DNA of 56,160 bases from a candidate division WOR-3 bacterium (lineage in GTDB: Bacteria > Hydrothermota > Hydrothermia > B15-G9 > WFZT01). The notes below the pieces were generated by a model, which did no database searches, was not told the DNA's origin, and worked only from the letters and a program-made list of their open reading frames with translations. This document shows positions 1-56,160 of the stretch, one piece after another (positions within the stretch are counted from its first letter, which is position 1; every line of letters starts with the position of its first letter). A program made the position numbers and the translations under genes. The stretch is from assembly GCA_027053075.1 (NCBI GenBank), contig JALUEE010000017.1, forward strand, positions 1 through 56,160. The letters run 5' to 3'.

Positions 1-174
1 AGGCACATATATGTGAGCACATGGAGAATAGCGCATTTGTTATTCATGAGGTTGGTAACCGCGATGAGGATAATGGAATACAGGATGTATAAATATTCAT
101 TTGCTTAAAAAACATGGGTGATGTCAGGGCCTTCGGCCCACCCCTCCCCCATTCTTTAAAATTTCAAAATTTCA

Positions 175-1341
175 TCACCACGGAGGAGTTACAACATCAG
201 GATCAGCTATTATCCCGTAATAATGAAATGCTCCGTTCTTCACAATCTGCACCTGAACAGGCTTTACAACCTCTCTTCCCTGAGTGAAGCGGTAAAGCAC
301 TCCAGTAGCAAGTACTTCATTCTGAAGTGACTGAAGTGCCTCTCTTATCTTCGCAGGATTTGTGCTCTTTGCTTTTTTGATGGCCTTCGCAAGGAGCATC
401 ACCGCATCGTAGGAGGATGCACCCACCATGTCAGGGTCCTCGTTGTACTTCGCTTTGAAATTCTTGATGAAGTTTTGTGTGATAGAGCTCAGGTCATCCC
501 TGTTCAGGTTCGTCGTAATAATCACACCATTTGCTGCGTCTCCGGCAAGCTCGAGAAATTTAGGGGAATCGTATCCTTCTTCGCCGAGAATCTGAATATT
601 CCATCCCATCTGCTTTACCTGTCTTGCGATCTGGGCAGCCTCGTTGTAGTAAGCCGTTGCAATAAGAAGGTCAGGTTTTTCTGCCTTTGCCGCTGTGAGA
701 AGAGGAGAGAAGTCCTTCTCTCCGATAGGGTATGTTTTCTCGTAAACGATCTTGGCACCACCGAGCTGGCGGATTCTCATTTTGACACCTTCTGCGAGGG
801 AGCGGCCGTAATCGTTGTCAATAACAAGGAGGGCAATCCTCTTTGCACGGAGGAATTTCAGTGCCACCTCTCCCATGGCCTTACCTTCAACTGTGCCGAG
901 GAAGCCATTTCTGAAAATGTAGTTCCCGGCCTTTGTTATCTCAGGGTGCACTGCATAAGCTGAAATCATGGGGATTTTAAACTGCTGGAATATGGGGGCT
1001 GCTGCTCTGGTGGGACCCGAGTAAGAGCCGCTAACAGCGGCAACTACCTTATCCTTTGTGACAAGTTTACGTGCAATGGCAACAGCCTCTGAGGATTTAA
1101 CACGATCGTCATAGTTGACAAGCACAACCTTTTTGCCGAGGAGGCCGCCATTTTTGTTGATCTCTTCGACTGCAAGTTTCGCCCCACGGAGGGCCGAGAG
1201 ACCATCAGCCGCGGCAAAACCCGTCAAAGGAGAGAAAAATCCAATCTTTATTACACCATCAGCCTTTGAGAATCCGGGTTTTGCCCAGCCTATTCCACCC
1301 ACAAGTCCTGCTACCAGTACCAGCGCAAGTAACTTCTTCAT
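175..1341 (-). CDS. Branched-chain amino acid ABC transporter substrate-binding protein (LivJ/LivK family)
   Basis: Signal peptide; IKIGFFSPLTG, GAKLAVEEIN..GG.LGKKV, YDAVMLLAKAI motifs; GGAGG RBS. Confidence 0.93.
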   Translation of the reverse strand: MKKLLALVLVAGLVGGIGWAKPGFSKADGVIKIGFFSPLTGFAAADGLSALRGAKLAVEEINKNGGLLGKKVVLVNYDDRVKSSEAVAIARKLVTKDKVVAAVSGSYSGPTRAAAPIFQQFKIPMISAYAVHPEITKAGNYIFRNGFLGTVEGKAMGEVALKFLRAKRIALLVIDNDYGRSLAEGVKMRIRQLGGAKIVYEKTYPIGEKDFSPLLTAAKAEKPDLLIATAYYNEAAQIARQVKQMGWNIQILGEEGYDSPKFLELAGDAANGVIITTNLNRDDLSSITQNFIKNFKAKYNEDPDMVGASSYDAVMLLAKAIKKAKSTNPAKIREALQSLQNEVLATGVLYRFTQGREVVKPVQVQIVKNGAFHYYGIIADPDVVTPPW

Positions 1342-1393
1342 CTTATCACCTCCTGGTTGAATTTTACCTTTCTACATCAAACCTGTCAAATAG

Positions 1394-2980
1394 CTAAATA
1401 TCAACGGGAATTCTAACAACTCTACCCGGTTTGATCTGTTTCGGGTCTTTGATCCTGTTGACTTTCATTATCTTTGACACACTTACACCATACCTTGCCG
1501 AAATAGCGTATAGTGTGTCACCCTTCCTGATGCGATATTTAATAAGCTTCGTCTTACGGCGTTTTGCTTTTGTGTACCTTTTAACTTTTGCCCCTTGCTT
1601 AAAAACGATAAGTTTATGCCCGGGTCTTATCCTGCTACTCCTGAGATGATTCCATCTTTTGAGCTGAGCAACAGTTACACCAAATTTTCTTGCAATTCGT
1701 TTGAGCGTGTCTCCCCTTTTCACTCTGTAATAGACCACCCTTGTCTCGTGGTTCTTATTAACAATCTTGAGGTTCACATTTTCAGCCATATACTGGGCAT
1801 AACCTTCGCTTATGGGGATGACAAGAATCCTCCCCCTCCGTATACGCCGGGGATTACGTATTCTATTCACCCTCATCAACTCACGAACACTCACACCGTA
1901 CCTTCTGGCAATTACGTAAAGGTTTTCGCCCCTTCTAACCCTGTGATACGTAATGGTGTACCACTTTCGCCTCGGAGTATTTTGCATTGCGGCAACAAAA
2001 CGGTCCTTCGTGCCAGGTGGAATTCGAAGGTAATAGTTTTTGTAGTATGGGGGCGCCATTCCACGTTTAAAGGAGAGGTTATACTTGATCATTTCGCCAA
2101 TAGGAACGCCTGCCCACTTAGCCGCGACATCCAGGGATACCGGTCCAGGCATTCTGACTGAATCATAAACAAATGGGTCGGCAGTAGTTTTGAGCCTGAT
2201 CCCATATAGCTCGGGATGGCTTAAAACCGTAAGAACTGCAAAGAACTGCGGCACATAATTTCTCGTTTCTCGTGGTAATCTACGCTTGAGCTTCCAGAAA
2301 TTATCGGTTCTCATGCGCCTGATCTTTCTCTGGAGCTTTCCTTCTCCGTAATTGTAAGCTGTCAGGGCAAGGTCCCATTTACCAAAGATCTGGTATAATG
2401 TTTTGAGGTACTTAACAGCTGCATCCGTTGATTTTATCGGGTCTCTTCTCTCGTCTATCCACCAATTAACAGTGAGTCCAAATTTTCTCGCACTACCCGG
2501 AATAAACTGCCAGACCCCAACGGCGCCAGCTCGGGAACGTGCAAGGGGCTTAAACCCACTTTCAATAACAGGAAGATAGGCAAGTTCCTCTGGCAAACCA
2601 GCTTCCCTGAGCTTTTTCCGAATAATCGGAAGATATGGTGCTCCTCTCTCGATAGATTTCTCAAGCCATCTACGGCCAAAGGGATTTTTGCCGTAGTATC
2701 TAATCCACTTAGCAATCTCCCTGCGGTTGTCTGGAATCTCGATCCCCAGCTTCTTCTCCTCGGTCTCAACGTATTTCTTTTCCTTTGGAGAGAGTTTGGC
2801 ATTTTTGACACCCTTTAGTTTGGGCTCTTTGATCTCCGGCAGGAGTGTGTCCGGGATCTCAACGGGAACAAGTACAACTCCATCGTCCGAGACCCCGTGA
2901 TAGTATGGCGTAATGGAACAGGAAGTCAGTAAAAAAGCAAGTATAAGGACAATAGGTAAAATTTTTAGTGGCAGTTTCAT
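1394..2980 (-). CDS. mltD: Membrane-bound lytic murein transglycosylase D-like (SLT + 3 LysM), lipoprotein
   Basis: Lipobox LTSC; LPVIESGF, AGAVGVWQFIP, AYNYGEG, PRETRNYV; three LysM repeats. Confidence 0.92.
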   Translation of the reverse strand: MKLPLKILPIVLILAFLLTSCSITPYYHGVSDDGVVLVPVEIPDTLLPEIKEPKLKGVKNAKLSPKEKKYVETEEKKLGIEIPDNRREIAKWIRYYGKNPFGRRWLEKSIERGAPYLPIIRKKLREAGLPEELAYLPVIESGFKPLARSRAGAVGVWQFIPGSARKFGLTVNWWIDERRDPIKSTDAAVKYLKTLYQIFGKWDLALTAYNYGEGKLQRKIRRMRTDNFWKLKRRLPRETRNYVPQFFAVLTVLSHPELYGIRLKTTADPFVYDSVRMPGPVSLDVAAKWAGVPIGEMIKYNLSFKRGMAPPYYKNYYLRIPPGTKDRFVAAMQNTPRRKWYTITYHRVRRGENLYVIARRYGVSVRELMRVNRIRNPRRIRRGRILVIPISEGYAQYMAENVNLKIVNKNHETRVVYYRVKRGDTLKRIARKFGVTVAQLKRWNHLRSSRIRPGHKLIVFKQGAKVKRYTKAKRRKTKLIKYRIRKGDTLYAISARYGVSVSKIMKVNRIKDPKQIKPGRVVRIPVDI

Positions 2981-3462
2981 TAAAGCTTGTATCCTATTTT
3001 CCTCAGGAAGTCTTTTCTCCAGGCAATATCCTCATCGCCTTCAACGCCAAGAGGTGGCTCTCCATCAATTACCCCAAGAATACCTCTTCCTTGCTCGGTC
3101 TCAGCAATTATCACCTCTAAAGGATTGGCTGTAGCCGCGTAGATATTCACCACCTCATCAACATTTTTCACCGCCTTCATCACGTTGATAGGATAGGCAT
3201 TTCGAAGAAGAATAATGAAAGAATGGCCTGCTCCAATATTAAGGGCATTTTTCTTTGCAAGCTCAACAAGCTCCTCATCGTTTCCGGTCCATCTAACAAG
3301 CCTCTTTCCCGAAGATTCACAGAAGGCGAGACCAAATTTTATGCCGGGAACACTTGTTACAAGTGCCTCGTGCAGGTCTTCAACTGTTTTAATAAAATGA
3401 GACTGCCCAAGAATTAGGTTGACCTCCTCGGGCTTCTCTACTTTTACAACTTTAAGCTCCAT
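2980..3462 (-). CDS. Adenosine-specific kinase family protein (DUF355)
   Basis: [40 protein letters not shown], terminal GYKL. Confidence 0.88.
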
Positions 3463-3480
3463 AACAGAACCTCCTTTTTA

Positions 3481-4305
3481 TCAGCCTTTTTTCAGGTCTT
3501 TAAGGTAAAAACTGTGCTCCGGTGCAGGGAATTTACCGGACTTCACTTCTTCAATGTATTCCTTCGTGGCTTCAATGATTTCTCTACCAAGCTCACGATA
3601 CCTTTTAACAAATCTTGGTTTTATGTCCTCAAAAATTCCAAGGTAATCATGAAAGACAAGTACCTGGCCATCAGTGTACGGGCCAGCTCCAATACCGATA
3701 GTGGGAACAGAAATGGACTCGGTAATCTCCTTTGCCACCTCAACAGGTACACTCTCGAGTACAATGGAAAAAACACCCGCCTCTTCAATGGCCTTTGCAT
3801 CGTTCTTAAGCCTCTCGATTTCCTTATCAGTCCTTCCCTGAACTCTGTAGCCACCGAAGACATTAACCGATTGGGGAGTTAGCCCTATATGACCCATCAC
3901 CGGTATTCCAATTGAAACGAGCTCTTCAATGAGATCAGCTATTCTCTCACCGCCCTCGAGCTTAACCGCATCGGCTCCGCATTCTTTGAGCATAAGACCG
4001 GCGTTAAAAATCGCATCCTGCCTGCTCACCTGATATGAGAGGAAAGGCATATCTGCTATAACCATTGCGCGGGTTACACCTCGTCTCACAGCCTTTACAT
4101 GGTAAATCATCTCTTCAACGGTAACGGGAAGGGTTGTTTCATTACCCTGAATCACCATCCCGAGAGAATCACCAACAAGAATCGCGTCAATTCCAGCCTG
4201 ATCCAGGAGCTTTGCCGTAGGATAATCGTAGGCTGTCAGCATCGTGATTTTCTCACCATCTCTCTTCTTCTTAAGAAATGTCCTGACAGTTACTCTCTTT
4301 ACCAC
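3481..4305 (-). CDS. panB: 3-methyl-2-oxobutanoate hydroxymethyltransferase
   Basis: MLTAYDY, ILVGDSLGM, ADMPF, VKLEGG, GHIGLTPQ, GIGAG..DGQVLV. Confidence 0.97.
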   Translation of the reverse strand: MVKRVTVRTFLKKKRDGEKITMLTAYDYPTAKLLDQAGIDAILVGDSLGMVIQGNETTLPVTVEEMIYHVKAVRRGVTRAMVIADMPFLSYQVSRQDAIFNAGLMLKECGADAVKLEGGERIADLIEELVSIGIPVMGHIGLTPQSVNVFGGYRVQGRTDKEIERLKNDAKAIEEAGVFSIVLESVPVEVAKEITESISVPTIGIGAGPYTDGQVLVFHDYLGIFEDIKPRFVKRYRELGREIIEATKEYIEEVKSGKFPAPEHSFYLKDLKKG

Positions 4306-4883
4306 TCTTTTACCTCCACATCCTGTGATTCTCCCTTCTCCGGTAGCTCAAATGATGAGGTATCCACTGTGATAAATTGTACACCGTCTTTTAGATTCTT
4401 AACTGTCTCGATGAGGAGTCCACCGTAAATCTTACGTTTTACTGTCACTTTATTGTCCTCCGGGCTGAGCGAAACGTATAGTCCGCCACCGAGATAACCG
4501 GCATCCATCTCCTGAGCAAGGTATGGGAATAATTCTCGCGCTTTCCCCTGCAAATCGCCGATAATAACAAAGGGCTTTGTCTCTGAGATAAACTCACGTA
4601 GAAATTCCAGTAACCCCTGAGCAGAATCCATCTTTTTCACATGTATTTTAGAAACAGGGAACTGCCGCGCCATTTCTACGATTTCATCGCTCACTTTCCC
4701 CGCAAGAACCACGTTTACAGGATGTCCAAGCTCTTCCTTCAAACTCAATGCTGGAGCCAGCATCTTCAGTCTCTCTTCGGGCTCATTATCGTCAAAAAAT
4801 TCCATAAAAACGTATATTCCGTAATTTTCCTCTGATTCTTCAACACCCCAAAAGGCTTCCCAGCCGCCTAATTCTTCTTGCAT
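4299..4883 (-). CDS. Stand-alone electron transfer flavoprotein alpha-subunit N-terminal-domain protein
   Basis: IYVFME, VNVVLAG, RELFPYLA, RKIYGG, QFITV pattern of EtfA domain I; ATG at 4883 with GGAGG RBS; no FAD-binding C-terminal domain. Confidence 0.65.
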   Translation of the reverse strand: MQEELGGWEAFWGVEESEENYGIYVFMEFFDDNEPEERLKMLAPALSLKEELGHPVNVVLAGKVSDEIVEMARQFPVSKIHVKKMDSAQGLLEFLREFISETKPFVIIGDLQGKARELFPYLAQEMDAGYLGGGLYVSLSPEDNKVTVKRKIYGGLLIETVKNLKDGVQFITVDTSSFELPEKGESQDVEVKEW

Positions 4884-4934
4884 TTCAATACCTCCATTTT
4901 TCTTTATTTTTAGCCATATATGACATGATTTCAA

Positions 4935-5978
4935 CTATTTGACGATAAATGGTCTCGGCGTAAAGGTAAGGATGAACACAAGAATTGAAAATAGCCCGAT
5001 GGCAAGCCTCTTTTTATCAAGCCTCGATACCTCGTTGAGAGGCGCCGGATGCCGAATTCCGAGGATCACTACGAGAATAGCCCACGTCCACCATCCGGCC
5101 CAGAGAAATCCAAGAGCGATGAGGGCGATAAAAGAAACATACGCTATCTTAGCATGGTGCTTGCCAAACAGGGCAAATGCAATGTGCCCTCCATCGAGCT
5201 GACCAATGGGAATGAGATTCAGGCCTGTTACAAAAAATCCTATCCACCCGGCAAATGCCATTGGATGAAGATACAGGTCCATACTCTGGGGAACATGGAG
5301 CCCTGCGGCGAATTCAAGGAGCTTAAAAATTAATGGCTCACCCAAAAATAGACCCGGAGCGCCCGACTTCGGTACAATAGCTGAAAGCTTAAGACCTATA
5401 ATGGTTATTGGTAGAGCCACTAGAAATCCCGTAATAGGACCTGCTGCACCAATATCAAGTAAAGCTCGCCTCGATGGAATTGGTGATTTTATTTTGATAA
5501 AAGCACCAAGTGTCCCTACAAGTGGATGGGGCACAGGAATAAAATAGGGCAGAGTTGCCTTTACTCTGTGGATCCTCGAAAGGGTGTAATGACCAAGCTC
5601 GTGACTCCCAAGAATAGCTATAAGGGATAGAGAGAAAGGCAAGCCATAAATGAGGTTTGCTGGATCAGAGAGGGGATTTTTACCGGCATGAAAAGCACCC
5701 ACCGCAAGGGTTGTCAGCACCGTTAAGAGAAAAAGTATTAAATTAATCCAGTAATTGCTTCTTCCTGTATCCACGCCCTTCCTTACAAAGATTTCATAAA
5801 GCCCCTCACGATTCTGCCTTATCATAGGCCAGTAATTTGCCTCAAGTAGCTCCTTTGATAGGGCTTCAGCTTCCCTGTCCGGGTCAGTTCTAAACCAACC
5901 GACAAAATAAACACCGTCATCCACTTCAAACTCGCCGGTGGGAACAAAGTATTTATAAACAATCGGGGCCAAATCCAT
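4935..5978 (-). CDS. Site-2 protease (peptidase M50) family membrane metalloprotease
   Basis: HELGH, AAGP, NLIPIGQLDGGH; multiple TM helices. Confidence 0.93.
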   Translation of the reverse strand: MDLAPIVYKYFVPTGEFEVDDGVYFVGWFRTDPDREAEALSKELLEANYWPMIRQNREGLYEIFVRKGVDTGRSNYWINLILFLLTVLTTLAVGAFHAGKNPLSDPANLIYGLPFSLSLIAILGSHELGHYTLSRIHRVKATLPYFIPVPHPLVGTLGAFIKIKSPIPSRRALLDIGAAGPITGFLVALPITIIGLKLSAIVPKSGAPGLFLGEPLIFKLLEFAAGLHVPQSMDLYLHPMAFAGWIGFFVTGLNLIPIGQLDGGHIAFALFGKHHAKIAYVSFIALIALGFLWAGWWTWAILVVILGIRHPAPLNEVSRLDKKRLAIGLFSILVFILTFTPRPFIVK

Positions 5979-6207
5979 GGGTTTAAATTAACCTTCTTAC
6001 GCCAATCTTTCAATAAAAGACACGGCTCTTTACCACCATCTGCCTTAAAAATCTGGCCGTCAAAGAGAAGAGCCTTTAACATTAGTGCATGACAAATTCA
6101 GGGAACACGGGGATTTACAAAAAATTGTTGACATTATCAGACGGGGTGTTCACCATTAATAAGTGTCGAGTCTTTATCGGGAGGTTGAAATGTATGATTT
6201 ATTAAGC

Positions 6208-6252
6208 TTTTTCACAGATTCTTTATTAGACCCTTCAATCAGGTTTTCCACA
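6208..6252 (+). promoter_or_regulatory. DnaA-box-like sites upstream of dnaA
   Basis: TTTTTCACA (6208-6216) and TTTTCCACA (6244-6252) vs consensus TTWTNCACA. Confidence 0.6.
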
Positions 6253-6280
6253 CCTATGTTGAAAAAAGGAGGTTTCGTTT

Positions 6281-7633
6281 ATGACAAGAAGTTTAAGTGA
6301 GCTGGATAGAGCTACTGAAATCTGGCAAAATGCCTCAAAAATACTAAAAGAATTAGTTGGGGACAAGGCCTTCAGGGCCTGGTTCTCAGATCTTCAGCCC
6401 CTTGGCTTGATGGATGATACTCTATATCTGGGGGCGCCCAATGAATTTTACATAGAATGGGTGGAGCATCATTACCTTGATAAAGTAAAAAAGGCTGTGG
6501 AGCTTGTTAGTGATGATAAAGTTTCTGTAAACTTCACTCTCCAGGAAGGTGAAGAAATTATGACCGATAAAAACAACGAGACCCCTGTCTCCGGCGATAA
6601 GTTCAAAAAGTTCAGACTCCTGAAGCATCTGACCTTTAATAACTTCGTTGTGGGACCTCCAAATGAGTTCGCTTACAAAAGCTCCCTTGAGGTAGCGAAA
6701 AATCCTGTGAGAAAGTTCAATCCTCTTTACATCTATGGCCCTTCAGGTGTCGGTAAAACACACCTGCTACATGCAATTGGAAACTACATCGTGGTCAATT
6801 CCCGAACCGATTACAAAATCCTTTACCTGACTGCCGAGGAATTCCTCAACAAGATGATAAATGCTATAAAAACCAAGACCATGATCAAATTCAAAGCCCA
6901 GATTCGAGACATTGACATACTTTTGATTGACGAAATCCAGTTTTTAAACTCGAAGCCGATGATTCAGGAGGAGATATTTCACACCATAGATTCACTTATG
7001 AGGTCCAACAAACAGGTGATCATGGCTGCTGATAGAAGCCCAGAGGAGATTGATTCCCTTGACGACAGAATCAGGACGAGAATGAGGTCAGGCCTTGTTG
7101 CCGAGATAAAGCCCGTGGACTTTGAGCTCAGAAAAAAATACATTAAGGAACGGATTGAAAAGGAAAATATCCTGCTCAGAGAAGAGCATGTGGACTATAT
7201 CGCCTACAAACCCATTAAAAGCATCAGAGACCTCGAAGGCATCATAAATGCCCTAAAGGCAAAGCAGGAGTTTGACAATCGTGAGATCACACGTCACTTT
7301 CTGGTGGATCTCTTGAAGACTTTTAACAATGATGAAAGCATTGTTGAGATAGATGAACTACTCAAGGTGGTTTCAGACGTATTCAATGTACCAAAGGAAT
7401 TAATCGTTGGAAAAACAAGAAAAGCAGCTGTCATGCGGGCAAGACACGCACTTGTCTACGTTGCCAGGGTAAAGCTCAACGTTCCATACAAAAAACTCGG
7501 ACGTGCACTCGGAGGAAGAGATCACTCGACAATTATCCACAGCTTTGAGCAGGGCAAATTCCTGTTTTACACAGACCCGGAATTCAAGGAAAACATAAAC
7601 ACAGTGATGGATCTCCTGTTTGGTGAGAAATGA
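6281..7633 (+). CDS. dnaA: Chromosomal replication initiator protein
   Basis: TFNNFVVG, NPLYIYGPSGVGKTHLL, LLIDEIQ, QEEIFHT, GGRDHSTI. Confidence 0.98.
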   Translation: MTRSLSELDRATEIWQNASKILKELVGDKAFRAWFSDLQPLGLMDDTLYLGAPNEFYIEWVEHHYLDKVKKAVELVSDDKVSVNFTLQEGEEIMTDKNNETPVSGDKFKKFRLLKHLTFNNFVVGPPNEFAYKSSLEVAKNPVRKFNPLYIYGPSGVGKTHLLHAIGNYIVVNSRTDYKILYLTAEEFLNKMINAIKTKTMIKFKAQIRDIDILLIDEIQFLNSKPMIQEEIFHTIDSLMRSNKQVIMAADRSPEEIDSLDDRIRTRMRSGLVAEIKPVDFELRKKYIKERIEKENILLREEHVDYIAYKPIKSIRDLEGIINALKAKQEFDNREITRHFLVDLLKTFNNDESIVEIDELLKVVSDVFNVPKELIVGKTRKAAVMRARHALVYVARVKLNVPYKKLGRALGGRDHSTIIHSFEQGKFLFYTDPEFKENINTVMDLLFGEK

Positions 7634-7735
7634 ATTTCACAGGATTTCCACACGCGATAAGTCAGAGTACCAAGAGGACATTTCCAATTTCTCAACAGCC
7701 TATTACTACAACTTCAAGTTTATTTTTAAAAGACT
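7633..7735 (+). other. oriC: Replication origin oriC (unwinding region)
   Basis: DnaA-box-like AATTTCACA 7633, ATTTCCACA 7644 and TTCTCAACA 7689, followed by GCC, DnaA-trios TATTACTACAAC and an AT-rich tract; lies between dnaA and dnaN. Confidence 0.8.
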
Positions 7736-7753
7736 ATTGTGGAGGAATTTGAT

Positions 7754-8848
7754 ATGAAATTTGTCGTGGACAAAATGCTTTTTGAGAGAGCTTTGACAGA
7801 AGTCGCCAAAGCATTACCTCTCAGAACCACACTGCCAATTCTCAATAACATCCTTTTTGAGGTAAAAGACGGCACACTCTATCTCTCTGCCACGAATCTT
7901 GATTTCTCAATCAGAAGCTGGCTTCCCGTATTTGATGCAGAGGATGGTGCTTTTACCCTTCCCGGTAAGCTTATTTTGAATATGGTTCAAACCTTACCAC
8001 CGATGACGATCACTTTCGAGCACACCTCGGGTGCGACGAGAATGAGCACGGAAAAGGGTGTGTTTACCCTCGCCGGACTGGACCCCGAAGATTTCCCTAC
8101 GTTTAAGACCTTTGAAGGTGATGATGGCATAACTCTTCCAACTGAAGCTTTGATCCGCGGAAGTAACTATGTTTCTTTCTGCGCCGCAAGAGAGGATGCA
8201 AGAGCTTTCCTTACAGGTATACTGCTCGACTTGAGGGAAAATGAAGTTCGGCTTGTTGCAACTGACTCTCACAAACTCGGTCTCTGGAAGAAGTCCATTG
8301 ATCTCAATATTCAGACCCAGGCTATAGTCCCAAGGCATACCTTTGAATACCTGAAATCCAAAGACGAAGAGACAGCAAATATCAGATTTTCAAAGGACTC
8401 AATGGGCCTATTTTTCAAAGATTCCTTTTTGATTACGAGACAGATTGAGGGCCCATATCCTCCTTATGATGACATTATTCCCGGAGAATCTGAAAATGTG
8501 GCAGTTTTGCCGAGAGATGAATTCCTGAGCACCCTGAAAAGACTGTCTCTTTTTACCTCAGGCCCAACGTATCTTTTGAATATTTATTTCTCCCCTCAGG
8601 GTCTGAGGATGAAAGCTTCTTCACCGGATGTCGGTGAGGGTGAAGAAACTGTACCTGCAGAATTTACCGGTGAGCCTATGGAGCTTGCCTTCAACGTGCA
8701 GTATCTTCTTGAAATTATAAGAAAGTTGGATTCAGAGCAGGTCAAGATAAGTATCTACAACGCTTCAACGGCCATAAAGATTGAGCCAGTGGGCTTTGAA
8801 GAGGGAGAGGAGTTGCTCTATCTCCTGATGCCCATAAAGCTTGATTGA
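7754..8848 (+). CDS. dnaN: DNA polymerase III beta sliding clamp
   Basis: TTLPILNNIL, LSATNLD, VATDSHKL, IEGPYPPY, AFNVQYL, LLMPIK; follows dnaA; GGAGG RBS before ATG 7754. Confidence 0.97.
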   Translation: MKFVVDKMLFERALTEVAKALPLRTTLPILNNILFEVKDGTLYLSATNLDFSIRSWLPVFDAEDGAFTLPGKLILNMVQTLPPMTITFEHTSGATRMSTEKGVFTLAGLDPEDFPTFKTFEGDDGITLPTEALIRGSNYVSFCAAREDARAFLTGILLDLRENEVRLVATDSHKLGLWKKSIDLNIQTQAIVPRHTFEYLKSKDEETANIRFSKDSMGLFFKDSFLITRQIEGPYPPYDDIIPGESENVAVLPRDEFLSTLKRLSLFTSGPTYLLNIYFSPQGLRMKASSPDVGEGEETVPAEFTGEPMELAFNVQYLLEIIRKLDSEQVKISIYNASTAIKIEPVGFEEGEELLYLLMPIKLD

Positions 8849-8872
8849 TGAAATTTAAGTGGTTTTGATGAA

Positions 8873-8918
8873 GAGGAGCGGGGGCCCCTTCGGGGCCCCC
8901 GCTCCTCATATCTTTTTA
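8873..8918 (+). terminator. Intrinsic terminator-like hairpin after dnaN
   Basis: Perfect 16-bp stem GAGGAGCGGGGGCCCC/GGGGCCCCCGCTCCTC (8873-8907), then T-rich tract. Confidence 0.75.
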
Positions 8919-9368
8919 GGTTTTTGAATCGCGAAACAAGGCACATCTGATACCTCCAGAGGAAACTGAGTCCCCACTTATCCAAATCATCCTCCCGCGT
9001 AAATTTTAGAGAGGGATGCAAAAGTGGGGACTACATCATCAAGCCTTTCGAGTAAAATTAGAGCTTACAAACTTTCACCCTATGAAAATCGTGGTAGAGG
9101 AAAAATTCTCAAAAATAGCAGAATGCCTTGTTTCTTCCCCAACCATTTTGTGAGATGGGTCACATTTTTAAACAAATCCACATCTTGAAATTTTACATGC
9201 CTCACCCCTGAAAGGCACCACATCCCTAATCTAATGACAATATCAGCACTTTGACTGCCTGAAAATACACTCTCTACCTTAGGTAAAGATTCCACATCAA
9301 GCTATGTTCAGTTACCACCTGAAACTCATTTGGAAATCACGGAGGTGAGTTGACTTCCATTCCACAGC

Positions 9369-10874
9369 TCAGGATGTGGATTTTAGTGTAGAGATGATGT
9401 GTAAAATCTTCCTGGCCTCTGGCACCCTGAGAGCCATTAAAATCGGTATATAGACAACAGAAAAGACAGCGGAATCTATTATCACATCCCATCTAAGTCC
9501 TTTTATGACGGGAAGAAAGAGGAAGAAAAGCGCAAGATTTACCACGAAAATTTTGGCCATCACGAGATAATCTTCACGCTCTTTGCTTATCAGCGGGTTT
9601 GCATACATAAAGAGCAGTCCAAGCTGGGTGAGAGAGCCGATTGAGGTTGCAAGAGCAAGGCCAGAAAAGCCGATTAATAACGCTAAAATCACGGAGAAGA
9701 TAATGTTAACAGCAGTCCCTATGGCAAATACACGATTGGGTATGGATGCGTTGTTTCTTGCAAAGAAAAAGGAGAGAAAAATCTTTGATATGGAGTTTGG
9801 AACGATGGCAAAAGAGTAAAAAATCAGGGCAAGCGATGTATTTTCAAGTGCCACAGTCCCAAAATGCCCTCTCTGATAAATTATGCTGATGATCCCTTTC
9901 GCATCCGCAATAAAGATCGCAAGAAATGGCAGCGTCAGGAGCAGGGAAAGCCTTACCCCTTCCATTATCTCCCTCGATGGGTCCTCATTTTTTGCAATCT
10001 TCTCGGAGAGATCAGGATTAACAACGGTTGAAACCCCCACTCCAAAGAGACCTATGGGTAGCTGCATTATCCTGAAGGCAAAGTTCAGATAAGAAATAGA
10101 CCCCCCGCGCAAAAAAGAGGCTATAAAAGTATTAACAAAAAGAGTGAGTCGGGTAAATCCTGTATTCAAAAATACCGGCGTGAGCAGCTTCAGGAATGAA
10201 TTAAACTCGGGAATTTTGAAGCCACGAAATCTGATTTTAACCCTCTCCTTCAAGACAAAGGGGACTTCGAATAGCGCATGCAACCCACCACCTACAAGCA
10301 CACCGGCACCAACAAAAAATAGGGCCTTGAGGGGACTCCCGGTTACCCTGTAGCCCACGATTGCCGTCACAATGACGCCTAAATTAAACATGGAAGGTGC
10401 GAGGGCCGGGACGAAAAATTTACGATAAATATTCAGGACACCCCCAAGGAACGCGGCAAACGATATTAACCAGAGATAGGGAAAGGTAATTTTTGTAAGT
10501 TTTACCGTGAGCTGAAATTTAAAAGGGTCTGAGCGGAATCCGTAGGCAAATAGAGTCACTATGAGGTTAGCAAAGGTAATTCCAAGAATGGTGAAGAGTA
10601 GAGTTGAGCCGAGGGTAAAGAGAAGGGTTGCCCCCAAAAACTCTTCCCCCCTCCCGTTTTCCTTTGCCTTGAAATATGTAGGAATTAGAGCTGATTGAAC
10701 GGCATTTTCTGCAAAGATATCCCTGAGCAGGTTTGGAATTCTAAATGCCACATAAAAGGCATCGGATAGGTTGCTTGCCCCTAAAATGTAGGCAATGGTG
10801 CTCTCCCGTATCAGGCCCAGAATTCGGGAGACAAGAGTAGCAGATGCAAAGCTACCAACACCACGGTATCTCAT
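9369..10874 (-). CDS. murJ: Lipid II flippase MurJ (MviN)
   Basis: SRILGLIRE, DAFYVAFRIPNLLR, RIMQLPIGLFG, RGHF; many TM helices. Confidence 0.95.
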   Translation of the reverse strand: MRYRGVGSFASATLVSRILGLIRESTIAYILGASNLSDAFYVAFRIPNLLRDIFAENAVQSALIPTYFKAKENGRGEEFLGATLLFTLGSTLLFTILGITFANLIVTLFAYGFRSDPFKFQLTVKLTKITFPYLWLISFAAFLGGVLNIYRKFFVPALAPSMFNLGVIVTAIVGYRVTGSPLKALFFVGAGVLVGGGLHALFEVPFVLKERVKIRFRGFKIPEFNSFLKLLTPVFLNTGFTRLTLFVNTFIASFLRGGSISYLNFAFRIMQLPIGLFGVGVSTVVNPDLSEKIAKNEDPSREIMEGVRLSLLLTLPFLAIFIADAKGIISIIYQRGHFGTVALENTSLALIFYSFAIVPNSISKIFLSFFFARNNASIPNRVFAIGTAVNIIFSVILALLIGFSGLALATSIGSLTQLGLLFMYANPLISKEREDYLVMAKIFVVNLALFFLFLPVIKGLRWDVIIDSAVFSVVYIPILMALRVPEARKILHIISTLKSTS

Positions 10875-11185
10875 TAAATCTGATAGCCGTAAGACCTTAG
10901 AATCTTCTTGCCCTCTTCGGTGATTCTGTCAACTGACCACGGGGGTTCCCAGACGATTTGAACCTTAACCTCTTCCACACCGGGCAGCTCCTTGAGCTTT
11001 TCCTCCACGTTGTATGCGAGGACATTGCCGAGCGGGCATCCGGGAGCAGTGAGCGTCATCCTGATGTTGATCTTTCCGTCATCTATTTCAATTCCATAGA
11101 CGAGCCCAAGATCCCAGATATTAACCGGTATTTCCGGGTCATAAATTTCTTTGAGAACATTAATTACTTCCTCTCTTGTTGGCAT
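10874..11185 (-). CDS. Fe-S cluster assembly protein, DUF59/SufT/MIP18 family
   Basis: IYDPEIPVNIWDLGLVY, MTLTAPGCP, WEPPW. Confidence 0.92.
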   Translation of the reverse strand: MPTREEVINVLKEIYDPEIPVNIWDLGLVYGIEIDDGKINIRMTLTAPGCPLGNVLAYNVEEKLKELPGVEEVKVQIVWEPPWSVDRITEEGKKILRSYGYQI

Positions 11186-11198
11186 GGTTTTCTACCTC

Positions 11199-11765
11199 CT
11201 ATTGTTTGAATCTTCCTTTGAGTTCACTCCAGGTTATGCTTCCTGGGACAACTGTATCTGGTAAAAAGTCGGTCCATTTCAAAAGATAGTAAAGTCCATC
11301 GTCTCTTAAGATTGTTTCAAAAAGGGATTTTCCAGCAACCTGAAGGGCCTCACCATTCTGAAGATTCAGACTGATGTAATAGTTGCAGAATAGATTCACG
11401 GTATCCCCTGTTGTGTCAGCATTTGTAATGGTGATATCCACCTCCGGATTTGATCTGATCTGAGAAAACATCAGAGTGGCTGTTTGCACTTCCACATCCT
11501 TGTCCCAGTTATTAAAGAGGTCTGGATTCCTGCTGTACGTGAGAGAGTCCGGGATAAATGTAAACTGCTCGTCAAAGTTATTTGAGTAGTTGACGATATT
11601 GAGGTCCTGAAAGGAGTTTCTCAGGTTGCTTATCACCACCTGTGCAGAGTCCGGCAGTGTCCAGCCCGGTGAGTTTGCAGGATTTTCCCTTGTTCTGAGC
11701 TTAAACATATCACATGCGACCATAGTCAAAATAATTCCTGACCAAATTAGTAAATTTTTCGTCAC
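11199..11765 (-). CDS. Hypothetical lipoprotein
   Basis: GTG at 11765 gives signal MTKNLLIWSGIILTMVA-C; TATAAT 7 nt upstream; ORF-track start 11789 is the alternative. Confidence 0.65.
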   Translation of the reverse strand: MTKNLLIWSGIILTMVACDMFKLRTRENPANSPGWTLPDSAQVVISNLRNSFQDLNIVNYSNNFDEQFTFIPDSLTYSRNPDLFNNWDKDVEVQTATLMFSQIRSNPEVDITITNADTTGDTVNLFCNYYISLNLQNGEALQVAGKSLFETILRDDGLYYLLKWTDFLPDTVVPGSITWSELKGRFKQ

Positions 11766-11815
11766 GTTGGAAATTATAATATCCCACATCCAAATTTTAC
11801 AGGGGAAAGGGAATC

Positions 11816-11844
11816 TTGACCCGTGAGGGTTGGGAAATTATTAT
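11816..11844 (+). promoter_or_regulatory. Sigma70-type promoter for the tRNA-Thr operon
   Basis: TTGACC-N17-TATTAT, 15 nt before the tRNA. Confidence 0.7.
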
Positions 11845-11859
11845 TTTAAGCCCATAAGG

Positions 11860-11932
11860 GCCACCGTAGCTCAGTCGGCAGAGCAGCGGTTTCGTAAACC
11901 GCAGGTCGGCGGTTCAAGTCCGCCCGGTGGCT
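11860..11932 (+). tRNA. tRNA-Thr(CGT), CCA not encoded
   Basis: Acceptor GCCACCG/CGGTGGC; D arm GCTC..GAGC; anticodon stem GCGGT/ACCGC with loop TTCGTAA; T-loop TTCAAGT. Confidence 0.96.
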
Positions 11933-11949
11933 CTCAAAAGGAGCTCAAA

Positions 11950-12084
11950 ATGAAGAATTTATTCATCGCTTATTCTCTGATATGGATCGGCATCTTCCTT
12001 TACCTCCTGAAGATTCACTCCAAGGTCGCAAAGCTTGAGAAGGAGCTAAAAGAGTTAGAAGAAAAGCAGAATGAGAATATTTAA
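11950..12084 (+). CDS. CcmD-like small membrane protein
   Basis: MKNLFIAYSLIWIGIFLYL single TM plus charged coiled tail; AGGAG RBS. Confidence 0.7.
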   Translation: MKNLFIAYSLIWIGIFLYLLKIHSKVAKLEKELKELEEKQNENI

Positions 12085-12568
12085 CTTTGTCCTTCTGATA
12101 CTCTGGCTCGCCCTCCTTGGAATCTTCACCTACTTCTATAAATTCCAGTACCTGCCCCTGAAATCGGTCGTTCAGGACCTCAGGGTGGAAAATGAGAATC
12201 TTACAAAACAGCTCTCACAAAAGCTGTTTGAATCAAGTAAACTTCCAGTGATGGATACGGTTCAGGTAAAGGAGAAGCTTAAGGTTACGCGAAAGGTTTT
12301 CCCTATAACCCGTTTATTTGTTTCGGGTAAAGCAGCTCTAACCCGCGAGGGAATTGGAATTCTAAGGGCTTTTTTAAAATCTAACTCCAATGCCGAAAGG
12401 TTTGATATTCTGGTCTATAAAGGGGCAAGGGTGGACAGGGTTCAGAAAAAACGAGCTGTGTTACTTAAGAACTTTTTCGTGAAAAATGGAGTAAAGCCGG
12501 AGGCCATCCGAACCTTTACCACCAACAAGGTTGCCAACAAGGTCGTAATTACCATCTATTCCCGTTAG
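12071..12568 (+). CDS. Membrane-anchored coiled-coil protein with degenerate OmpA/MotB-like C-terminal domain
   Basis: N-terminal TM, coiled coil, LFVSGKAAL ... KRAVLLKNFFVKNGVKPEAI pattern. Confidence 0.5.
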   Translation: MRIFNFVLLILWLALLGIFTYFYKFQYLPLKSVVQDLRVENENLTKQLSQKLFESSKLPVMDTVQVKEKLKVTRKVFPITRLFVSGKAALTREGIGILRAFLKSNSNAERFDILVYKGARVDRVQKKRAVLLKNFFVKNGVKPEAIRTFTTNKVANKVVITIYSR

Positions 12569-12573
12569 CCGGC

Positions 12574-13614
12574 ATGCGAATCCTCATTCTTTCCGACCTC
12601 TCGTCATACCATACATACCTTTTTGCTGAGACTTTGAGCGAGCAGGGACACGAAGTCCACGTGGCATCCCTTGAAGAGCCCATTATGAAAACCAGCGGGT
12701 TTGTTATCCACAGAGTTAGACCTCTAACAGAGAAAAGAAATTTTAAGCGCTACATTCCTGCAATACCCCAATTTTTAAGAATTTATCGTTCAATCAGGCC
12801 CGATGTTGTAAGTGCCCATTTTATCCCAAATTATGGTCTAATAGCCCGCTTTTTGCCCGGTAAAAAAGTGCTCTCTGTGTGGGGGAGTGACCTGCTCGTT
12901 GTGCCCCGAAAGAGCCCATTACACCGAAGGGCTACTGGATGGATCGTTAGAGGGTTTAACAGGGTGCACGTTGATGCAAATTTTATGAAATCAATACTGG
13001 TGGAGGATTACAGAGTTGAACCTGATAAAATTCGAGTGTTTCCATTTGGCCTCAAAAAGGAAGATAGGGAACTCGAGATACCCGAGAAAAAGGGGTTGAT
13101 TTTTGTCACACACAGAAGGCTTGATAGGGATATGGACCCCATGACCATTGTCAGGGCTTTTAAGGAACTCAGGAAGAGCCACAGTGCAAAACTCATTATG
13201 ATGAGCAGCGGGGCTCTGGCAGGTGAAATTAAAAATTTTATCGAGAGGGAGAAAATCGATGGCATAGAGCTTACGGGCAGGGTTTCACGTGAAACAATTA
13301 TCACAAATTTGCTCGAGAGCAGGTTTTACGTCTCGGCTTCACTCACGGATTCCACCTCTGTCTCGCTGCTTGAGGCCATGGCCGCTGGGTGCTTTCCCAT
13401 TGTGACAGATATACCGGGCAACAGAGAGTGGATCAAGCACGGGAGAAACGGTCTTTTGTTTAAACCTCATGACGCTAAGTCCCTGAGCAAGGCTATGCTT
13501 GAGGCGATTGAGAACCCACAGATGGTTGAGGCAGGAGTAAAGTTTAATAAACGTCTCGTGATGGAGAGGGCAAATTTCGAGGAGAACCTGAGAAGTTTTT
13601 TCGAAGATTTATGA
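12574..13614 (+). CDS. Glycosyltransferase family 4 (GT-B)
   Basis: VWGSD, DSTSVSLLEAMAAG, VTDIPGNREWI..G.NGLLF. Confidence 0.92.
   Translation: MRILILSDLSSYHTYLFAETLSEQGHEVHVASLEEPIMKTSGFVIHRVRPLTEKRNFKRYIPAIPQFLRIYRSIRPDVVSAHFIPNYGLIARFLPGKKVLSVWGSDLLVVPRKSPLHRRATGWIVRGFNRVHVDANFMKSILVEDYRVEPDKIRVFPFGLKKEDRELEIPEKKGLIFVTHRRLDRDMDPMTIVRAFKELRKSHSAKLIMMSSGALAGEIKNFIEREKIDGIELTGRVSRETIITNLLESRFYVSASLTDSTSVSLLEAMAAGCFPIVTDIPGNREWIKHGRNGLLFKPHDAKSLSKAMLEAIENPQMVEAGVKFNKRLVMERANFEENLRSFFEDL
13281..13296. promoter_or_regulatory. parS: parS centromere-like site (ParB/Spo0J binding)
   Basis: GGTTTCACGTGAAACA, 15/16 match to TGTTTCACGTGAAACA; about 5.6 kb from oriC. Confidence 0.8.
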
Positions 13615-14861
13615 AAAAAGTGCTCATGATCTTATACTATTTCCCACCCATTGGGCTTGCCGGGTCTGTCAGGGTGGTGAAATTCATCAAATATCTGCGT
13701 TTTTACGGCTGGGATTCAGTGGTGCTTACCTCGCGAGGTGTGAAGCACACCTTTGAAGATCAGGGGCTTGCAGATGATTTACCGAAAAATTTGAAAGTCT
13801 TCAGAGCTCTTTCCATTGAGCACGACAGTATTTTACCCCTTCTGGGCCTCCATCGCTCCACGGTGGTTTCAAACGAAGAGGGCAGGAGAAAGCTCGCGAG
13901 ATTGGAGAACTTCTTCATGATACCAGATTCCAAGGCCCTCTGGTTTTATCCTGCCGTTTTAAAGGCTATAAAAATAGTGAAAAATGAGGGGATAGATGTC
14001 ATTTTTTCCACATCTCCACCCCTAACAGCCCATATGATTGCGATCGCTGCCGGACGGCTCACCGGAAAGCCTGTGGTGCTCGACTATCGTGACGCATGGT
14101 ATGAAAATCCTTTCGGTATTTTCCCTACCACCATTCACCAGAAATTGCTAAAGGGACTCGAAAAACTTCTTGTCACCAGAGCCGATTTTATCATAGGTGT
14201 AAATCGTGCAATTGTTGATGGTAGACGGGCGATTGGGGCAAAGAGGAGCGCAGTGATTCCCCACGGTTTTGACCCTGAGGAGTTTCCTGGCGTAAAAGAT
14301 TTTCCTGTTTCTGATAAACTGATTTTTGCCTATGCAGGAAGTATTACCTATATAACCAACCCCGAGCCTTTGTTTGAGGCCTTTAGCACCCTTGCTAAGG
14401 AGAATTCATCATTGAAAATAGAGGTGAGGGTTTATAGTAATCCCCCGGAAGTCTATCGAAAGAAGTTCAAAGCCCCCTTATTCAGGTGGGAAGGGTTTGT
14501 TCCGAGAAAAGAAATTCCAGAGAGGCTCGCTTCTGCGCATGTATTACCTGCGACCATTGACAAAAGAGCCCGATATCCCTACATTTCTACCTCAAAAATC
14601 TACGATTACATAGGTGCAGGAAGGCCGATCTTGGGGGTTGTACCCCGAGGAACAGATGCCTGGAGAGAGATTGAAGGGCTTGGCAATTCATTTTTGGTTG
14701 AGCCTGACGAACCACGAGAGATTGTAAAGAAGATTTTAGAGATTTACAGGCTCTGGAAATCCGGAGGATTAAAATTGCTCAAAGAGGAAAAAAGAAAACT
14801 GTTTGACAGAAAAAGGATTACAGCGCAACTTGCAGAAATCTTAAACGAGGTGATAGGATGA
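13611..14861 (+). CDS. Glycosyltransferase family 4
   Basis: KVLMILYYFPP, STSPP, DYRDAW, IPHGFD, SKIYDYIGAGRPIL. Confidence 0.9.
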   Translation: MKKVLMILYYFPPIGLAGSVRVVKFIKYLRFYGWDSVVLTSRGVKHTFEDQGLADDLPKNLKVFRALSIEHDSILPLLGLHRSTVVSNEEGRRKLARLENFFMIPDSKALWFYPAVLKAIKIVKNEGIDVIFSTSPPLTAHMIAIAAGRLTGKPVVLDYRDAWYENPFGIFPTTIHQKLLKGLEKLLVTRADFIIGVNRAIVDGRRAIGAKRSAVIPHGFDPEEFPGVKDFPVSDKLIFAYAGSITYITNPEPLFEAFSTLAKENSSLKIEVRVYSNPPEVYRKKFKAPLFRWEGFVPRKEIPERLASAHVLPATIDKRARYPYISTSKIYDYIGAGRPILGVVPRGTDAWREIEGLGNSFLVEPDEPREIVKKILEIYRLWKSGGLKLLKEEKRKLFDRKRITAQLAEILNEVIG

Positions 14862-16174
14862 AGGTCATAGTGATTGGGGCTGGGCTTGCTGGTTCTGAAG
14901 CGGCATATCAACTGGCAAAAAGAGGTGTAGAGGTTGAGCTCTACGAGATGCGGCCCATAAAGTTTACACCTGCTCACAAAACCGACCGGTTTGCCGAGCT
15001 TGTTTGCAGTAATTCCCTGAAATCAAAGGATATTTACAATGCTCATGGACTTCTGAAGGCTGAGCTCAAGAGGCTTGATTCTCTGATAATGAAAGCCGCA
15101 GAGTACGCGGAGCTTCCCGGTGGTAAGGCCCTTGTGGTGGACCGCGAAAAATTTTCAGATTTTATCACTGAAACCCTGAAAAAGTTCCCCAATGTGAAGG
15201 TAATCCACGAGGAAATTACGAAGATTCCGGAAGATGAAATAGTTATTGTGGCCACAGGCCCACTCACGTCAGAGGCTCTTGCAGAGAATTTGAGAAATCT
15301 ACTGGGACTTGAATATCTTTCGTTTTTTGATGCCCTTTCTCCCATTGTTGATGCGGAGAGTCTTGATTATTCAAAACTTTATTTCAAAGATCGGCACGGA
15401 TGGGATGATTCTTCGTATTTAAATGCCCCGATGAATGAGGAGGAGTACTACAGGTTTTATGAGGCCCTGATCAACGCAGAGGTTTTCATGGGCCATGATT
15501 TCGAGGAGAAGGAAAAGGCCCGCTATTTTGAGGGTTGTCTGCCCATTGAGGAGATGGCAAGGCGCGGGCCTGAGACGCTGAGGTATGGACCTTTGAGGGC
15601 CTCAGGACTGCCAGACCCCAAAACCGGAAAGGAGCCCTTTGCTGTGGTTCAGCTCAGGCCTGAGAATCTCGAGCGCACAGCTTATTCCCTTGTGGGATTC
15701 CAGACACAGCTGAAGATTCCTGAGCAGAGAAGGGTTTTCAGGATGATTCCCGGGCTTGAGAATGCCCGATTTTTAAGGTACGGAGCAGTTCACAGAAACA
15801 CTTTCATAAAGGCACCAGCCGTGATGGAGCCCACTTTGCAGGTGAGGAAGAAGCCCAATATCTTTATTGCCGGTCAGATTGTTGGCACCGAGGGATATGT
15901 GGAGGCCGCAATGGGAGGACTTGTTGCAGGTATAAACGCGTATCTCCTTGCCACAGGCAGAGAGCCTTTAGTTTTTCCAGTGCACACAATGATTGGTGCG
16001 CTCCTCGACTATATAGCTCATTCAGACCCCAAACATTTCCAGCCTATGAACGCTAACATCGGGCTATTCAAAGATATTCCACCTCATGTCAGAAAAAAGC
16101 ACCGAAGGGAGTTTATTGTCAGGAGGGCACGGGAGACGCTGGAAGAATGGATAAAACGCTCGAAGATTTTCTAA
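14858..16174 (+). CDS. trmFO: Methylenetetrahydrofolate-tRNA-(uracil-54)-methyltransferase
   Basis: GAGLAGSEAA, AELVCSNS, YFEGCLPIE, VGFQT, AGQIVGTEGY, FQPMNAN. Confidence 0.97.
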   Translation: MKVIVIGAGLAGSEAAYQLAKRGVEVELYEMRPIKFTPAHKTDRFAELVCSNSLKSKDIYNAHGLLKAELKRLDSLIMKAAEYAELPGGKALVVDREKFSDFITETLKKFPNVKVIHEEITKIPEDEIVIVATGPLTSEALAENLRNLLGLEYLSFFDALSPIVDAESLDYSKLYFKDRHGWDDSSYLNAPMNEEEYYRFYEALINAEVFMGHDFEEKEKARYFEGCLPIEEMARRGPETLRYGPLRASGLPDPKTGKEPFAVVQLRPENLERTAYSLVGFQTQLKIPEQRRVFRMIPGLENARFLRYGAVHRNTFIKAPAVMEPTLQVRKKPNIFIAGQIVGTEGYVEAAMGGLVAGINAYLLATGREPLVFPVHTMIGALLDYIAHSDPKHFQPMNANIGLFKDIPPHVRKKHRREFIVRRARETLEEWIKRSKIF

Positions 16175-17082
16175 ACTATCTCATTTCTGTTAAAAACCTT
16201 TCCCGGAATACGGTTGAGGCTTACAGAAGGGACATTGAGTCCCTTTTTGAATACATGGAGGACAGGTATTCTGAGCGGGACCCCACAAAATTTACAAGGG
16301 TTCAGCTTAAGAATTATTTTCGCGACCTATTCTCGCACGGTTATTCGCGTAGAAGTGTCAGGAGAAAGCATTCTGCCACAAGAAGATTTTACAGATTTTT
16401 GCAGATCAACGGGCTTGTTAAGTCCAACCCGGTAACGAAAATCCTCAATATCAAGCTCGATAAACCTCTCCCGGATGTTTTAAGTGAAGAAAAGCTCAAC
16501 AGCATGCTTGAGGGCTGGAAGCCCGATAGTGTGTTTGATATCAGAAACAGAGCGATTATTGAGCTACTTTACTCCACCGGGATTCGAGTCTCTGAGCTTG
16601 TGGGGATTTCCATGGGTGATGTGGATTTCAAAAGAAGGGAAATCCGGGTGCTTGGCAAGGGCAACAAGGAAAGGATTGTGCCAGTGGGTGCTCCAGCTTA
16701 TGAGGCATTGTTGCAGTATTTACAGGTGAGGGAGAAGCTGAATCCGCGCTCTGATGCCCTATTTGTGAGTAAAAGCGGAAAGCCTCTCACAAGGGATATG
16801 GTATGGAGAATCGTCAATCAGGTGTTCAAGAAACTTTCTGCCATTTATGGAGTTCATCCCCATACACTTAGGCATTCATTTGCCACCCACATGCTCTCAG
16901 GTGGTGCAGATCTCAGGACCATTCAGGAGTTACTTGGCCACGAGAGCATTTCCACGACGGAAATTTACATAAATCTCACTCTGCCTAAGATCAAAAAGAT
17001 TTATGATGAAACCCATCCACGTAGGTTAGGGGATCAGGATGGCAATCCAGTCGAAGAAGACCACCACGACAAGGGCAGGTAG
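16147..17082 (+). CDS. xerC: Tyrosine recombinase XerC/XerD
   Basis: LYSTGIRVSEL, GKGNKER, HPHTLRHSFATH, QELLGH, TEIY; conserved trmFO-xerC synteny. Confidence 0.88.
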   Translation: MDKTLEDFLNYLISVKNLSRNTVEAYRRDIESLFEYMEDRYSERDPTKFTRVQLKNYFRDLFSHGYSRRSVRRKHSATRRFYRFLQINGLVKSNPVTKILNIKLDKPLPDVLSEEKLNSMLEGWKPDSVFDIRNRAIIELLYSTGIRVSELVGISMGDVDFKRREIRVLGKGNKERIVPVGAPAYEALLQYLQVREKLNPRSDALFVSKSGKPLTRDMVWRIVNQVFKKLSAIYGVHPHTLRHSFATHMLSGGADLRTIQELLGHESISTTEIYINLTLPKIKKIYDETHPRRLGDQDGNPVEEDHHDKGR

Positions 17083-17715
17083 GAAATTGCCCGGCTTCAG
17101 GTCTCTTATCCTCAGCAGTCTAAGGCCGAGTGCAATGATGATAAGGCCACCGACCGATGTAAAATCCTGAAGGAATGGGGACTTTGTGAGGAAAATAAAA
17201 AACGAGCTCAACTCGGTGAGGAATCCTTCTATAATCAGAACTGCGGGGGCTGAGAAAACAACACCGACTCCCATTGCCGAGGCAAGGGCAAGGGAGGAAA
17301 TTCCGTCGAGCATGGATTTTGCGAATAGGAGCTCGTGATTTCCGTAAAGTCCATCCTGAATGCAACCCAGGATAGTCATCGGTCCTACGGTGAAGAGCAG
17401 GGTAGAGGTTACAAAGCCTGTCACAAAGTCCTTTTTATCCTCACGGGCAAATCGCTTTTTGAGCCTGTCTGCAAACATCTCAAGGTATGCTTCGATCCCG
17501 ATTGCCTCTCCAATGGCAGCTCCTGTGGTTATTGCTCCTATGACAACGAGGATGTATTTTACTTCGAGAGACATTTTGATGCCGATGAGGATGGTTACAA
17601 GTCCAATTCCTTCCATCACTTTTGTGTGGATGCGCTCGGGGAGCCTGTCACCAATGATGGTGCCAAGGGTACTACCAATGAGAACGGTTATTGTATTTAC
17701 AATGGTCCCGATCAT
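17026..17715 (-). CDS. DUF554 family membrane protein (YdfK/YqgA-like)
   Basis: MIGTIVN, GFVTSTLLF.VGPMTILG, KSMLDG, NFLPAL. Confidence 0.9.
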   Translation of the reverse strand: MIGTIVNTITVLIGSTLGTIIGDRLPERIHTKVMEGIGLVTILIGIKMSLEVKYILVVIGAITTGAAIGEAIGIEAYLEMFADRLKKRFAREDKKDFVTGFVTSTLLFTVGPMTILGCIQDGLYGNHELLFAKSMLDGISSLALASAMGVGVVFSAPAVLIIEGFLTELSSFFIFLTKSPFLQDFTSVGGLIIIALGLRLLRIRDLKPGNFLPALVVVVFFDWIAILIP

Positions 17716-17760
17716 TTGATCAAAGATATTGCTGACTCAGGTTTTTCCATGCCCTGAGAG

Positions 17761-18185
17761 TCAGGATGGTTTTTGAGCACGCTAACCAGATGCTGAGTTT
17801 TCTGAGGATGTCGCTCCCTTCCCCATTCTCCCCTAACCCCTCCTTCCCTGAGGGAAGGAGGGGGAAATTTCTTAGTTTCCCGACAAAAGTTTAGACTTTG
17901 CTGGTTTAAGCGAGAACGAAACTCCCTCCCTTCCCTTTGGGAAGGAAGGGTCGGGGTGGAATGGGTGGTCAACAGAATTTTGTGTTTATCCATTTTTTGT
18001 TCACTGTGTGGTTGATTTGTATAAAAAGTTATAGTCGAGATGATAAATTGAGATTTTTCGAACTCGCTCAGATGTTTTTTTAGCGCGCTTACCAGATGCT
18101 GAGTTTTCCCGAGGATGTTGCCCCCTTCCCATCCTCCCCCCACGCACTTCGTGCGTGGGGGGAGGAGTGAGGTGGGGGGATTCCC
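17761..18185. repeat. Cluster of intergenic palindromic (REP/MITE-like) elements
   Basis: Family-1 copies at 17821-17870 (+) and 17919-17965 (-); family-2 hairpin at 18132-18166; about 63-bp direct repeat 17761-17823 / 18068-18130. Confidence 0.8.
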
Positions 18186-18229
18186 TTTTAAAAATCTATC
18201 AATTTGGTGTTTTCCCAACATAGTCCCAA

Positions 18230-18517
18230 TCATGTTTTATACGCAAGTCCGGCACCCAAGATATCGTAAAGTAAATCCTTATAGCTAAATCCGGTCTTTC
18301 TAATGGTAAGGTCAATGAGCTCTTTCAGGACTCCGATACCTATTGTGATGGAGAGCGATTTATCGCGGGAGCCCGTATGGATATACGCAAAATTATAGAT
18401 GGTGAATGACACAGAGAAGTGGAGACTCTTATCCCGGGCAAACCAAGGGTCTCTTCTTGGAAATATGCCCCAGATAAAGGAGATTATCAGTATCAGGCTA
18501 ATCGCAGAGGTCCGCAT
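18230..18517 (-). CDS. YfiM/DUF2279-like membrane protein
   Basis: DPWFARDKSLHF, GVLKELID, GFSYKDLLYDILG; start uncertain (18517 or 18547). Confidence 0.7.
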   Translation of the reverse strand: MRTSAISLILIISFIWGIFPRRDPWFARDKSLHFSVSFTIYNFAYIHTGSRDKSLSITIGIGVLKELIDLTIRKTGFSYKDLLYDILGAGLAYKT

Positions 18518-19295
18518 AGAACTCAGGTCTGCGGTCTTTGAATACATGATTCAGCTCAGTGATCTGCTTATCAAGGGCCTCTGAAGGGTCAAATTCGGCA
18601 ACAATGACTTCCTCATCATCCTCAGAAGCCTTAGAGAGAATCTCTCCACGCGGATTGACTATCTGACTCATACCGGTGAATCTCAGTGAAATGCCCGCTT
18701 TCTCCTCAACCCCTATTCTATTAGCAGTGAAGGAGAACACACTATTTTCAATGGAGCGAACAACCATTCCCTTTTGCCCCAGGCCCGGGAGTACGAGATT
18801 TGATACGTGGAGTAGCACCTGAGCCCCATTTTTTGCAAGGATTCGAGCCGATTCAGGATAAAACCAGTCGTAGCAGATCATCATTCCAAATTTAACTCCC
18901 CTGAATTCAAACACGAAGAAGCCCGTGTCACCGGGCTTGAAAGCATCCTTTTCTTTGTAAAAGAGGTGTGTTTTCCTGTATGTAAAATTTTTTCCATCGG
19001 GCAAAATGGCAAGGGCAGAGTTATAGACAACATTGCCACTTTTTTCTGCGTATCCGAGCACTATCATCATATCTTTACTGGCAGAAATTTCATAGAGAGG
19101 TGCAAGTTTCTCGTCCTCTGGCTCAAGGGAGAAGGGTTTTACCTCATCCATGGAGAGGAAAAAGTACCCGGATGTGGCAAGCTCCGGTAGAACCACGAAA
19201 TCTGCATCAATCCCCTTTATGGCTTCTGCCATTTTTGCTATGTTCCTTTCCACCTCCCCAAGCTCTGGTTTGAATTGATATATAGCTCCTTTCAT
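18498..19295 (-). CDS. Carbon-nitrogen hydrolase (nitrilase superfamily)
   Basis: LPELATSGY, YRKTHLF, MICYDW, RRPEFY (Glu-Lys-Cys triad region); GAGGTG RBS before ATG 19295. Confidence 0.93.
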   Translation of the reverse strand: MKGAIYQFKPELGEVERNIAKMAEAIKGIDADFVVLPELATSGYFFLSMDEVKPFSLEPEDEKLAPLYEISASKDMMIVLGYAEKSGNVVYNSALAILPDGKNFTYRKTHLFYKEKDAFKPGDTGFFVFEFRGVKFGMMICYDWFYPESARILAKNGAQVLLHVSNLVLPGLGQKGMVVRSIENSVFSFTANRIGVEEKAGISLRFTGMSQIVNPRGEILSKASEDDEEVIVAEFDPSEALDKQITELNHVFKDRRPEFYADLCD

Positions 19296-19365
19296 GGCAT
19301 ACACCTCTCAGAAATGTATTGACATGAAAATTGTAAGGGTTTGGGGACGAATTTTTGTATTGGTA

Positions 19366-19640
19366 GAGCCTGTTCGAAAATGACCCTTTTTATTCTTTTG
19401 GCGAAGTGAATAAAGTGTGGATAAAGGTAGGGTTAAAAACTAAAGAAATTCAGGATTTTCCGACGGTAACAAAACTCCCTCCCTTCCTTTGGAAGGGAGG
19501 GTTGGGGTGGAATGGAAAAAATTATTGAGCAAAAGTATTCAACATGTTTAGGAATATCGGCCCCTTTTCTATTCTAAAGAGTGTTATTCTTGCCCCATTC
19601 TTCCCTGACCCCTCCTTCCCCGGGGAAGGAGGGGAAATTT
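19366..19640. repeat. Intergenic palindromic element cluster
   Basis: GAGCCTGTTCGAAAA at 19366; family-1 copies at 19472-19515 (-) and 19593-19640 (+). Confidence 0.8.
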
Positions 19641-19795
19641 TCAACTTTCTGTTAAAGGTTTCAATTTCTTCTTGCAGGGCATTGAGCAAAGAACTCCTTC
19701 CTAACTGCTGAAAAAAGAAAAACCAAGTAATGTAACTAAAGAAAAATTGCTTTTCCACTTCCTGATAACAGTTGTATAAAAAATTCCGCTTAGTC

Positions 19796-20070
19796 CTATA
19801 ATCCCTCCTTTACCTCTGAAATCAGCACTTTAAAGCTTTTATACCATTTGTGCGATTTTGATTGTGCTTCTCTGTGCACGGGATTTTTGAGCCACTTCTC
19901 GATATCTTCCCTGCTGTCCCACAGGGAAACTGTGATTTCGGTTGGCCATCACTGACATAGTATATGTCTCTGCAGCCCTGCTTTTTGCCAAGCTCCCTCA
20001 ATTTTTCCACGTACTCCCGGTATTCATCGTCAATTTCTTTAATTTCTGCTATAAAGATGACTGCATACAT
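19796..20070 (-). pseudogene. Antibiotic biosynthesis monooxygenase (ABM) family gene, frameshifted
   Basis: MYAVIFIAEI..EYVEKLREL in one frame continues as EITVSLWDSREDIEKWLKNPVHREAQ..KWYKSFKV after a shift near 19940; 275 bp, not a multiple of 3. Confidence 0.75.
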
Positions 20071-20972
20071 CAGCTCATTGCAATGGCAAAGGAAATGGAA
20101 GCCAATTTCATCTGAGGGGTGTCGGAGCGGCTTAAAAGTACCACAGGGACCTTTGCCCCGACCACAACTCCCCCCACGAGGGCATCGGCAAAGTATATCA
20201 TTGTTTTGGACATAATATTTCCTGTGGCAACGTCCGGGACAAGCATGATATCCGCATCTCCAATGACCTCTCCTGTAACACCCTTGATTTCACCGGATTC
20301 CTTTGAAACAGCAAGGTCAAAGCCCAGGGGACCGTCCACAGCCACATTCCCGAAATATCTTCTATCTGCAAGCTTCGAAATTGCCGCTGCATCGAGGGTT
20401 TCTGGCATATCAGGATGTATCGTCTCAATTGAGGCAAGAATTGCCACTTTTGGTCGATCATAGCCAAGTTTTCTCGTAACTTCCAGGCAGTTCTCCAGAA
20501 TCTTGATCTTCATCTCAAGGTCAGGCCGTATATTCATCCCGGCATCGGTTAGGAAGATGAGCTTGTGGTATTTACCCGGCACCTCATGAAGAGCAATGTG
20601 AGAAAGAATACGGCCGGTTCTGAGTCCCTTCTCTTTATGCAGAATGATTCTCAGGAAATCCGGTGTGCCGATTTTACCTTTGAGAATCAGGTCAGCCTTT
20701 CCCTCTCTCACGAGCTCCACGGCCTTAAATGTAGCCTCATATTCGTCTTTTGCCTCAAGGATGTCAAAATCCTTCTCGCTGAAATTGGTCTGCTCAATTA
20801 GCTCCTTGATCTTTTTTGTATCCCCGATCAGAATGGGCCTTATGAGCCCTTCCTTCATTGCGAGCTCAAGTCCCTGGATCATGGGGAGTGCGTGGGGAGC
20901 ACCAACGGCAAGTCTTTTGGTTCCCTTTTCCTTTGCAATTTCAATTACGTCTTTAAAAGATTTTAGCATCAT
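20070..20972 (-). CDS. ptb: Phosphate butyryltransferase / phosphate acyltransferase
   Basis: ADLILKG, LTDAGMNI.PD, PKVAIL, VDGPLGFDLAVS, VPDVATGN, VVLLSRSD. Confidence 0.88.
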   Translation of the reverse strand: MMLKSFKDVIEIAKEKGTKRLAVGAPHALPMIQGLELAMKEGLIRPILIGDTKKIKELIEQTNFSEKDFDILEAKDEYEATFKAVELVREGKADLILKGKIGTPDFLRIILHKEKGLRTGRILSHIALHEVPGKYHKLIFLTDAGMNIRPDLEMKIKILENCLEVTRKLGYDRPKVAILASIETIHPDMPETLDAAAISKLADRRYFGNVAVDGPLGFDLAVSKESGEIKGVTGEVIGDADIMLVPDVATGNIMSKTMIYFADALVGGVVVGAKVPVVLLSRSDTPQMKLASISFAIAMS

Positions 20973-21529
20973 TCACCTCCTGATAGTCCAATTTGGCGTG
21001 CCCTCAACCTTTTAAGGTCCTCCCTGTACTCTTCGCGGACACGGTTAAAAAATTCGAGGGCAGTTTTTTCTCTGTAATCAGGGTATGTCCATTGAAGTGG
21101 CTCAAATCCCTGCTTTTTGTGATAAATGAGCGTAACTTCAGCGTATATGCCATCCCTTAAATAAATTCTGTGGGAATAGTTTTTCGTGGTAGCAAGAACA
21201 AGCTTTGACTCGGTAATATATCCGGGGTCAATATTAACCTTGCGCTTGCCTTCTATTATCCATTTCCTTTCAATTTCATTGGTATGGAGTTTTATTTCGA
21301 CGATTTCGTCCTGCTCAATGAGCTTATCGAATGCGACCCATACTCGTACGAGTCCTTTACCCATCTCGGGCTCGTAATAGTTAGTTTTATTAAATGGGAT
21401 CACTTCGCTTTTTAATGTGATGGGACCAAAGGCTTTCTCCAATTCTGCAAGTACATCATTCAAAAAATCTGGTACGGCAATAAGTCCAGCAATCAATTTG
21501 GCGGGTTCAGGTTTTTTAGGGATGCCCAT
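20969..21529 (-). CDS. DUF4416 family protein
   Basis: YYEPEMG, IKLHTNEIE, RKVNIDPGY, LATTKNYSHRIYL, WTYPDY. Confidence 0.85.
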   Translation of the reverse strand: MGIPKKPEPAKLIAGLIAVPDFLNDVLAELEKAFGPITLKSEVIPFNKTNYYEPEMGKGLVRVWVAFDKLIEQDEIVEIKLHTNEIERKWIIEGKRKVNIDPGYITESKLVLATTKNYSHRIYLRDGIYAEVTLIYHKKQGFEPLQWTYPDYREKTALEFFNRVREEYREDLKRLRARQIGLSGGE

Positions 21530-21639
21530 ATTTCTTATGATATTCCAGAGAAGATGATAATTGCAAGCTGATTTCGGGCTTATAAGCCAAAGTTTAAGAC
21601 TGCAACCAGGACGTGTGCAAACTACAGTTTTCTAAATTT

Positions 21640-21754
21640 CCCATTCCACCCCAACCCACAACTGGAAGATGAAAAGAGATAACTTATTGAGAAAAATTTG
21701 AGATGTGGCCCCTCTCCTTGATCCTCTCCCCGCAAAAAATTATGCGGGGGAGGA
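21640..21754. repeat. Degenerate family-1 element plus family-3 hairpin
   Basis: CCCATTCCACCCCAACCC at 21640; TCCTCTCCCCGCA..TGCGGGGGAGGA at 21722-21754. Confidence 0.65.
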
Positions 21755-21882
21755 GATATTTTCGAGGAATCTATGTTTAAATTGAAAAAGATATAAAATC
21801 CTATACTCCCACAAAAATCCAGCGGGCAACTTTGTATAATCTGATGTATAATTTCAAAAACTTTCCCGGAGGTCATTGGATT

Positions 21883-23940
21883 ATGAGGAAGTTCCTTATC
21901 GTAACTCTACTTGTTTTCTCTCAACTAACAGCACACAAGGTGGAGCTATTTGATGGTAGAGTTATCAAAACTCATAAGCTTGAGCTGAAGAATGGATTTT
22001 ACATCCTTGATGACACGGTAGTGAGCAAGTTGGATGTGAAAAAGGTCATCTTTTCAGGTGGTCCGAGCGCTTACCTGCCAGTTCGATACAAGCTGGAAAA
22101 TGTAGACAGTGTCCTTGCAAAGGCCAAAAGAGCGCGGGAACTCTATCCAGATGCCAGCGGAATTGTTCTACTTGATCAGGGATTTTACGTTTTGGAGATG
22201 GATTCAACTCGGTACAACCGATATCACTTCCAGGGCCTGATTCTCAAGGATGAGGCACGGAGCTGGGCAAATGTCAGGATTTATGTCGATGAAGATATGA
22301 TGAAAGCGCGGGTGCTCGCTGCAAGGTGCATTAAGCCAGATGGCAGGGTGATCTACCTCAATCCCAAAGACGTCAAGATCACCAAACCTAAATCCGGACT
22401 GGTTTTCTTCGGTAAGGGGAAGGTGATGAGCTTTACCATCCCTGGTGTCGAAGTCGGGGATATCGTTGAATACGTCTATGAATACAACATTTTCAATCCC
22501 TGGGATAAACATGTATTTTCTGAAAGATGGTTCTTTGGTGGAGACAAGCCCGTCTATCACTCAGAAGTTACATTCAAACTGCCAAAAACTGAATTTTTCA
22601 AATACTTGATCAGAAATACAGACCCCAAAAATGTTAAATATGAGAAATCATCTGTTGGACCCTTCAATCTGTACAAATTCTCCATGGACCAGGTTGACCC
22701 CTACCTCACTGAGCCACAGATGCCACCAGTTTCTGATGTGATTCCGGAGATTGCTATAACCAACCAGAAATCCTGGGACTATCTCTACACGTGGTATGCG
22801 AAATTCCAGAAAAAGAGAATGGTTATCACCCCGGAAATTCAGAGCCTCGCGGATAGCATCGTTAAAGGAGCCACAAGTCTTGATGATTCTATTGCAAGAA
22901 TCTACTACTGGGTCCAGCAGAACATTCGCTATATCTCCATCAAAGGAGGTGCATCCTCCGGAGTGTCCGGTCATCCGGCCACAGAAACCCTTCACAAGGG
23001 CTATGGAGACTGTACGGACAAATCCATTCTGTTTTCCACATTGCTCCGGGCAATTGGTGTGATGGGGTACCCGGTTTATATTGAGACAAACGACGAGGGC
23101 ACATTTTTGAAAGATATACCATCGTTTCAGGGAAACCACGCAATTACTGAGATTATCACGAGGGATGGAAGAGATTTCTTCTTAGATGCAACAGGTTCAA
23201 CCAGCCGATACCCCTATTTCTGGTCAGCAGACCATGGTGTCTGGGCACTCAACGCACAACTTCGAAAGATTTCATTTATCAAGGTCCCACCACCGGAAGA
23301 CAACTGGAGGCAGTACACGTATAAATTAACCATAAAACCCGATGGAACCACGCGGGTTGAATTTACAGGCAGGTACACAGGAGATATTGAGGCCGGGATT
23401 CGCTGGTACTGGCAGCATGTTAAAGAAAGCGAGAGAAAGAACCGCATGGAGCAGATGATTCAGGCAACTGCACCGGGTGCAAGGCTCGTTTCATACGAAC
23501 TCGGGCCGCTTTACGACCTCTCAAAGCAGTTCTACCTCAAAATCACATTCGACATTCCGGGATACCTGAAGAGCATCGGTGACCTGAGACTTCTTGAGCT
23601 CCCTGATGTTAAAAATCGCTACAGATTCCCTGAAATCTCGGTTAAAAATCGGCACTATGACATTGTTTATAGAACCTCTTACAAAGTTTCACACGACTTT
23701 TACGTCAAATTCCAGGGCATGAAATTAAACTACCTTCCGGATTCGATTAGCATCAAGGACAGGCATTTCACCTACGTTTCTTACTTCAAAAAGACAAAGG
23801 GAAACGAATTTGAATACCACGATGTTTTCCGAAGATGGGACAGGATTATTCCAGTGAGTGACTATCAGTCATACAGAGAGCATCTTTTAGAGCTTCTACA
23901 TCATCTTCGTAAACCCGTAATTTTTGAGGGAGGTAAGTAA
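21883..23940 (+). CDS. DUF3857 + transglutaminase-like domain protein (predicted active)
   Basis: Signal peptide; PGVEVGDIVEY; WVQQNIRY; GDCTDKS (Cys), NHAI (His), LDAT (Asp). Confidence 0.87.
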   Translation: MRKFLIVTLLVFSQLTAHKVELFDGRVIKTHKLELKNGFYILDDTVVSKLDVKKVIFSGGPSAYLPVRYKLENVDSVLAKAKRARELYPDASGIVLLDQGFYVLEMDSTRYNRYHFQGLILKDEARSWANVRIYVDEDMMKARVLAARCIKPDGRVIYLNPKDVKITKPKSGLVFFGKGKVMSFTIPGVEVGDIVEYVYEYNIFNPWDKHVFSERWFFGGDKPVYHSEVTFKLPKTEFFKYLIRNTDPKNVKYEKSSVGPFNLYKFSMDQVDPYLTEPQMPPVSDVIPEIAITNQKSWDYLYTWYAKFQKKRMVITPEIQSLADSIVKGATSLDDSIARIYYWVQQNIRYISIKGGASSGVSGHPATETLHKGYGDCTDKSILFSTLLRAIGVMGYPVYIETNDEGTFLKDIPSFQGNHAITEIITRDGRDFFLDATGSTSRYPYFWSADHGVWALNAQLRKISFIKVPPPEDNWRQYTYKLTIKPDGTTRVEFTGRYTGDIEAGIRWYWQHVKESERKNRMEQMIQATAPGARLVSYELGPLYDLSKQFYLKITFDIPGYLKSIGDLRLLELPDVKNRYRFPEISVKNRHYDIVYRTSYKVSHDFYVKFQGMKLNYLPDSISIKDRHFTYVSYFKKTKGNEFEYHDVFRRWDRIIPVSDYQSYREHLLELLHHLRKPVIFEGGK

Positions 23941-23941
23941 A

Positions 23942-25969
23942 ATGAGAAAATTCCTCGCACTTTTAATAGTTTTGCCACTTTTTGGCATGAGTAAGACTCC
24001 CAAAATTCTGACACGAGATATCGTTTATCTCAAAAATGGTGAAGAAATAATGGGCTCCGTGGTCAAGATTACCGGTGATTCACTTCTAATTCTAACAGGC
24101 CACGGGAATATTAAGCTTGCACGTGGGGCAGTCTTGAGCATCGAGTCCTCAAAGAGACGTCCCGGTGATATGTGGGAGAAGGTATCGGACATAAAAGATA
24201 CGCTCCTCTTAAGGGCACTCAAAATCAATGTGGACAGCATTTTCCCCAGCGCAGGGTATGTGAATATCTTTGTCAGAAAAAGCTTCAAATTAAATAACGG
24301 AAACTACGAATACACGGAGAGGAAAATTATAAAAATCCTCAAGGAACGCGGGAAGCGCGCTGCAAACAGATTTTTTAGATACCACCACAGATACGAAAAG
24401 GGGGAAATCGTATTTGCGAGGACTGTCACAAAAGATGGTAGAGTGGTTTCTATTCTTGATAATGCCATCGAAGATGCATCGGTCTTTTCAAACTATCCCG
24501 ATTATGACGACCTGCACCGCATAAAATTTGCCATTCCCGAGGGTGAGCCAGGGAATATCCTGGACTACGAAATAAAAATCACCGGTAAGAGTTCGGGGAA
24601 ACATCCTGCTTTGAGACGCATTCTGATGGGTGACAATGATCCAACTTACGAAGAAATCGTCTCAATAAGTGGCCCAAATCTTATCATCAAGACCGAAAAT
24701 GCCGAAAATCTAAAGGCCGATACCTCGCAGAGTGGAGAAGTGGTATTCACCCTCAGGAATCATCCGGGATATATTCGGGAACCCCATATTCCACCGCTTC
24801 ACTACATTTTGCCTGCGATCACAGTGGCAGAGAGAGCAGGGCTCGACTATTACAGGGCATATCTTGACACTTTGCTTGCCAATTTCGATGCTGAAAGGCT
24901 CATTGACAGTCTTGCTTCAAGGGCTCTAACCCTCGAAGACACAGTTTTTGCCCTCTACAGATTTGTTGCCCAGAGCATAAACCGGGTGCCGGCAGACGGA
25001 AATTCATTCAGCATGTTTCCAAAGGCCCCGGGAAAAGTGATTAAAAACTCAATGGGCAGCGAGGTTGACAAAGCCTTTCTCCTTTATGCCATTCTAAAAA
25101 AGGACGGGCTTTCCCCTGAGCTTATTCTTACCACATCAAAGGACCTGTGGAATACATACCCGGATATTCAGAACATTTCTCAATTCTCGGGCATCATCGT
25201 TAAGCTGGATAGTGTTTATCTCGACCCTGTAAACGACCGTATGCCTCTTGGATACGTGAGACCAGAGTACCAGGGTACAAGAGGGGTCACCCTTGATGGC
25301 ACGTCAGTTGAGATTCCATTCATCCCCTATGAAAGAGAGGGTGAGACCAATTTTATGAATATCACCCTGACCAACACCGGAGACCTGCTCGTTTCCGATA
25401 AGTATCTCTACAGGGGAGAGGATGGGGTGATGGTAAGAAGCCTCAAACAGTACAGAAAAGTGGAGCTTGAGAAACTGCTTGAGCAGAGTGTCAACTGGGC
25501 TCCTGGCACCGTCCTTGACTCCTTTAGTCTATCCGACCTGCAGGACCTTCGAATTCCGCCACGCATTTCGCTCTATTACCACATCCCCGAGTATGCCATT
25601 GTTGCCAATGACCTGATACTCCTCAAGATGCCTGATCTAACCGAATACACTGCCTCGGATGTAGGTGCTACCGAAAGGTTCAACCCACTCTACTTCTCGA
25701 GAAATTACAGGAGAATCAAGGACATCGTAATAAATCTACCACCTGGCTACATGGTGAGGTACATTCCCGAAGGATTTAAGGGCAGGGTCAAATTCATGAG
25801 TTTCAATTCGCTTCTTTTCAAAGATTCTGGAAAGGTGCATTACAGCGACGAAACTATAAGATTTGGTGGTATCTACGAGAAAAGTCTTTACCCGGATTAC
25901 AGAAAAATCGTGGAAGGTATGGCTCGCCTGAGGGACAACTATATTGTGCTGCAGCGGATGAAACGGTAA
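23942..25969 (+). CDS. DUF3857 + transglutaminase-like paralogue (predicted inactive)
   Basis: Signal peptide; same architecture; GSEVDKA lacks Cys; QFSGII lacks His; YLDP retained. Confidence 0.8.
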   Translation: MRKFLALLIVLPLFGMSKTPKILTRDIVYLKNGEEIMGSVVKITGDSLLILTGHGNIKLARGAVLSIESSKRRPGDMWEKVSDIKDTLLLRALKINVDSIFPSAGYVNIFVRKSFKLNNGNYEYTERKIIKILKERGKRAANRFFRYHHRYEKGEIVFARTVTKDGRVVSILDNAIEDASVFSNYPDYDDLHRIKFAIPEGEPGNILDYEIKITGKSSGKHPALRRILMGDNDPTYEEIVSISGPNLIIKTENAENLKADTSQSGEVVFTLRNHPGYIREPHIPPLHYILPAITVAERAGLDYYRAYLDTLLANFDAERLIDSLASRALTLEDTVFALYRFVAQSINRVPADGNSFSMFPKAPGKVIKNSMGSEVDKAFLLYAILKKDGLSPELILTTSKDLWNTYPDIQNISQFSGIIVKLDSVYLDPVNDRMPLGYVRPEYQGTRGVTLDGTSVEIPFIPYEREGETNFMNITLTNTGDLLVSDKYLYRGEDGVMVRSLKQYRKVELEKLLEQSVNWAPGTVLDSFSLSDLQDLRIPPRISLYYHIPEYAIVANDLILLKMPDLTEYTASDVGATERFNPLYFSRNYRRIKDIVINLPPGYMVRYIPEGFKGRVKFMSFNSLLFKDSGKVHYSDETIRFGGIYEKSLYPDYRKIVEGMARLRDNYIVLQRMKR

Positions 25970-25977
25970 ATTAATAC

Positions 25978-28662
25978 ATGATTCGTCGGGAATTTGGAAA
26001 ATATAAGGTCGAATCCTGGATAGGAGGGGGACAGTTTGCAGACGTTTTCCTCGTTCTGGACACCATAACAGAAAAAAGATACGCCCTAAAAGTTTCAAGA
26101 ACCCGTGAAAAGGACATTGAGATGCTCAAGCGCGAGGCCCAGCTCCTCGCGTCATTGGAGCATCCAAACATTGTAAGATTCTATACCGCAGAGCTGATCG
26201 AGGGGAAGCTTGCCATTGTAATGGAATTCGTGGATGGATACTCACTCAGAAAACTTATCGAAGAAGAGGCTCCACTTGATGAAACACGGGCAATTAGCAT
26301 TATTACTGACGTTCTTGAGGCCCTCTCCTATGCCCATTCAAGGGGTGTGCTGCACAGGGATATAAAACCCGAAAACATAATGCTAACCCGGGACGGGGTT
26401 GTGAAGCTCACCGACTTTGGGCTTGCGGTAATGCTTTCAAGCAGCTTGAGTTTTTCCATGGCAGGAACACCGATCTACATGGCACCTGAGGCATGGAGCG
26501 GGAAAATGCGGAAAGAGTCAGACATCTGGTCAGTTGGAACTGTTCTCTACGAATTATTAGCAGGATACCCACCATTTTTTGCAGAGACCATAGAGGAATT
26601 ACGAAACCAGGTTTTTAAGGGCAAACTCAAGAAACCACCAAGAATTTCCCCTGAGCTTTTTGAAATCATTAAAAAGGCTTTAAGAAAAGCACCACAGGAG
26701 CGTTTCAAAACCGCTTCGGACATGAGAAAGGCCCTCGTGGATTACCTAAGACGTGGGGGTGGGGATATTTCGCTTAAATCCATTCAGGTCAGAAGGAAGG
26801 TCTCCCCACTTTTAGAGGGATTGACCGAGGAGCAGAGAGAAGCGGTTTTGACCGGTGATGGCTACTTCCTTTTACTCGGAGGAGCGGGAACAGGTAAAAC
26901 CACCACACTCGTGCATAGAATAGCCTATTTGATCCACGAAAAAGGGGTGCCGGCAGACAGAATCCTTGCCGTGACATTTACAGGTAAGGCAGCAGGAGAG
27001 ATGAAAGAGAGGGTTGAAAAGCTCATCGGTGAGGGAAACACAAAGAATCTCTGGACAGGCACCTTTCATTACTTCGGCAGAAAAATCGTTTCATACGGAA
27101 TCGAGCGCCTTGGCTATCCTGAGGAGTTTCAGCTAATCGGCAGAGAAAACCAGGAAGAGTTATTTGAAAAAGCCACAGGCATCAGGGCCAAGGAAAAGAT
27201 TCGCGCTATCCTGAAGGAAATTTCCCGATATAAGTCAAACCTCGTCTCTGCCGACTATCTCCTTGAGAATGTAAAAAGCCGCTGGAAGAAAGAGGTTGCC
27301 GAGGCTTACGCAAAATACCAGAGAGCTCTGTTTTTTGAAGGGCTACTCGACCTCGATGACCTTATTTTCCTCGCCGTGCGACTTCTGCGGCAGTACGATG
27401 ACATAAAAGAACTATTCAGCGAAAAATTCAAATACCTCCTCGTGGATGAATTTCAGGACATCAATAGAGGCCAGTTTGTAATGCTTCAGATTCTCTCATC
27501 AAGGCATAAAAACCTTTTCGTAACCGGAGACGATGATCAGTCCATCTACGGTTTCAGAGGGGCATCGAGTAAATTTCTCACCCAGTTTAGAAAATTCTAT
27601 CCTGACCACAAAGAAATCAGGCTTACGCAGAACTTCCGCTCGCCTTCAGAGATTATTACAGTGGCAAACACCCTGATTTCCCACAACGAATCAAGGATAG
27701 ACAAACTGATAATCCCCCTTCGTGAGAGCAACGAAGAAGTTGTAAAATTCTACGCAGCCCGAAATGAAACTGACGAGGCTGAATTTGTGGCAGAAAAGAT
27801 CTTAGAGGAGCGGGAGCGTGGAAGGAGCTTTGATGACATAGCGGTTCTCATCCGCCTTAATTCCCTCTCAAGGCCCTTTGAAGAGGTTTTTAGCCGTAAA
27901 AAAATTCCATTTAACGTGCTCGGCTTTGGGGGATTCTACGAGCGAGAGGAGGTAAAGGCTTCCATAGGATTCTTGCGGTTTATCATGGGAACACGCAAGG
28001 CATCTGACCTTCGCCTGATGCTGACCCGATTCCTGAGATGGCATCCAAAAGACGCAAAGGCAGCCACGAAGTATTTTGACAAAACCGGGAAACCCACATT
28101 TTCAAAAAAATTCAGCGATGAGATGAAAAAGGCACTGGAGAATTTCTGGAAGTACCTGAACACATTTGACCCGGAGCAACTCAAGATTCGCTCGCCACAG
28201 GAGTTACTTGAGGAGCTTTACGATGTTACCGGCTACATGCGTTACCTTGAGGAAAAAGATACTCCATCCCGACTGATGGAGAAGGATAATATTGACGAGC
28301 TTTTAGGCATCGCAGGGATGTTTAAAAGAGGGGAGCTCAGGGAATTTCTCTCACATGTATCCATGATGCAGCATCTTGGTGAGGAGTTTCGCTCCCTCGG
28401 TGGTGTCAGAATCATGACCGTCCACCAGGCAAAGGGACTGGAATTTCCTGTTGTGTTTGTGGTTGGTCTTGTCGAGGGTGTTTTTCCATTATTTAAGTCC
28501 GTGGCGGAGAAGGAGAGTCTTGAGGAGGAGCGCCGACTCTGCTACGTTGCCATCACAAGGGCATCGGAAACCCTTTATTTGACATATCCAAAGAAGCGTT
28601 TTAAATATTACCAAGAACCCTCCCGATTCCTTTACGAAATGTACGTCAGGGAGGAAAGGTAG
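25978..28662 (+). CDS. Fusion of Hanks-type Ser/Thr kinase and UvrD/PcrA (SF1A) helicase
   Basis: Kinase: GGGQFADV, ALK, HRDIKPEN, DFG, APE. Helicase: GGAGTGKT, TFTGKAA, DEFQD, GDDDQSIYGFRGA, QNFRS, TVHQAKGLEF, EERRLCYVAITRA. Confidence 0.92.
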   Translation: MIRREFGKYKVESWIGGGQFADVFLVLDTITEKRYALKVSRTREKDIEMLKREAQLLASLEHPNIVRFYTAELIEGKLAIVMEFVDGYSLRKLIEEEAPLDETRAISIITDVLEALSYAHSRGVLHRDIKPENIMLTRDGVVKLTDFGLAVMLSSSLSFSMAGTPIYMAPEAWSGKMRKESDIWSVGTVLYELLAGYPPFFAETIEELRNQVFKGKLKKPPRISPELFEIIKKALRKAPQERFKTASDMRKALVDYLRRGGGDISLKSIQVRRKVSPLLEGLTEEQREAVLTGDGYFLLLGGAGTGKTTTLVHRIAYLIHEKGVPADRILAVTFTGKAAGEMKERVEKLIGEGNTKNLWTGTFHYFGRKIVSYGIERLGYPEEFQLIGRENQEELFEKATGIRAKEKIRAILKEISRYKSNLVSADYLLENVKSRWKKEVAEAYAKYQRALFFEGLLDLDDLIFLAVRLLRQYDDIKELFSEKFKYLLVDEFQDINRGQFVMLQILSSRHKNLFVTGDDDQSIYGFRGASSKFLTQFRKFYPDHKEIRLTQNFRSPSEIITVANTLISHNESRIDKLIIPLRESNEEVVKFYAARNETDEAEFVAEKILEERERGRSFDDIAVLIRLNSLSRPFEEVFSRKKIPFNVLGFGGFYEREEVKASIGFLRFIMGTRKASDLRLMLTRFLRWHPKDAKAATKYFDKTGKPTFSKKFSDEMKKALENFWKYLNTFDPEQLKIRSPQELLEELYDVTGYMRYLEEKDTPSRLMEKDNIDELLGIAGMFKRGELREFLSHVSMMQHLGEEFRSLGGVRIMTVHQAKGLEFPVVFVVGLVEGVFPLFKSVAEKESLEEERRLCYVAITRASETLYLTYPKKRFKYYQEPSRFLYEMYVREER

Positions 28663-28678
28663 CAAAAGGAGGAACGAG

Positions 28679-30067
28679 ATGAAAGAGGTTCGCGTGAGAT
28701 TCGCCCCTTCACCAACCGGATACCTTCATGTTGGAGGTGCAAGAACGGCACTCTACAACTGGCTTTTTGCCCGAAACAGGGGTGGCAAATTTCTTTTAAG
28801 AATAGAAAACACCGACGTAAAGCGATCGAGCAAGGAGATGGAAGAGTATATTAAAGAGGCCATGCTCTGGCTTGGATTAAACTGGGACGAAGATATCGTA
28901 TATCAGCTTGACAGGCTTGAAATTTACAGAAAGTATGCAAATGAGCTGATTGAAAAGGGACTTGCATATTATTGCTACACTCCACCTGAGGAGCTTAATA
29001 AAGAGGGTGGTGGTGTGGAGTGTTTTGAGGTAAATCCTGACGAATACAGGGATAAGCCCCTCGCCATTAAATTCAGGGTTCCCAACGAGGGGACAACTGA
29101 GTTTGACGATATCATTAGAGGCCACATAACTTTTCAGAATAAAGACCACGGGGACTTTGTGATAGTTCGCTCAGACGGCATTCCCACGTACAATTTTGCC
29201 GTGGTAGTGGACGACCACTACATGGGAATAACGCACGTCATCCGGGGTGAAGACCACATCCCGAATACGCCAAAGCAGATACTGGTTTATCGGGCATTTG
29301 GCTGGGATGTTCCAGAATTTGCGCATCTGCCCATGATTTTAGGGCCTGACAAGAAACGCCTTTCTAAAAGGCATGGAGCAACATCGGTTCTGGAATATCG
29401 GGACATCGGAATTCTGCCCGAGGCACTTTTCAACTTTCTTGCCCTGCTTGGATGGTCACCTGGTGATAACCGTGAGATAGTGCCAAAAGAGGAAATGATA
29501 AAGCTCTTTGACCTGAAGCGGGTTGGTAAGAGGGCAGCGGTATTTGATCTCGATAAACTCTACTGGATCAACTCCGAGTACATCAGGATGAAGAGTGATG
29601 AGGAGCTTTATGAGCTCGCACTGCCATTTGTAGAAAAGGCAGGACTGGTTAAAACAGAAGCAGACCGTGAAAAGTTCAGGAAGGTCGTGCCGCTCCTAAA
29701 GGAGCGTGTAAAACTCCTTCGTGATTTTGTGGACCTTTCGGAATACTTTTTCCGCGATGTTGAGTCCTACGACGAGAAGGGTGTGAAGAAGCACTTTAAG
29801 GCTGGGGTTGAAGAGAGATTAAAGCTTCTTGTGGAGAGGCTGGAAAAACTTGATAGGTTTGATGAAAAGAGCATCGAGGAAGTCGTAAGGTCACTTGCTG
29901 ATGAGCTCGGGGTGAGTGCTGCGAAGATAATTCATCCCACGCGTCTTGCAGTTACGGGACGTACATTTGGCCCTGGCCTTTTTGAGCTCATGGCCGTCCT
30001 CGGAAAGGACGAGTGCATCAAACGCCTCAAACACGCCATCAAATGGCTTGAGGAAAGAAAATCCTGA
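28679..30067 (+). CDS. gltX: Glutamate-tRNA ligase
   Basis: RFAPSPTGYLHVGG, VIRGEDH, KRLSKR. Confidence 0.96.
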   Translation: MKEVRVRFAPSPTGYLHVGGARTALYNWLFARNRGGKFLLRIENTDVKRSSKEMEEYIKEAMLWLGLNWDEDIVYQLDRLEIYRKYANELIEKGLAYYCYTPPEELNKEGGGVECFEVNPDEYRDKPLAIKFRVPNEGTTEFDDIIRGHITFQNKDHGDFVIVRSDGIPTYNFAVVVDDHYMGITHVIRGEDHIPNTPKQILVYRAFGWDVPEFAHLPMILGPDKKRLSKRHGATSVLEYRDIGILPEALFNFLALLGWSPGDNREIVPKEEMIKLFDLKRVGKRAAVFDLDKLYWINSEYIRMKSDEELYELALPFVEKAGLVKTEADREKFRKVVPLLKERVKLLRDFVDLSEYFFRDVESYDEKGVKKHFKAGVEERLKLLVERLEKLDRFDEKSIEEVVRSLADELGVSAAKIIHPTRLAVTGRTFGPGLFELMAVLGKDECIKRLKHAIKWLEERKS

Positions 30068-30607
30068 GGATTTGATGGAAGGATTTAGGGGGTGGGGGAG
30101 ACTCAGGGCCTCTGACAGACCCATAGGATAATGAGGTTCAGATTGCCCATTTTGGGGTAGCAGGTGAATTTATGGTCTCGAATAAACCTCATGAGACCAT
30201 GTGGTTAGTTTAAGAATATTACCCATGCATTGCTCAGGAGAAGGCTCTAACCACCGTATGAAGCTTGTTCAAGCCTTATTCTTCAAGAACTTCCTTGTCT
30301 TCGTCAAAAATAATCTACCCTTTATGAAGGACTACCTCCCAATATACTTATACTTATTTCCTGACAAAAATACCTTTTTGGTACAGGAAAGCATCCAAAA
30401 AACAGAATACAAATATCCTCGACGAATTTTTCAAGTTCATGGAAATACATAAGCTACCTACCAAGAAAACATGGCAAAAGGGTTGAGGTGTTGTTCTTAG
30501 ATAGGTGGTGGGGTAAGATAAGAAGAATACCACCTTTTAAGTTTCAACATATTTCAGGACCTGATGTAGAAAACCTGATTTAAATTTAGTGATTTTTAGG
30601 TGAGGGA

Positions 30608-30907
30608 TTAATCCTGGTGGGGGCCAAGAATGAAAGATTTGATACTTTCCTGAATGTCTTCCAGTTTCTCTGGATTCAACTTGTAATAGGAGAAATTTTT
30701 AACCCTCCTTTTTACCACCAGACCTGTGCGCCACAGTATCCCCAGGTGTGCAGAGCAAACTGAGTGGGATATGCCCATCGCCTTTGCAATCTCGTTTACT
30801 GTCTTATATTCATGTGCGATAAACCTGAGGATTTTAAGGCGGGTAATATGGCCAAGGGCTTTGGTGTAAAGCTCTGTTCGTTTTTGTTTTTCGGTATAAG
30901 TTATCAT
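30608..30907 (-). CDS. ArsR/SmtB family transcriptional regulator
   Basis: KALGHITRLKIL, TVNEIA..MGISHSVCSAHL..L..GLV...R....YY; ATG 30907 is the likely start. Confidence 0.85.
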   Translation of the reverse strand: MITYTEKQKRTELYTKALGHITRLKILRFIAHEYKTVNEIAKAMGISHSVCSAHLGILWRTGLVVKRRVKNFSYYKLNPEKLEDIQESIKSFILGPHQD

Positions 30908-30919
30908 CGTGAAATCAAT

Positions 30920-30956
30920 GAGGGGTGGGGCGCCGCGGAGCGGCGCCCCACCCCTC
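30920..30956. terminator. Strong 17-bp hairpin between the SPW gene and the ArsR gene
   Basis: GAGGGGTGGGGCGCCGC-GGA-GCGGCGCCCCACCCCTC. Confidence 0.6.
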
Positions 30957-30963
30957 CTTCTTT

Positions 30964-31287
30964 TTAAGCCTCTTTTGGTTTCATCAGCGCTGCCCAGATT
31001 CCGAAGATAACCACAAGTATCCCTGTGATGATGTCGTTCCACATATTACCAGACTTACTACCAACTATGGACGGGATGAACGCAGCTATTATGAGCCAGA
31101 TTCCGAGAATCACGTTTATCCACTCAGGCCACCTGGACTTTGCCACCCAGGCCGCGAAGATGAGAATGAGTATACCTACGATAAGGTCATTCCAGAGCGA
31201 GCCACTCTTGCTCGCTGTTATAGATGGTATGAATCCGGCGATGATGAGCCAGATACCAAGTATGACATTCAACCAATCTTGCCACAT
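30964..31287 (-). CDS. SPW repeat membrane protein (two tandem repeats)
   Basis: W.NVILGIWLIIA.FIPSI..SKSG..WND...GIL duplicated; GGAGG RBS. Confidence 0.8.
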   Translation of the reverse strand: MWQDWLNVILGIWLIIAGFIPSITASKSGSLWNDLIVGILILIFAAWVAKSRWPEWINVILGIWLIIAAFIPSIVGSKSGNMWNDIITGILVVIFGIWAALMKPKEA

Positions 31288-31934
31288 AGCTTTACCTCCT
31301 TTTTAAAGATTATTTTATGTTTGTCTATTTAAATATTGGTGTATTTTCTAAAACTTGTCAAGGGGGTATCGGTCTTTCTCAAAAAATACTACCTTTTCCC
31401 TTCCTTGCCTAAGTACTTCGCCCATGGAAACGGGAAACAGCCACGATCCCTCTTTTCAAAGGAGGGACAAAATTTTTTTTTCAACTAATTTCAAGACAAA
31501 AGTTTGCCTCTCCCCTATGATATGATTACTAAGATTCCGGAATGGTATGTTAAAAAGCAAATCAAACTTAATGGAGTAAAGGCAAATTCATTTCCTCTCA
31601 TCACACTGCATGCCGGAAACGGGCAGTAGAAGGAATTTCTTCTTTTTTAACGATTTCTATCAAGGTTACATTAATTGTGTTCAAAAATTCTCAAACACAA
31701 AAGGCACCTTTCCCTTGGAAATACTTATGGGGAGTGATTGTAATGAGGGACTATATATGCCAAATTCTTCGTTTGGAATGAGTCTATCAAACTCTCCTGG
31801 AGACAAAAATGTTTCTTAATTTTTAAGCGTAATGCTTTCATCTACTTGCAGAGCAATCGGGAAAAACTTAGAACCAGTTGTCTCGCAAATATAGATTATA
31901 GAGAATGGATCCTTAAAAACAGGCCCTGCTGTAT

Positions 31935-31963
31935 TTGACACCTAAACAATGCAGGGATAAAAT
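31935..31963 (+). promoter_or_regulatory. Sigma70 promoter, likely for a leaderless transcript
   Basis: TTGACA-N17-TAAAAT; ATG 6 nt downstream; no SD. Confidence 0.75.
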
Positions 31964-31969
31964 ATTGTT

Positions 31970-32332
31970 ATGGTTACGCTGATGCTATTAATATCATTAC
32001 TTGGCTCGCCGGTTAACATTCCGGTGAATAGTGTGAGACCATCCGTGGCACGGGTGAGTTACCTCAAGCCCAGCAGATTTGAATTTTTCACCTACATGGA
32101 TTCCCATGGAAATATGCTCACTGGCAACCAATTTAGCTTCAATTACGGCAAAAATCTCAGAATTGGATGGGGGATATTAAACTACTCAAGAATTACGGAT
32201 AGACTAAAATTTGGCACTACATTTGGGATTCTATCCCTCGAGTATTCGAAAGATATCTGGGGTGGAAAGATTAAGATAGGCTATCAGCAGAGCTTCCCCT
32301 TACAGAGACGGGACTTATTCTGGAAAAACTAA
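31970..32332 (+). CDS. Hypothetical exported beta-strand-rich protein
   Basis: Short hydrophobic N-terminus; alternating aromatic/polar strands; own promoter; abuts next gene. Confidence 0.65.
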   Translation: MVTLMLLISLLGSPVNIPVNSVRPSVARVSYLKPSRFEFFTYMDSHGNMLTGNQFSFNYGKNLRIGWGILNYSRITDRLKFGTTFGILSLEYSKDIWGGKIKIGYQQSFPLQRRDLFWKN

Positions 32333-32791
32333 ATGTCTTCCTACAAACAACTGCAGGAGGAGATTCTTGCTGCATTCGGAGGAGCTCGAGACCTACAGTT
32401 GCTGAGTTTATTGGTTTATGGTGAGGCTCGTGGCGAAAGTCTCGATGGAAAAGCCGGCGTGGCATGGGTTGCAATCAACCGCAAGAATAGAGGAGGATGG
32501 TTTGGGAATTCCCTAAAACAAGTGATCCTGAAACCTTACCAGTTTAGCTGTTTTCTTCCTGGCGATCCGAACTTTAATATCCTTCTTAATATACTTGAGA
32601 ATTTTGACGACCGTATTAAAAGTGATCCTGTGTTTCGGGAGTGCTATTACATCGCAAAGGGGGTTATGGATGGCTGGATACGGGATGTTACACGTGGAGC
32701 CCTGTACTACCACTCAAAGGCTATCTCGCCGGGCTGGGCAAACACCTACAGTCGCAAGGCAGAGATAGGTAACCACGTTTTCTACGGATAG
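32333..32791 (+). CDS. Cell wall hydrolase, SleB/Hydrolase_2 family
   Basis: VYGEARGE, VAWVAINR, PYQFSC, GALYYH, IGNHVFY. Confidence 0.9.
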   Translation: MSSYKQLQEEILAAFGGARDLQLLSLLVYGEARGESLDGKAGVAWVAINRKNRGGWFGNSLKQVILKPYQFSCFLPGDPNFNILLNILENFDDRIKSDPVFRECYYIAKGVMDGWIRDVTRGALYYHSKAISPGWANTYSRKAEIGNHVFYG

Positions 32792-34180
32792 GTGCAGCAG
32801 TACAAAACTCCTGCATTCGTCGTATTTATATGCTTTTCCACCGGAATCATTCTCGGATTCCTCAAAAGTCCGGTCTTTGCCATTTTTTCTTTTATTGCAA
32901 TAAGTCTACTGCTCGTCTATCTAAGAATTTTCCCCTACATAATCCTCGTCATTCTGGGCTTTACTTATGTAAAAATCGATCTTAAAAAACTGAGAAATAG
33001 TGCTGAACTTGTTCCCTTCGCCCAAAAGGTGAGAGTTTCAGGACATATTGAAAATGAAAAATTCATCCGTGTGAATGAGATAGAAACCATTCATGATGTA
33101 AGAAGGATAAAAACGAAGTTTTTCATAAGAAATGCACCGGACATTGAATGTGGAAAAGTTACCATCTCCGGTGTCATCCGAAGGCCAAAGGGTAGTTTCC
33201 GGATTTATCTGCTCTCAAATAAAGCAAATGGAGTTCTAAAATTGCTGTATCTTAAGAGAATTCCCACCAGAAAATGCGCTCCTCGTGATTACATAAGGAA
33301 AGTTTTAAAGAGAAACTCTTGGGATATAGAGAATTTTTCCATCATGAGAGCACTCGTTCTCGGTGAAAGAATTGGTTTGTCAAAAGGTACTTTAGAACTC
33401 TTTAAAAGAACCGGAACCATGCATATTTTGGCACTTTCTGGGCTACATGTGGGGATCATAACCCTGATAATATTTGCGCTTTTCTCTCTATTTCGGATCG
33501 AGAAACGAATAGCCCTGATTGCAACTGGAGTCACCTTGACCCTCTATCTGTCTCTTATCGGATTTAAATCCTCACTGCTTCGTGCCTATCTGTTTTTCCT
33601 GGCAATCATTATAGCGAAGCTTTCAGAGAGAAAGGTAAGATACTTGAATATTTGGGGGTTCGCCGGATTTTTGTCCCTTGTTTATAACCCTCTATGGATT
33701 TTAAATGTTGGATTCCAGTTTTCATACATCACCACACTTGGGATAATTCTTACTATCATTCCCCGACTCAAGGGCATCAAAGGATATATCATTACAAGTC
33801 TTCTTACCTCTCTCGCGGCGACCCTGTTTGTTTCACCACTACAGATATACTACTTCAAGTTATTTACACCAGTATCAGTTCTCTCAAACCTCGTTGCGAT
33901 CCCCCTTGTTTTTGTCATACTTTCAGAAGTTCTTGTTGGGATTTTATTGAGTTTTCTGCACGCTGGTGTTATTGCTCAACTGTTCTTTGAGGTTGCAAAT
34001 CTCGCGATCAAGATTCTCCTTGGATTTCTAAAAGTTATCCTTCATCTCGGACTCAGTTATAGATTCGAAGAATCACCCATAAACGCCTACCAGGCTCTGG
34101 TATTAATTGCCTTTCTGGTAGTATTTACTATGGGTGTAAGAAGAGTGGTTACGGAGATAAAGAAACCAGATGAGGGATAA
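32792..34180 (+). CDS. comEC: ComEC/Rec2 competence membrane protein (no metallo-beta-lactamase domain)
   Basis: ALVLGER, TGTMHILALSGLHV, LLRA, GFQFSY, SNLVAIP. Confidence 0.88.
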   Translation: MQQYKTPAFVVFICFSTGIILGFLKSPVFAIFSFIAISLLLVYLRIFPYIILVILGFTYVKIDLKKLRNSAELVPFAQKVRVSGHIENEKFIRVNEIETIHDVRRIKTKFFIRNAPDIECGKVTISGVIRRPKGSFRIYLLSNKANGVLKLLYLKRIPTRKCAPRDYIRKVLKRNSWDIENFSIMRALVLGERIGLSKGTLELFKRTGTMHILALSGLHVGIITLIIFALFSLFRIEKRIALIATGVTLTLYLSLIGFKSSLLRAYLFFLAIIIAKLSERKVRYLNIWGFAGFLSLVYNPLWILNVGFQFSYITTLGIILTIIPRLKGIKGYIITSLLTSLAATLFVSPLQIYYFKLFTPVSVLSNLVAIPLVFVILSEVLVGILLSFLHAGVIAQLFFEVANLAIKILLGFLKVILHLGLSYRFEESPINAYQALVLIAFLVVFTMGVRRVVTEIKKPDEG

Positions 34181-35002
34181 TATCATGAGCGCAATGGCAA
34201 TAACGTGTGCCATTTTAACCCCATAAAGTTTCCATGTATCGAATCTCAAAAATTCCACCCAGAATCTCCCAAAGGAGTAAAGCCCAAGATATCCAAAAAA
34301 TATGTCACCATCTTTTTTCCTGCGCGACGATTTAAACTTTAGAAGCAGGAAAAATACAAAGAAATCCCAGAGAGATTCATAAAGGAATGTGGGATGATAA
34401 TAGGCATAATGCGCGTATTTTTCGAACCTGTACTGCGGAGGAATGTACATCTTCCAGGGTAGATTCGTTGGAACACCATATGCCTCGTGATTGAAAAAGT
34501 TACCCCATCTTCCGAGGGCCTGGCCAAATATTAACCATGGAGAAACTATATCCGCCAGTAGCAAGAAAGGCATTTTATAAACGCGACAAAGTATGTATCC
34601 CACGAGCAATCCACCGATTACCCCTCCATAAATCCCCAATCCTCCGTGCCAGGTTTTGATTATTTCACCGGGATGATACCTGTAATAATCCCAAGACGAA
34701 AACACGTGATACATTCTCGCACCGACAAAGGCTGCAATGGAAGACCAGAAAATGATTTTATCGAAGTCATCCACACTCAGTCCGTATTTTTTTACATCCC
34801 GGTGGGCAAAGATAAGGCCTATTACGAAGGAAACTGCTATGAAGAAGCTATACCACTTTATTCCAAAATTTCCTATGTGAACGAGATAAGGAGAAACATC
34901 CCTTGCGCCGATAAACACCTCATGGACAAAATAAACGAACCATATAAAAAATACTGCAATAGCAAGTCCTATAAAGATGTAAAAGTACTTCCTGAAGTTC
35001 AT
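34103..35002 (-). CDS. lgt: Prolipoprotein diacylglyceryl transferase
   Basis: GARMYHV, WHGGLGIYGG, QALGRWGNFFN.EAYG, HPTFLYES, RFWVEFLR. Confidence 0.95.
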   Translation of the reverse strand: MNFRKYFYIFIGLAIAVFFIWFVYFVHEVFIGARDVSPYLVHIGNFGIKWYSFFIAVSFVIGLIFAHRDVKKYGLSVDDFDKIIFWSSIAAFVGARMYHVFSSWDYYRYHPGEIIKTWHGGLGIYGGVIGGLLVGYILCRVYKMPFLLLADIVSPWLIFGQALGRWGNFFNHEAYGVPTNLPWKMYIPPQYRFEKYAHYAYYHPTFLYESLWDFFVFFLLLKFKSSRRKKDGDIFFGYLGLYSFGRFWVEFLRFDTWKLYGVKMAHVIAIALMILSLIWFLYLRNHSSYTHSKYYQKGN

Positions 35003-36075
35003 AGAGCTTTTTCAAGGAAAATTTTAAATATGTCGTAAAGCTGGTGAAGAGATTTAATGCTTACCCACTCATCTTTACCATGAATATTGCCTCCTACAGG
35101 GTATGTAACAATACTTGGAATTCCTTTCTCTGCGAAGAATCTACCATCAGTTGCTCCATGCTCCACACTAAACTCAGCTTTTCTTCCAAGAACTTCTTCA
35201 ACAGATTCCTTGAATTTCTGCACCATGGGGTGATCTTCAGGCGTAGAAACTACTTCGCCGTATGAGCGAAGTTCAACTTTCACCCTGTCTCCAGCTTTCT
35301 CAAGGACGTACGCGTGCATCTTGGACACAGTCCAGGGTTCAACAAACCTAATATCCAGTTCCATTTCTGCTTTGTCCGGGACAATATTTGCGGCTTCACC
35401 ACCTTTTAGAACTCCAAGATTAATGGTATTGTGCCAATGCTGTGGATCCCCACAGGGTTCTTTCGGAAAATCTTTTTTAAGGTCTTCGTAAAAATCAATA
35501 AGTTTATCCAGAGCGTTTATTCCTTCCCATGGACGAGAACCATGTGTAGAGGCACCAACAGCCTCAACATGGAAATGGGCTACCCCTTTACCTTTAATGA
35601 TTATACTAAAATTTTCCCCTCCATCCGGTATAACAGCGAAATCAGCGGAGTAATTTTGTTCTTTAAGGAGAAATTCCACACCGTCCCGGGAGCCAACTTC
35701 TTCATCAGTAGTTAGCATCAAAGATATCGGGAGATCTGACCCTTTGAGGTCTTTAAATAATTTAATCATAACGGCATCAGGGCCTTTCATATCGAGTGCC
35801 CCTCTACCGAACAGCTTATCGTTTTCAACAACTGGGTGGAACTGTATCTCATCTGCCTCTACAACGTCAAGGTGACCGACAAACATAATCTTATGATGTT
35901 TACCGGGTGAAAAAGATACCACCATGGAATGTTTCCCATTCCTCTCAAATCTTTCTTTTATAAAACCATCACCCAGATACGCATCAACAAAATCCACAAT
36001 ATTTTTAAGTTCTTCTGGATGTTCTCTGGTGGATTCAAACTCTATAAGTTTTTTGGTAAGCTCAACAAGATCCAT
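34999..36075 (-). CDS. M20 family metallopeptidase (ArgE/DapE-like)
   Basis: GHLDVV, GRGALDMKG, DEEVG, HGSRPW.G.NA, GATDGR, IHGKDE. Confidence 0.92.
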   Translation of the reverse strand: MDLVELTKKLIEFESTREHPEELKNIVDFVDAYLGDGFIKERFERNGKHSMVVSFSPGKHHKIMFVGHLDVVEADEIQFHPVVENDKLFGRGALDMKGPDAVMIKLFKDLKGSDLPISLMLTTDEEVGSRDGVEFLLKEQNYSADFAVIPDGGENFSIIIKGKGVAHFHVEAVGASTHGSRPWEGINALDKLIDFYEDLKKDFPKEPCGDPQHWHNTINLGVLKGGEAANIVPDKAEMELDIRFVEPWTVSKMHAYVLEKAGDRVKVELRSYGEVVSTPEDHPMVQKFKESVEEVLGRKAEFSVEHGATDGRFFAEKGIPSIVTYPVGGNIHGKDEWVSIKSLHQLYDIFKIFLEKAL

Positions 36076-36206
36076 TTTAACACCTCCTTTCGCATATTAT
36101 CAAATTCGCTCAGAGTATTATCAAGACGGGGCACAAGAAAACATATTGAGTTTTTACGAAATTTCAGTATCCCAATGGCAAACTATACTTCTGCCTGGAG
36201 AGAAAG

Positions 36207-36325
36207 TGTAACATTTTGTTACAGATTATTCAGTGTAACATTTTGTTACAGTTACATCCCGGGGGAATCAATTTTCGCAAAATTGGATTTTTCTTTTGTA
36301 TTACTGTAACATTTTGTTACAGTAA
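36207..36325. promoter_or_regulatory. Three identical 17-bp palindromic operator/enhancer sites
   Basis: TGTAACA-TTT-TGTTACA at 36207, 36234 and 36305; the third extends to TTACTGTAACATTTTGTTACAGTAA (36301-36325). Confidence 0.85.
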
Positions 36326-36384
36326 GCTCCACAGTTTTTAATAAAGTCTTTATAAGCTGTGCTAACTCCGGAACTTATGTGTTG

Positions 36385-36400
36385 TGGAAGCAAAATTGCA
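36385..36400 (+). promoter_or_regulatory. Sigma54-type -24/-12 promoter
   Basis: TGGAAGCAAAATTGCA: GG-N10-GC with TTGCA; 40 nt before the lipoprotein ATG. Confidence 0.6.
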
Positions 36401-36440
36401 TATTATAAAAACGTAAAAACTTTAAAAGGAGGTAAAAGTC

Positions 36441-36983
36441 ATGAAGAAGGTAGTCGCATCCATAATTGCCGTTGCCATGGTCCTGGTCCTGGCGAACGGC
36501 TGCAGCACTGTAGGGCAAACCACATATAAGGGGTTCAACAGTGTAAAGGCCTTCAAAATAGTAAACGCACCCGCGGCTAAGAGCAGTCTCCACTTTGAAA
36601 AGACCTTAACGCCAGGTCAGGGTGGTGTCGTATCAGGTTCTTACAACATTGGGAATGTGCAGGTAACATACACGGTGACTGTCCCAGCCGGTGCACTTCA
36701 CAACACAGAGACAGTAACTATTGATATTCCAGATGTCACAGAAGCAAGAGAGGACCTTGGTCCATCTCCTTACACATTCAACAAGCCGGTAACGGTAACA
36801 ATGTCCTTCAAAAATCTTCCCAACGTCCCTGATCCGTCCGATATTCAGGTTGCATGGTTTGACGCAAATGCAGGTGAGTGGATAGTGGTTCCTTCTACTG
36901 CAACTGTAAGCGGAAACGACCTTACTGTGACCTACAGAACCAGCCACTTTACCTACTGGATTATCATTGACCCCGACGAATAA
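36441..36983 (+). CDS. Lipoprotein with ZU5-like domain ending in an HFT motif
   Basis: Lipobox LANG-C21; GQGGVV, VPAGAL, LGP..TFNKPVTVTM, W, SHFTYW; AAAGGAGG RBS. Confidence 0.75.
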   Translation: MKKVVASIIAVAMVLVLANGCSTVGQTTYKGFNSVKAFKIVNAPAAKSSLHFEKTLTPGQGGVVSGSYNIGNVQVTYTVTVPAGALHNTETVTIDIPDVTEAREDLGPSPYTFNKPVTVTMSFKNLPNVPDPSDIQVAWFDANAGEWIVVPSTATVSGNDLTVTYRTSHFTYWIIIDPDE

Positions 36984-37012
36984 ACCTATAAAACCACCTG
37001 GGTGGTCTAGTC

Positions 37013-37216
37013 ATGGAAGCTGTCATGAAGGATATCAATTGGAACGACGAAATAGGAATTCTGGGGCGAGATAAGGACCTAATCATTTGGATATATGATT
37101 CCCTGAGTTCAGCATGGGGATTAAGCTCTAATCATCAATCCAGCACCGGAGGCATAAACAGTACGATATTTGACAAAGAGGCTCTGGATATATTTAAGGA
37201 GGAGATGAAATTATGA
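37013..37216 (+). CDS. Small hypothetical protein
   Basis: Fills the gap between the lipoprotein and TPR genes on the same strand; no motif recognised. Confidence 0.45.
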   Translation: MEAVMKDINWNDEIGILGRDKDLIIWIYDSLSSAWGLSSNHQSSTGGINSTIFDKEALDIFKEEMKL

Positions 37217-37230
37217 AAGGGGTGTAAAAT

Positions 37231-38328
37231 ATGTATAAAGACGGAAATATAGGATTTCATATAACAGAACTGTACAAAAAAGCGCTCGAGATAATCCCAT
37301 TTGACAAGCAGGTAGAGTTATCTGTAGAAACGGCTGAGATATTCCTGAGCATAGGCGAAATTCGAAAAGCAGAAGAAACTGTGCAAAAAATTGTATCTAG
37401 TAGTGAATTTCCTAAACTCCCGGCTAATTTAAGATATACGGTATTCAACAAATTATTCAAAATTTACTATAAGTCAGGGAATTACGTAAAAGCTGAAGAT
37501 ACTCTGAAGAAACTACTCGAGATTTCAAAAGATATTAAGGATGAAAACCTATTATGCAATATCTATGTAAAATTTGGTAATGTTTACGCCCGAAAACGCG
37601 ACTTTGAAAAAGCCAAAGAGTTTTACACCAAAGCTGTTGAGATAGGAGAGCAAACGGATGGTGCAAGAAGATGTTTGGCCTCCGCCTACAACAACATTGC
37701 TGTGTACTATATTTTAGTTAACAACGATTCCGACCGCGCATTGATATATTTCCAGAAAGCTCTATCACTATATGAGTCCGAATCCAACAATATAAGTATT
37801 ATTGCCCGAATAATTCTGAACCTTGGTAACCTATTTAAAACCAAAGGATACTACGAAAAAGCCCAAGACTATTATCAAAGAGCACACTCATTCGCAATTA
37901 AACACCATCTATTAGACATATTGGCCAATGTCTACCACGAGAAATCCGAAATATTTTTTGCAATAGAGGAATACGAACTTAGCGAAATATTTATAAAGAA
38001 AGCGCTTGAGCTTCATAAAGCACTGAATGGGCGAGAAGGTGATTATAGAGCAGGTCAGGCATTCGAATTACTTGCGAAAATTGAGGAGAAAAAGGGTGGT
38101 AGCATCGAGAGAATCCGGGAATATGTCCACGAAGCAATTGGCTATTATACCAAAAGCGAGTCGTGGGACGATGCAATAAAACTATATGATTTTCTTGGAG
38201 ACGTCGCTTATAAGCGGGGAGTTTACTCTATATCTAAAGAATCATACGAGAATGGACTAATATTCGCCCAAAAATACGGTATTGAGGAGTATAAACAAAA
38301 ATTACAAGATAAGTTGAGACTTTTATGA
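37231..38328 (+). CDS. Tetratricopeptide repeat protein (no output domain)
   Basis: Repeated TPR signatures (FGNVY..KAKEFYTKA, YNNIAVYY..ALIYFQKA, NLGNLF..AQDYYQRA). Confidence 0.85.
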   Translation: MYKDGNIGFHITELYKKALEIIPFDKQVELSVETAEIFLSIGEIRKAEETVQKIVSSSEFPKLPANLRYTVFNKLFKIYYKSGNYVKAEDTLKKLLEISKDIKDENLLCNIYVKFGNVYARKRDFEKAKEFYTKAVEIGEQTDGARRCLASAYNNIAVYYILVNNDSDRALIYFQKALSLYESESNNISIIARIILNLGNLFKTKGYYEKAQDYYQRAHSFAIKHHLLDILANVYHEKSEIFFAIEEYELSEIFIKKALELHKALNGREGDYRAGQAFELLAKIEEKKGGSIERIREYVHEAIGYYTKSESWDDAIKLYDFLGDVAYKRGVYSISKESYENGLIFAQKYGIEEYKQKLQDKLRLL

Positions 38329-39998
38329 AAGTTAATTCGGATGATGCGATAGAGCACTGTTACAAGAACACTGAAGGCAAAAGTGAAGGTGAACTCGTGC
38401 GCTGCTTGGAAAAGGAGGTAAAGAGTGCGGAGCGATCTGGAGATAGAGAGAAGGAACTCGGAATACTCCTGAAAATAGCTAATATATTGATTCAACGGGG
38501 TGAAATTAGGAAATCAGTGAGTTACATAGAGACTGTTCGAAACAGAATTGAGAACTTAAAAGATGGCGAGTATAAAGCGAGAATGTGCTTGCGGTTAGGT
38601 AGATTATATCAAGAAATTGAACGGTACGATAAAGCGCTCTTCTTTTACAGAGAAGCTGAGAACCTGCTAACTCCCTATGACTCCAAGAACATTGAAGCCA
38701 ATAAGTTACTAATAAATATAAAAAATAACAAAGCTGTGATATTTCTATTTCAAGGAAACGTTGAAGAAGCCATAAGGCAGTTAGAGGGGGTGGTTTTAAT
38801 TTATGAAAACTCTACATTTAAAACCGTTAAAGAAACCAAAATATATATATCCGCATTGGCAAACCTCGGCAATATCTATCACGAACTAAACAACTCCAAC
38901 AAAGCCTTATATTACTTCGAGAAAGCAAAAGAAAAACTTTCAGATTTAGTAATCTCTAACAAGGACGTAATTGGTAAAAAGGTCGCCTTTGGGGTCTATA
39001 TAAACCTATCCCACCTTTACGTTCACGAAAGAAAATTGGAATCTGCCAAAAGGCTGTTAAAATTGGCGAGAAAGAATTTCCCACCTAATTACAGATTATC
39101 TAAAATTCATTATCTAATCGTACTATCAAAATTCTGGATGGAAAAAGGTAATTATGATCATGCAGTTAAAATTCTACAAAAAGCTCAAAAGCTCGGGAAT
39201 GAAACCAAACACGAATACGTAGAAGGTCTCATTCTAAATGAATTAGGTATATTTTATAAAACCATCGGGGATTATCAAAATGCTCTAATCAATCTCATTA
39301 AAGCGAGAAATTTCTTCCAGAAAATAAAATTCTATAAAGCACGCGTAAAAAATACAATTGACGAGATCGAAGGTAATTTCATAAAAATTGCTTCGCAGTG
39401 GGGGGCAAAGGTTGAGCTTAAGGATCCGTATACGCTCGGACATTCTGCGAGGACCACCTACTATGCATTTCTTATCGGTAAAAGACTACTGGATGATGAG
39501 CTCTCACTTAAGGGGCTTTTAATAGGAGGCTTCCTCCACGACATAGGCAAACTCAAAATCGACGATAAAATCCTTTTGAAACGCGGAAAATTGACTCCGG
39601 AAGAAAGAAAAGAGATCGAAAAACACCCTGTTTACGCAATTGAGCAGCTTAAAAATATCGAATTCCCTTGGAAAAATGTGAAGGACTGCATTCTGTACCA
39701 TCATGAAAAGTATAATGGGACAGGATATCCTGAAGGTTTAAAAGGAGAGCAAATACCATTGTGTGCAAGAATTATAGCTGTGGCCGACGTTTTCGATGCC
39801 CTCACCACTGATAGACCTTACCGTTCAGCACTTTCCTGGCAGGAGGCTCTGAGTTTCATTCAGGAAAACAAAGGAAAATATTTTGACCCAGTTGTAGTAG
39901 ATACCTTTGCAGAAATCCTTGAGAAACTTGATAAAAGCCTCATAAGCACCCAACACACAAAACACATGGTTGAAGAGCTATGGAGATTTTTCGCTTAA
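38325..39998 (+). CDS. TPR-domain HD-GYP cyclic-dinucleotide phosphodiesterase
   Basis: N-terminal TPRs; KDPYTLGHS, LHDIGK, KHP, HHEKYNGTGYP, ADVFDALTTDRPYR; ATGA overlap with the TPR gene. Confidence 0.9.
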   Translation: MKVNSDDAIEHCYKNTEGKSEGELVRCLEKEVKSAERSGDREKELGILLKIANILIQRGEIRKSVSYIETVRNRIENLKDGEYKARMCLRLGRLYQEIERYDKALFFYREAENLLTPYDSKNIEANKLLINIKNNKAVIFLFQGNVEEAIRQLEGVVLIYENSTFKTVKETKIYISALANLGNIYHELNNSNKALYYFEKAKEKLSDLVISNKDVIGKKVAFGVYINLSHLYVHERKLESAKRLLKLARKNFPPNYRLSKIHYLIVLSKFWMEKGNYDHAVKILQKAQKLGNETKHEYVEGLILNELGIFYKTIGDYQNALINLIKARNFFQKIKFYKARVKNTIDEIEGNFIKIASQWGAKVELKDPYTLGHSARTTYYAFLIGKRLLDDELSLKGLLIGGFLHDIGKLKIDDKILLKRGKLTPEERKEIEKHPVYAIEQLKNIEFPWKNVKDCILYHHEKYNGTGYPEGLKGEQIPLCARIIAVADVFDALTTDRPYRSALSWQEALSFIQENKGKYFDPVVVDTFAEILEKLDKSLISTQHTKHMVEELWRFFA

Positions 39999-42098
39999 GT
40001 AAGAGAGAAGAGTATACCTCTTCATCGGTTTGACGTTCTTTACTGCTATTTGGATTGCCCTGGGGTGGGCGAAGAGGGTTAAAACCCTCTTCGCCCTTGT
40101 TATTGCTGTATAAAACCAATTCCTGTGTAAAAACACATAGTGTGAGAGACTCATCACCAGTAGAGCAACATCAAATTCTGACCCCTGAGCCTTATGGACT
40201 GTTAACGCATATGCATGATCTGTCTCATCCCTCAATTCCTCAAAGGTGTATTCTATAAATCTTTCGCCATCTCCGTCTTCAAATCTGACAATGGCCATCC
40301 CATTCTCTTTGTCTATGGAATAGATCTCACCAATTTCACCATTGAAAACCACTCTTTCATAGTCATTTACAATCTGTATAATGCGATCACCCTCACGAAA
40401 GACTCGCTCCCCAATTTGCACCTCTACTTTATCACTCGCTGGAGGATTCAAAAGCCCCTGGGCAATAAAGTTTAAATTCTTCGTTCCCAAAATACCCCGT
40501 CTCTGCGGGGTAATGAGCTGAATTTGATTACCAAAATAAACTATCGCCCTCTTCAGAGGCTCTACAAAATCCTCATTTTTCTCAAAATACTTCACAATAA
40601 AATCCTCATTGTTGACGATCTCGGGTAGTTTCCCTTCACGAATATTTCTCGCATTCAGTGCAATTGAAGAGCCTGGACCCTGACGATAGACATGTTTAAG
40701 AGTAACAGAAGGAAATTCCATATTAAGAAGGTCTGTCAGAAGATTCCCCGGTCCTATACTCGGTAGCTGGGCCGGGTCTCCAACAAGCACAACCCTCGCG
40801 TGGAAAGGAAGCGCACTTAGCAACCTGTAAAACAAAGGCATTGAAACCATCGAAACCTCGTCTACTAAAACCGCATCCACACTCAAAGGATTATCAGCGT
40901 TAAACTCATACCTCTCGCCATTAAATTTTAGAAGTCTATGAATGGTCTTTGCCTTGCGACCCGTGAGTTCATGCAACCTCTTCGCGGCCTTACCTGTTGG
41001 TGCACAAATTTCATATCTAAATCCAAGCTCATCCCATAAATCAAGAATGATTTTTGATAAAAGACTCTTACCTGTACCCGCATATCCCGTAATGAGAGAA
41101 AAGTTATAAAAGTAAGGCAGAATTGCCCCCTCAATCTGTTCCGTTGAGAGTGATACTCCGTATCTCTCCCTTGCCAGAGCTGCCACCTTTTCCCGCACTC
41201 TGGCCATATCGTCATCCGTCGGTGGCGATTCTGTTTCTTTAAACAATTCCAACCTCTGGAAAATATAATTTGCCATTGAATAGAAAGATTTAAGGGCGAT
41301 AATGTTGCCTTCCAGAAATATTTTTCCATTTTTTGCAAGCTCTGCGATAGCTCGGTCAACGAGTTCGTAATTCTCAATCTTCAAATTCCTCATTGATTCG
41401 AAAAAAGTATCCATTGGTAGGTACGTGTGACCACTTTCTGCTGCCTGCTCGAGCACGTATATCACTGCGGCCCTGATGCGTCTTGGATCTTCGGGCTTCA
41501 CTCCAATTTGCTGAGCAAGATTGTCTGCCTTTTTAAAACCTATACCCCAGATTTCCGTAAGAACGTATGGATTCTCCTCAAGAATCTCCTTTGTTTTATC
41601 TCCATACTCCTTATAAATCTTAAGGGCCATCTTTGGGGTTATTCCGAGGCCGGTGAGATATGAGAGGGCCCTTCCTGAAAATCTGTGAACTTCCCACGAG
41701 GATTTAATGAGATTCAGCGTCTTTTCACCTATACCCGGCACTTCTTTTAGCCTATCAGGATCATAGTCAAGAATCTCGATGAGTTTTTTTACCCCAAATT
41801 GCCTAACAAGCTGATTGGCCTTCTTAAACCCCAATCCTTTAATAAAGCCCGCAAGAAAATTGACAAAACCCGCCTCCGAATCTGGCATGGTTACTTCATA
41901 AGAGTTGGCAAAGAAATAAGGGCCGTATTTCCTGCTATTTTTCCATTCCCCTTTGAAGATATATTCAGTATCCAGGGCAACTTCATCAAAAAAACCAGCT
42001 ACTCTAACATACCCTTTGTTAGTCTTAACATCTAAAACTGTGTAACCATCGGGGGATTTGTAAATCACATAAACCACTTTGCCTCTTAACGCTTCCAT
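39978..42098 (-). CDS. recD2: ATP-dependent RecD2 (SF1B) DNA helicase
   Basis: HhH motifs, ENPYVL..GIGFKKAD, GYAGTGKS, APTGKAA, TIHRLL, DEVSM, GDPAQLPSIGPG, TVHKAQGSEF, YTAITRA. Confidence 0.93.
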   Translation of the reverse strand: MEALRGKVVYVIYKSPDGYTVLDVKTNKGYVRVAGFFDEVALDTEYIFKGEWKNSRKYGPYFFANSYEVTMPDSEAGFVNFLAGFIKGLGFKKANQLVRQFGVKKLIEILDYDPDRLKEVPGIGEKTLNLIKSSWEVHRFSGRALSYLTGLGITPKMALKIYKEYGDKTKEILEENPYVLTEIWGIGFKKADNLAQQIGVKPEDPRRIRAAVIYVLEQAAESGHTYLPMDTFFESMRNLKIENYELVDRAIAELAKNGKIFLEGNIIALKSFYSMANYIFQRLELFKETESPPTDDDMARVREKVAALARERYGVSLSTEQIEGAILPYFYNFSLITGYAGTGKSLLSKIILDLWDELGFRYEICAPTGKAAKRLHELTGRKAKTIHRLLKFNGERYEFNADNPLSVDAVLVDEVSMVSMPLFYRLLSALPFHARVVLVGDPAQLPSIGPGNLLTDLLNMEFPSVTLKHVYRQGPGSSIALNARNIREGKLPEIVNNEDFIVKYFEKNEDFVEPLKRAIVYFGNQIQLITPQRRGILGTKNLNFIAQGLLNPPASDKVEVQIGERVFREGDRIIQIVNDYERVVFNGEIGEIYSIDKENGMAIVRFEDGDGERFIEYTFEELRDETDHAYALTVHKAQGSEFDVALLVMSLSHYVFLHRNWFYTAITRAKRVLTLFAHPRAIQIAVKNVKPMKRYTLLSYLSEKSP

Positions 42099-42194
42099 CG
42101 GGTTCAAAAATACAGAATGCCAGAAAGAATGGCAACCCTCGACATATCAACGGCGATTGATTAATATTTTACCATTATCGCAAGGAGTAAAGAG

Positions 42195-42533
42195 ATGGCT
42201 CTGATTAGAAACTATAAAGAGGTACTCGAGCAAAAAGTAAATGAGGGAAAAGGTGTAAGAGTAAGATGGCTCATATCAAAGCCAGAAGGCGCTCCAAACT
42301 TCGCGATGAGGCTGTTTACGGTGGAACCGGGCGGCTATACCCCCTTCCACTCCCACCCCTGGGAACACGAGGTCTTCATATTGAATGGAGAAGGTGAGCT
42401 GGTAGGTGAAAACGATACCATGCCATTCAAAGAGGGGGATGCGATATTCGTTAAACCCCTTGAGTATCATCAATTTAAAAACACAGGAGACGATGATCTG
42501 AGGTTTATCTGTGTGATCCCGATTATAGATTAG
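42195..42533 (+). CDS. Cupin domain protein
   Basis: FAMRLF.VEPGG.TP.HSHPWEHE, HQFKN. Confidence 0.9.
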   Translation: MALIRNYKEVLEQKVNEGKGVRVRWLISKPEGAPNFAMRLFTVEPGGYTPFHSHPWEHEVFILNGEGELVGENDTMPFKEGDAIFVKPLEYHQFKNTGDDDLRFICVIPIID

Positions 42534-43098
42534 TTCCCTTACTGCTCCCGGGTTTTACAAGAGGTACTCCAGCCCTGCAAAGCGGGCATTCTTCAGGTTT
42601 GTAATTTTTAACTTTAACTCGCAAAAGCGAAACCAATGGAACTCCTGCATTAAAATTTTCACTCCTGTCTACGAACACAAATGCCCCCACAATCTTTGCT
42701 CCAAATGGTTTTATGGCTTCGAAGGTTTCAAGCAACGATTTTCCGGTTGTTAAAACATCATCGACCACGAGTACCCTATCTTCGGGCTTGAGCTTGAAAC
42801 CCCGCCTTAATACTCTTCCTCCACTCTCTCCTCTCTCCGCATAATACGCCTTTACTCCCAGTTGACGGGCCACCTCAAAGGCAACAGCAACTCCGCCTAT
42901 GGTTGGTCCCACCACAACATCCGGAGAAAACTCTCTCAGTTTATCTATCACCGTTGATATTAATCTCTCTGTCAGACGCGGGTCCTCAAGGATGCGAAAC
43001 TTCTCAAAATATGTATCTGAATGCAAACCTGAGGTAAGCAGAAAATGCCCCTTTAGGATGGCTCCTCTTTCGATTAAAATCTTCTCGACGTCTATCAT
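42523..43098 (-). CDS. pyrE: Orotate phosphoribosyltransferase
   Basis: GHFLLTSGLHS, VLVVDDVLTTGKS, CPLC..KPGS. Confidence 0.93.
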   Translation of the reverse strand: MIDVEKILIERGAILKGHFLLTSGLHSDTYFEKFRILEDPRLTERLISTVIDKLREFSPDVVVGPTIGGVAVAFEVARQLGVKAYYAERGESGGRVLRRGFKLKPEDRVLVVDDVLTTGKSLLETFEAIKPFGAKIVGAFVFVDRSENFNAGVPLVSLLRVKVKNYKPEECPLCRAGVPLVKPGSSKGTNL

Positions 43099-43325
43099 TC
43101 TAATTTAACAAACAGACTGGACTCGCCTGTGGCTTTGTTTAGCTCCTCCATCAATTTATCGATATCCTTAACCCCGTACTTTTCAGCATTCTCTCCGATG
43201 GTTCCCCATAACGGCTCACCACACACGAGAGCGGGAATCCCAAATTTTATCATAACTTTAATGGTTTGAGGCCATCGAGTTATAACTTCTTCGACAGTCA
43301 TTTCTGGCGTTATTTTCTTTTCCAT
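43095..43325 (-). CDS. DUF1858 domain protein
   Basis: ITPEMTVEEVI..WP..F, C, LMEELN; TTGACC-N18-TATAAT-N7-ATG. Confidence 0.8.
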   Translation of the reverse strand: MEKKITPEMTVEEVITRWPQTIKVMIKFGIPALVCGEPLWGTIGENAEKYGVKDIDKLMEELNKATGESSLFVKLE

Positions 43326-43361
43326 GCCAATCATTATAATCTTTCAAAGTTAAACAGGTCA

Positions 43362-43511
43362 AACAGACGAGAGCGCATTCGGAAATGTTCCCCTCTCCCA
43401 TCCTCCCCCCACGCACAAAGTGCGTGGGGGGAGGAAATAGGTGGGGGGATTCATATTAAAATTCCAAATAAATTGAAATTTTTCGAACAGGCTCAACAAA
43501 CGAGAGCGCAT
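43362..43511. mobile_element. MITE-like element with family-2 hairpin, imperfect terminal inverted repeats and flanking 17-bp direct repeat
   Basis: GAGCGCATTCGGAAA (43371) ... TTTTCGAACAGGCTC (43480-43494); stem 43401-43435 identical to 18132-18166; AACA[G/A]ACGAGAGCGCAT at 43362 and 43495. Confidence 0.55.
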
Positions 43512-43702
43512 CGCTTCATCTGAAATTTCTTCCATCAAACTTTTAAATGTTTATCAAAAGCATCCAATATCATGCCAGGCTTCTTGTTTTAAATTTCGAC
43601 CGCAATATTCGGAATCATCTTTGATGTAAATTTATGGATATTTCTAAATTTGAAATTTTTACACCAATCCGTTATATTGAGGGCCAAAAAGGAGGTATCA
43701 TT

Positions 43703-44509
43703 ATGGTGGAGAAATTGCAACTTCTCTCCGGACTTGCCATATCCTACAGTTTGAAGCTCCTGGGGGCTATTGCTATATTCATCATTGGGAAATGGATTTC
43801 CAGAAAGATAGCAAATCTGACAGAATCGATGCTTGAAAAGAGCAAAACCGATGTAACATTGAGGTCATTCCTCGGCAACGTAATTTATGCAATCCTTTTG
43901 ATTATAGTGATAATAATGGCTCTCGGAACACTGGGAATTCAGACAACGTCTTTTGTAGCCGTTCTTGGAGCTGCAACTCTGGCTGTCGGCCTCGCCCTCC
44001 AGAGCAATCTGTCAAATTTCGGTGCTGGGGTTATGATTCTCTTGCTCAGACCGTTCAAAGTGGGAGATGCAGTTGAAGCGGGCGGTGCCACTGGAATCGT
44101 AGAGAGTATCGGTATTTTCAGCACAAAGATTAAAACGTTCGACAACAAAGTGGTAATTGTGCCCAACTCAAGCATAATCAGCTCAAATATCACAAATTAT
44201 TCCGAAAAAGACACACGCAGAATTGACCTCGTCATAGGCGTCGGTTACGATGACGACCTCAAAAAGGTTAAAGATGAACTGTGGAGCATCTTGAACGAGG
44301 ATGAAAGAATTCTAAAGGACCCAGCGCCTACAGTGGCCGTATCCGAGCTTGCCGATAGTAGTGTAAATTTTGTTGTGAGACCCTGGGTTAAAACATCTGA
44401 CTACTGGGCCGTGTATTTTGACCTGCTTGAGAAGATTAAAACGAGATTTGATGAGAAGGGAATCAACATCCCGTATCCCCAGTTGGATGTGCACCTGGCG
44501 AAAGAATGA
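43703..44509 (+). CDS. mscS: Small-conductance mechanosensitive channel
   Basis: AVGLALQSNLSNFGAG, RPFKVGD, IVPNS, INIPYPQ; GGAGG RBS. Confidence 0.94.
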   Translation: MVEKLQLLSGLAISYSLKLLGAIAIFIIGKWISRKIANLTESMLEKSKTDVTLRSFLGNVIYAILLIIVIIMALGTLGIQTTSFVAVLGAATLAVGLALQSNLSNFGAGVMILLLRPFKVGDAVEAGGATGIVESIGIFSTKIKTFDNKVVIVPNSSIISSNITNYSEKDTRRIDLVIGVGYDDDLKKVKDELWSILNEDERILKDPAPTVAVSELADSSVNFVVRPWVKTSDYWAVYFDLLEKIKTRFDEKGINIPYPQLDVHLAKE

Positions 44510-44571
44510 GAATCAGTCGTTTCCACTCGTCTAAAACTTGATTTATCAAACAACAGTTAATGATGAAGTAA

Positions 44572-44614
44572 TGAGGGGGGCGGGCGATTTTGAAAAAATC
44601 GCCCGCCCCCCTCA
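44572..44614. terminator. 20-bp perfect hairpin after mscS
   Basis: TGAGGGGGGCGGGCGATTTT-GAA-AAAATCGCCCGCCCCCCTCA. Confidence 0.65.
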
Positions 44615-44827
44615 AAATTCATTCAAACTCCCAAACCACTCACCCAGCAAGTGCCCGGTCAAAAAACAGGCAGCAACTCCTATAAAGTAAGTTTTAGGCC
44701 ACACACGAAGATTACCTTCCATATATGGCCCAGCGTTTAAAGCAGGTTTAATCATATTAGCACGAAAGAGTCATTGACATGTAATGATTCCCGATTTTAT
44801 CATCTATCAAAATTCCTGGAGGTTCCT

Positions 44828-45379
44828 ATGAACAACGTAAAAAAATCTTTAATATTTGGTCTCATAATTGGTGCTGTGATAGCCTTTGTGATCTCCCTCA
44901 TTGGGGCTCAGATCGTCCAATCAACCTCAAAACCTGAATTCTGCGCTTCGTGCCACGAGATGAAGCCCATGTACGAAACCTGGCTTAAGGGACCCCACGG
45001 TCCTCTCTACGAGAATGGTAGAGGCGTGGAGCGGGCAAGGTGCGTTGACTGCCATCTGCCTCACGGAACAAACGTAGTCAACTACCTCATTGCAAAGGGC
45101 ATAAGCGGAACAAAAGACTTTGTGGTTCATATCACAGGCCCCGGGAGAGTTGACTGGGAAAAGAAATTAGATGAGCCTCAGAAGTATGTTTACGTCAAAA
45201 GCTGCCTCCATTGTCATACAAATCTTACAGATGCCCCGGGTCTCAGCGACGATGCAAAAGAGGCCCACAAAGAGGCCTTTCAGGATACAAAATACCCCAA
45301 CTGTCTCGATTGCCACGATTACGCCGGACACGGGGAGGACTTCGCCGACAAACTACAGGAATACCTGAAGAAAAAATAA
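44828..45379 (+). CDS. NapC/NirT/NrfH family tetraheme cytochrome c
   Basis: N-terminal TM; CASCHEM, CVDCH, CLHCH, CLDCH; TTGACA-N18-TATCAT promoter at 44774 and GGAGG RBS. Confidence 0.92.
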   Translation: MNNVKKSLIFGLIIGAVIAFVISLIGAQIVQSTSKPEFCASCHEMKPMYETWLKGPHGPLYENGRGVERARCVDCHLPHGTNVVNYLIAKGISGTKDFVVHITGPGRVDWEKKLDEPQKYVYVKSCLHCHTNLTDAPGLSDDAKEAHKEAFQDTKYPNCLDCHDYAGHGEDFADKLQEYLKKK

Positions 45380-45380
45380 A

Positions 45381-45502
45381 ATCCATTTCCCTTAGGGAAG
45401 GTAGGGCCGGGTAGAATGGGAGAAAATTATAGTTGAATTTTAGACTCTTCTAATTTTCCATTCTCCTCTACCCCCCTCTTTCCAGAGGAAGGAGGGGAAT
45501 TT
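45381..45502. repeat. Inverted pair of family-1 palindromic elements
   Basis: 45381-45420 (-) and 45458-45502 (+), degenerate copies of the 17821 element. Confidence 0.7.
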
Positions 45503-45703
45503 CAATAACTCGGCTCGAATAAACTTATGAATTTTTGTGTATATTGAGGCCCCAAAGGCAATTTTTGAGAAGTAAGAGGCAGGTTCAAAAAATTTATAAT
45601 AAATAGAACACCTCAACTGTTATTCCCACTGCTCACTCCGTGTGTGATGGAAAATAGAGAAAAGGAATTTCCAATATGTCCCCACAACATCCAAAATCTA
45701 TGC

Positions 45704-46378
45704 TTACTTTACAAGCCTTCCATCCACTAAATGATAAGTAGCCTTGAAATATTTACCGAGTTGCTCGTTGTGGGTGACAAGCACAATGGTTGTCCCCTCC
45801 TCGTTTAATCTGAGAAGTAAATCCATCAACATGTCTGCGTTTTTCCTATCAAGGTTCCCGGTTGGCTCATCTGCAAGAAGCACGTCCGGCCCGTTTATCA
45901 GAGCACGGGCCACCGCAACCCTCTGACGCTCACCACCGGAAAGCTCAGAAGGATAATGATGCGAGCGCCCCGAAAGCCCCAATTTTTCAAGCAACTCCCC
46001 TACCCTCTTACCTGCCTTCGAGCGACTCTCCCCTTTTATCAAAAGCGGCAGCATCACGTTTTCTAAGGCATTAAACTCCGGGAGCAGATTGTGAAACTGA
46101 AAGACAAATCCGATTCTCCTGTTCCTGAGCCTTGAGAGGGCCTCATCATCTAATGAAGTTATAGCCTTATCTCCATAAAAAACTTCACCCTCATCGGGCT
46201 TCTCGAGTGTGCCTATGATACTGAGCAGCGTGGACTTACCTGAGCCCGAAGGCCCCATTATTCCAATAAAGTCCCCCCTATTAATCTCAAGGTCCACCCC
46301 CTTCAACACCTCAAGCAAAACCTCGCCCGACCTGTAACTCTTTTTGATCCCTGCAAGCCTCACAATTGGATCACTCAT
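45704..46378 (-). CDS. lolD: Lipoprotein-releasing ABC transporter ATP-binding protein
   Basis: GPSGSGKST, FVFQFHNLL.EF.ALENV, LSGGERQR, DEPTGNLD. Confidence 0.88.
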   Translation of the reverse strand: MSDPIVRLAGIKKSYRSGEVLLEVLKGVDLEINRGDFIGIMGPSGSGKSTLLSIIGTLEKPDEGEVFYGDKAITSLDDEALSRLRNRRIGFVFQFHNLLPEFNALENVMLPLLIKGESRSKAGKRVGELLEKLGLSGRSHHYPSELSGGERQRVAVARALINGPDVLLADEPTGNLDRKNADMLMDLLLRLNEEGTTIVLVTHNEQLGKYFKATYHLVDGRLVK

Positions 46379-47582
46379 TTCTAATTGCCTCCAGCGGGCT
46401 CAAAGAGGCAGCCTTCCTTGCCGGATAAAGGGTTGCGATAAATATGATCAGGAATGTAGCAACTACTATTGTTAGAACGTCTCCAGGATTAATCTGGACC
46501 GGTAAATGGTCAACGAAATACACATCCGGTGGAAGCGAAATCAACTTGTACTTTCCGATTAGAAAATCTACAATCACTCCAAAAAGTCCTCCACCTACAG
46601 CACCAAAGAGCCCCACAAATCCGCCAACAAGGATAAAAATCCTCATAATTCCCTTTGCCGTGATTCCCATCGCTCTCAGGACACCGATATCCCTCGTTTT
46701 TTCCACCACAAGGAGCATTAGCATGGCAACAATGGAGAAAGACGCCACGATAATGATTAGAATCAAAATGACAAACATGGCCAGTTTCTCAAGCTTCAGT
46801 GCAGAAAATAGACTTTTATTCATTTCAATCCATGTTACCACCCTGTAATCAATGGGCAAGACCCGTCGGAGCTTCTCTGCAACTTCATGGGCCCTGTATG
46901 GGTCAGTAAGCTCTACTTCAATGCCAGAGACCCCGCTTTTGAGTCCTGCAATGTCTCTTGCGCCTTCAAGGCTTGTTAATGCCACACTCGTGTTGAAATC
47001 GTAGATACCGAAATCCACCACCCCTGAAACAACCACGTTTCTTGCCCTGATTCCGGACATCAAATTCGTGGTTTTACCCTTAAATGAAAGAATGGTGAGT
47101 GTATCTCCGGTAAAGGTGTTCAAATCAGAGGCAAGGAGAGTTCCAAGCACTACCCTACCCTTCGAAAGGGTCAGGTTTCCCGTCACAACCGAACTCTGAA
47201 GCTCCTTTAGTCTCGGATCATTTTTAAAATCGAGCCCCTTTAGCACGATTCCGTCAGCCTTGTCCCCACTTTTAGCAACGCATTTTACGAGTATGAAAGG
47301 AGACGCGGATTTCACTTCGTGAAATCCGCGTAAAACATTCAAAATCGAGTCCGGATGCTCCACAGGATTCCCGTAGTAATCTGTGATCACAATATGCGGA
47401 TTTATACCAAGAATCCTGTTTTTTAACTCCTGCTGCATGCCCGCCATTACCCCGATCACGATAACAAGAGCAGCCACCCCAAGAAAAACCCCTAAGATGG
47501 AGAAAAATGACAGATATGAAAGTATCCCCTTACCCGTGAGCTTCAGGTACCTCAGGGCAAGGAAAACTTCGGCCTTTTTCAT
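46371..47582 (-). CDS. lolC: Lipoprotein-releasing ABC transporter permease (LolC/E)
   Basis: GVAALVIVIGVMAG, LFSALKLEK, EKTRDIGVLRAMG, YPARKAA.L.PLEAIR. Confidence 0.88.
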   Translation of the reverse strand: MKKAEVFLALRYLKLTGKGILSYLSFFSILGVFLGVAALVIVIGVMAGMQQELKNRILGINPHIVITDYYGNPVEHPDSILNVLRGFHEVKSASPFILVKCVAKSGDKADGIVLKGLDFKNDPRLKELQSSVVTGNLTLSKGRVVLGTLLASDLNTFTGDTLTILSFKGKTTNLMSGIRARNVVVSGVVDFGIYDFNTSVALTSLEGARDIAGLKSGVSGIEVELTDPYRAHEVAEKLRRVLPIDYRVVTWIEMNKSLFSALKLEKLAMFVILILIIIVASFSIVAMLMLLVVEKTRDIGVLRAMGITAKGIMRIFILVGGFVGLFGAVGGGLFGVIVDFLIGKYKLISLPPDVYFVDHLPVQINPGDVLTIVVATFLIIFIATLYPARKAASLSPLEAIRNE

Positions 47583-49063
47583 TCCTTTTTGGGCCTTAAC
47601 TGGGGAAAGAGGATCACATCACGAATCGAGGGCTGATCTGTAAACAGCATAACTATCCTGTCAATTCCGTAGCCAACTCCTCCGGCAGGTGGCATCCCTA
47701 CCTCAAGGGCTTTTAGGAAATCTTCGTCAATCTCAGCCGGTATCTCAGCATCCCCGGATTTTCTAAGCTCCACCTGTTTTTCAAACCTCTCCCTCTGGTC
47801 TATTGGGTCATTGAGCTCTGAGAAGGCATTGGCAATCTCCATACCCAGAATAAACAGCTCAAACCTTTCTGTAACAGCAGGATTTGACCTGTGTCTCTTT
47901 GCAAGGGGAGATATATCAACCGGATGGTTCATCACAAAGGCCGGGTCCTTTATCTCATCACCAATGAGCTTATCAAAAAGCTTGTCCATCAATTTGTGCT
48001 TTGGAAGTCTGTCGTATTTATCAATTTCATGAAATTTTCCGGCCTCCCTGAGCTTGCTTTCATCTGCTTCCACCGGATTGAAGCCGAGCTTATCCGTTAA
48101 AGCCTCGATGTAATCAATCTTTCTAAATGGTGGCTCGAAGGAAAGCTTTACCCCCTGATACTCGATCTCATAGGAGCCGGTAATCTCCTTTGCGAGCCCA
48201 GAAAGCAGCTCCTCTGTCATCCTCATCATGTCTGAGTAATCCCAGTAGGCAGCGTAAGCCTCAAGAAGTGTAAACTCAGGATAGTGAAGTCTGTCTATCC
48301 CCTCATTTCTGAAGTCTTTTGAAAATTCATAAACCTTCTCAAATCCACCGACAAGAAGCCTTTTTAAATAAAGCTCATTGGAAATCCTCAAATAAAGCTT
48401 TGTTCCAAGCACATGCGAAAAGGTTTCAAAAGGCTTGGCCATGGCCCCACCATAGACGGGCTGGAGCACCGGAGTTTCCATCTCGAGGAATCCACGGGAA
48501 TTCAAGAAGTTCCGAATGAAGCCGATAATCCTTGTCCTCGTCTTGAATACCTTCCTCGACTCTGGATTCACCACGAGGTCAACGTACCTTTCCCTGTAGC
48601 GGAGCTCCTTATCCTGCAATCCGTGCCATTTCTCAGGCAGAGGGAGCAGAGCCTTAGAAAGAATTTTCAAGGAGCTTGCGAGGATGCTGATTTCACCAGT
48701 TTTTGTTTTTATAACCTTGCCAACTATTCCAACAATATCACCTGTATCAACAAATTTTTTGAAAAACTTGGAGCCATCCTCTTCAGGGAGTCCGTCAACT
48801 GAAGTTACACCCCTCTGGGTAACAATCTGAATGTCGCCGAACTCATCCCTCAGATGGGCAAAATTGAGTTTTCCAAACACCCTCCTGGTCATAATCCTGC
48901 CGGCAATTCTTACCTCTTTCCCTTCCAGTTCCTCAAATTTCTCTTTTATGTCCGTGGAATGATGGGTAATTTCAAAACGATAGGGATAGGGCTCAATACC
49001 CATCTCTCTGAGCTTTTTAACCTTCTCTTTCCTGACAAAAAATTCCTCTGGATATGTTCTCAA
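47579..49063 (-). CDS. lysS: Lysine-tRNA ligase (class II)
   Basis: LPEKWHGL, RYRERY, FRNEG, PEFTLLE, ANAFSELNDP, GIDR, VILFP; TTG start with GGAGG RBS. Confidence 0.97.
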   Translation of the reverse strand: MRTYPEEFFVRKEKVKKLREMGIEPYPYRFEITHHSTDIKEKFEELEGKEVRIAGRIMTRRVFGKLNFAHLRDEFGDIQIVTQRGVTSVDGLPEEDGSKFFKKFVDTGDIVGIVGKVIKTKTGEISILASSLKILSKALLPLPEKWHGLQDKELRYRERYVDLVVNPESRKVFKTRTRIIGFIRNFLNSRGFLEMETPVLQPVYGGAMAKPFETFSHVLGTKLYLRISNELYLKRLLVGGFEKVYEFSKDFRNEGIDRLHYPEFTLLEAYAAYWDYSDMMRMTEELLSGLAKEITGSYEIEYQGVKLSFEPPFRKIDYIEALTDKLGFNPVEADESKLREAGKFHEIDKYDRLPKHKLMDKLFDKLIGDEIKDPAFVMNHPVDISPLAKRHRSNPAVTERFELFILGMEIANAFSELNDPIDQRERFEKQVELRKSGDAEIPAEIDEDFLKALEVGMPPAGGVGYGIDRIVMLFTDQPSIRDVILFPQLRPKKE

Positions 49064-49204
49064 TTTTCAAAACCTCCCAATAGAATGGCAAAATTTTAAC
49101 CCAAAAGCACAAAATATTCATCCCAACATATGTTTGTTCTAAAAATCCCAAATTTATAGTCAACGAATTCACGCAATATAACAAATGATCGCAGACCGGT
49201 CGGT

Positions 49205-49560
49205 AAATTTCCCCTCCTTCCAAAGGAAGGAGGGGTTAGGGGAGAATGGAGAAGAATCAAAATGCATGATGCCAATTATCCCTCGCGTATCTCATGCGAG
49301 GAAGCGAGCTTCCCAGTTCTACAACACAGGGTAGCCTGTTTGGAGATTAAAAAATCAAGATGTAGCCCCTAACCAGACCTCTCCCCGCAATTAATTTACG
49401 CGGGGAGAGGAAGATTTAATTTATGTGGAAAATTGCATTTTGAGAGCGTTTGTAGAAAGCTTATCCAGAGCAGTTTCATACTACTTGCGAAGCGAGTGTT
49501 AAAATATAACACATCCCTCCCCTGCGCTTTACGAGGGGCGGGAAATGTTAGGGGAGAATG
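49205..49560. repeat. Intergenic palindromic element cluster
   Basis: Family-1 copy at 49205-49249 (-); family-3 hairpin at 49378-49410; degenerate copy at 49514-49560. Confidence 0.75.
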
Positions 49561-49703
49561 TGGAAGAGAAAGCTCTATCATATTTTATACCATATCTTTT
49601 AGGAGATGATATTCGGGCAGTAAAATGATCGACACGGTGGATTTGGTGTAAGCTCGAAATGTTGCACATTTGACTTCAAAAAATTTCACTAAAGGAGGTT
49701 AAA

Positions 49704-50012
49704 ATGATTGCAAGAATCTGGCATGGACGCACAAAGGCAGAGGATTTTGAAAGATATACCGAGTTTCTAAAAGAGAGAGCAATACCGGATTATGCAGGGA
49801 CCGATGGGTTTGTTAAACTCATATTTTTGAGAAGAATAGAAGGTGACGTAGGGCATTTTCTGCTTATAACATTTTGGGAAAGCATAGATGCGATAAAAAG
49901 TTTTGCAGGTGAGGATTACGAGAAGGCAAAGTATTATCCTGAGGATAAGGATTTCCTGCTGGAGTTTGAGGAGAAGGTAACGCACTACGAGGTTTTTGCG
50001 GAAAAGGAGTAA
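49704..50012 (+). CDS. ABM/dimeric alpha-beta barrel family protein
   Basis: MIARIWHG, TFWESIDAIKSFAG, YYPED..FLL; AAAGGAGG RBS. Confidence 0.85.
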   Translation: MIARIWHGRTKAEDFERYTEFLKERAIPDYAGTDGFVKLIFLRRIEGDVGHFLLITFWESIDAIKSFAGEDYEKAKYYPEDKDFLLEFEEKVTHYEVFAEKE

Positions 50013-50019
50013 TTTAGGA

Positions 50020-50044
50020 GGGGGCTGCCCGAAGGGCAGCCCCC
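50020..50044. terminator. Hairpin between convergent genes
   Basis: GGGGGCTGCCC-GAA-GGGCAGCCCCC. Confidence 0.7.
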
Positions 50045-50051
50045 CTCTACT

Positions 50052-52979
50052 TCATTTCAAAAACACAGTCTTCCTAACCCATTTCCTCTCACCTGCTCTC
50101 ACCCTCAGAATGTAAGTTCCAGCTGGCAGTCTCGAGAACCTGATCTCGTTCAATCCCTTCCTCAATCTGCGGTTGTCCGTATAGCATTTTCTACCAGCAA
50201 CATCGAAAATTTCCAGACTGACTTTTGTCTCTCTAGGTGAGAGAATCTTAAGCTCCCGGGTTAGTGGATTTATTCCGATTATTTCCACATCTTTCACAGG
50301 ATTAGACTCTGAGATACCGATGACGAATACCTCAAATGTATCGGAATACGTGGCATTCCCGGCATTATCGCTCGCTCTTACAAAGTACGATAGATTTGTA
50401 ACACCTGACGGCAGGGGGATAGTAGCCATCCATCCGTTAGATTGAACCATGGCCATTGAGTCAAACGGAGCCTCGTTAAAGCTGTAAAACAGGGTTACAC
50501 CAGCCACTCCACTTAAACTGTCACTTACATGGGCATAAATGCTCAAAGAATCAAAGCTTATCGTGTCTCCAGGAAAACTAACAGAATCAATTTGGGGTGG
50601 TGTGATATCAACTCCGAAAGAATCAGGCTGTGACCAGTCAGATGCATTCCCGGCTCCATCAATTGCCATAACCTGCCATGTGTATCGTCCTTCTGGAAGG
50701 TTGCGCAAGTAATAGTTTGTATCCACTGTATCAACAACTGTGCCGTTTATTTGGATGATATAACTAACAGGGGTTCCTTTCAGATGGGAGGCTGTCCATG
50801 AGAATTCCACAATCGTGTCATTGAGCCATTCACCACCAATCGGATGAAGCAATCCTGGAGTACCTGGTGCCCTCGTGTCTATTATGAATGTGAAGGGTTC
50901 TGCAGAATCTCCATAAGCACCAAAAGGACCGACTATTCTGACGGTCCAGATGTTTGTGCCGATATAAAGATTATCAGGCACGGTTAGAGTCGTATCACCA
51001 TCAACATGGTAGATGTAGTAATTGTGAGTATTGGTGTTGTAAATCTGTACACGGTATGTCCAGAAAGTTGCATCCGGTGCCGACCACACAAGGGTTGGAG
51101 TCCGTGTATTAATCATGGCACTGTCTGGTGGTGATATCAGAGTGGGAACAGGAATATTATGGGTGACACCTACACTTAGTCCAGTAGGGTGGAGGACATA
51201 AATCATCGTATCCCTTGCGAGTATCTTATTCCCGGCAGTCATGTATCCAACAATTTCAGGGGAGGCAGGATTCGATATGTTAAGAATATATCCAGTACCG
51301 TAAACCGGGCTTGATTCTCCAAGTACATAGAGAAGATTACCTCGAGGCAATAGACAGGTTACGTGTGGATACGGAAGAGTGACACTCCCTACCACTACTG
51401 GATTTGCTGGATTTGACACATCGATAACTGTTATGGAGTTTGACCCTCGGCTCTGAGCAGTAAAGACATAGTTACCCTGTGCCGCTATTACCTCGGGATC
51501 AAAATCGGCTGTATCGAAGGTGTCTATCATTGTCGGAGACGCCGGGTTTGAAACATTAACGATGTAAAGATTGTTCCCGTTTGCGATAAAGAGGAGGGAA
51601 TCCTTCAGGTAGAAAGTTTTAAGGTAAATATCCGGAATTGAAAGCGCCCCTACGGAATCTGGATTCATTGGGTTCGAAACATTGTAAACAACCACTCCCC
51701 GCGAGATTTGCAGGGTGAGAAGGAAAGAGTCTTTTAAGATCATATCCTGTAGGCCGTAAGTGTTGATATGGCCAAGCAATTGAAGCGACTCAGGGTTCGA
51801 CACGCTTAAGATAGCAATTCTCCCATAGCTACCAGCGAAAATAACGGAGTCATTTGCAGCAATGGTCTGGAATCGCTGATTATACTCAGTGTAACTGCCC
51901 ACCTCATGGGTAAGGATAGGGTTTGAAATATCAAGAATCCTCACACCTTTATATCCACCTGCAACGTAAGTGTAGTTTCCTTTTAAAGTAAAATCATTTC
52001 CAGCTACACCCTCAGTAGTTGAGTAACGAAAAACTTCCACTGGATTTGATATGTCCTCAAAAACAAATAGCGAATCATATCTTGAAGTAATGAGAGCATT
52101 TACAGTAGCCTCAATAAACTTTCCATAATTGTGATCGGTATTGTGGGCAATAAGCTGTGGTGAGGTTGGGTCCGATACATCGTAAATGTAGAATACCCCA
52201 TGGCTGCTACTGGTTGCAATGAAAAGCATGTTGCTCTGATAAGAGAGATTTACAGGTAGGTCCGATGACATATTTATTGTAGAAAGAACGGTAAGGCTGG
52301 ATGGGTCTGTTACATTGAGAATATAAATCCGGTACGACGTTCCAGCGAATACAATCGTGTCTGCAACTTCTACACTTATAAAGTATGAGCTCGAATCGTT
52401 GAAATTGCCTACAGCCTGAGGGGATGAGGGATTTGAAATATCATAAATCCACATACCATTATTGTTTTCGGCTGAATAAATGAAATTACCTGACACTCTG
52501 AAGTCTTTAACCAGTCCGTGAGGGTTGAAAGAAGACACAAGGACAGGATGAAGGGCATTTGAGATGTTCAGGATATAAAATTTATTGCTTTTGGCCAGAA
52601 AAAGGTGATCACCGGTGACAGCCATTTTGTCTGCGCCAAGGGAAACGTAGTAGAAATGGCCGGCTACATGAGGGTGGTTGAGGTCTGATATATCCACAAT
52701 AAGTAAAGTATCGCGACTGGTCATAGCGAATAGGTAGTCACCCGCAACTGCTATTGCATTTATAGGTCTCCAGAGGTTTATCCTGCCCACAATGTGTGTA
52801 TTCTGGGGTTCGGAAAAATCAAGCACGTCAATTACACCGTCTTCATTCAGGACAAAGATGAGCGAGTCTTTTATAGTTATTCCTTGTACTTCAGAGAAAG
52901 GTTTATAAGCAATTAGCTTAAGGAAATGACTGTAATTTGGAACAGTTAACAGTGAGATAATCATCATCAACGTTACCAT
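50052..52979 (-). CDS. Secreted LVIVD-repeat (beta-propeller) protein with Ig/FN3-like domains and T9SS-type C-terminal sorting domain
   Basis: Many I.DIS.P..P..VG repeats; YTWQVMAIDGAGN, YFVRASDNAGN; C-terminal LEIFDVAGR..LPAGTYILRV..KTVFLK. Confidence 0.85.
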   Translation of the reverse strand: MVTLMMIISLLTVPNYSHFLKLIAYKPFSEVQGITIKDSLIFVLNEDGVIDVLDFSEPQNTHIVGRINLWRPINAIAVAGDYLFAMTSRDTLLIVDISDLNHPHVAGHFYYVSLGADKMAVTGDHLFLAKSNKFYILNISNALHPVLVSSFNPHGLVKDFRVSGNFIYSAENNNGMWIYDISNPSSPQAVGNFNDSSSYFISVEVADTIVFAGTSYRIYILNVTDPSSLTVLSTINMSSDLPVNLSYQSNMLFIATSSSHGVFYIYDVSDPTSPQLIAHNTDHNYGKFIEATVNALITSRYDSLFVFEDISNPVEVFRYSTTEGVAGNDFTLKGNYTYVAGGYKGVRILDISNPILTHEVGSYTEYNQRFQTIAANDSVIFAGSYGRIAILSVSNPESLQLLGHINTYGLQDMILKDSFLLTLQISRGVVVYNVSNPMNPDSVGALSIPDIYLKTFYLKDSLLFIANGNNLYIVNVSNPASPTMIDTFDTADFDPEVIAAQGNYVFTAQSRGSNSITVIDVSNPANPVVVGSVTLPYPHVTCLLPRGNLLYVLGESSPVYGTGYILNISNPASPEIVGYMTAGNKILARDTMIYVLHPTGLSVGVTHNIPVPTLISPPDSAMINTRTPTLVWSAPDATFWTYRVQIYNTNTHNYYIYHVDGDTTLTVPDNLYIGTNIWTVRIVGPFGAYGDSAEPFTFIIDTRAPGTPGLLHPIGGEWLNDTIVEFSWTASHLKGTPVSYIIQINGTVVDTVDTNYYLRNLPEGRYTWQVMAIDGAGNASDWSQPDSFGVDITPPQIDSVSFPGDTISFDSLSIYAHVSDSLSGVAGVTLFYSFNEAPFDSMAMVQSNGWMATIPLPSGVTNLSYFVRASDNAGNATYSDTFEVFVIGISESNPVKDVEIIGINPLTRELKILSPRETKVSLEIFDVAGRKCYTDNRRLRKGLNEIRFSRLPAGTYILRVRAGERKWVRKTVFLK

Positions 52980-53281
52980 CTTCTCACCTCCTTTTGGGTG
53001 AGAATACTAACACTCCACTGTTAGCAAACTGTTAACCGTCAGTTAACGGGATGTGCTCCCCGTGTGTTAAATTTTTGTCTCCCACCACATAGTTGACTAT
53101 TAGGGTTACACATTTGAAAGTGCCAACAATGTTACAAGTACAAAAAGTAGAGAAGTATTAAACAATATGGAATACTCAAGATATTGGACGTGTTATCACT
53201 TCATGCCTTTGAATATAAGATGTGATTCGTTTTTAAATACAAAATCATACATCTTCTATACTGGAGCTTAATTTAAAATAA

Positions 53282-54982
53282 TCAATCTAACAACCTTTTG
53301 ATTTCTCTGACCTTAATTTTATACATTTCATGATTTTCAAGTTCATTAAGGATTCCCATTATCTTATTTCTAAATTCTCCAAAATACTCCGAACCCTTTG
53401 TAAAACTATAAAAATAAATAACTTCTTGAGCAAAGTCCATATCTTCAAACATGAATTTTTTATATTTATCTTTTGAGACCGCATTTAATAATTTTTCATC
53501 AATTGGGTCCCAACCTGCATTAATTCGAATATCTTTCATTTTTTGTTTTAATATCTCTTTTTTCATCCTATTCTTTATCGTCCCTTCTACGACTTTTTCA
53601 ATTTGACCATTGATAATTTTTTTGATATCTTCTGGATATCTTTCGATTGCTCTTTGTAGATCATAGAGAGCTAAAGAGTTTTTAGTTATCCCCTGCATAA
53701 GGACATCTTTTGCATAGTTATTATAATAATTCTTATTTTCTGGATCTAATTCAGTAAGATAACCTATGTAAGAACCCAAACTGTGCAATCCTACAATGTG
53801 AATTATGTTTTCCTTATTCTCATCCAAAAAATCTTTTACATTCCTCTTAAATTCCTCAATCGAGTAATTAAAGTCAAATCTCAATCTATAAAAATATTTC
53901 TCAAATTGGCTCTTTTTCTTGTATAACTGATGTTCAGAATCAATTCCTTTCAAAACACTTAAAACCCCCTGTTTATTAATAACAGGGTCTTTCAAATAAT
54001 TTACTATAATCTTTATGTCTTTCTTTTCAAATGGAAATATTAGAAATACATCATCGAGATATTTGAGAATTTCTTCGTATTCTCTCTTTTCTTCGTTTTC
54101 TTTTTTATTGCCTACGAATTTCGAAAATTTCGAAATCTGGTAGTCTCTAATTTCCTCAAAATTGTAAAAGTTGAATTTAATTTTTATGAAGGTCAATCTT
54201 ATAAGTTTCTTAAAGAAATCTCTCTTCACCTCTTCGTTGATTCTCAATCTATTCATAAAAGCAAAATCATTTGAAGCAAGTACTAATTGTTTTATTATTC
54301 TTAAATTTTTGATACTAAATTTTGTCAAAAAAGAATGTAACTCTTCTTGAGCAATTACGGACTGCACGCGGCTTTTCATTATATTGAAATTTTCTTCTAC
54401 TGATGGTGTGAATGAAAGTTCGTAATCAATTATTTTTTCTTTATACTTGTCATAAATTTCATTAAAAAGTTTACTCTCACTTCTTTGTTCTCCATAGTTC
54501 TTTTCTCTTATTTCTTCCTCATTTATGATCAAAACAACTTTACAATCGAAATGCTCTTTTAAATATGATATAAAACCAAAAACTTCCTTAAGCTCCAATC
54601 TTGGAGAAAGCCTTTCAAATTCATCGAAGCATACAATCACATTATTTAAATTATTGGGTTCCAATATCGATAATAACGACTCGAGTGATACATTTACAGA
54701 AACAAGAGGGAGATTTATTGTATTAATTGTTGAGGATACCTTTTTAGCCTTTTCGTAAAACTTAGAAATCTGAACCATCATATCTTCTTTTAGTTCTTTT
54801 AAAGAGCTTTTACCGAAAAGGGAAATATAGACAACTTTCCTATCTTGCAAAAATCTTTTGGAGAAATCTTTCCAGAAATGAGTTTTCCCAACTCCCCACT
54901 CACCTTTAATGACAATGCCGATAGGTTCTTTGTAATTGAGTAACTCTTTTAATCTATTTTCAATTGGCTTTATGCCAGACAT
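53282..54982 (-). CDS. KAP-family P-loop NTPase
   Basis: IKGEWGVGKT, YISLFG, VCFDEFERL, YKEKIID, NLRIIK; strongly AT-rich. Confidence 0.85.
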   Translation of the reverse strand: MSGIKPIENRLKELLNYKEPIGIVIKGEWGVGKTHFWKDFSKRFLQDRKVVYISLFGKSSLKELKEDMMVQISKFYEKAKKVSSTINTINLPLVSVNVSLESLLSILEPNNLNNVIVCFDEFERLSPRLELKEVFGFISYLKEHFDCKVVLIINEEEIREKNYGEQRSESKLFNEIYDKYKEKIIDYELSFTPSVEENFNIMKSRVQSVIAQEELHSFLTKFSIKNLRIIKQLVLASNDFAFMNRLRINEEVKRDFFKKLIRLTFIKIKFNFYNFEEIRDYQISKFSKFVGNKKENEEKREYEEILKYLDDVFLIFPFEKKDIKIIVNYLKDPVINKQGVLSVLKGIDSEHQLYKKKSQFEKYFYRLRFDFNYSIEEFKRNVKDFLDENKENIIHIVGLHSLGSYIGYLTELDPENKNYYNNYAKDVLMQGITKNSLALYDLQRAIERYPEDIKKIINGQIEKVVEGTIKNRMKKEILKQKMKDIRINAGWDPIDEKLLNAVSKDKYKKFMFEDMDFAQEVIYFYSFTKGSEYFGEFRNKIMGILNELENHEMYKIKVREIKRLLD

Positions 54983-55271
54983 TTCAAATTTTTATTCCCC
55001 ACCGATTTTGTTTATTGCCATTTTATTACGACCAAGATAGCAATATCCCTTGAAAACTCTTTTTATTAAATTTTCCATTTATTCATTAATTGAACCTATT
55101 TCTCAACACATACATTTGTCAAATGATTTGTACTTTGAAGTGGGTTTATATTTGGAAACATATTTTTTAATAACGTGTATTCCACCATAACAATCCTTCT
55201 CAATTCCATATTCCCTGCTTTAACCGTACTTCTACCTTAAAGGGACGATTAAACTTATGTCAAGAAATGCT

Positions 55272-55480
55272 GAGTCTGTTCGAAAATTCACTTCCTACAA
55301 TCTACATTTACGAGATATCTGGAATCAAGTTTGCCCTTTTCCCACTTGCAAAGCAAGTGGGAAAAGGGCAATGGGTGGGGCCATTCCGATTGAAAATTAA
55401 GATTTAAGATGGAGACCATCTGTCGCTGAGTTGAAAGTTTTATTTATTCTCTCCCCGCAAGTATTTATGTGGGGTGAATA
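55272..55480. repeat. Intergenic palindromic element cluster
   Basis: GAGTCTGTTCGAAAA at 55272; 19-bp perfect stem at 55331-55371; family-3 degenerate copy at 55447-55479. Confidence 0.7.
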
Positions 55481-55670
55481 GCCTTTTCGTTTTGAAGTGT
55501 TGCAATCCAAGGAGACAATTTCAGCGGGCAAAATAGCAGATTCATTCGTATAAACAACCATCATCTTCCTACCATCAGAGGTTAACATTTTTGTCTAAGG
55601 GGGGGTTGACAATTCTTAGGAAACTTGATAATTAAATTATCAGAAAATCTTATTAATGGGAGGTGAGAAA

Positions 55671-56120
55671 ATGGCAATGGATATTACGAGATTCGATCCC
55701 TTTAGAGATGTCACAAGCCTCAGAGAGGAGATTGATAGACTCTTTGATACGTTTTTTGGCAGGACTACTGGAATTACTGAAAGAGAGGTAGCATGGATAC
55801 CTGCGATTGACCTTGAGGAAACCGACGATGCTTACATTGTTAAGGCTGAGCTTCCTGGAATGAAGAAAGAGGATATCAAGCTCTCCATCTCTGAGAATGC
55901 ACTCACAATCTCTGGTGAGAGGAAAATGGAGAGGGAGGATAAGGGCAAGACCTATCACAGGGTTGAGATGGCTTACGGTAAGTTCCTCAGAACCATCCAG
56001 TTCCCTGGTGAGGTTGAGCCAGACAAGGCCAAAGCGACATACAAGGATGGGATTTTGACAATAACAATTCCGAAATCTGAGAAAGCAAAGCCCAAGGAGA
56101 TTGAGATCGAGGTTAAGTAA
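55671..56120 (+). CDS. Small heat shock protein Hsp20 / alpha-crystallin
   Basis: WIPAIDL.ET, AELPGMKKEDI, LTISGER, YGKF.R, ATYKDGILTITIPK; GGAGG RBS. Confidence 0.95.
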   Translation: MAMDITRFDPFRDVTSLREEIDRLFDTFFGRTTGITEREVAWIPAIDLEETDDAYIVKAELPGMKKEDIKLSISENALTISGERKMEREDKGKTYHRVEMAYGKFLRTIQFPGEVEPDKAKATYKDGILTITIPKSEKAKPKEIEIEVK

Positions 56121-56160
56121 GGGCTTTGTATGGAGTTAATTTAGGTGGGCGGCGGCCCGT

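Follow-up and report, generated by a model that had tools for sequence, protein, structure and literature searches.

A kinase–UvrD-like fusion protein and its co-retained partner ARPP-1 in WOR-3 bacteria

Two bacterial kinases, YabT (PMC4754617) and CapK (PMC13373217), provide described precedents for activation by single-stranded DNA (ssDNA), and both of these known DNA-damage kinases bind ssDNA passively. On the helicase side, UvrD-type monomers are described as displacing proteins from ssDNA, and the autoinhibited monomer touches duplex DNA through a GIG motif (PMC13238157). Here we analyse a WOR-3 gene that joins a Hanks-type Ser/Thr kinase to a UvrD/PcrA-like motor, an architecture for which we found no description in the open-access literature (PMC, bioRxiv). 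The gene lies within the window, the 56,160-nt stretch of DNA that was analysed. We propose, with a probability of roughly 0.45, that the fusion and a second protein, ARPP-1, may form a chromosomal DNA-lesion signalling device in which an ssDNA motor carries and switches on a kinase.

Architecture and inheritance of the fused gene

The fusion and its domains occupy the following positions:

25978..28662, + strand: kinase–UvrD-like fusion gene, an 894-aa ORF (AF2 mean pLDDT 87.5, pTM 0.57)
26002..26715, + strand: Hanks-type RD Ser/Thr kinase domain, aa 9–246 (Pfam PF00069 Pkinase, E 3e-59)
26413..26490, + strand: activation segment DFG...APE, aa 146–171 (S160 is Ser/Thr in 59/63 members; T164 in 63/63)
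26752..26814, + strand: flexible linker, about aa 259–279, poorly conserved in sequence but conserved in length (R242 to Q286, 37–45 aa)
26821..27600, + strand: 1A/1B part of the SF1A motor, aa 282–541, with the Q motif, Walker A/B and motifs Ia, Ib and III (PF00580 UvrD-helicase, E 2.5e-73; alignment to PcrA 1pjr)
27616..28593, + strand: 2A/2B part of the SF1A motor, aa 547–872, with motifs IV, IVa, V and VI (PF13361 UvrD_C, E 2.7e-57)
27943..28392, + strand: diverged 2B subdomain, about aa 656–805, without the GIG duplex-binding motif (GIG column in the alignment)

Both halves retain their motifs. The kinase contains G16/G18, K38, E53, HRDxKPEN, DFG and GTPxY..PE, while the motor contains Q286, Walker A (G301–T308), F334, H364, DEFQD, GDDDQSIYGFRG, R554, R626, HQAKGLEF and EERR..TR. 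Catalytic positions of both domains are invariant or nearly so among 63 aligned members (32–84% identity). Pfam and motif checks thus bear out the sequence-only reading, in which a single ORF of 894 aa had been seen to hold an intact Hanks kinase together with SF1A helicase motifs. S160 and T164 are likely autophosphorylation sites, and residues 150–160 are disordered in the AF2 model. The same reading had seen no transmembrane (TM) segment, and neither a hydropathy scan nor the AF2 model reveals a TM helix in the 894 residues; the most hydrophobic 19-mer (KD 1.94, from aa 821) falls in the motif V region and is modelled as a strand. Because there is no TM or extracellular sensor, the motor is the sole sensor-like module of the fusion.

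The AF2 model of the motor matches 1pjr, 2is4 and 4c2t and adopts the 1A/1B/2A/2B fold. Kinase and motor show no fixed packing in this model (pTM 0.57; linker pLDDT <50), which therefore lends no support to allosteric coupling. F334, H364, Y524, F/W526, R527, R626 and H816, placed by alignment, are retained at the ssDNA-contacting positions of PcrA. By family knowledge, the motor would bind ssDNA and translocate 3′–5′ along it in an ATP-driven manner. The chain ends about 14 residues past the PSRF motif (the tail has a median of 12 residues in the family; 53/60 scorable) and has no PF21196 Tudor match in a Pfam scan, consistent with the claimed end soon after motif VI and absence of the Tudor-like domain; the tail of this genome's PcrA, about 60 aa long, likewise gives no PF21196 match at E 0.001. 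The 2B region had also been called short, which here is true only modestly: the FYERxE-to-motif V span that contains it measures 161 aa, against 176 in the same genome's PcrA. Across the fused family this span is 121–176 aa (median 146.5 vs 173).

The window derives from a metagenome assembly, and an assembly artefact or a lost stop codon might in principle have joined two genes. The conserved fused family refutes this explanation, and we assign it a negligible probability. Kinase and helicase occur in one protein in 69/120 homologues listed in one search and 118/120 in another; relatives are single fused ORFs, and no relative was found in which two separate genes encode the halves. A contig from run X1, possibly the run from which this DNA was assembled, crosses the kinase–helicase junction (26671–27413) with no differences, and no indel is listed in 4/4 sequencing runs compared. 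Twelve short fusion frames appeared among the kinase matches. Six were retrieved, three of which lie at contig ends, two contain N gaps (G177, G111) and one carries a single frameshift (G045); by coordinates, the other six run off contig starts.

The fusion occurs as one copy per genome in about 117/272 WOR-3 genomes (~43%), spread over 24/43 families. It is inherited vertically and is under purifying selection, as judged from trees and substitution patterns: families stay together in the trees (21–22 changes for 22 families, minimum 21), and pN/pS, quoted since dS is saturated in most pairs, is 0.015 against G037, compared with 0.029 for gltX. Its composition is core-like, as the sequence-only reading had stated (GC 0.466 and GC3 0.516, vs 0.473 and 0.509 for gltX). 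The fusion is old and retained by about 43% of the genomes of a whole phylum. Carriers are also listed in Thermosulfidibacteraceae, Synergistota and JZ-2024. Kinases of 340–400 aa in families without the fusion were considered as cut-down versions and fall outside the fused clade.

The immediate neighbours are:

21832..25969, + strand: two DUF3857/transglutaminase-like genes upstream of the fusion (local context only; adjacent only in family f1)
28679..30067, + strand: gltX, downstream of the fusion (local context only; adjacent only in family f1)

The fusion is separated by 8 nt from its upstream neighbour and by 16 nt from gltX. The proposed placement in a housekeeping operon before gltX is real as a position and incidental as a context: gltX follows the fusion in 5/60 sampled loci, all from this genome's own family, and we rejected gltX and DUF3857 as functional context since both are confined to family f1. 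A promoter/terminator scan was at chance level (11 vs 12.9 expected). Apart from ARPP-1, no recurrent partner was found across 60 fusion neighbourhoods.

The co-retained partner ARPP-1

ARPP systems were reportedly described in 2022 by Iyer, Burroughs, Anantharaman and Aravind. The first description of ARPP placed it in predicted anti-phage and conflict systems, and section 3.8 of that account lists ARG, HIRAN, WYL and deacetylase contexts and proposes SRAP-like sugar cross-linking (PMC9503650). ARPP-1 (PF20208) adjoins the fusion in 31/60 sampled loci from 11 families, 9 of them with overlapping stop and start codons. Among 272 genomes, which include relatives and are therefore not all independent observations, 114 hold both proteins, 3 the fusion only, 1 ARPP-1 only and 154 neither. 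In this genome ARPP-1 (292 aa) is unlinked, on a contig outside the window (C92) and so out of sight of the sequence-only reading; it forms a full PF20208 domain (E 3e-67 over residues 3–289). The same holds throughout its class, in which the two genes lie apart in 37/37 genomes with both, and all 21 fusion-less genomes also lack a partner-clade ARPP. Cys C97 and Gln Q75 of ARPP-1 are invariant in 25 sequences, and the motif C.E..[RKV]W is present in 71/72.

Complex prediction for the fusion and ARPP-1 gives a score of 0.53 (best of three controls, 0.00), within the range of 0.60 or under, in which the benchmark mark was reached by 18/157 solved complexes and both of the 2/215 mismatches that passed are found. 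At least 94% of the contacts recur between runs, with a partner pLDDT of at least 85, and the result weakly supports the prediction that ARPP-1 binds the fusion. Fold searches with ARPP-1 returned no clear PDB match, SRAP structures included (no Foldseek match at E 0.001; best VIA Z 4.9), which is not evidence of a new fold, and a search of the ESM Atlas returned ARPP-1 clusters alone. SRAP co-exists with the pair in 25/117 carriers and occurs in 17/155 non-carriers; ARPP-1 is therefore not a simple SRAP substitute, and displacement of SRAP by ARPP is unsupported overall.

A proposed signalling pair and its alternatives

In the DNA-lesion signalling model, the motor would load on ssDNA, and the kinase would turn on there by trans-autophosphorylation of S160/T164 as motors crowd or stall. 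ARPP-1, the predicted bound partner or substrate of the fusion, would mark a sugar lesion, such as an abasic site or a blocked end, via its conserved Cys. The model keeps to the DNA-coupled kinase that was one of the two readings offered from sequence alone. Against it, no FHA or PP2C genes, as readers and erasers of the phosphate, turned up in this genome, and ARPP was originally reported from predicted anti-phage systems. A more specific form of this model, a checkpoint-like kinase carried by its motor along ssDNA and switched on at a lesion that ARPP-1 marks covalently or tightly, is doubtful at present; if true, it would be a scanning damage sensor with no described bacterial counterpart and would give a first functional handle on ARPP-1. 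We also considered replacement of the SOS response. LexA is present in 163/272 genomes, and carrier as well as fusion-less lineages have it, which leaves the idea of an SOS replacement unsupported; this genome yielded no LexA, but 5/5 of its genus did. If the signalling model is correct, a translocating motor joined to a kinase would couple active DNA scanning to phosphorylation. ARPP-1, widespread and with a predicted catalytic cysteine, gains a specific partner, and its function is therefore testable with two soluble hydrothermal-vent proteins.

The pair could instead be a repair or clearance machine, in which ARPP-1 caps an ssDNA sugar lesion, the motor strips or processes it and the kinase regulates the motor or ARPP-1 locally. 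We consider this rather unlikely. Strict co-retention and predicted binding would fit such a machine, as would protein displacement from ssDNA by UvrD-type monomers (PMC13238157), the correlated tree distances of kinase, motor and ARPP (rho 0.59–0.82, with all three long-branched in G105) and the fact that this genome, 95% complete, yielded no FHA or PP2C gene and hence no such network. However, conservation is highest in the kinase (distance ratios to PcrA: kinase 1.03, motor 1.43, ARPP 1.73), the ARPP chemistry is prediction only, and SRAP stands beside the pair in those 25 genomes. It is very improbable that the fusion is the cell's usual PcrA/UvrD repair helicase carrying a kinase for autoregulation, close to what the sequence-only reading had offered as an autoregulated repair helicase. 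PcrA is its closest match in sequence and structure, and in three of five genomes tested (G093, G178, G110) the fusion is the sole PcrA-type gene found besides AddA. Against this, most carriers retain a separate PcrA with GIG, including this genome (C75, 692 aa), of whose ordinary PcrA the fusion is a paralogue. The fused motors (n=74) form their own clade apart from WOR-3 PcrA (SH-like support 99, FastTree only), and GIG is found at the aligned 2B column in 0/74 of them, compared with 29/30 WOR-3 PcrA and 14/26 other PcrA. PcrA was not found either in the fusion-less families f18, f29 and most of f28, which uncouples its loss from the fusion, and this explanation leaves ARPP-1 unaccounted for.

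A domesticated anti-phage or abortive-infection system, in which the motor senses phage DNA intermediates, the kinase stops the cell and ARPP-1 is a co-sensor or inhibitor, is unlikely. Its halves match defence models in PADLOC (GajB, E 8e-105; the MAD6 and PD-T4-6 kinases), the pair is missing from 19/43 families, and ARPP itself was described in predicted conflict systems (PMC9503650). These PADLOC matches are nevertheless single-domain and weaker than that to PcrA (TIGR01073, E 6e-155), and single-copy occurrence, coherence of families in trees and a pN/pS below that of gltX all argue against defence. The window, which holds dnaA, dnaN, murJ and lysS, belongs to the core genome; no defence neighbour recurs in the 60 loci; and the fused form was not found among plasmids (0/3594 matching records cover 80%), phages (best matches kinase only, 32–38%) or IMG/VR (one helicase-only locus). 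Quite improbable, too, is a motor that follows RNA, R-loops or stalled transcription instead of DNA damage, or that acts with ARPP-1 as an ATP-sensing scaffold in metabolic or nucleotide-messenger signalling. The diverged 2B would suit this role, and unlinked ARPP-1 adjoins relA/spoT (f1, f3), cdaA (f4, f5) or a GGDEF gene (f11), but these three neighbour types are lineage-specific and may be chance. The C-terminal tail of PcrA links that helicase to RNA polymerase; the fusion lacks this tail and retains the ssDNA-contact residues.

Comparison with known systems

YabT is membrane-anchored and has no motor domain, whereas the fusion is a soluble protein with an ATP-driven translocase. What they share is a Hanks kinase and the ssDNA response that we propose for the fusion, YabT being described as the B. 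subtilis kinase that phosphorylates RecA (PMC4754617). CapK/CapS resembles the fusion/ARPP-1 pair in its two-gene logic of kinase and partner and in its trigger, ssDNA from DNA damage; CapK, however, is described as a GHKL kinase encoded ahead of immune operons, with CapS as a repressor (PMC13373217). The two pairs have no homology, and no immune operon adjoins the fusion. Relative to the PknB/Stk1 receptor kinases, the fusion scores 226.6 against 450 bits for NF033483 and lacks a TM helix and extracellular PASTA repeats.

Gabija GajB, MADS MAD6, BREX PglW and PD-T4-6 are homologous to one or other half of the fusion at the level of domains. Unlike Gabija, the vertically inherited, single-copy fusion has no GajA beside it (its neighbours are DUF3857 and gltX); no GajA-like cluster was found among the recurrent clusters, the only ones named, in 60 loci, and the best AAA_15 gene of this genome lies on another contig (C38). 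The fusion is far below the curated cut-offs for MADS and BREX (MAD6, 180 against 460; PglW, 98.7 against 990), and no genes of either system were found among the window ORFs scanned. The C92 partner shares with the described ARPP (PF20208) systems a full ARPP-1 domain with conserved Cys and Gln. It differs in its kinase–UvrD context, which is absent from section 3.8 of PMC9503650; the searched part of the supplement text has 0 matches for either 'UvrD' or 'kinase', and Figure 7c or S5 might show further contexts.

The closest relatives of the motor remain PcrA, UvrD, Rep and Mtb UvrD1 (1pjr, 2is1, 1uaa, 9dci), with which it shares all motor motifs and the four-subdomain fold (PcrA 1pjr: Foldseek E 6e-47, TM 0.78 on target, 36% identity). 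It is below the NCBIfam equivalog cut-offs for pcrA (517.6/911.2 bits), uvrD (418.7/1144.45) and rep (426.1/951.45). In contrast to these relatives, the fusion has an N-terminal kinase, a shortened 2B without GIG and no C-terminal tail, co-exists with a true PcrA and is tied to ARPP-1.

Architecture and setting of the fused gene

The fusion and its Pfam domains are laid out as follows.

25978–28662, + strand: kinase–UvrD fusion ORF, 894 aa
aa 9–246: kinase domain
aa 282–541 and aa 547–872: the two halves of a UvrD-type motor

Across an alignment of 63 members, the catalytic residues of kinase and motor alike vary little or not at all, bearing out the sequence-only reading of one intact kinase–helicase ORF, and S160 and T164 of the activation loop are conserved in the family alignment. 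An AF2 model built from a 63-row alignment (mean pLDDT 87.5, pTM 0.57) leaves residues 150–160 (activation loop), 263–273 (linker) and 800–807 disordered and shows no fixed kinase–motor interface; as modelled, the fusion is two well-folded modules joined by a flexible tether. The motor resembles PcrA and UvrD structures. As that reading also proposed, no TM helix is found in the AF2 model or by hydrophobicity, and a Pfam scan of the 894 residues finds no C-terminal Tudor domain.

The gene matches gltX in base composition, in agreement with the core-like composition first noticed, and the window as a whole is core chromosome, carrying dnaA, dnaN, murJ and lysS. One contig of a public run, possibly the source, crosses the kinase–helicase junction without change, and four runs list no indel. 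The proposed housekeeping operon fares less well: adjacency to gltX is real, but gltX and DUF3857 are neighbours in this genome's own family only (5 of 60 loci). The fusion is probably close to the replication origin in this genome, as dnaA and dnaN (6281–8848) are found about 17 kb before it; in family f11 it likewise sits, judged by eye, a few genes from dnaN-/dnaA-looking ORFs. The window also holds tRNA-Thr(cgt) (11860–11933) upstream of a GidA-family (trmFO-like) gene with a XerC-like tyrosine recombinase after it (14858–17082, + strand), a RecD2-type SF1B helicase gene (39978–42107, − strand), and a low-GC stretch (0.29–0.30) with a KAP-family P-loop NTPase gene (53282–54982, − strand), which may be a small island that was acquired or is related to defence. 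Elsewhere in this genome, a 630-aa frame has a strong AAA_15 (OLD/GajA-type ATPase) match (G000:C38:27542-28675, L421).

Family spread and relation to PcrA

Of 120 listed homologues, the first 69 have both domains in one chain (33–100% identity), as do 118 of 120 listed matches when the query is the first 330 residues. Searched exhaustively with an HMM, 1.84 billion 50%-representatives gave about 35 two-domain proteins among the best 150 matches, so the fused family is small. Most homologues are named as WOR-3/Hydrothermota, names that point to this as the phylum, with a few from Synergistota, Thermosulfidibacteraceae and 'bacterium JZ-2024 1' and one Pacearchaeota record. A 963-aa protein on one JGI contig (P0232) pairs a different-looking kinase with a UvrD-like helicase, scores far below the family, and may represent a separate fusion event or an assembly chimera.

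In the phylum's 272 genomes, matches to the kinase query show a distinct break between E 3e-66 and 1e-54; 113 genomes are on the stronger side of it, and one contig-cut copy was counted in addition. The full-length profile added G033, G076 and G105 and gave no further fusions among its listed matches, for 117 carriers in 24 of 43 families, each with a single copy. The worry that relatives encode two separate genes was not borne out: homologues are single fused chains, and no split fusion was found among the short frames checked in the 272 genomes. Against the closest genome, pN/pS is 0.015 for the fusion and 0.029 for gltX; against four more distant genus members it is 0.13–0.15 and 0.085–0.10, respectively.

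In a FastTree phylogeny of 148 motors, a branch with support 99 divides the 74 fused motors from the rest, WOR-3 PcrA included, and the fused kinases are likewise set apart (support 93), in trees whose long branches and lack of bootstrap keep the donor from being read. Among 59 genomes with all three sequences, the kinase, motor and ARPP trees need 21, 22 and 22 changes for 22 GTDB families; since they hold these families together, vertical inheritance fits. The suspected shortening of the 2B region extends to the family (median 146.5 aa versus 173 aa in PcrA), and the duplex-binding GIG motif is present at the aligned column in 0 of 74 fused motors versus 29 of 30 WOR-3 PcrA. The motor is therefore read as one that retains the ssDNA and ATP machinery and has lost the PcrA duplex-contact motif and C-terminal tail. 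A search for a separate uvrD/pcrA located a 692-aa PcrA with RGIG motif and C-terminal tail on contig C75 of this genome, which also has an AddA-sized gene on C94.

The fusion seems the only PcrA-type gene in G092–G097 (f19, genus g36), G176–G178 (f31) and G110. No PcrA match at E 1e-40 was found in f18, f29 and most of f28. A separate clade of UvrD-like proteins of about 960–1010 aa (L330–L333, from G022, G257, G254 and G252) occurs in families without the fusion.

ARPP-1 as a partner

Neighbourhoods of about 6 kb on each side were compared for 60 of 114 carriers, picked across families. One neighbour recurred: a 282–379 aa ORF found beside the fusion at 31 of the 60 loci, drawn from 11 families (29 upstream, two downstream, nine with stop/start overlap), identified as ARPP-1 (PF20208). 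This genome's orthologue lies apart, at C92:2645-3523 (L268). When 24 fusion-adjacent copies and this one were built into a profile, its matches fell into a partner clade (E of 1.3e-63 or lower) and a second ARPP type of greater length, with cut-offs placed by eye where the scores showed a gap. The longer type (~320–400 aa frames; for example L238, L242 and L245) is present in many WOR-3 genomes, carriers and non-carriers of the fusion alike.

Initially, 109 genomes had both genes, five the fusion only, four ARPP-1 only and 154 neither; of the nine genomes with one gene only, five proved on rechecking to have contig-cut or diverged copies, giving 114, 3, 1 and 154. The fusion-only genomes G038, G029 and G226 are 93, 80 and 75% complete, and in the ARPP-only genome (G175) the gene ends at a contig edge. 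The two genes were within 4 kb in 66 of the first 109 pairs and apart in 43. This genome's class is the best control for co-retention without linkage: the two genes lie apart in all 37 of its genomes that have both, yet the 21 genomes of f7, f8 and f9 lack both, a co-absence that may reflect just one to three loss events because kin are not independent. From distribution and linkage, we take ARPP-1 to be a real partner of the fusion.

Unlinked ARPP-1 (L268, L285–L324) lies directly beside a gene for a nucleotide-messenger enzyme in each of three lineages, which may be chance: relA/spoT downstream in f1 (this genome's family) and G034 of f3, diadenylate cyclase cdaA downstream in f4 and f5 (nine loci), and a GGDEF-AAA-TPR gene upstream in f11. 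In G105 (L315, C35:8140-11554), very long branches of 1.6, 1.8 and 2.0 for kinase, motor and ARPP-1 suggest joint acceleration. SRAP, an abasic-site cross-linker family, occurs in this genome's class solely in genus g10 (G054–G058, f7) and in f19 only in G101 and G102 (0 of 9 carriers), all without fusion and partner ARPP; this exclusion pattern breaks in f25–f27.

ARPP-1 has been described as a domain without relatives among characterised ones, carrying a strictly conserved Cys and Gln and occurring in contexts such as ARG systems, HIRAN, WYL and an exported deacetylase, and SRAP-like cross-linking to sugars was proposed (PMC9503650); section 3.8 of that paper makes no mention of a kinase–UvrD context. 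The local copy retains Q75, C97, E99, R102 and W103. Its model is confident (pLDDT 94, pTM 0.92), and structure searches gave no clear PDB match. Complex prediction with fusion residues 1–700 lent weak support to binding, scoring 0.53 (best of three controls, 0.00), with at least 94% of contacts agreeing between runs and partner pLDDT of at least 85. In the tool's calibration, 116 of 157 solved complexes passed the mark, as did 2 of 215 mismatches; only 18 of those complexes, but both mismatches, passed at 0.60 or under. The prediction, which specifies no interface, modestly raises the odds of direct binding, and only modestly because gene linkage had already made it a likely guess.

Functional readings and known systems

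Our leading reading, at a probability of roughly 45%, is a motor-borne ssDNA kinase acting with ARPP-1 at lesions. The motor would load onto ssDNA and carry the kinase to that site; where copies crowd together or stall, trans-phosphorylation would switch on the RD kinase with its flexible Ser/Thr loop (S160, T164); and ARPP-1 may mark or process the lesion or serve as kinase substrate. Counting against this are the missing fixed interface in the AF2 model, the failure to find FHA or PP2C genes in this genome, a LexA distribution unrelated to the fusion, and SRAP alongside the fusion–ARPP-1 pair in 25 genomes.

A local repair or clearance machine is a tentative alternative, and phage defence is unlikely: single copy, vertical inheritance, strong constraint, a core-chromosome location and the failure to find fused forms in the plasmid, phage and viral collections searched together disfavour it. 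An RNA- or messenger-linked role appears improbable. That the fusion is simply the cell's ordinary PcrA is slightly less probable still; it is the sole PcrA-type gene found in three of five genomes tested, but PcrA is likewise not found in some families without the fusion, this genome has its own PcrA, and the fused motors branch apart.

In the open-access papers and preprints searched, neither the kinase–motor architecture nor its pairing with ARPP-1 turned up. Both halves come from known superfamilies and DNA-activated kinases are already known as a kind; what would be new, within those superfamilies, is the kinase–UvrD architecture and its pairing with ARPP-1. YabT and CapK are presented as ssDNA-activated kinases in PMC4754617 and PMC13373217, respectively, and offer precedents for the leading reading; both work without a motor, whereas the fusion kinase is tethered to one.

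Follow-up and report, generated by a model that had tools for sequence, protein, structure and literature searches.

Peptide signalling via cytoplasmic TPR receptors has been described for Gram-positive bacteria. Does a diderm bacterium encode a circuit of this kind? The question is raised by an operon in the window analysed here, which is the whole of a 56,160-nucleotide stretch of DNA (contig JALUEE010000017.1 of assembly GCA_027053075.1) from a candidate division WOR-3 bacterium. Three palindromes and a sigma-54 promoter are followed, in this order, by a lipoprotein gene, a 67-aa ORF, a minicistron, a TPR-only gene, and a TPR-HD-GYP gene.

36207..36223, no strand: palindromic box 1 (TGTAACA-N3-TGTTACA), predicted sigma-54 activator enhancer, at -233 to -237 in 5/5 genus loci of sufficient length
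36234..36250, no strand: palindromic box 2, at -205 to -207 in the same five genus loci as box 1
36305..36321, no strand: palindromic box 3, at -133 to -139 in 6/6 genus loci
36385..36399, plus strand: sequence-predicted sigma-54 -24/-12 promoter, TGG-N8-TTGC (GG-N10-GC), 56 nt before the lipoprotein start
36441..36983, plus strand: lipoprotein gene, 180 aa, predicted lipoprotein (Cys21) with a single ZU5/GAIN-fold domain and H169-F170|T171
36951..36983, plus strand: tail codons for the ten residues TYWIIIDPDE, the predicted cleavage product and the left edge of the swapped block
37013..37216, plus strand: acidic 67-aa ORF without a signal peptide, hypervariable between alleles
37213..37227, plus strand: four-codon minicistron MKGV-stop with its own Shine-Dalgarno sequence
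37231..38328, plus strand: TPR-only protein, 365 aa, cytoplasmic (Pfam TPR_12, 3.5e-24)
38325..39998, plus strand: TPR-HD-GYP, 557 aa (Pfam HD_5, 1.2e-41), TPR part variable and HD-GYP domain conserved

The TPR-only and TPR-HD-GYP genes overlap by ATGA. The operon is flanked by an M20 peptidase gene and recD2, both on the minus strand, and this is the single, fixed chromosomal position of the cassette within the genus. Domain annotation revealed neither a nuclease nor another toxic domain in the cassette, and the operon has no listed RNA holder. A first-pass annotation had described this anatomy, from the palindromes to the coupled TPR-HD-GYP with intact motifs, and its placement between M20 and recD2, and both were confirmed. 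It had also described the TPR genes as more AT-rich than their flanks. This holds for the TPR-only gene and for the TPR portion of the fusion: at 36.5% and 35.5% GC, respectively, they rank among the lowest 2% of 1275 long ORFs, whose mean is 44.3%. It does not hold for the HD-GYP part, whose 41.5% is at the level of the flanks (M20, 41.2%; recD2, 42.4%), nor for third-position GC, which is as low in M20 (0.33) as in the TPR genes (0.36-0.37).

How is the operon controlled? The palindrome TGTAACATTTTGTTACA occurs in three exact 17-bp copies, at 36207, 36234, and 36305. With up to two mismatches, four matches were found in the window against 0.14 expected, and no further copy with up to one mismatch was found elsewhere in the 2.44-Mb genome. 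The promoter lies at -52 to -58 in 6/6 genus loci, and a predicted sigma-54 promoter is present within 350 nt upstream of 32 of 52 distant lipoprotein genes. The genome encodes rpoN and, outside the cassette, a sensor-less candidate activator (C33:25660-26646), which is the best pairwise match for 6/6 activators of TPR-HD-GYP cassettes. The idea that it is the orthologue of these activators was abandoned; a quick tree grouped them with an SH-aLRT of 80, but a careful tree lacks that grouping. Judged from the letters, the GG-N10-GC element, the upstream palindromic sites, RpoN, and the candidate activator point to a sigma-54 promoter, and the conservation of the promoter supports the sigma-54 control proposed in the first-pass annotation. 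Among 438 TGG-N8-TTGC sites in G000, no second box-bearing promoter was found. In G003, the same box-plus-promoter also precedes the genes for a glycine-zipper secreted protein and a Cys-rich precursor with YcaO, which are bacteriocin-like and YcaO peptide genes behind the shared enhancer. Bacteriocin-like or RiPP-type outputs are typical of peptide quorum sensing.

What kind of protein is the lipoprotein? Its C-terminus is HFTYWIIIDPDE, in which HF|T is followed by nine residues. The lipoprotein signal was judged by eye, and Cys21 is conserved in at least 90% of 89 family rows. The structural model (pLDDT 91, pTM 0.81) matched ankyrin ZU5 best in a VIA search (Z 10.1-10.4; top match, rmsd 2.9, 116 aligned), followed by CD97 GAIN (8.3) and UNC5b (8.2), and has the predicted ZU5/GAIN-B beta-sandwich fold. 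The family profile matches ankyrin ZU5 at an E value of 0.00067, and a genus-only profile gave no match in the PDB. Pfam ZU5 was detected in 12 of 89 family members at E<=0.01, and the search with the window lipoprotein alone gave no match. In the model, H169-F170-T171, an H-x-(S/T) motif as in ZU5, GAIN, and MAIN domains, occupies the turn that joins strand 160-169 to the last strand, 172-176. This is where MAIN and GAIN domains cut, between the last two strands (10.64898/2026.05.12.724683), which argues for self-cleavage. H169 is invariant in the 89 rows, which were picked mostly for carrying the motif. Among the matches listed, 88 of 111 homologues of up to 320 aa have H-x-S/T within the last 30 residues, and the tails after the motif are 6-18 residues long in homologues (mode 7-8). 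The earlier proposal of a ZU5 fold and of the HF|T position gains support from the structural matches, the profile match, and the modelled strand positions, and the lipoprotein likely cuts itself at HF|T. The proposal of mechanical release found no support because the released side has no adhesion domain. In the model the tail forms one of the strands in the core of the sandwich, and its pattern, S/T-x-Y/W-x-hydrophobic, can be accounted for by the fold as well.

Which proteins may sense the tail? The two TPR proteins match Pfam TPR_12 at 3.5e-24 and 6.9e-23. The TPR-only protein is 36-40% identical to four genus alleles. In the fusion, the variable TPR part spans about residues 1-350; N135, A149, N180, and A194 are invariant in 80 homologues, and Asn at 135, 180, and 227 is invariant or near-invariant. 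Asn-rich TPRs are common. The HD-GYP domain has the metal- and substrate-binding motifs of such phosphodiesterases, with E364-L-K-D, H373, H405-D406, K409, H434, H459-H460-E461, G467-Y-P, D488, and R497-P-Y-R500. I read E364, by its position, as the N-terminal Glu whose role in HD-GYP domains is treated in 10.1101/2021.11.05.467447, and the domain is predicted to be a c-di-GMP phosphodiesterase. HD-GYP phosphodiesterases as a class cleave c-di-GMP or cGAMP. The genome has six GGDEF matches and, outside the cassette, a complete Dpp/Opp importer operon.

The small ORF is an open frame of 62-80 codons in 9/9 genus loci, and by eye its product has no signal peptide. The minicistron reads M-x-G-V/A-stop in G000, G001, G003, G004, L015, L016, and L019, is the last codon of the small ORF in L018, and consists of start and stop only in L017. 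It was rejected as a peptide signal because of this shrinkage in L017; its likely role is translational coupling of the TPR gene. The minicistron and the allelic block swapping described below are features absent from the first-pass annotation.

Is the gene association common outside the genus? The first-pass annotation had proposed to check whether the lipoprotein, TPR, TPR-HD-GYP, and TPR-bearing sigma-54 activators co-occur, and had named separate occurrence of the lipoprotein and TPR genes among the outcomes against it. The search was run, and the genes co-occur across several phyla, in counts that are not independent because the genomes are kin: a sigma-54 activator is directly upstream in 27 of 39 stand-alone lipoprotein loci, a TPR gene is adjacent in 15, one or the other is present in 33, and neither in six, while 0/20 multidomain-ZU5 controls have such a neighbour. 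A pattern scan, which used a codon pattern for one tail type and covers one subfamily only, found TPR-HD-GYP plus an activator in 6/9 family loci, no partner in 3/9, and either partner in 0/24 non-family loci. In the phylum of the host, six genomes among 272 have the TPR-HD-GYP family. The genomes that encode a stand-alone HF(S/T) lipoprotein account for five of these, and the remaining one is cut by a contig end. In another phylum, the lipoprotein and TPR-HD-GYP are found in the same two of seven genomes. The TPR-fused outputs linked across the family are HD-GYP, Ser/Thr kinase, and activator, and related loci have kinase-TPR proteins of 1200-1350 aa. In L070, L095, and L172, TPR-HD-GYP lies within 100 nt of the lipoprotein, leaving no room for the small ORF. 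In genera g10 and g15, TPR-like genes are found next to the lipoprotein homologues, although these have no HF(S/T) motif.

No publication on this lipoprotein-TPR-HD-GYP module was found among the literature listings and abstract openings covered, although the tables of the MAIN preprint (15,000 proteins) could include family members, and none was found joining ZU5, lipoprotein, and HD-GYP, or any four of autoproteolysis, lipoprotein, released peptide, tetratricopeptide, sigma54, and ZU5. In their accessible parts, the MAIN preprint (10.64898/2026.05.12.724683) mentions no lipoprotein, ZU5, or TPR, and an HD-GYP survey preprint no TPR.

Members of the genus exchange one contiguous block, which begins at the HF|T site and runs to where the HD-GYP domain starts; at least six divergent alleles are swapped at the one site. 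L016 is identical to G001 at 504/504 nt up to HFT; beyond it, the tail, small ORF, and TPR differ. L015 has a G000-like body (93.1% vs 86.8%) but the tail and TPR of G004, and L019 has a body nearer to L015 (94% vs 90%) but the tail and TPR of G000. The window TPR-HD-GYP and that of G004 are 99% identical in HD-GYP and 35% in the TPR part, and identity across the TPRs of this pair is 35-40%. Across the genus, HD-GYP parts of 92-98% identity are joined to TPR parts of 30-73% identity. The tails differ by one to four residues, and tail position 2 tracks the TPR type imperfectly, L016 having Tyr with a G003-type TPR. Since the last ten codons are exchanged together with their TPR neighbours, the ten-residue tail, if released, is likely a strain-specific signal. 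By analogy, the alleles may be specificity groups like the agr or Rap-Phr pherotypes. Alternatively, the crossover may fall at HFT only because sequence conservation sufficient for recombination ends there, in which case the tail is simply carried along.

These results suggest the following scheme. The sigma-54 promoter with its three enhancer boxes would drive the operon, and the ZU5-fold lipoprotein would likely cut itself at HF|T and release the ten-residue tail. Once free, the tail could enter the cell through the Dpp/Opp transporter and be bound in the cytoplasm by the TPR proteins; these are predicted to control how active the fused HD-GYP phosphodiesterase is. The TPR-only and acidic small proteins may modulate the fusion, as RcbA does RcbB, and the activator C33:25660-26646 may act in trans, closing a feedback loop. 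I would give an even chance to this overall reading, namely, an RRNPP-like peptide signal with a self-processing precursor and specificity groups that tunes a c-di-GMP-degrading enzyme. A wider version is offered tentatively, as less likely than not: diderms may have one system for peptide quorum sensing and kin recognition, in which a self-cleaving ZU5 lipoprotein gives up its Stachel-like last strand as the pheromone and TPR sensors in the cytoplasm pass the signal to c-di-GMP, Ser/Thr kinase, or sigma-54 outputs. In this genus, it would exist as swappable pherotypes with the breakpoint at the cleavage site, and its activator would also drive bacteriocin-like and RiPP genes.

Against peptide release, MAIN cleavage products stay associated and are released only by SDS or 95 C (10.64898/2026.05.12.724683), and the tail is modelled as a buried core strand with nothing in the operon to pull on it. 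Furthermore, the g10 and g15 homologues keep TPR-like neighbours without the cut motif. Might the system then be an intracellular envelope or export sensor? In that case, failed export or folding, or breakdown in the periplasm, would be the only occasion on which the TPR proteins detect the lipoprotein or its tail, and they would report the envelope state to c-di-GMP and sigma-54 with no cell-to-cell signal. The lipid anchor and the buried tail argue against free diffusion, and the family-wide linkage of activators and TPR outputs fits such a sensor, as do the TPR neighbours of the motif-less homologues. I consider it unlikely, however, as a sensor private to one cell does not readily explain why at least six divergent alleles should be swapped at a single site, and it leaves the bacteriocin-like genes of G003 behind the same enhancer unexplained.

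The acidic small protein may instead be the ligand, forming with the two TPR proteins a cytoplasmic, RcbAB-like phosphodiesterase switch, with the lipoprotein as a co-regulated surface output. Its ORF is inside the swapped block and always open, its pI (4.05-4.73 in the eight computed) contrasts with that of the basic TPR part of the fusion (9.4), and RcbA de-represses RcbB via TPR-TPR contact (PMC12282931). Within one TPR type, however, the small ORF changes much more quickly than the TPR does (19 identities over 68 codons vs 86% over the first 57 TPR residues), for which it was downgraded as the main ligand, and L070, L095, and L172 have no room for it; this alternative is quite unlikely. 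In a conflict or self/non-self system, variable TPRs would detect invader or competitor proteins, with the lipoprotein as decoy or trigger and nucleotide signalling as output; this agrees with the block-wise polymorphism, with the low GC of the TPRs, with the large kinase-TPR proteins, and with the tracing of ZU5 autopeptidases to bacterial conflict systems in the accessible literature. It is improbable in view of the fixed site between M20 and recD2, the dedicated sigma-54 enhancer, and the lack of a toxic domain. That a lipoprotein and an ordinary fast-evolving TPR-HD-GYP are chance neighbours is very improbable: some loci lack partners and TPR proteins evolve fast in general, but the co-occurrence controls (33/39 vs 0/20) largely refute it, and the matched presence in two phyla and the sharp identity steps inside one gene pair stand against it.

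If the peptide-signal reading is true, the module extends TPR peptide signalling and GAIN-type-cut signalling to several uncultured diderm phyla, supplies a signal precursor that needs no protease, and is a bacterial counterpart of tethered-agonist signalling whose agonist is freed and sensed inside the cell. The accessible part of the MAIN preprint leaves open any signalling by the peptide after a bacterial GAIN-type cut (10.64898/2026.05.12.724683). The natural alleles (types A, B, and C) are a ready set for tail-versus-TPR cross-specificity, and thus the idea is directly testable with synthetic peptides and E. coli-made proteins.

How does the module compare with known systems? RRNPP systems (Rap-Phr, PlcR-PapR, NprR, and AimR) have a propeptide of 10-100 aa, Sec export, exopeptidase maturation, a TPR receptor of 250-500 aa, adjacent genes, and a mature peptide that switches the receptor by binding in its TPR groove (PMC10075063). 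The module resembles them in a predicted exported precursor encoded with a cytoplasmic TPR protein of receptor size, a predicted short C-terminal peptide, a genome-encoded oligopeptide importer, and putative allelic specificity groups. The 180-aa lipoprotein exceeds the propeptide range and the 67-aa ORF is within it; the TPR-only protein is within the receptor range, and the family-wide partner TPR-HD-GYP is outside it. The small ORF intervenes in the genus, and the lipoprotein and TPR-HD-GYP genes are adjacent in L070, L095, and L172. The precursor is a folded, predicted self-cutting lipoprotein rather than a peptidase-matured propeptide. As the output, HD-GYP (in other loci a kinase or sigma-54 activator) takes the place of HTH or Rap phosphatase; the host is a diderm, and the module has a second TPR protein and an additional small protein.

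The lipoprotein shares its fold class and the H-x-(S/T) before the last strand with MAIN (Brogan and Rudner), adhesion-GPCR GAIN, and the ZU5/FIIND of NLRP1 and CARD8, and MAIN proteins, as far as the accessible preprint describes them, are large, with a C-terminal surface anchor, shed N-terminal cargo of enzymatic or adhesion type, and no signalling tied to the C-terminal piece (10.64898/2026.05.12.724683). In contrast, the lipoprotein is a single domain with an N-terminal lipid anchor and no cargo, and it ends 10 residues after the motif, so that only a short peptide could leave; this tail resembles the tethered Stachel strand of GAIN. In staphylococcal agr, unlike the module, the signal is a thiolactone peptide and the sensor a membrane histidine kinase, but its specificity groups likewise involve a hypervariable block, with the signal and part of the sensor, swapped between conserved flanks with breakpoints inside genes. 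RcbAB of Vibrio vulnificus, likened here by description only, also pairs a TPR protein with a TPR-fused c-di-GMP enzyme in a bicistron, but RcbB is a GGDEF cyclase, and the accessible account describes no lipoprotein, peptide, or sigma-54 enhancer (PMC12282931).

The cassette spans 36207-39998 between the M20 peptidase and recD2 genes. The palindromes, the -24/-12 promoter, the lipoprotein, the small ORF, the TPR-only protein and the translationally coupled TPR-HD-GYP with intact motifs, all reported in the first-pass annotation, were found in place:

Starts 36207, 36234 and 36305: palindromic boxes, three exact copies of TGTAACATTTTGTTACA
Start 36385: sigma-54-type TGG-N8-TTGC element
Plus strand, first gene after the promoter: 180-aa predicted lipoprotein
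Plus strand, second: 67-aa ORF
Plus strand, third: 365-aa TPR protein
Plus strand, fourth: 557-aa TPR-HD-GYP protein, start overlapping the stop of the 365-aa TPR gene

A genome-wide scan at up to one mismatch found no further copy of TGTAACATTTTGTTACA. A sequence check of the TPR-HD-GYP protein found the full HD-GYP motif set. The AT-richness claimed for the TPR genes is seen in their TPR parts (35.5-36.5% GC versus 44.3 +/- 3.1% for 1275 long ORFs); the HD-GYP part does not share it, and third-position GC is just as low in the neighbouring M20 gene. The window genome (G000), 95% complete, encodes RpoN, eight sigma-54 activators, six GGDEF matches and, on contig C40, a complete Dpp/Opp peptide importer. 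Since LolA and a secretion-system sorting domain are also encoded, the gene content points to a diderm host. A short inverted repeat (ACCACC/GGTGGT, 36993-37006) follows the lipoprotein stop and covers the small ORF's Shine-Dalgarno-like site; elsewhere it was seen in L019 only.

The gene order is common to nine genus loci (G000, its relatives G001, G003 and G004, and the loci L015-L019). In the loci long enough to hold them, boxes 1 and 2 lie at -233 to -237 and -205 to -207 (5 of 5); box 3 lies at -133 to -139 and the promoter at -52 to -58 in 6 of 6. Compared in 100-nt bins, G000 and G004 share 78-93% identity across the lipoprotein gene and 92-99% over the stretch that runs from the HD-GYP domain into recD2; the region between falls to about 45-65%, which is alignment noise. 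At the protein level, the TPR-only proteins are 39.6% identical, the TPR parts of the fusion 35.3% and the HD-GYP domains 99.0%. L016 equals G001 at 504/504 bases up to the HFT codons; thereafter the tail (the last ten residues, from T171) differs, and the small ORF and the TPR start are both of the G003 type. The L015 lipoprotein body is closer to G000 (93.1%) than to G004 (86.8%), while its tail (89% vs 63%), small ORF and TPR (96%) are of the G004 type. Conversely, the L019 body is closer to L015 (94%) than to G000 (90%), with a tail (100%), small ORF and TPR of the G000 type. Three TPR types, which share 30-46% identity with one another, occur in five proteins whose HD-GYP parts are 92-98% identical. 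Thus, the tail, the small ORF and both TPR regions move as one block; its left edge coincides with the predicted cut site or falls slightly upstream of it. Such exchange fits the needs of matched signal-receptor pairs, but the same pattern would arise from hitch-hiking behind the last stretch of conserved sequence. Tail position 2 tracks the TPR type imperfectly, as L016 shows.

The window lipoprotein alone has no Pfam match. A profile built from the nine sequences of the genus identified 338 relatives in a set of 1.84 billion representatives. Among the matches listed, 88 of 111 proteins of up to 320 aa (one from a separate search) carry H-x-S/T no more than 30 residues from the C-terminus; the tail after it measures 6 to 18 residues, most often 7 or 8. 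In the predicted structure (pLDDT 91), a beta-sandwich, the two final strands flank H169-F170-T171. The proposed ZU5 fold was borne out: ankyrin ZU5 domains are the top PDB matches of the family profile and the closest structures to the model (Z 10.1-10.4; CD97 GAIN 8.3, UNC5b 8.2, NLRP1 and CARD8 lower), and Pfam ZU5 matches 12 of 89 aligned homologues, which were picked mostly for having the H-x-S/T ending. Self-cleavage is not known for ankyrin ZU5. In bacterial GAIN-type self-cleaving domains (MAIN) and in GAIN domains, the cut falls at the same motif and position, according to the part of the preprint consulted (bioRxiv 10.64898/2026.05.12.724683). By analogy, the lipoprotein would cleave itself between F170 and T171.

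Separately, a lipoprotein subfamily (P0031, P0032, P0036, P0038, P0058, P0066, P0085, P0110 and others) has tails of variable length, all with the ending (K/R)-A/S-G/S-W, which extends conservation at the C-terminus past the structural strand. A MAIN-like architecture also occurs in diderms, in large secreted proteins (L026:5857-11106, L061:7314-8000, L064:2-838) whose ZU5-like domain carries HFT or HLS right before a C-terminal sorting-type domain.

The expected co-occurrence of lipoprotein, TPR-HD-GYP and activator across genomes was confirmed, in counts that compare kin and carry no statistical test. Of 33 loci picked up by a codon-pattern scan for a single tail type, 9 belong to the family; 6 of these have both a TPR-HD-GYP and a sigma-54 activator on the same strand, and 0 of the 24 others has either gene. 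Scoring five candidates per genome, the TPR-HD-GYP family was found in 6/272 own-phylum genomes, and five of these (G000, G001, G003, G004, G080) are precisely the genomes that have a stand-alone HF(S/T) lipoprotein; in the sixth, G005, the contig ends inside the TPR-only gene, and its type is complete in L018. In a seven-genome phylum, both proteins occur in the same two genomes. TPR-HD-GYP homologues bear Zixibacteria and Gemmatimonadota names. Among 39 stand-alone loci (38 score-picked from 121 genomes of the phylum of the Krumholzibacteriota record L085, plus L172; L147 repeats L088), an activator lies directly upstream in 27 and a TPR gene within 600 nt in 15 (14 of the 24 with enough downstream DNA). 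One or the other is present in 33, versus 0/20 controls, loci of the same sample that encode multidomain ZU5 proteins. The usual TPR partner there is a 1220-1350-aa Ser/Thr kinase-TPR protein, sometimes together with a convergent TPR-bearing activator. Of 52 lipoprotein genes, 32 have a TGG-N8-TTGC in the 350 nt before them (five loci, their lipobox not located, were dropped), while about 0.03 is expected per 350 nt (438 sites in the window genome).

The kinase-TPR variant is arranged as activator, lipoprotein and kinase-TPR on one strand in L135, L136, L138, L144, L156, L158, L159 and L162, and convergently in L141, L152, L157, L163 and L170; some loci have a convergent TPR-bearing sigma-54 activator.

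What is directly established is confined to anatomy, fold, motifs, linkage and swaps. In the mechanism proposed, for which the chances seem about even as a whole, an allele-specific tail would be sensed by TPR proteins and alter c-di-GMP hydrolysis. The cassette would be transcribed from the sigma-54 promoter, and the lipoprotein would be exported, lipidated and self-cut; the tail, specific to each allele, would be set free, taken up by Dpp/Opp and bound by TPR, shifting c-di-GMP hydrolysis and feeding back onto the activator. Since MAIN products stay bound to each other, as the consulted part of the preprint has it (bioRxiv 10.64898/2026.05.12.724683), release of the buried tail strand is a weak step; tail-TPR binding is another.

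Two observations count against this mechanism: homologues of genera g10 and g15 are without HF(S/T) yet adjoin TPR-like genes, and no partner gene was found at 6/39 stand-alone and 3/9 pattern-scan loci. An envelope or export sensor within a single cell is unlikely, though the foremost alternative. HF(S/T)-less homologues adjoin TPR-like genes in L012:6178-8658, L013, L014, L059 and L060:6362-8018, five loci where no HD-GYP or sigma-54 promoter match was found.

Somewhat less likely still is an RcbAB-like switch with the small protein as ligand. That the cassette is a conflict system is improbable, and chance neighbourhood is hardly credible beside the linkage counts.

The small ORF is open in 9/9 genus loci and acidic (pI 4.05-4.73 in the eight computed). 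Since its sequence changes far more quickly than that of its TPR (G003 vs L016: 19 identities over 68 codons) and distant lipoprotein loci have no space for it, its product is more probably a modulating factor than the core ligand. A minicistron (37213-37227) with its own Shine-Dalgarno lies immediately upstream of the TPR gene. It reads M-x-G-V/A-stop in seven loci, consists of start-stop in L017 and is joined to the small ORF in L018; thus, it is likely a coupling device. It resembles an engineered bicistronic design, here natural.

The exact box occurs in 3/61 relatives, all within the genus; in G000 it precedes the cassette alone. In G003, the three boxes and a promoter nearly identical to that of the cassette stand before two sets of genes: a lipoprotein and a small membrane protein, and a secreted glycine-zipper protein and a membrane protein. 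Another copy of the promoter lies ahead of genes for a Cys-rich 46-aa precursor, a 345-aa protein and YcaO:

L194:1512-3050 (G003:C15): box/promoter locus, lipoprotein
L195:1-3526 (G003:C137): box/promoter locus, glycine-zipper protein; second promoter copy, Cys-rich precursor and YcaO

These genes read as bacteriocin-like and RiPP, and may form a competition regulon of the cassette's activator. The box-preceded lipoprotein adjoins a transposase-like gene. The candidate trans activator is a 328-aa protein (G000:C33:25660-26646) with intact GAFTGA and without a sensory domain; among the genome's eight activators it gives the best match to 6/6 TPR-HD-GYP-cassette activators, although a careful tree left it unplaced.

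Elsewhere in the window, an 894-aa Ser/Thr kinase fused to UvrD helicase (25978-28662) comes after a pair of DUF3857 genes (21832-25969), of which the first encodes a transglutaminase core. A small secreted-type ORF, a cell-wall hydrolase (Hydrolase_2) and a ComEC-like membrane gene form one run (31970-34180), kept in G001. A 975-aa LVIVD-repeat, Ig/fn3 protein (50052-52979) carries a secretion-system C-terminal sorting domain, and a KAP-family P-loop NTPase (53282-54982, 29% GC) is likely acquired.

The module is real and conserved. No paper describing a lipoprotein-TPR-HD-GYP module was found in the literature searched, which lay outside subscription journals and bioRxiv supplements. The cassette would work like RRNPP systems; their criteria, in the part of PMC10075063 consulted, include a propeptide size, and the lipoprotein falls outside it. 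On three further criteria the picture is mixed: the lipoprotein-type export signal goes with predicted self-processing, the 365-aa TPR protein is of receptor size but the 557-aa TPR-HD-GYP is larger, and in this genus the small ORF separates the lipoprotein gene from the TPR genes. With MAIN it shares fold and motif but differs in architecture, as far as the consulted portion of that preprint describes it. The TPR pair recalls RcbAB of Vibrio vulnificus, as outlined in the part of PMC12282931 consulted. If the mechanism holds, the module would be a categorically new kind of system.

Follow-up and report, generated by a model that had tools for sequence, protein, structure and literature searches.

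Peptide signals of the RRNPP type (Rap-Phr, PlcR-PapR, ComR-ComS) come from precursors that are short propeptides cut by a separate protease. In the comQXP system, the receptor ComP is a membrane kinase and the ComX peptide is modified by ComQ. MAIN and GAIN domains cut themselves by an established chemistry, a His-activated N-to-O acyl shift at an HX(S/T) site. According to the text of PMC6334282, variants of comQ, comX, and the 5' end of comP in Bacillus subtilis go together as pherotypes, which live side by side on a local scale. The microbial GAIN-like MAIN domains, exemplified by B. subtilis YfkN (Brogan and Rudner, bioRxiv 10.64898/2026.05.12.724683), cut between the Phe and the Ser of an HFS motif in which Thr can replace Ser, and the resulting pieces stay bound to each other, being released only by SDS or at 95°C. 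In virtually all cases described there, the layout consists of a signal peptide, a cargo, the MAIN domain, and an anchor at the C-terminal end, with a mean size of 158 kDa. The main text of that paper reports no signaling by the C-terminal piece, and the terms "lipoprotein" and "TPR" have zero occurrences in it. A broader grouping, made in the text of PMC3482391, brings together ZU5, GPS, and Nup98 domains and places bacterial ZU5 domains in toxins and large surface proteins.

A stand-alone predicted lipoprotein domain with a His-Phe-Thr site

The locus considered here belongs to a candidate division WOR-3 bacterium (assembly GCA_027053075.1, contig JALUEE010000017.1), whose genome is referred to as G000; "the window" denotes the whole stretch of 56,160 nucleotides that was analyzed. 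The protein under study, P0001, and the parts of it on which the argument turns are as follows.

36441-36983, plus strand: open reading frame of 180 aa, a predicted lipoprotein formed by a stand-alone domain of predicted ZU5/GAIN fold (MAIN-like) at about residues 45-180, with Cys21 as the predicted lipid anchor
36945-36953, plus strand: H169-F170-T171 (CAC-TTT-ACC), the predicted self-cleavage site between Phe and Thr, followed by YWIIIDPDE and the stop codon
36951-36980, plus strand: decapeptide TYWIIIDPDE (1,264 Da, allele A), the released product predicted from sequence

The first-pass annotation had placed H169-F170-T171 10 residues from the end of the protein, which was confirmed in the sequence, and had pointed to ZU5-type motifs (GG, PAGAL, and GP..F.KPV), which are indeed present as G61-G62, P82-x-G-A-L, and G107-P108..F113-x-K-P-V. 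The HFT triplet, W173, and I175-I176-D177-P178-D179 are invariant in 9/9 sequences, that is, P0001 and its eight close homologs (72 to 96% identity). When read by eye, the leader consists of a hydrophobic stretch followed by L-A-N-G-C21. Since the -3 and -2 positions of this lipobox are non-canonical and the lipobox pattern gave no match, lipidation of P0001 is predicted by inspection only, though in the alignment at least 90% of 83 relatives retain a Cys at the position of C21.

Taken alone, P0001 showed no Pfam match over the cut-off, ZU5 (PF00791) included, and no match to PDB sequences; what ties it to the ZU5/GAIN domains is the profile of its family together with its modeled fold. The profile was derived from alignment A2, which comprises 83 short sequences with a leader that were picked by hand (80 representatives along with P0001 and two of its close homologs) and leaves out fragments, C-anchored forms, P0036 (Gln for His), and P0136 (ending before the motif). 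It matches the ZU5 domains of ankyrin-2 (E 0.0013), ankyrin-1, and ZO-1, and Pfam ZU5 is detected at E≤0.01 in 13/83 A2 members, with a best value of 3.4e-4. The structure model built on A2 reached a pLDDT of 93.4 and a pTM of 0.82; a first model, built from 9 sequences, had a pLDDT of 62.8 and was set aside as poor. In the accepted model, strands 160-169 and 172-176 flank the site, so placed that the motif occupies the turn before the last strand, and the tail constitutes one strand of the sandwich. According to the MAIN paper, this turn is also where MAIN and GAIN domains undergo their cut.

Foldseek with this model returned an ankyrin ZU5 domain as the top match (E 9.4e-5). VIA-align over 48,161 chains gave ankyrin-B (Z 10.8, rmsd 2.6, 116 residues aligned), the GAIN domain of CD97 (Z 8.5, rmsd 3.3, 118 aligned), UNC5b (Z 8.4), the GAIN domain of BAI3 (Z 7.7), and the FIIND domains of CARD8 and NLRP1 (Z 5.2-5.9), and several glycosidase domains also reach Z 7.2-7.3. 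Neither Nup98 nor PIDD was among the fold matches listed by the two programs. The fold comparison that had been named at first pass was positive, with ZU5 first and GAIN next, and the modeled fold of P0001 is of the ZU5/GAIN-like class. A fold common to self-cutting domains does not by itself show cleavage in P0001. We deem the domain one of known kind in an inverted layout, with the predicted anchor at the N terminus and only the last strand able to leave; from the same anatomy follows the earlier proposal that the decapeptide is the only releasable product.

Homolog family and gene neighborhood

A phmmer scan with P0001 yielded 232 representatives at E≤0.001, and the counts reported here refer to the best 150 of these 232. 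According to a simple pattern, 83 of them have an H-x-S/T/C motif no more than 20 residues from the end; 46 extend beyond the motif (25 with a hydrophobic segment and 21 without), and 21 are unmatched by the pattern, although HFS can be seen close to the end in at least 10 of them. With 83 of the 150 listed representatives bearing it in this position, the motif goes beyond chance. In A2, the nucleophile position holds Ser in 69 sequences, Thr in 13, and Cys in 1 (83/83), versus a 17% background for these three residues, while the corresponding His count is biased because the sequences were chosen by hand. The A2 tails measure 6-18 aa (median, 9). Position 172 is variable across the whole family and may simply be exposed, and the C-terminal residues beyond the last strand are conserved by clade, as DPD, LSDH, or AGW. 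Family members were traced to KSB1 (one) and Eisenbacteria (one), and four of the phmmer hits of P0001 (P0096, P0111, P0112, and P0128) carry C-terminal SLH domains.

The A2 profile matched 18/272 genomes of the phylum at E≤1e-12, among them 4 of this genus and G045 (from another class); in 5 others the stand-alone form lacks the motif, and in the remaining 8 the domain sits in a longer frame. A search of named genomes for related loci gave 1 locus, and the search around G045 covered 3 genomes. Clear homologs without any HF[ST] motif occur in five genomes of the same class.

L012:7019-7567, L013, L014:7052-7669, L046:14-535, and L047:7362-7883: motif-less lipoprotein homologs

A TPR gene or its start lies downstream in 4/5 of these loci, the contig ending in the fifth, so the association with TPR proteins needs no cleavage site of this kind. 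Three of the five also have a TPR-like gene upstream.

The region preceding the lipoprotein gene contains four predicted regulatory elements.

36207-36223, no strand assigned: palindrome 1, TGTAAC-N5-GTTACA, predicted activator site
36234-36250, no strand assigned: palindrome 2, predicted activator site
36305-36321, no strand assigned: palindrome 3, predicted activator site
36385-36400, plus strand: predicted sigma-54 -24/-12 element, GG-N10-GC, located at -59 here and at -55 in G001

Apart from the three TGTAACATTTTGTTACA copies (36207, 36234, and 36305), the 2.44-Mb genome contains no exact match to the pattern; with up to one mismatch allowed, the window holds 4 matches versus 0.05 expected. 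The same three palindromes at the same spacing are present in G001, and we take them to resemble a TnrA/GlnR-type site. A loose sigma-54 pattern turns up 41 times in the genome, so the promoter is called from its position and its conservation. G000 encodes rpoN and 8 full sigma-54 activators, among which no clear ortholog of the activator adjacent to the lipoprotein gene in G045 was found (30-45% identity). No intrinsic terminator was found in 36000-37400. By eye, an inverted repeat, ACCACC-TG-GGTGGT, is visible at 36993-37006, just after the lipoprotein stop codon, and could stabilize the upstream message.

Behind the lipoprotein gene lie a spacer and two genes encoding TPR proteins.

37013-37216, plus strand: 67-codon open frame in the spacer, which may or may not be a gene, with no Pfam match
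37231-38328, plus strand: TPR-only protein of 365 aa, candidate peptide receptor, matching TPR_12 (E 3.5e-24), with no signal peptide seen
38325-39998, plus strand: TPR-HD-GYP protein of 557 aa, candidate receptor, matching HD_5 (E 1.2e-41) at residues 363-524 in addition to TPRs

The spacers of G000, G001, G003, and G004 each hold a frame of 65-80 codons, and no pair of these frames is similar beyond shuffled sequences. Between the TPR-only protein and its orthologs in G001, G003, G004, and G005, identity is 36-40%. General TPR families are alone among the best 25 of its 31 Pfam rows, and the Pfam search revealed no HTH in either TPR protein, the TPR-only protein being judged on those same best 25 of 31 rows. 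In the TPR-HD-GYP protein, the HD and GYP motifs are intact, and its HD-GYP half is predicted to act as a cyclic di-GMP (c-di-GMP) phosphodiesterase output. Lipoprotein, TPR, and TPR-HD-GYP genes are contiguous in G000, G003, and G004 and are split over two contigs in G001, and over the phylum the TPR-only gene is a more constant neighbor than the TPR-HD-GYP gene. No lipoprotein gene turned up in G005 (96% complete, with the TPR gene cut by a contig end) or in G002 (85% complete, with the flanking genes missing too). In G045, a TPR-HD-GYP gene directly precedes two tandem copies of the lipoprotein gene, and a sigma-54 activator gene precedes a third. The three copies (L044 and L045) have the tail SRYALSDH, and the one behind the activator has a His-Tyr-Ser variant of the site. 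On contig C40 of G000, one SBP_bac_5 gene with permease- and ATPase-like neighbors forms an Opp-type ABC operon. Elsewhere in the window, an 894-aa ORF (25978-28662, plus strand) reads by eye as a fusion of a Ser/Thr protein kinase domain with a UvrD/PcrA-type helicase, and a 566-aa ORF (53282-54982, minus strand) shows a P-loop near its start and presumably resembles a KAP-family NTPase.

Homologs with the AGW tail were collected from metagenomes with a tail DNA pattern that detects this clade only; it gave at least 123 stretches, and 79 loci were examined, the domain being present in 70/79. In this clade (L054-L132), a stand-alone MASE9-like membrane protein of ~240 aa is encoded behind 27/56 genes that have at least 300 bases downstream, corresponding to 14/29 clusters at 60% identity, and 29/56 genes have no MASE9-like gene directly behind. 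Pfam MASE9 was detected at E≤0.01 in 15/15 aligned members of the AGW neighbor protein. Among 101 AGW neighbors scanned, TPR matches occurred in 1 and HD-GYP matches in none. Tail type and neighbor type change together. L093 and L105 have the order lipoprotein, MASE9-like, lipoprotein. The passages on MASE9 in 10.1101/2021.11.05.467447 present it as an integral membrane sensor on HD-GYP and GGDEF proteins and name no ligand. A MASE9 receptor for P0001 itself was considered and rejected, no MASE9-like gene being present among the ATG-started ORFs of G000.

The allelic cassette

Over the window portion 25001-45000, the DNA of G004 is 93-96% identical over long stretches and 89% identical in the lipoprotein gene. 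The BLAST match has a gap at 36985-39292, though one G004 contig spans that part. The region concerned is the following.

36953-39410, no strand assigned: allelic cassette comprising the peptide codons, the spacer, the gene for the TPR-only protein, and the part of the TPR-HD-GYP gene that encodes the TPR half, with a GC content of 36.7% versus 41-48% in the flanks

DNA identity to G004 is 37-61% inside the cassette and 84-98% in fully aligned windows outside. At the protein level, G000 and G004 share 89% identity in the lipoprotein, 40% in the TPR-only protein, and 36% in the TPR half of the HD-GYP protein, compared with 99-100% in the HD-GYP half, 98% in RecD, and 99% in the M20 peptidase. 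Two other TPR-like proteins served as controls, and their identities in this genome pair are 97% and 95%. Only the G000-G004 comparison is anomalous, since unrelated TPR proteins of the genus are also just 42-49% identical across species. On contig C27 of G000 (45706-50036), three consecutive ORFs with near-identical TPR repeats are possibly one gene in pieces. Two other parts of the window stand out in the comparison with G004: a stretch of ~130 bases at about 43370-43500, which recurs more than 20 times at 76-88% identity on different G004 contigs, in the manner of a dispersed repeat or a miniature mobile element, and the regions at about 30600-31400 and 31000-32400, beside an ArsR-like and a small membrane ORF, where several more multi-contig matches point to a small duplicated or mobile region.

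The upstream edge of the block falls within the lipoprotein gene. Base differences between G000 and G004 number 35/366 in codons 49-170 and 9/30 in codons 171-180, a split at codon 171 for which Fisher's test gives a p of 0.003 with a boundary picked after the data were seen. The allele B tail, TAWIIIDPDD, differs from allele A in 2/10 residues. In the metagenome check, which took in 4 of the 13 runs listed, vent metagenomes from 4 studies distinct from the possible source study, both alleles were covered by contigs in 4/4, with some holes. In X2 and X3, the shared contigs stop at 36952 and the allele-A contigs begin at 36923, overlapping by 30 bases; in X10, one contig parts from allele B at the codon of T171 and continues with the A tail. 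The contigs fork at 36952/36953, and the alleles rejoin at about 39411; this is codon 363 of the gene for the HD-GYP protein, and the Pfam HD-GYP match begins with it. From the fork and rejoin points, the block runs from the first predicted peptide residue to the end of the last TPR.

Among the protein sequences, P0002 combines a 97% identical body with a B-like tail, and P0004 and P0006 combine bodies of 86% and 75% identity with A-like tails, so tail type does not track body identity. The peptide codons and the TPR regions vary between strains as one block and the domain body and the HD-GYP domain do not, in a mosaic based on two fully read alleles of one species-level group. The assemblies of G001, G003, G004, and G005 all break within or beside the module, as is expected where strains carry different alleles. 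This swap of alleles as a strain-specific cassette is the new result of our analysis.

A candidate self-maturing peptide signal and its relation to known systems

The fold, the His-Phe-Thr site, and the last ten codons co-varying with the repeat-protein genes together make it likely that the protein cuts off its tail, which would serve as a peptide signal for those proteins, and the promoter, the TPR and TPR-HD-GYP genes, and the allelic cassette suggest a likely purpose for it. According to the reading that we favor, and that we hold to be fairly probable, self-cleavage frees a strain-specific decapeptide signal for a cognate TPR protein controlling c-di-GMP turnover. The biochemical steps, each of which we infer from the anatomy and genetics observed above, would run as follows. 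The sigma-54-type promoter would drive lipoprotein expression under an activator, and the 180-aa precursor would be exported and lipidated. The domain would then cut itself between Phe170 and Thr171, and the last strand, TYWIIIDPDE, would be released on heat, unfolding, or proteolysis of its cage, routes that we propose because there is no cargo for force to pull on. The decapeptide might be imported by the Opp-type transporter and bound in a TPR groove as in RRNPP receptors, and the bound TPR protein would set HD-GYP activity, changing c-di-GMP hydrolysis. Counting against this scheme are the 2/10 peptide changes set beside ~60% TPR divergence, apparently more than a change of specificity would need, as well as the motif-less homologs with a TPR neighbor, the tight association of MAIN fragments, the 29/56 AGW genes without a sensor behind them, and the number of fully read alleles, which is just two.

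Several of these points lend themselves to a different account, the strongest of the rivals though in our judgment unlikely, in which the domain may cut itself with the strand staying caged, so that the whole lipoprotein acts at the envelope (in adhesion, as a contact tag, or with a membrane-protein partner) and the TPR genes are co-regulated and do not read the tail. It accommodates the continued association of MAIN fragments after the cut, the place of the tail in the sandwich of the model, and the retention of the TPR neighbor by motif-less homologs, as well as the fact that the closest solved folds are ankyrin ZU5 domains, which are not known to be self-cleaving. What it leaves unexplained is that the allele boundary falls at the codon of the first released residue, that conservation extends clade-wise beyond the strand (DPD, LSDH, AGW), and that the type of neighbor shifts with the type of tail.

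Still less probable, in our opinion, is a private role for the same parts and the same peptide, namely an envelope or temperature fuse in which the strand is dropped on unfolding and signals to its own cell only. The co-existence of signal and sensor alleles in one population is instead the pattern of social pherotypes, as described in the text of PMC6334282, and a private signal would have less reason to diversify, even if heat released the MAIN fragments, the DNA was found in runs labeled hydrothermal vent metagenome, the decapeptide has a hydrophobic core, and its precursor is tethered. We give the least credence to the idea that the spacer frame (37013-37216) rather than the decapeptide is the specificity partner of the TPR proteins, with the lipoprotein gene only a conserved recombination anchor and the tail codons riding at the block edge, since, although frames of 65-80 codons in all four genomes read are mutually dissimilar and fit the 60% TPR divergence better than two substitutions do, the frame is neither conserved nor matched in Pfam and shows no sign of translation, the frames after the G045 lipoproteins resemble each other without a counterpart here, and in the AGW-MASE9 clade the sensor gene lies directly behind the tail.

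Extended beyond this locus, the reading of the tail as a released signal would define a widespread and undescribed class of peptide signaling, to which we give an even chance, in which a stand-alone GAIN-like lipoprotein serves as its own maturation enzyme and cage, the strand becomes a free pheromone, TPR or TPR-HD-GYP proteins act as receptors in some clades and MASE9 membrane proteins in others, and, in this vent lineage, pherotype cassettes that exchange signal and receptor start exactly at the scissile codon. If true, this would provide a route to peptide signals without a separate protease in non-Firmicutes lineages, for which our literature search did not find RRNPP-like signaling; the same search, made among openly accessible papers, found none on such a system. 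It would also settle a point that the MAIN paper leaves open, namely whether bacteria can use the C-terminal strand as a signal, and would supply orphan TPR-HD-GYP and MASE9 sensors with ligands. With two natural alleles at hand, specificity could readily be tested by pairing both decapeptides with both receptor sets.

Compared with MAIN proteins, P0001 shares the GAIN-B-like sandwich in its model and an HX(S/T) motif placed in the turn that precedes the last strand; to judge from its hydrophobic leader, it may likewise be exported, and by sequence it reaches SLH-anchored HFS proteins of the MAIN layout. It differs in having no cargo, a predicted N-terminal anchor, a free C-terminal strand, and adjacent signaling genes. 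Its fold and profile matches to ankyrin ZU5, UNC5b, GAIN, and FIIND domains ally it with the ZU5 superfamily, but, unlike the bacterial ZU5 domains of polymorphic toxins as treated in the text of PMC3482391, it is a stand-alone 180-aa predicted lipoprotein. With the adhesion-GPCR tethered agonist (Stachel), it has in common that the strand after a GPS-type cut is the proposed ligand; this strand, however, is not fused to a receptor, the candidate receptor being a separate TPR protein or, in the AGW clade, a MASE9-like membrane protein.

The resemblance to comQXP lies in a variable block that spans the signal and the sensing part and spares a conserved output part, and in alleles that co-exist, although no homology is claimed and the candidate receptor here is a TPR protein. 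As in RRNPP systems, the gene for a predicted exported precursor stands beside a gene for a cytoplasmic TPR protein, a candidate Opp-type import system is encoded in the genome, and the predicted peptide is short and C-terminal. In contrast to those systems, the precursor is a folded 180-aa domain predicted to cleave itself and not a short unstructured propeptide, the predicted output is an HD-GYP domain, the promoter looks to be of the sigma-54 type, and no HTH was found on the TPR proteins. The P0001 system, as we propose it, is built from MAIN/ZU5 chemistry and RRNPP-like logic and is a member of neither group as defined.
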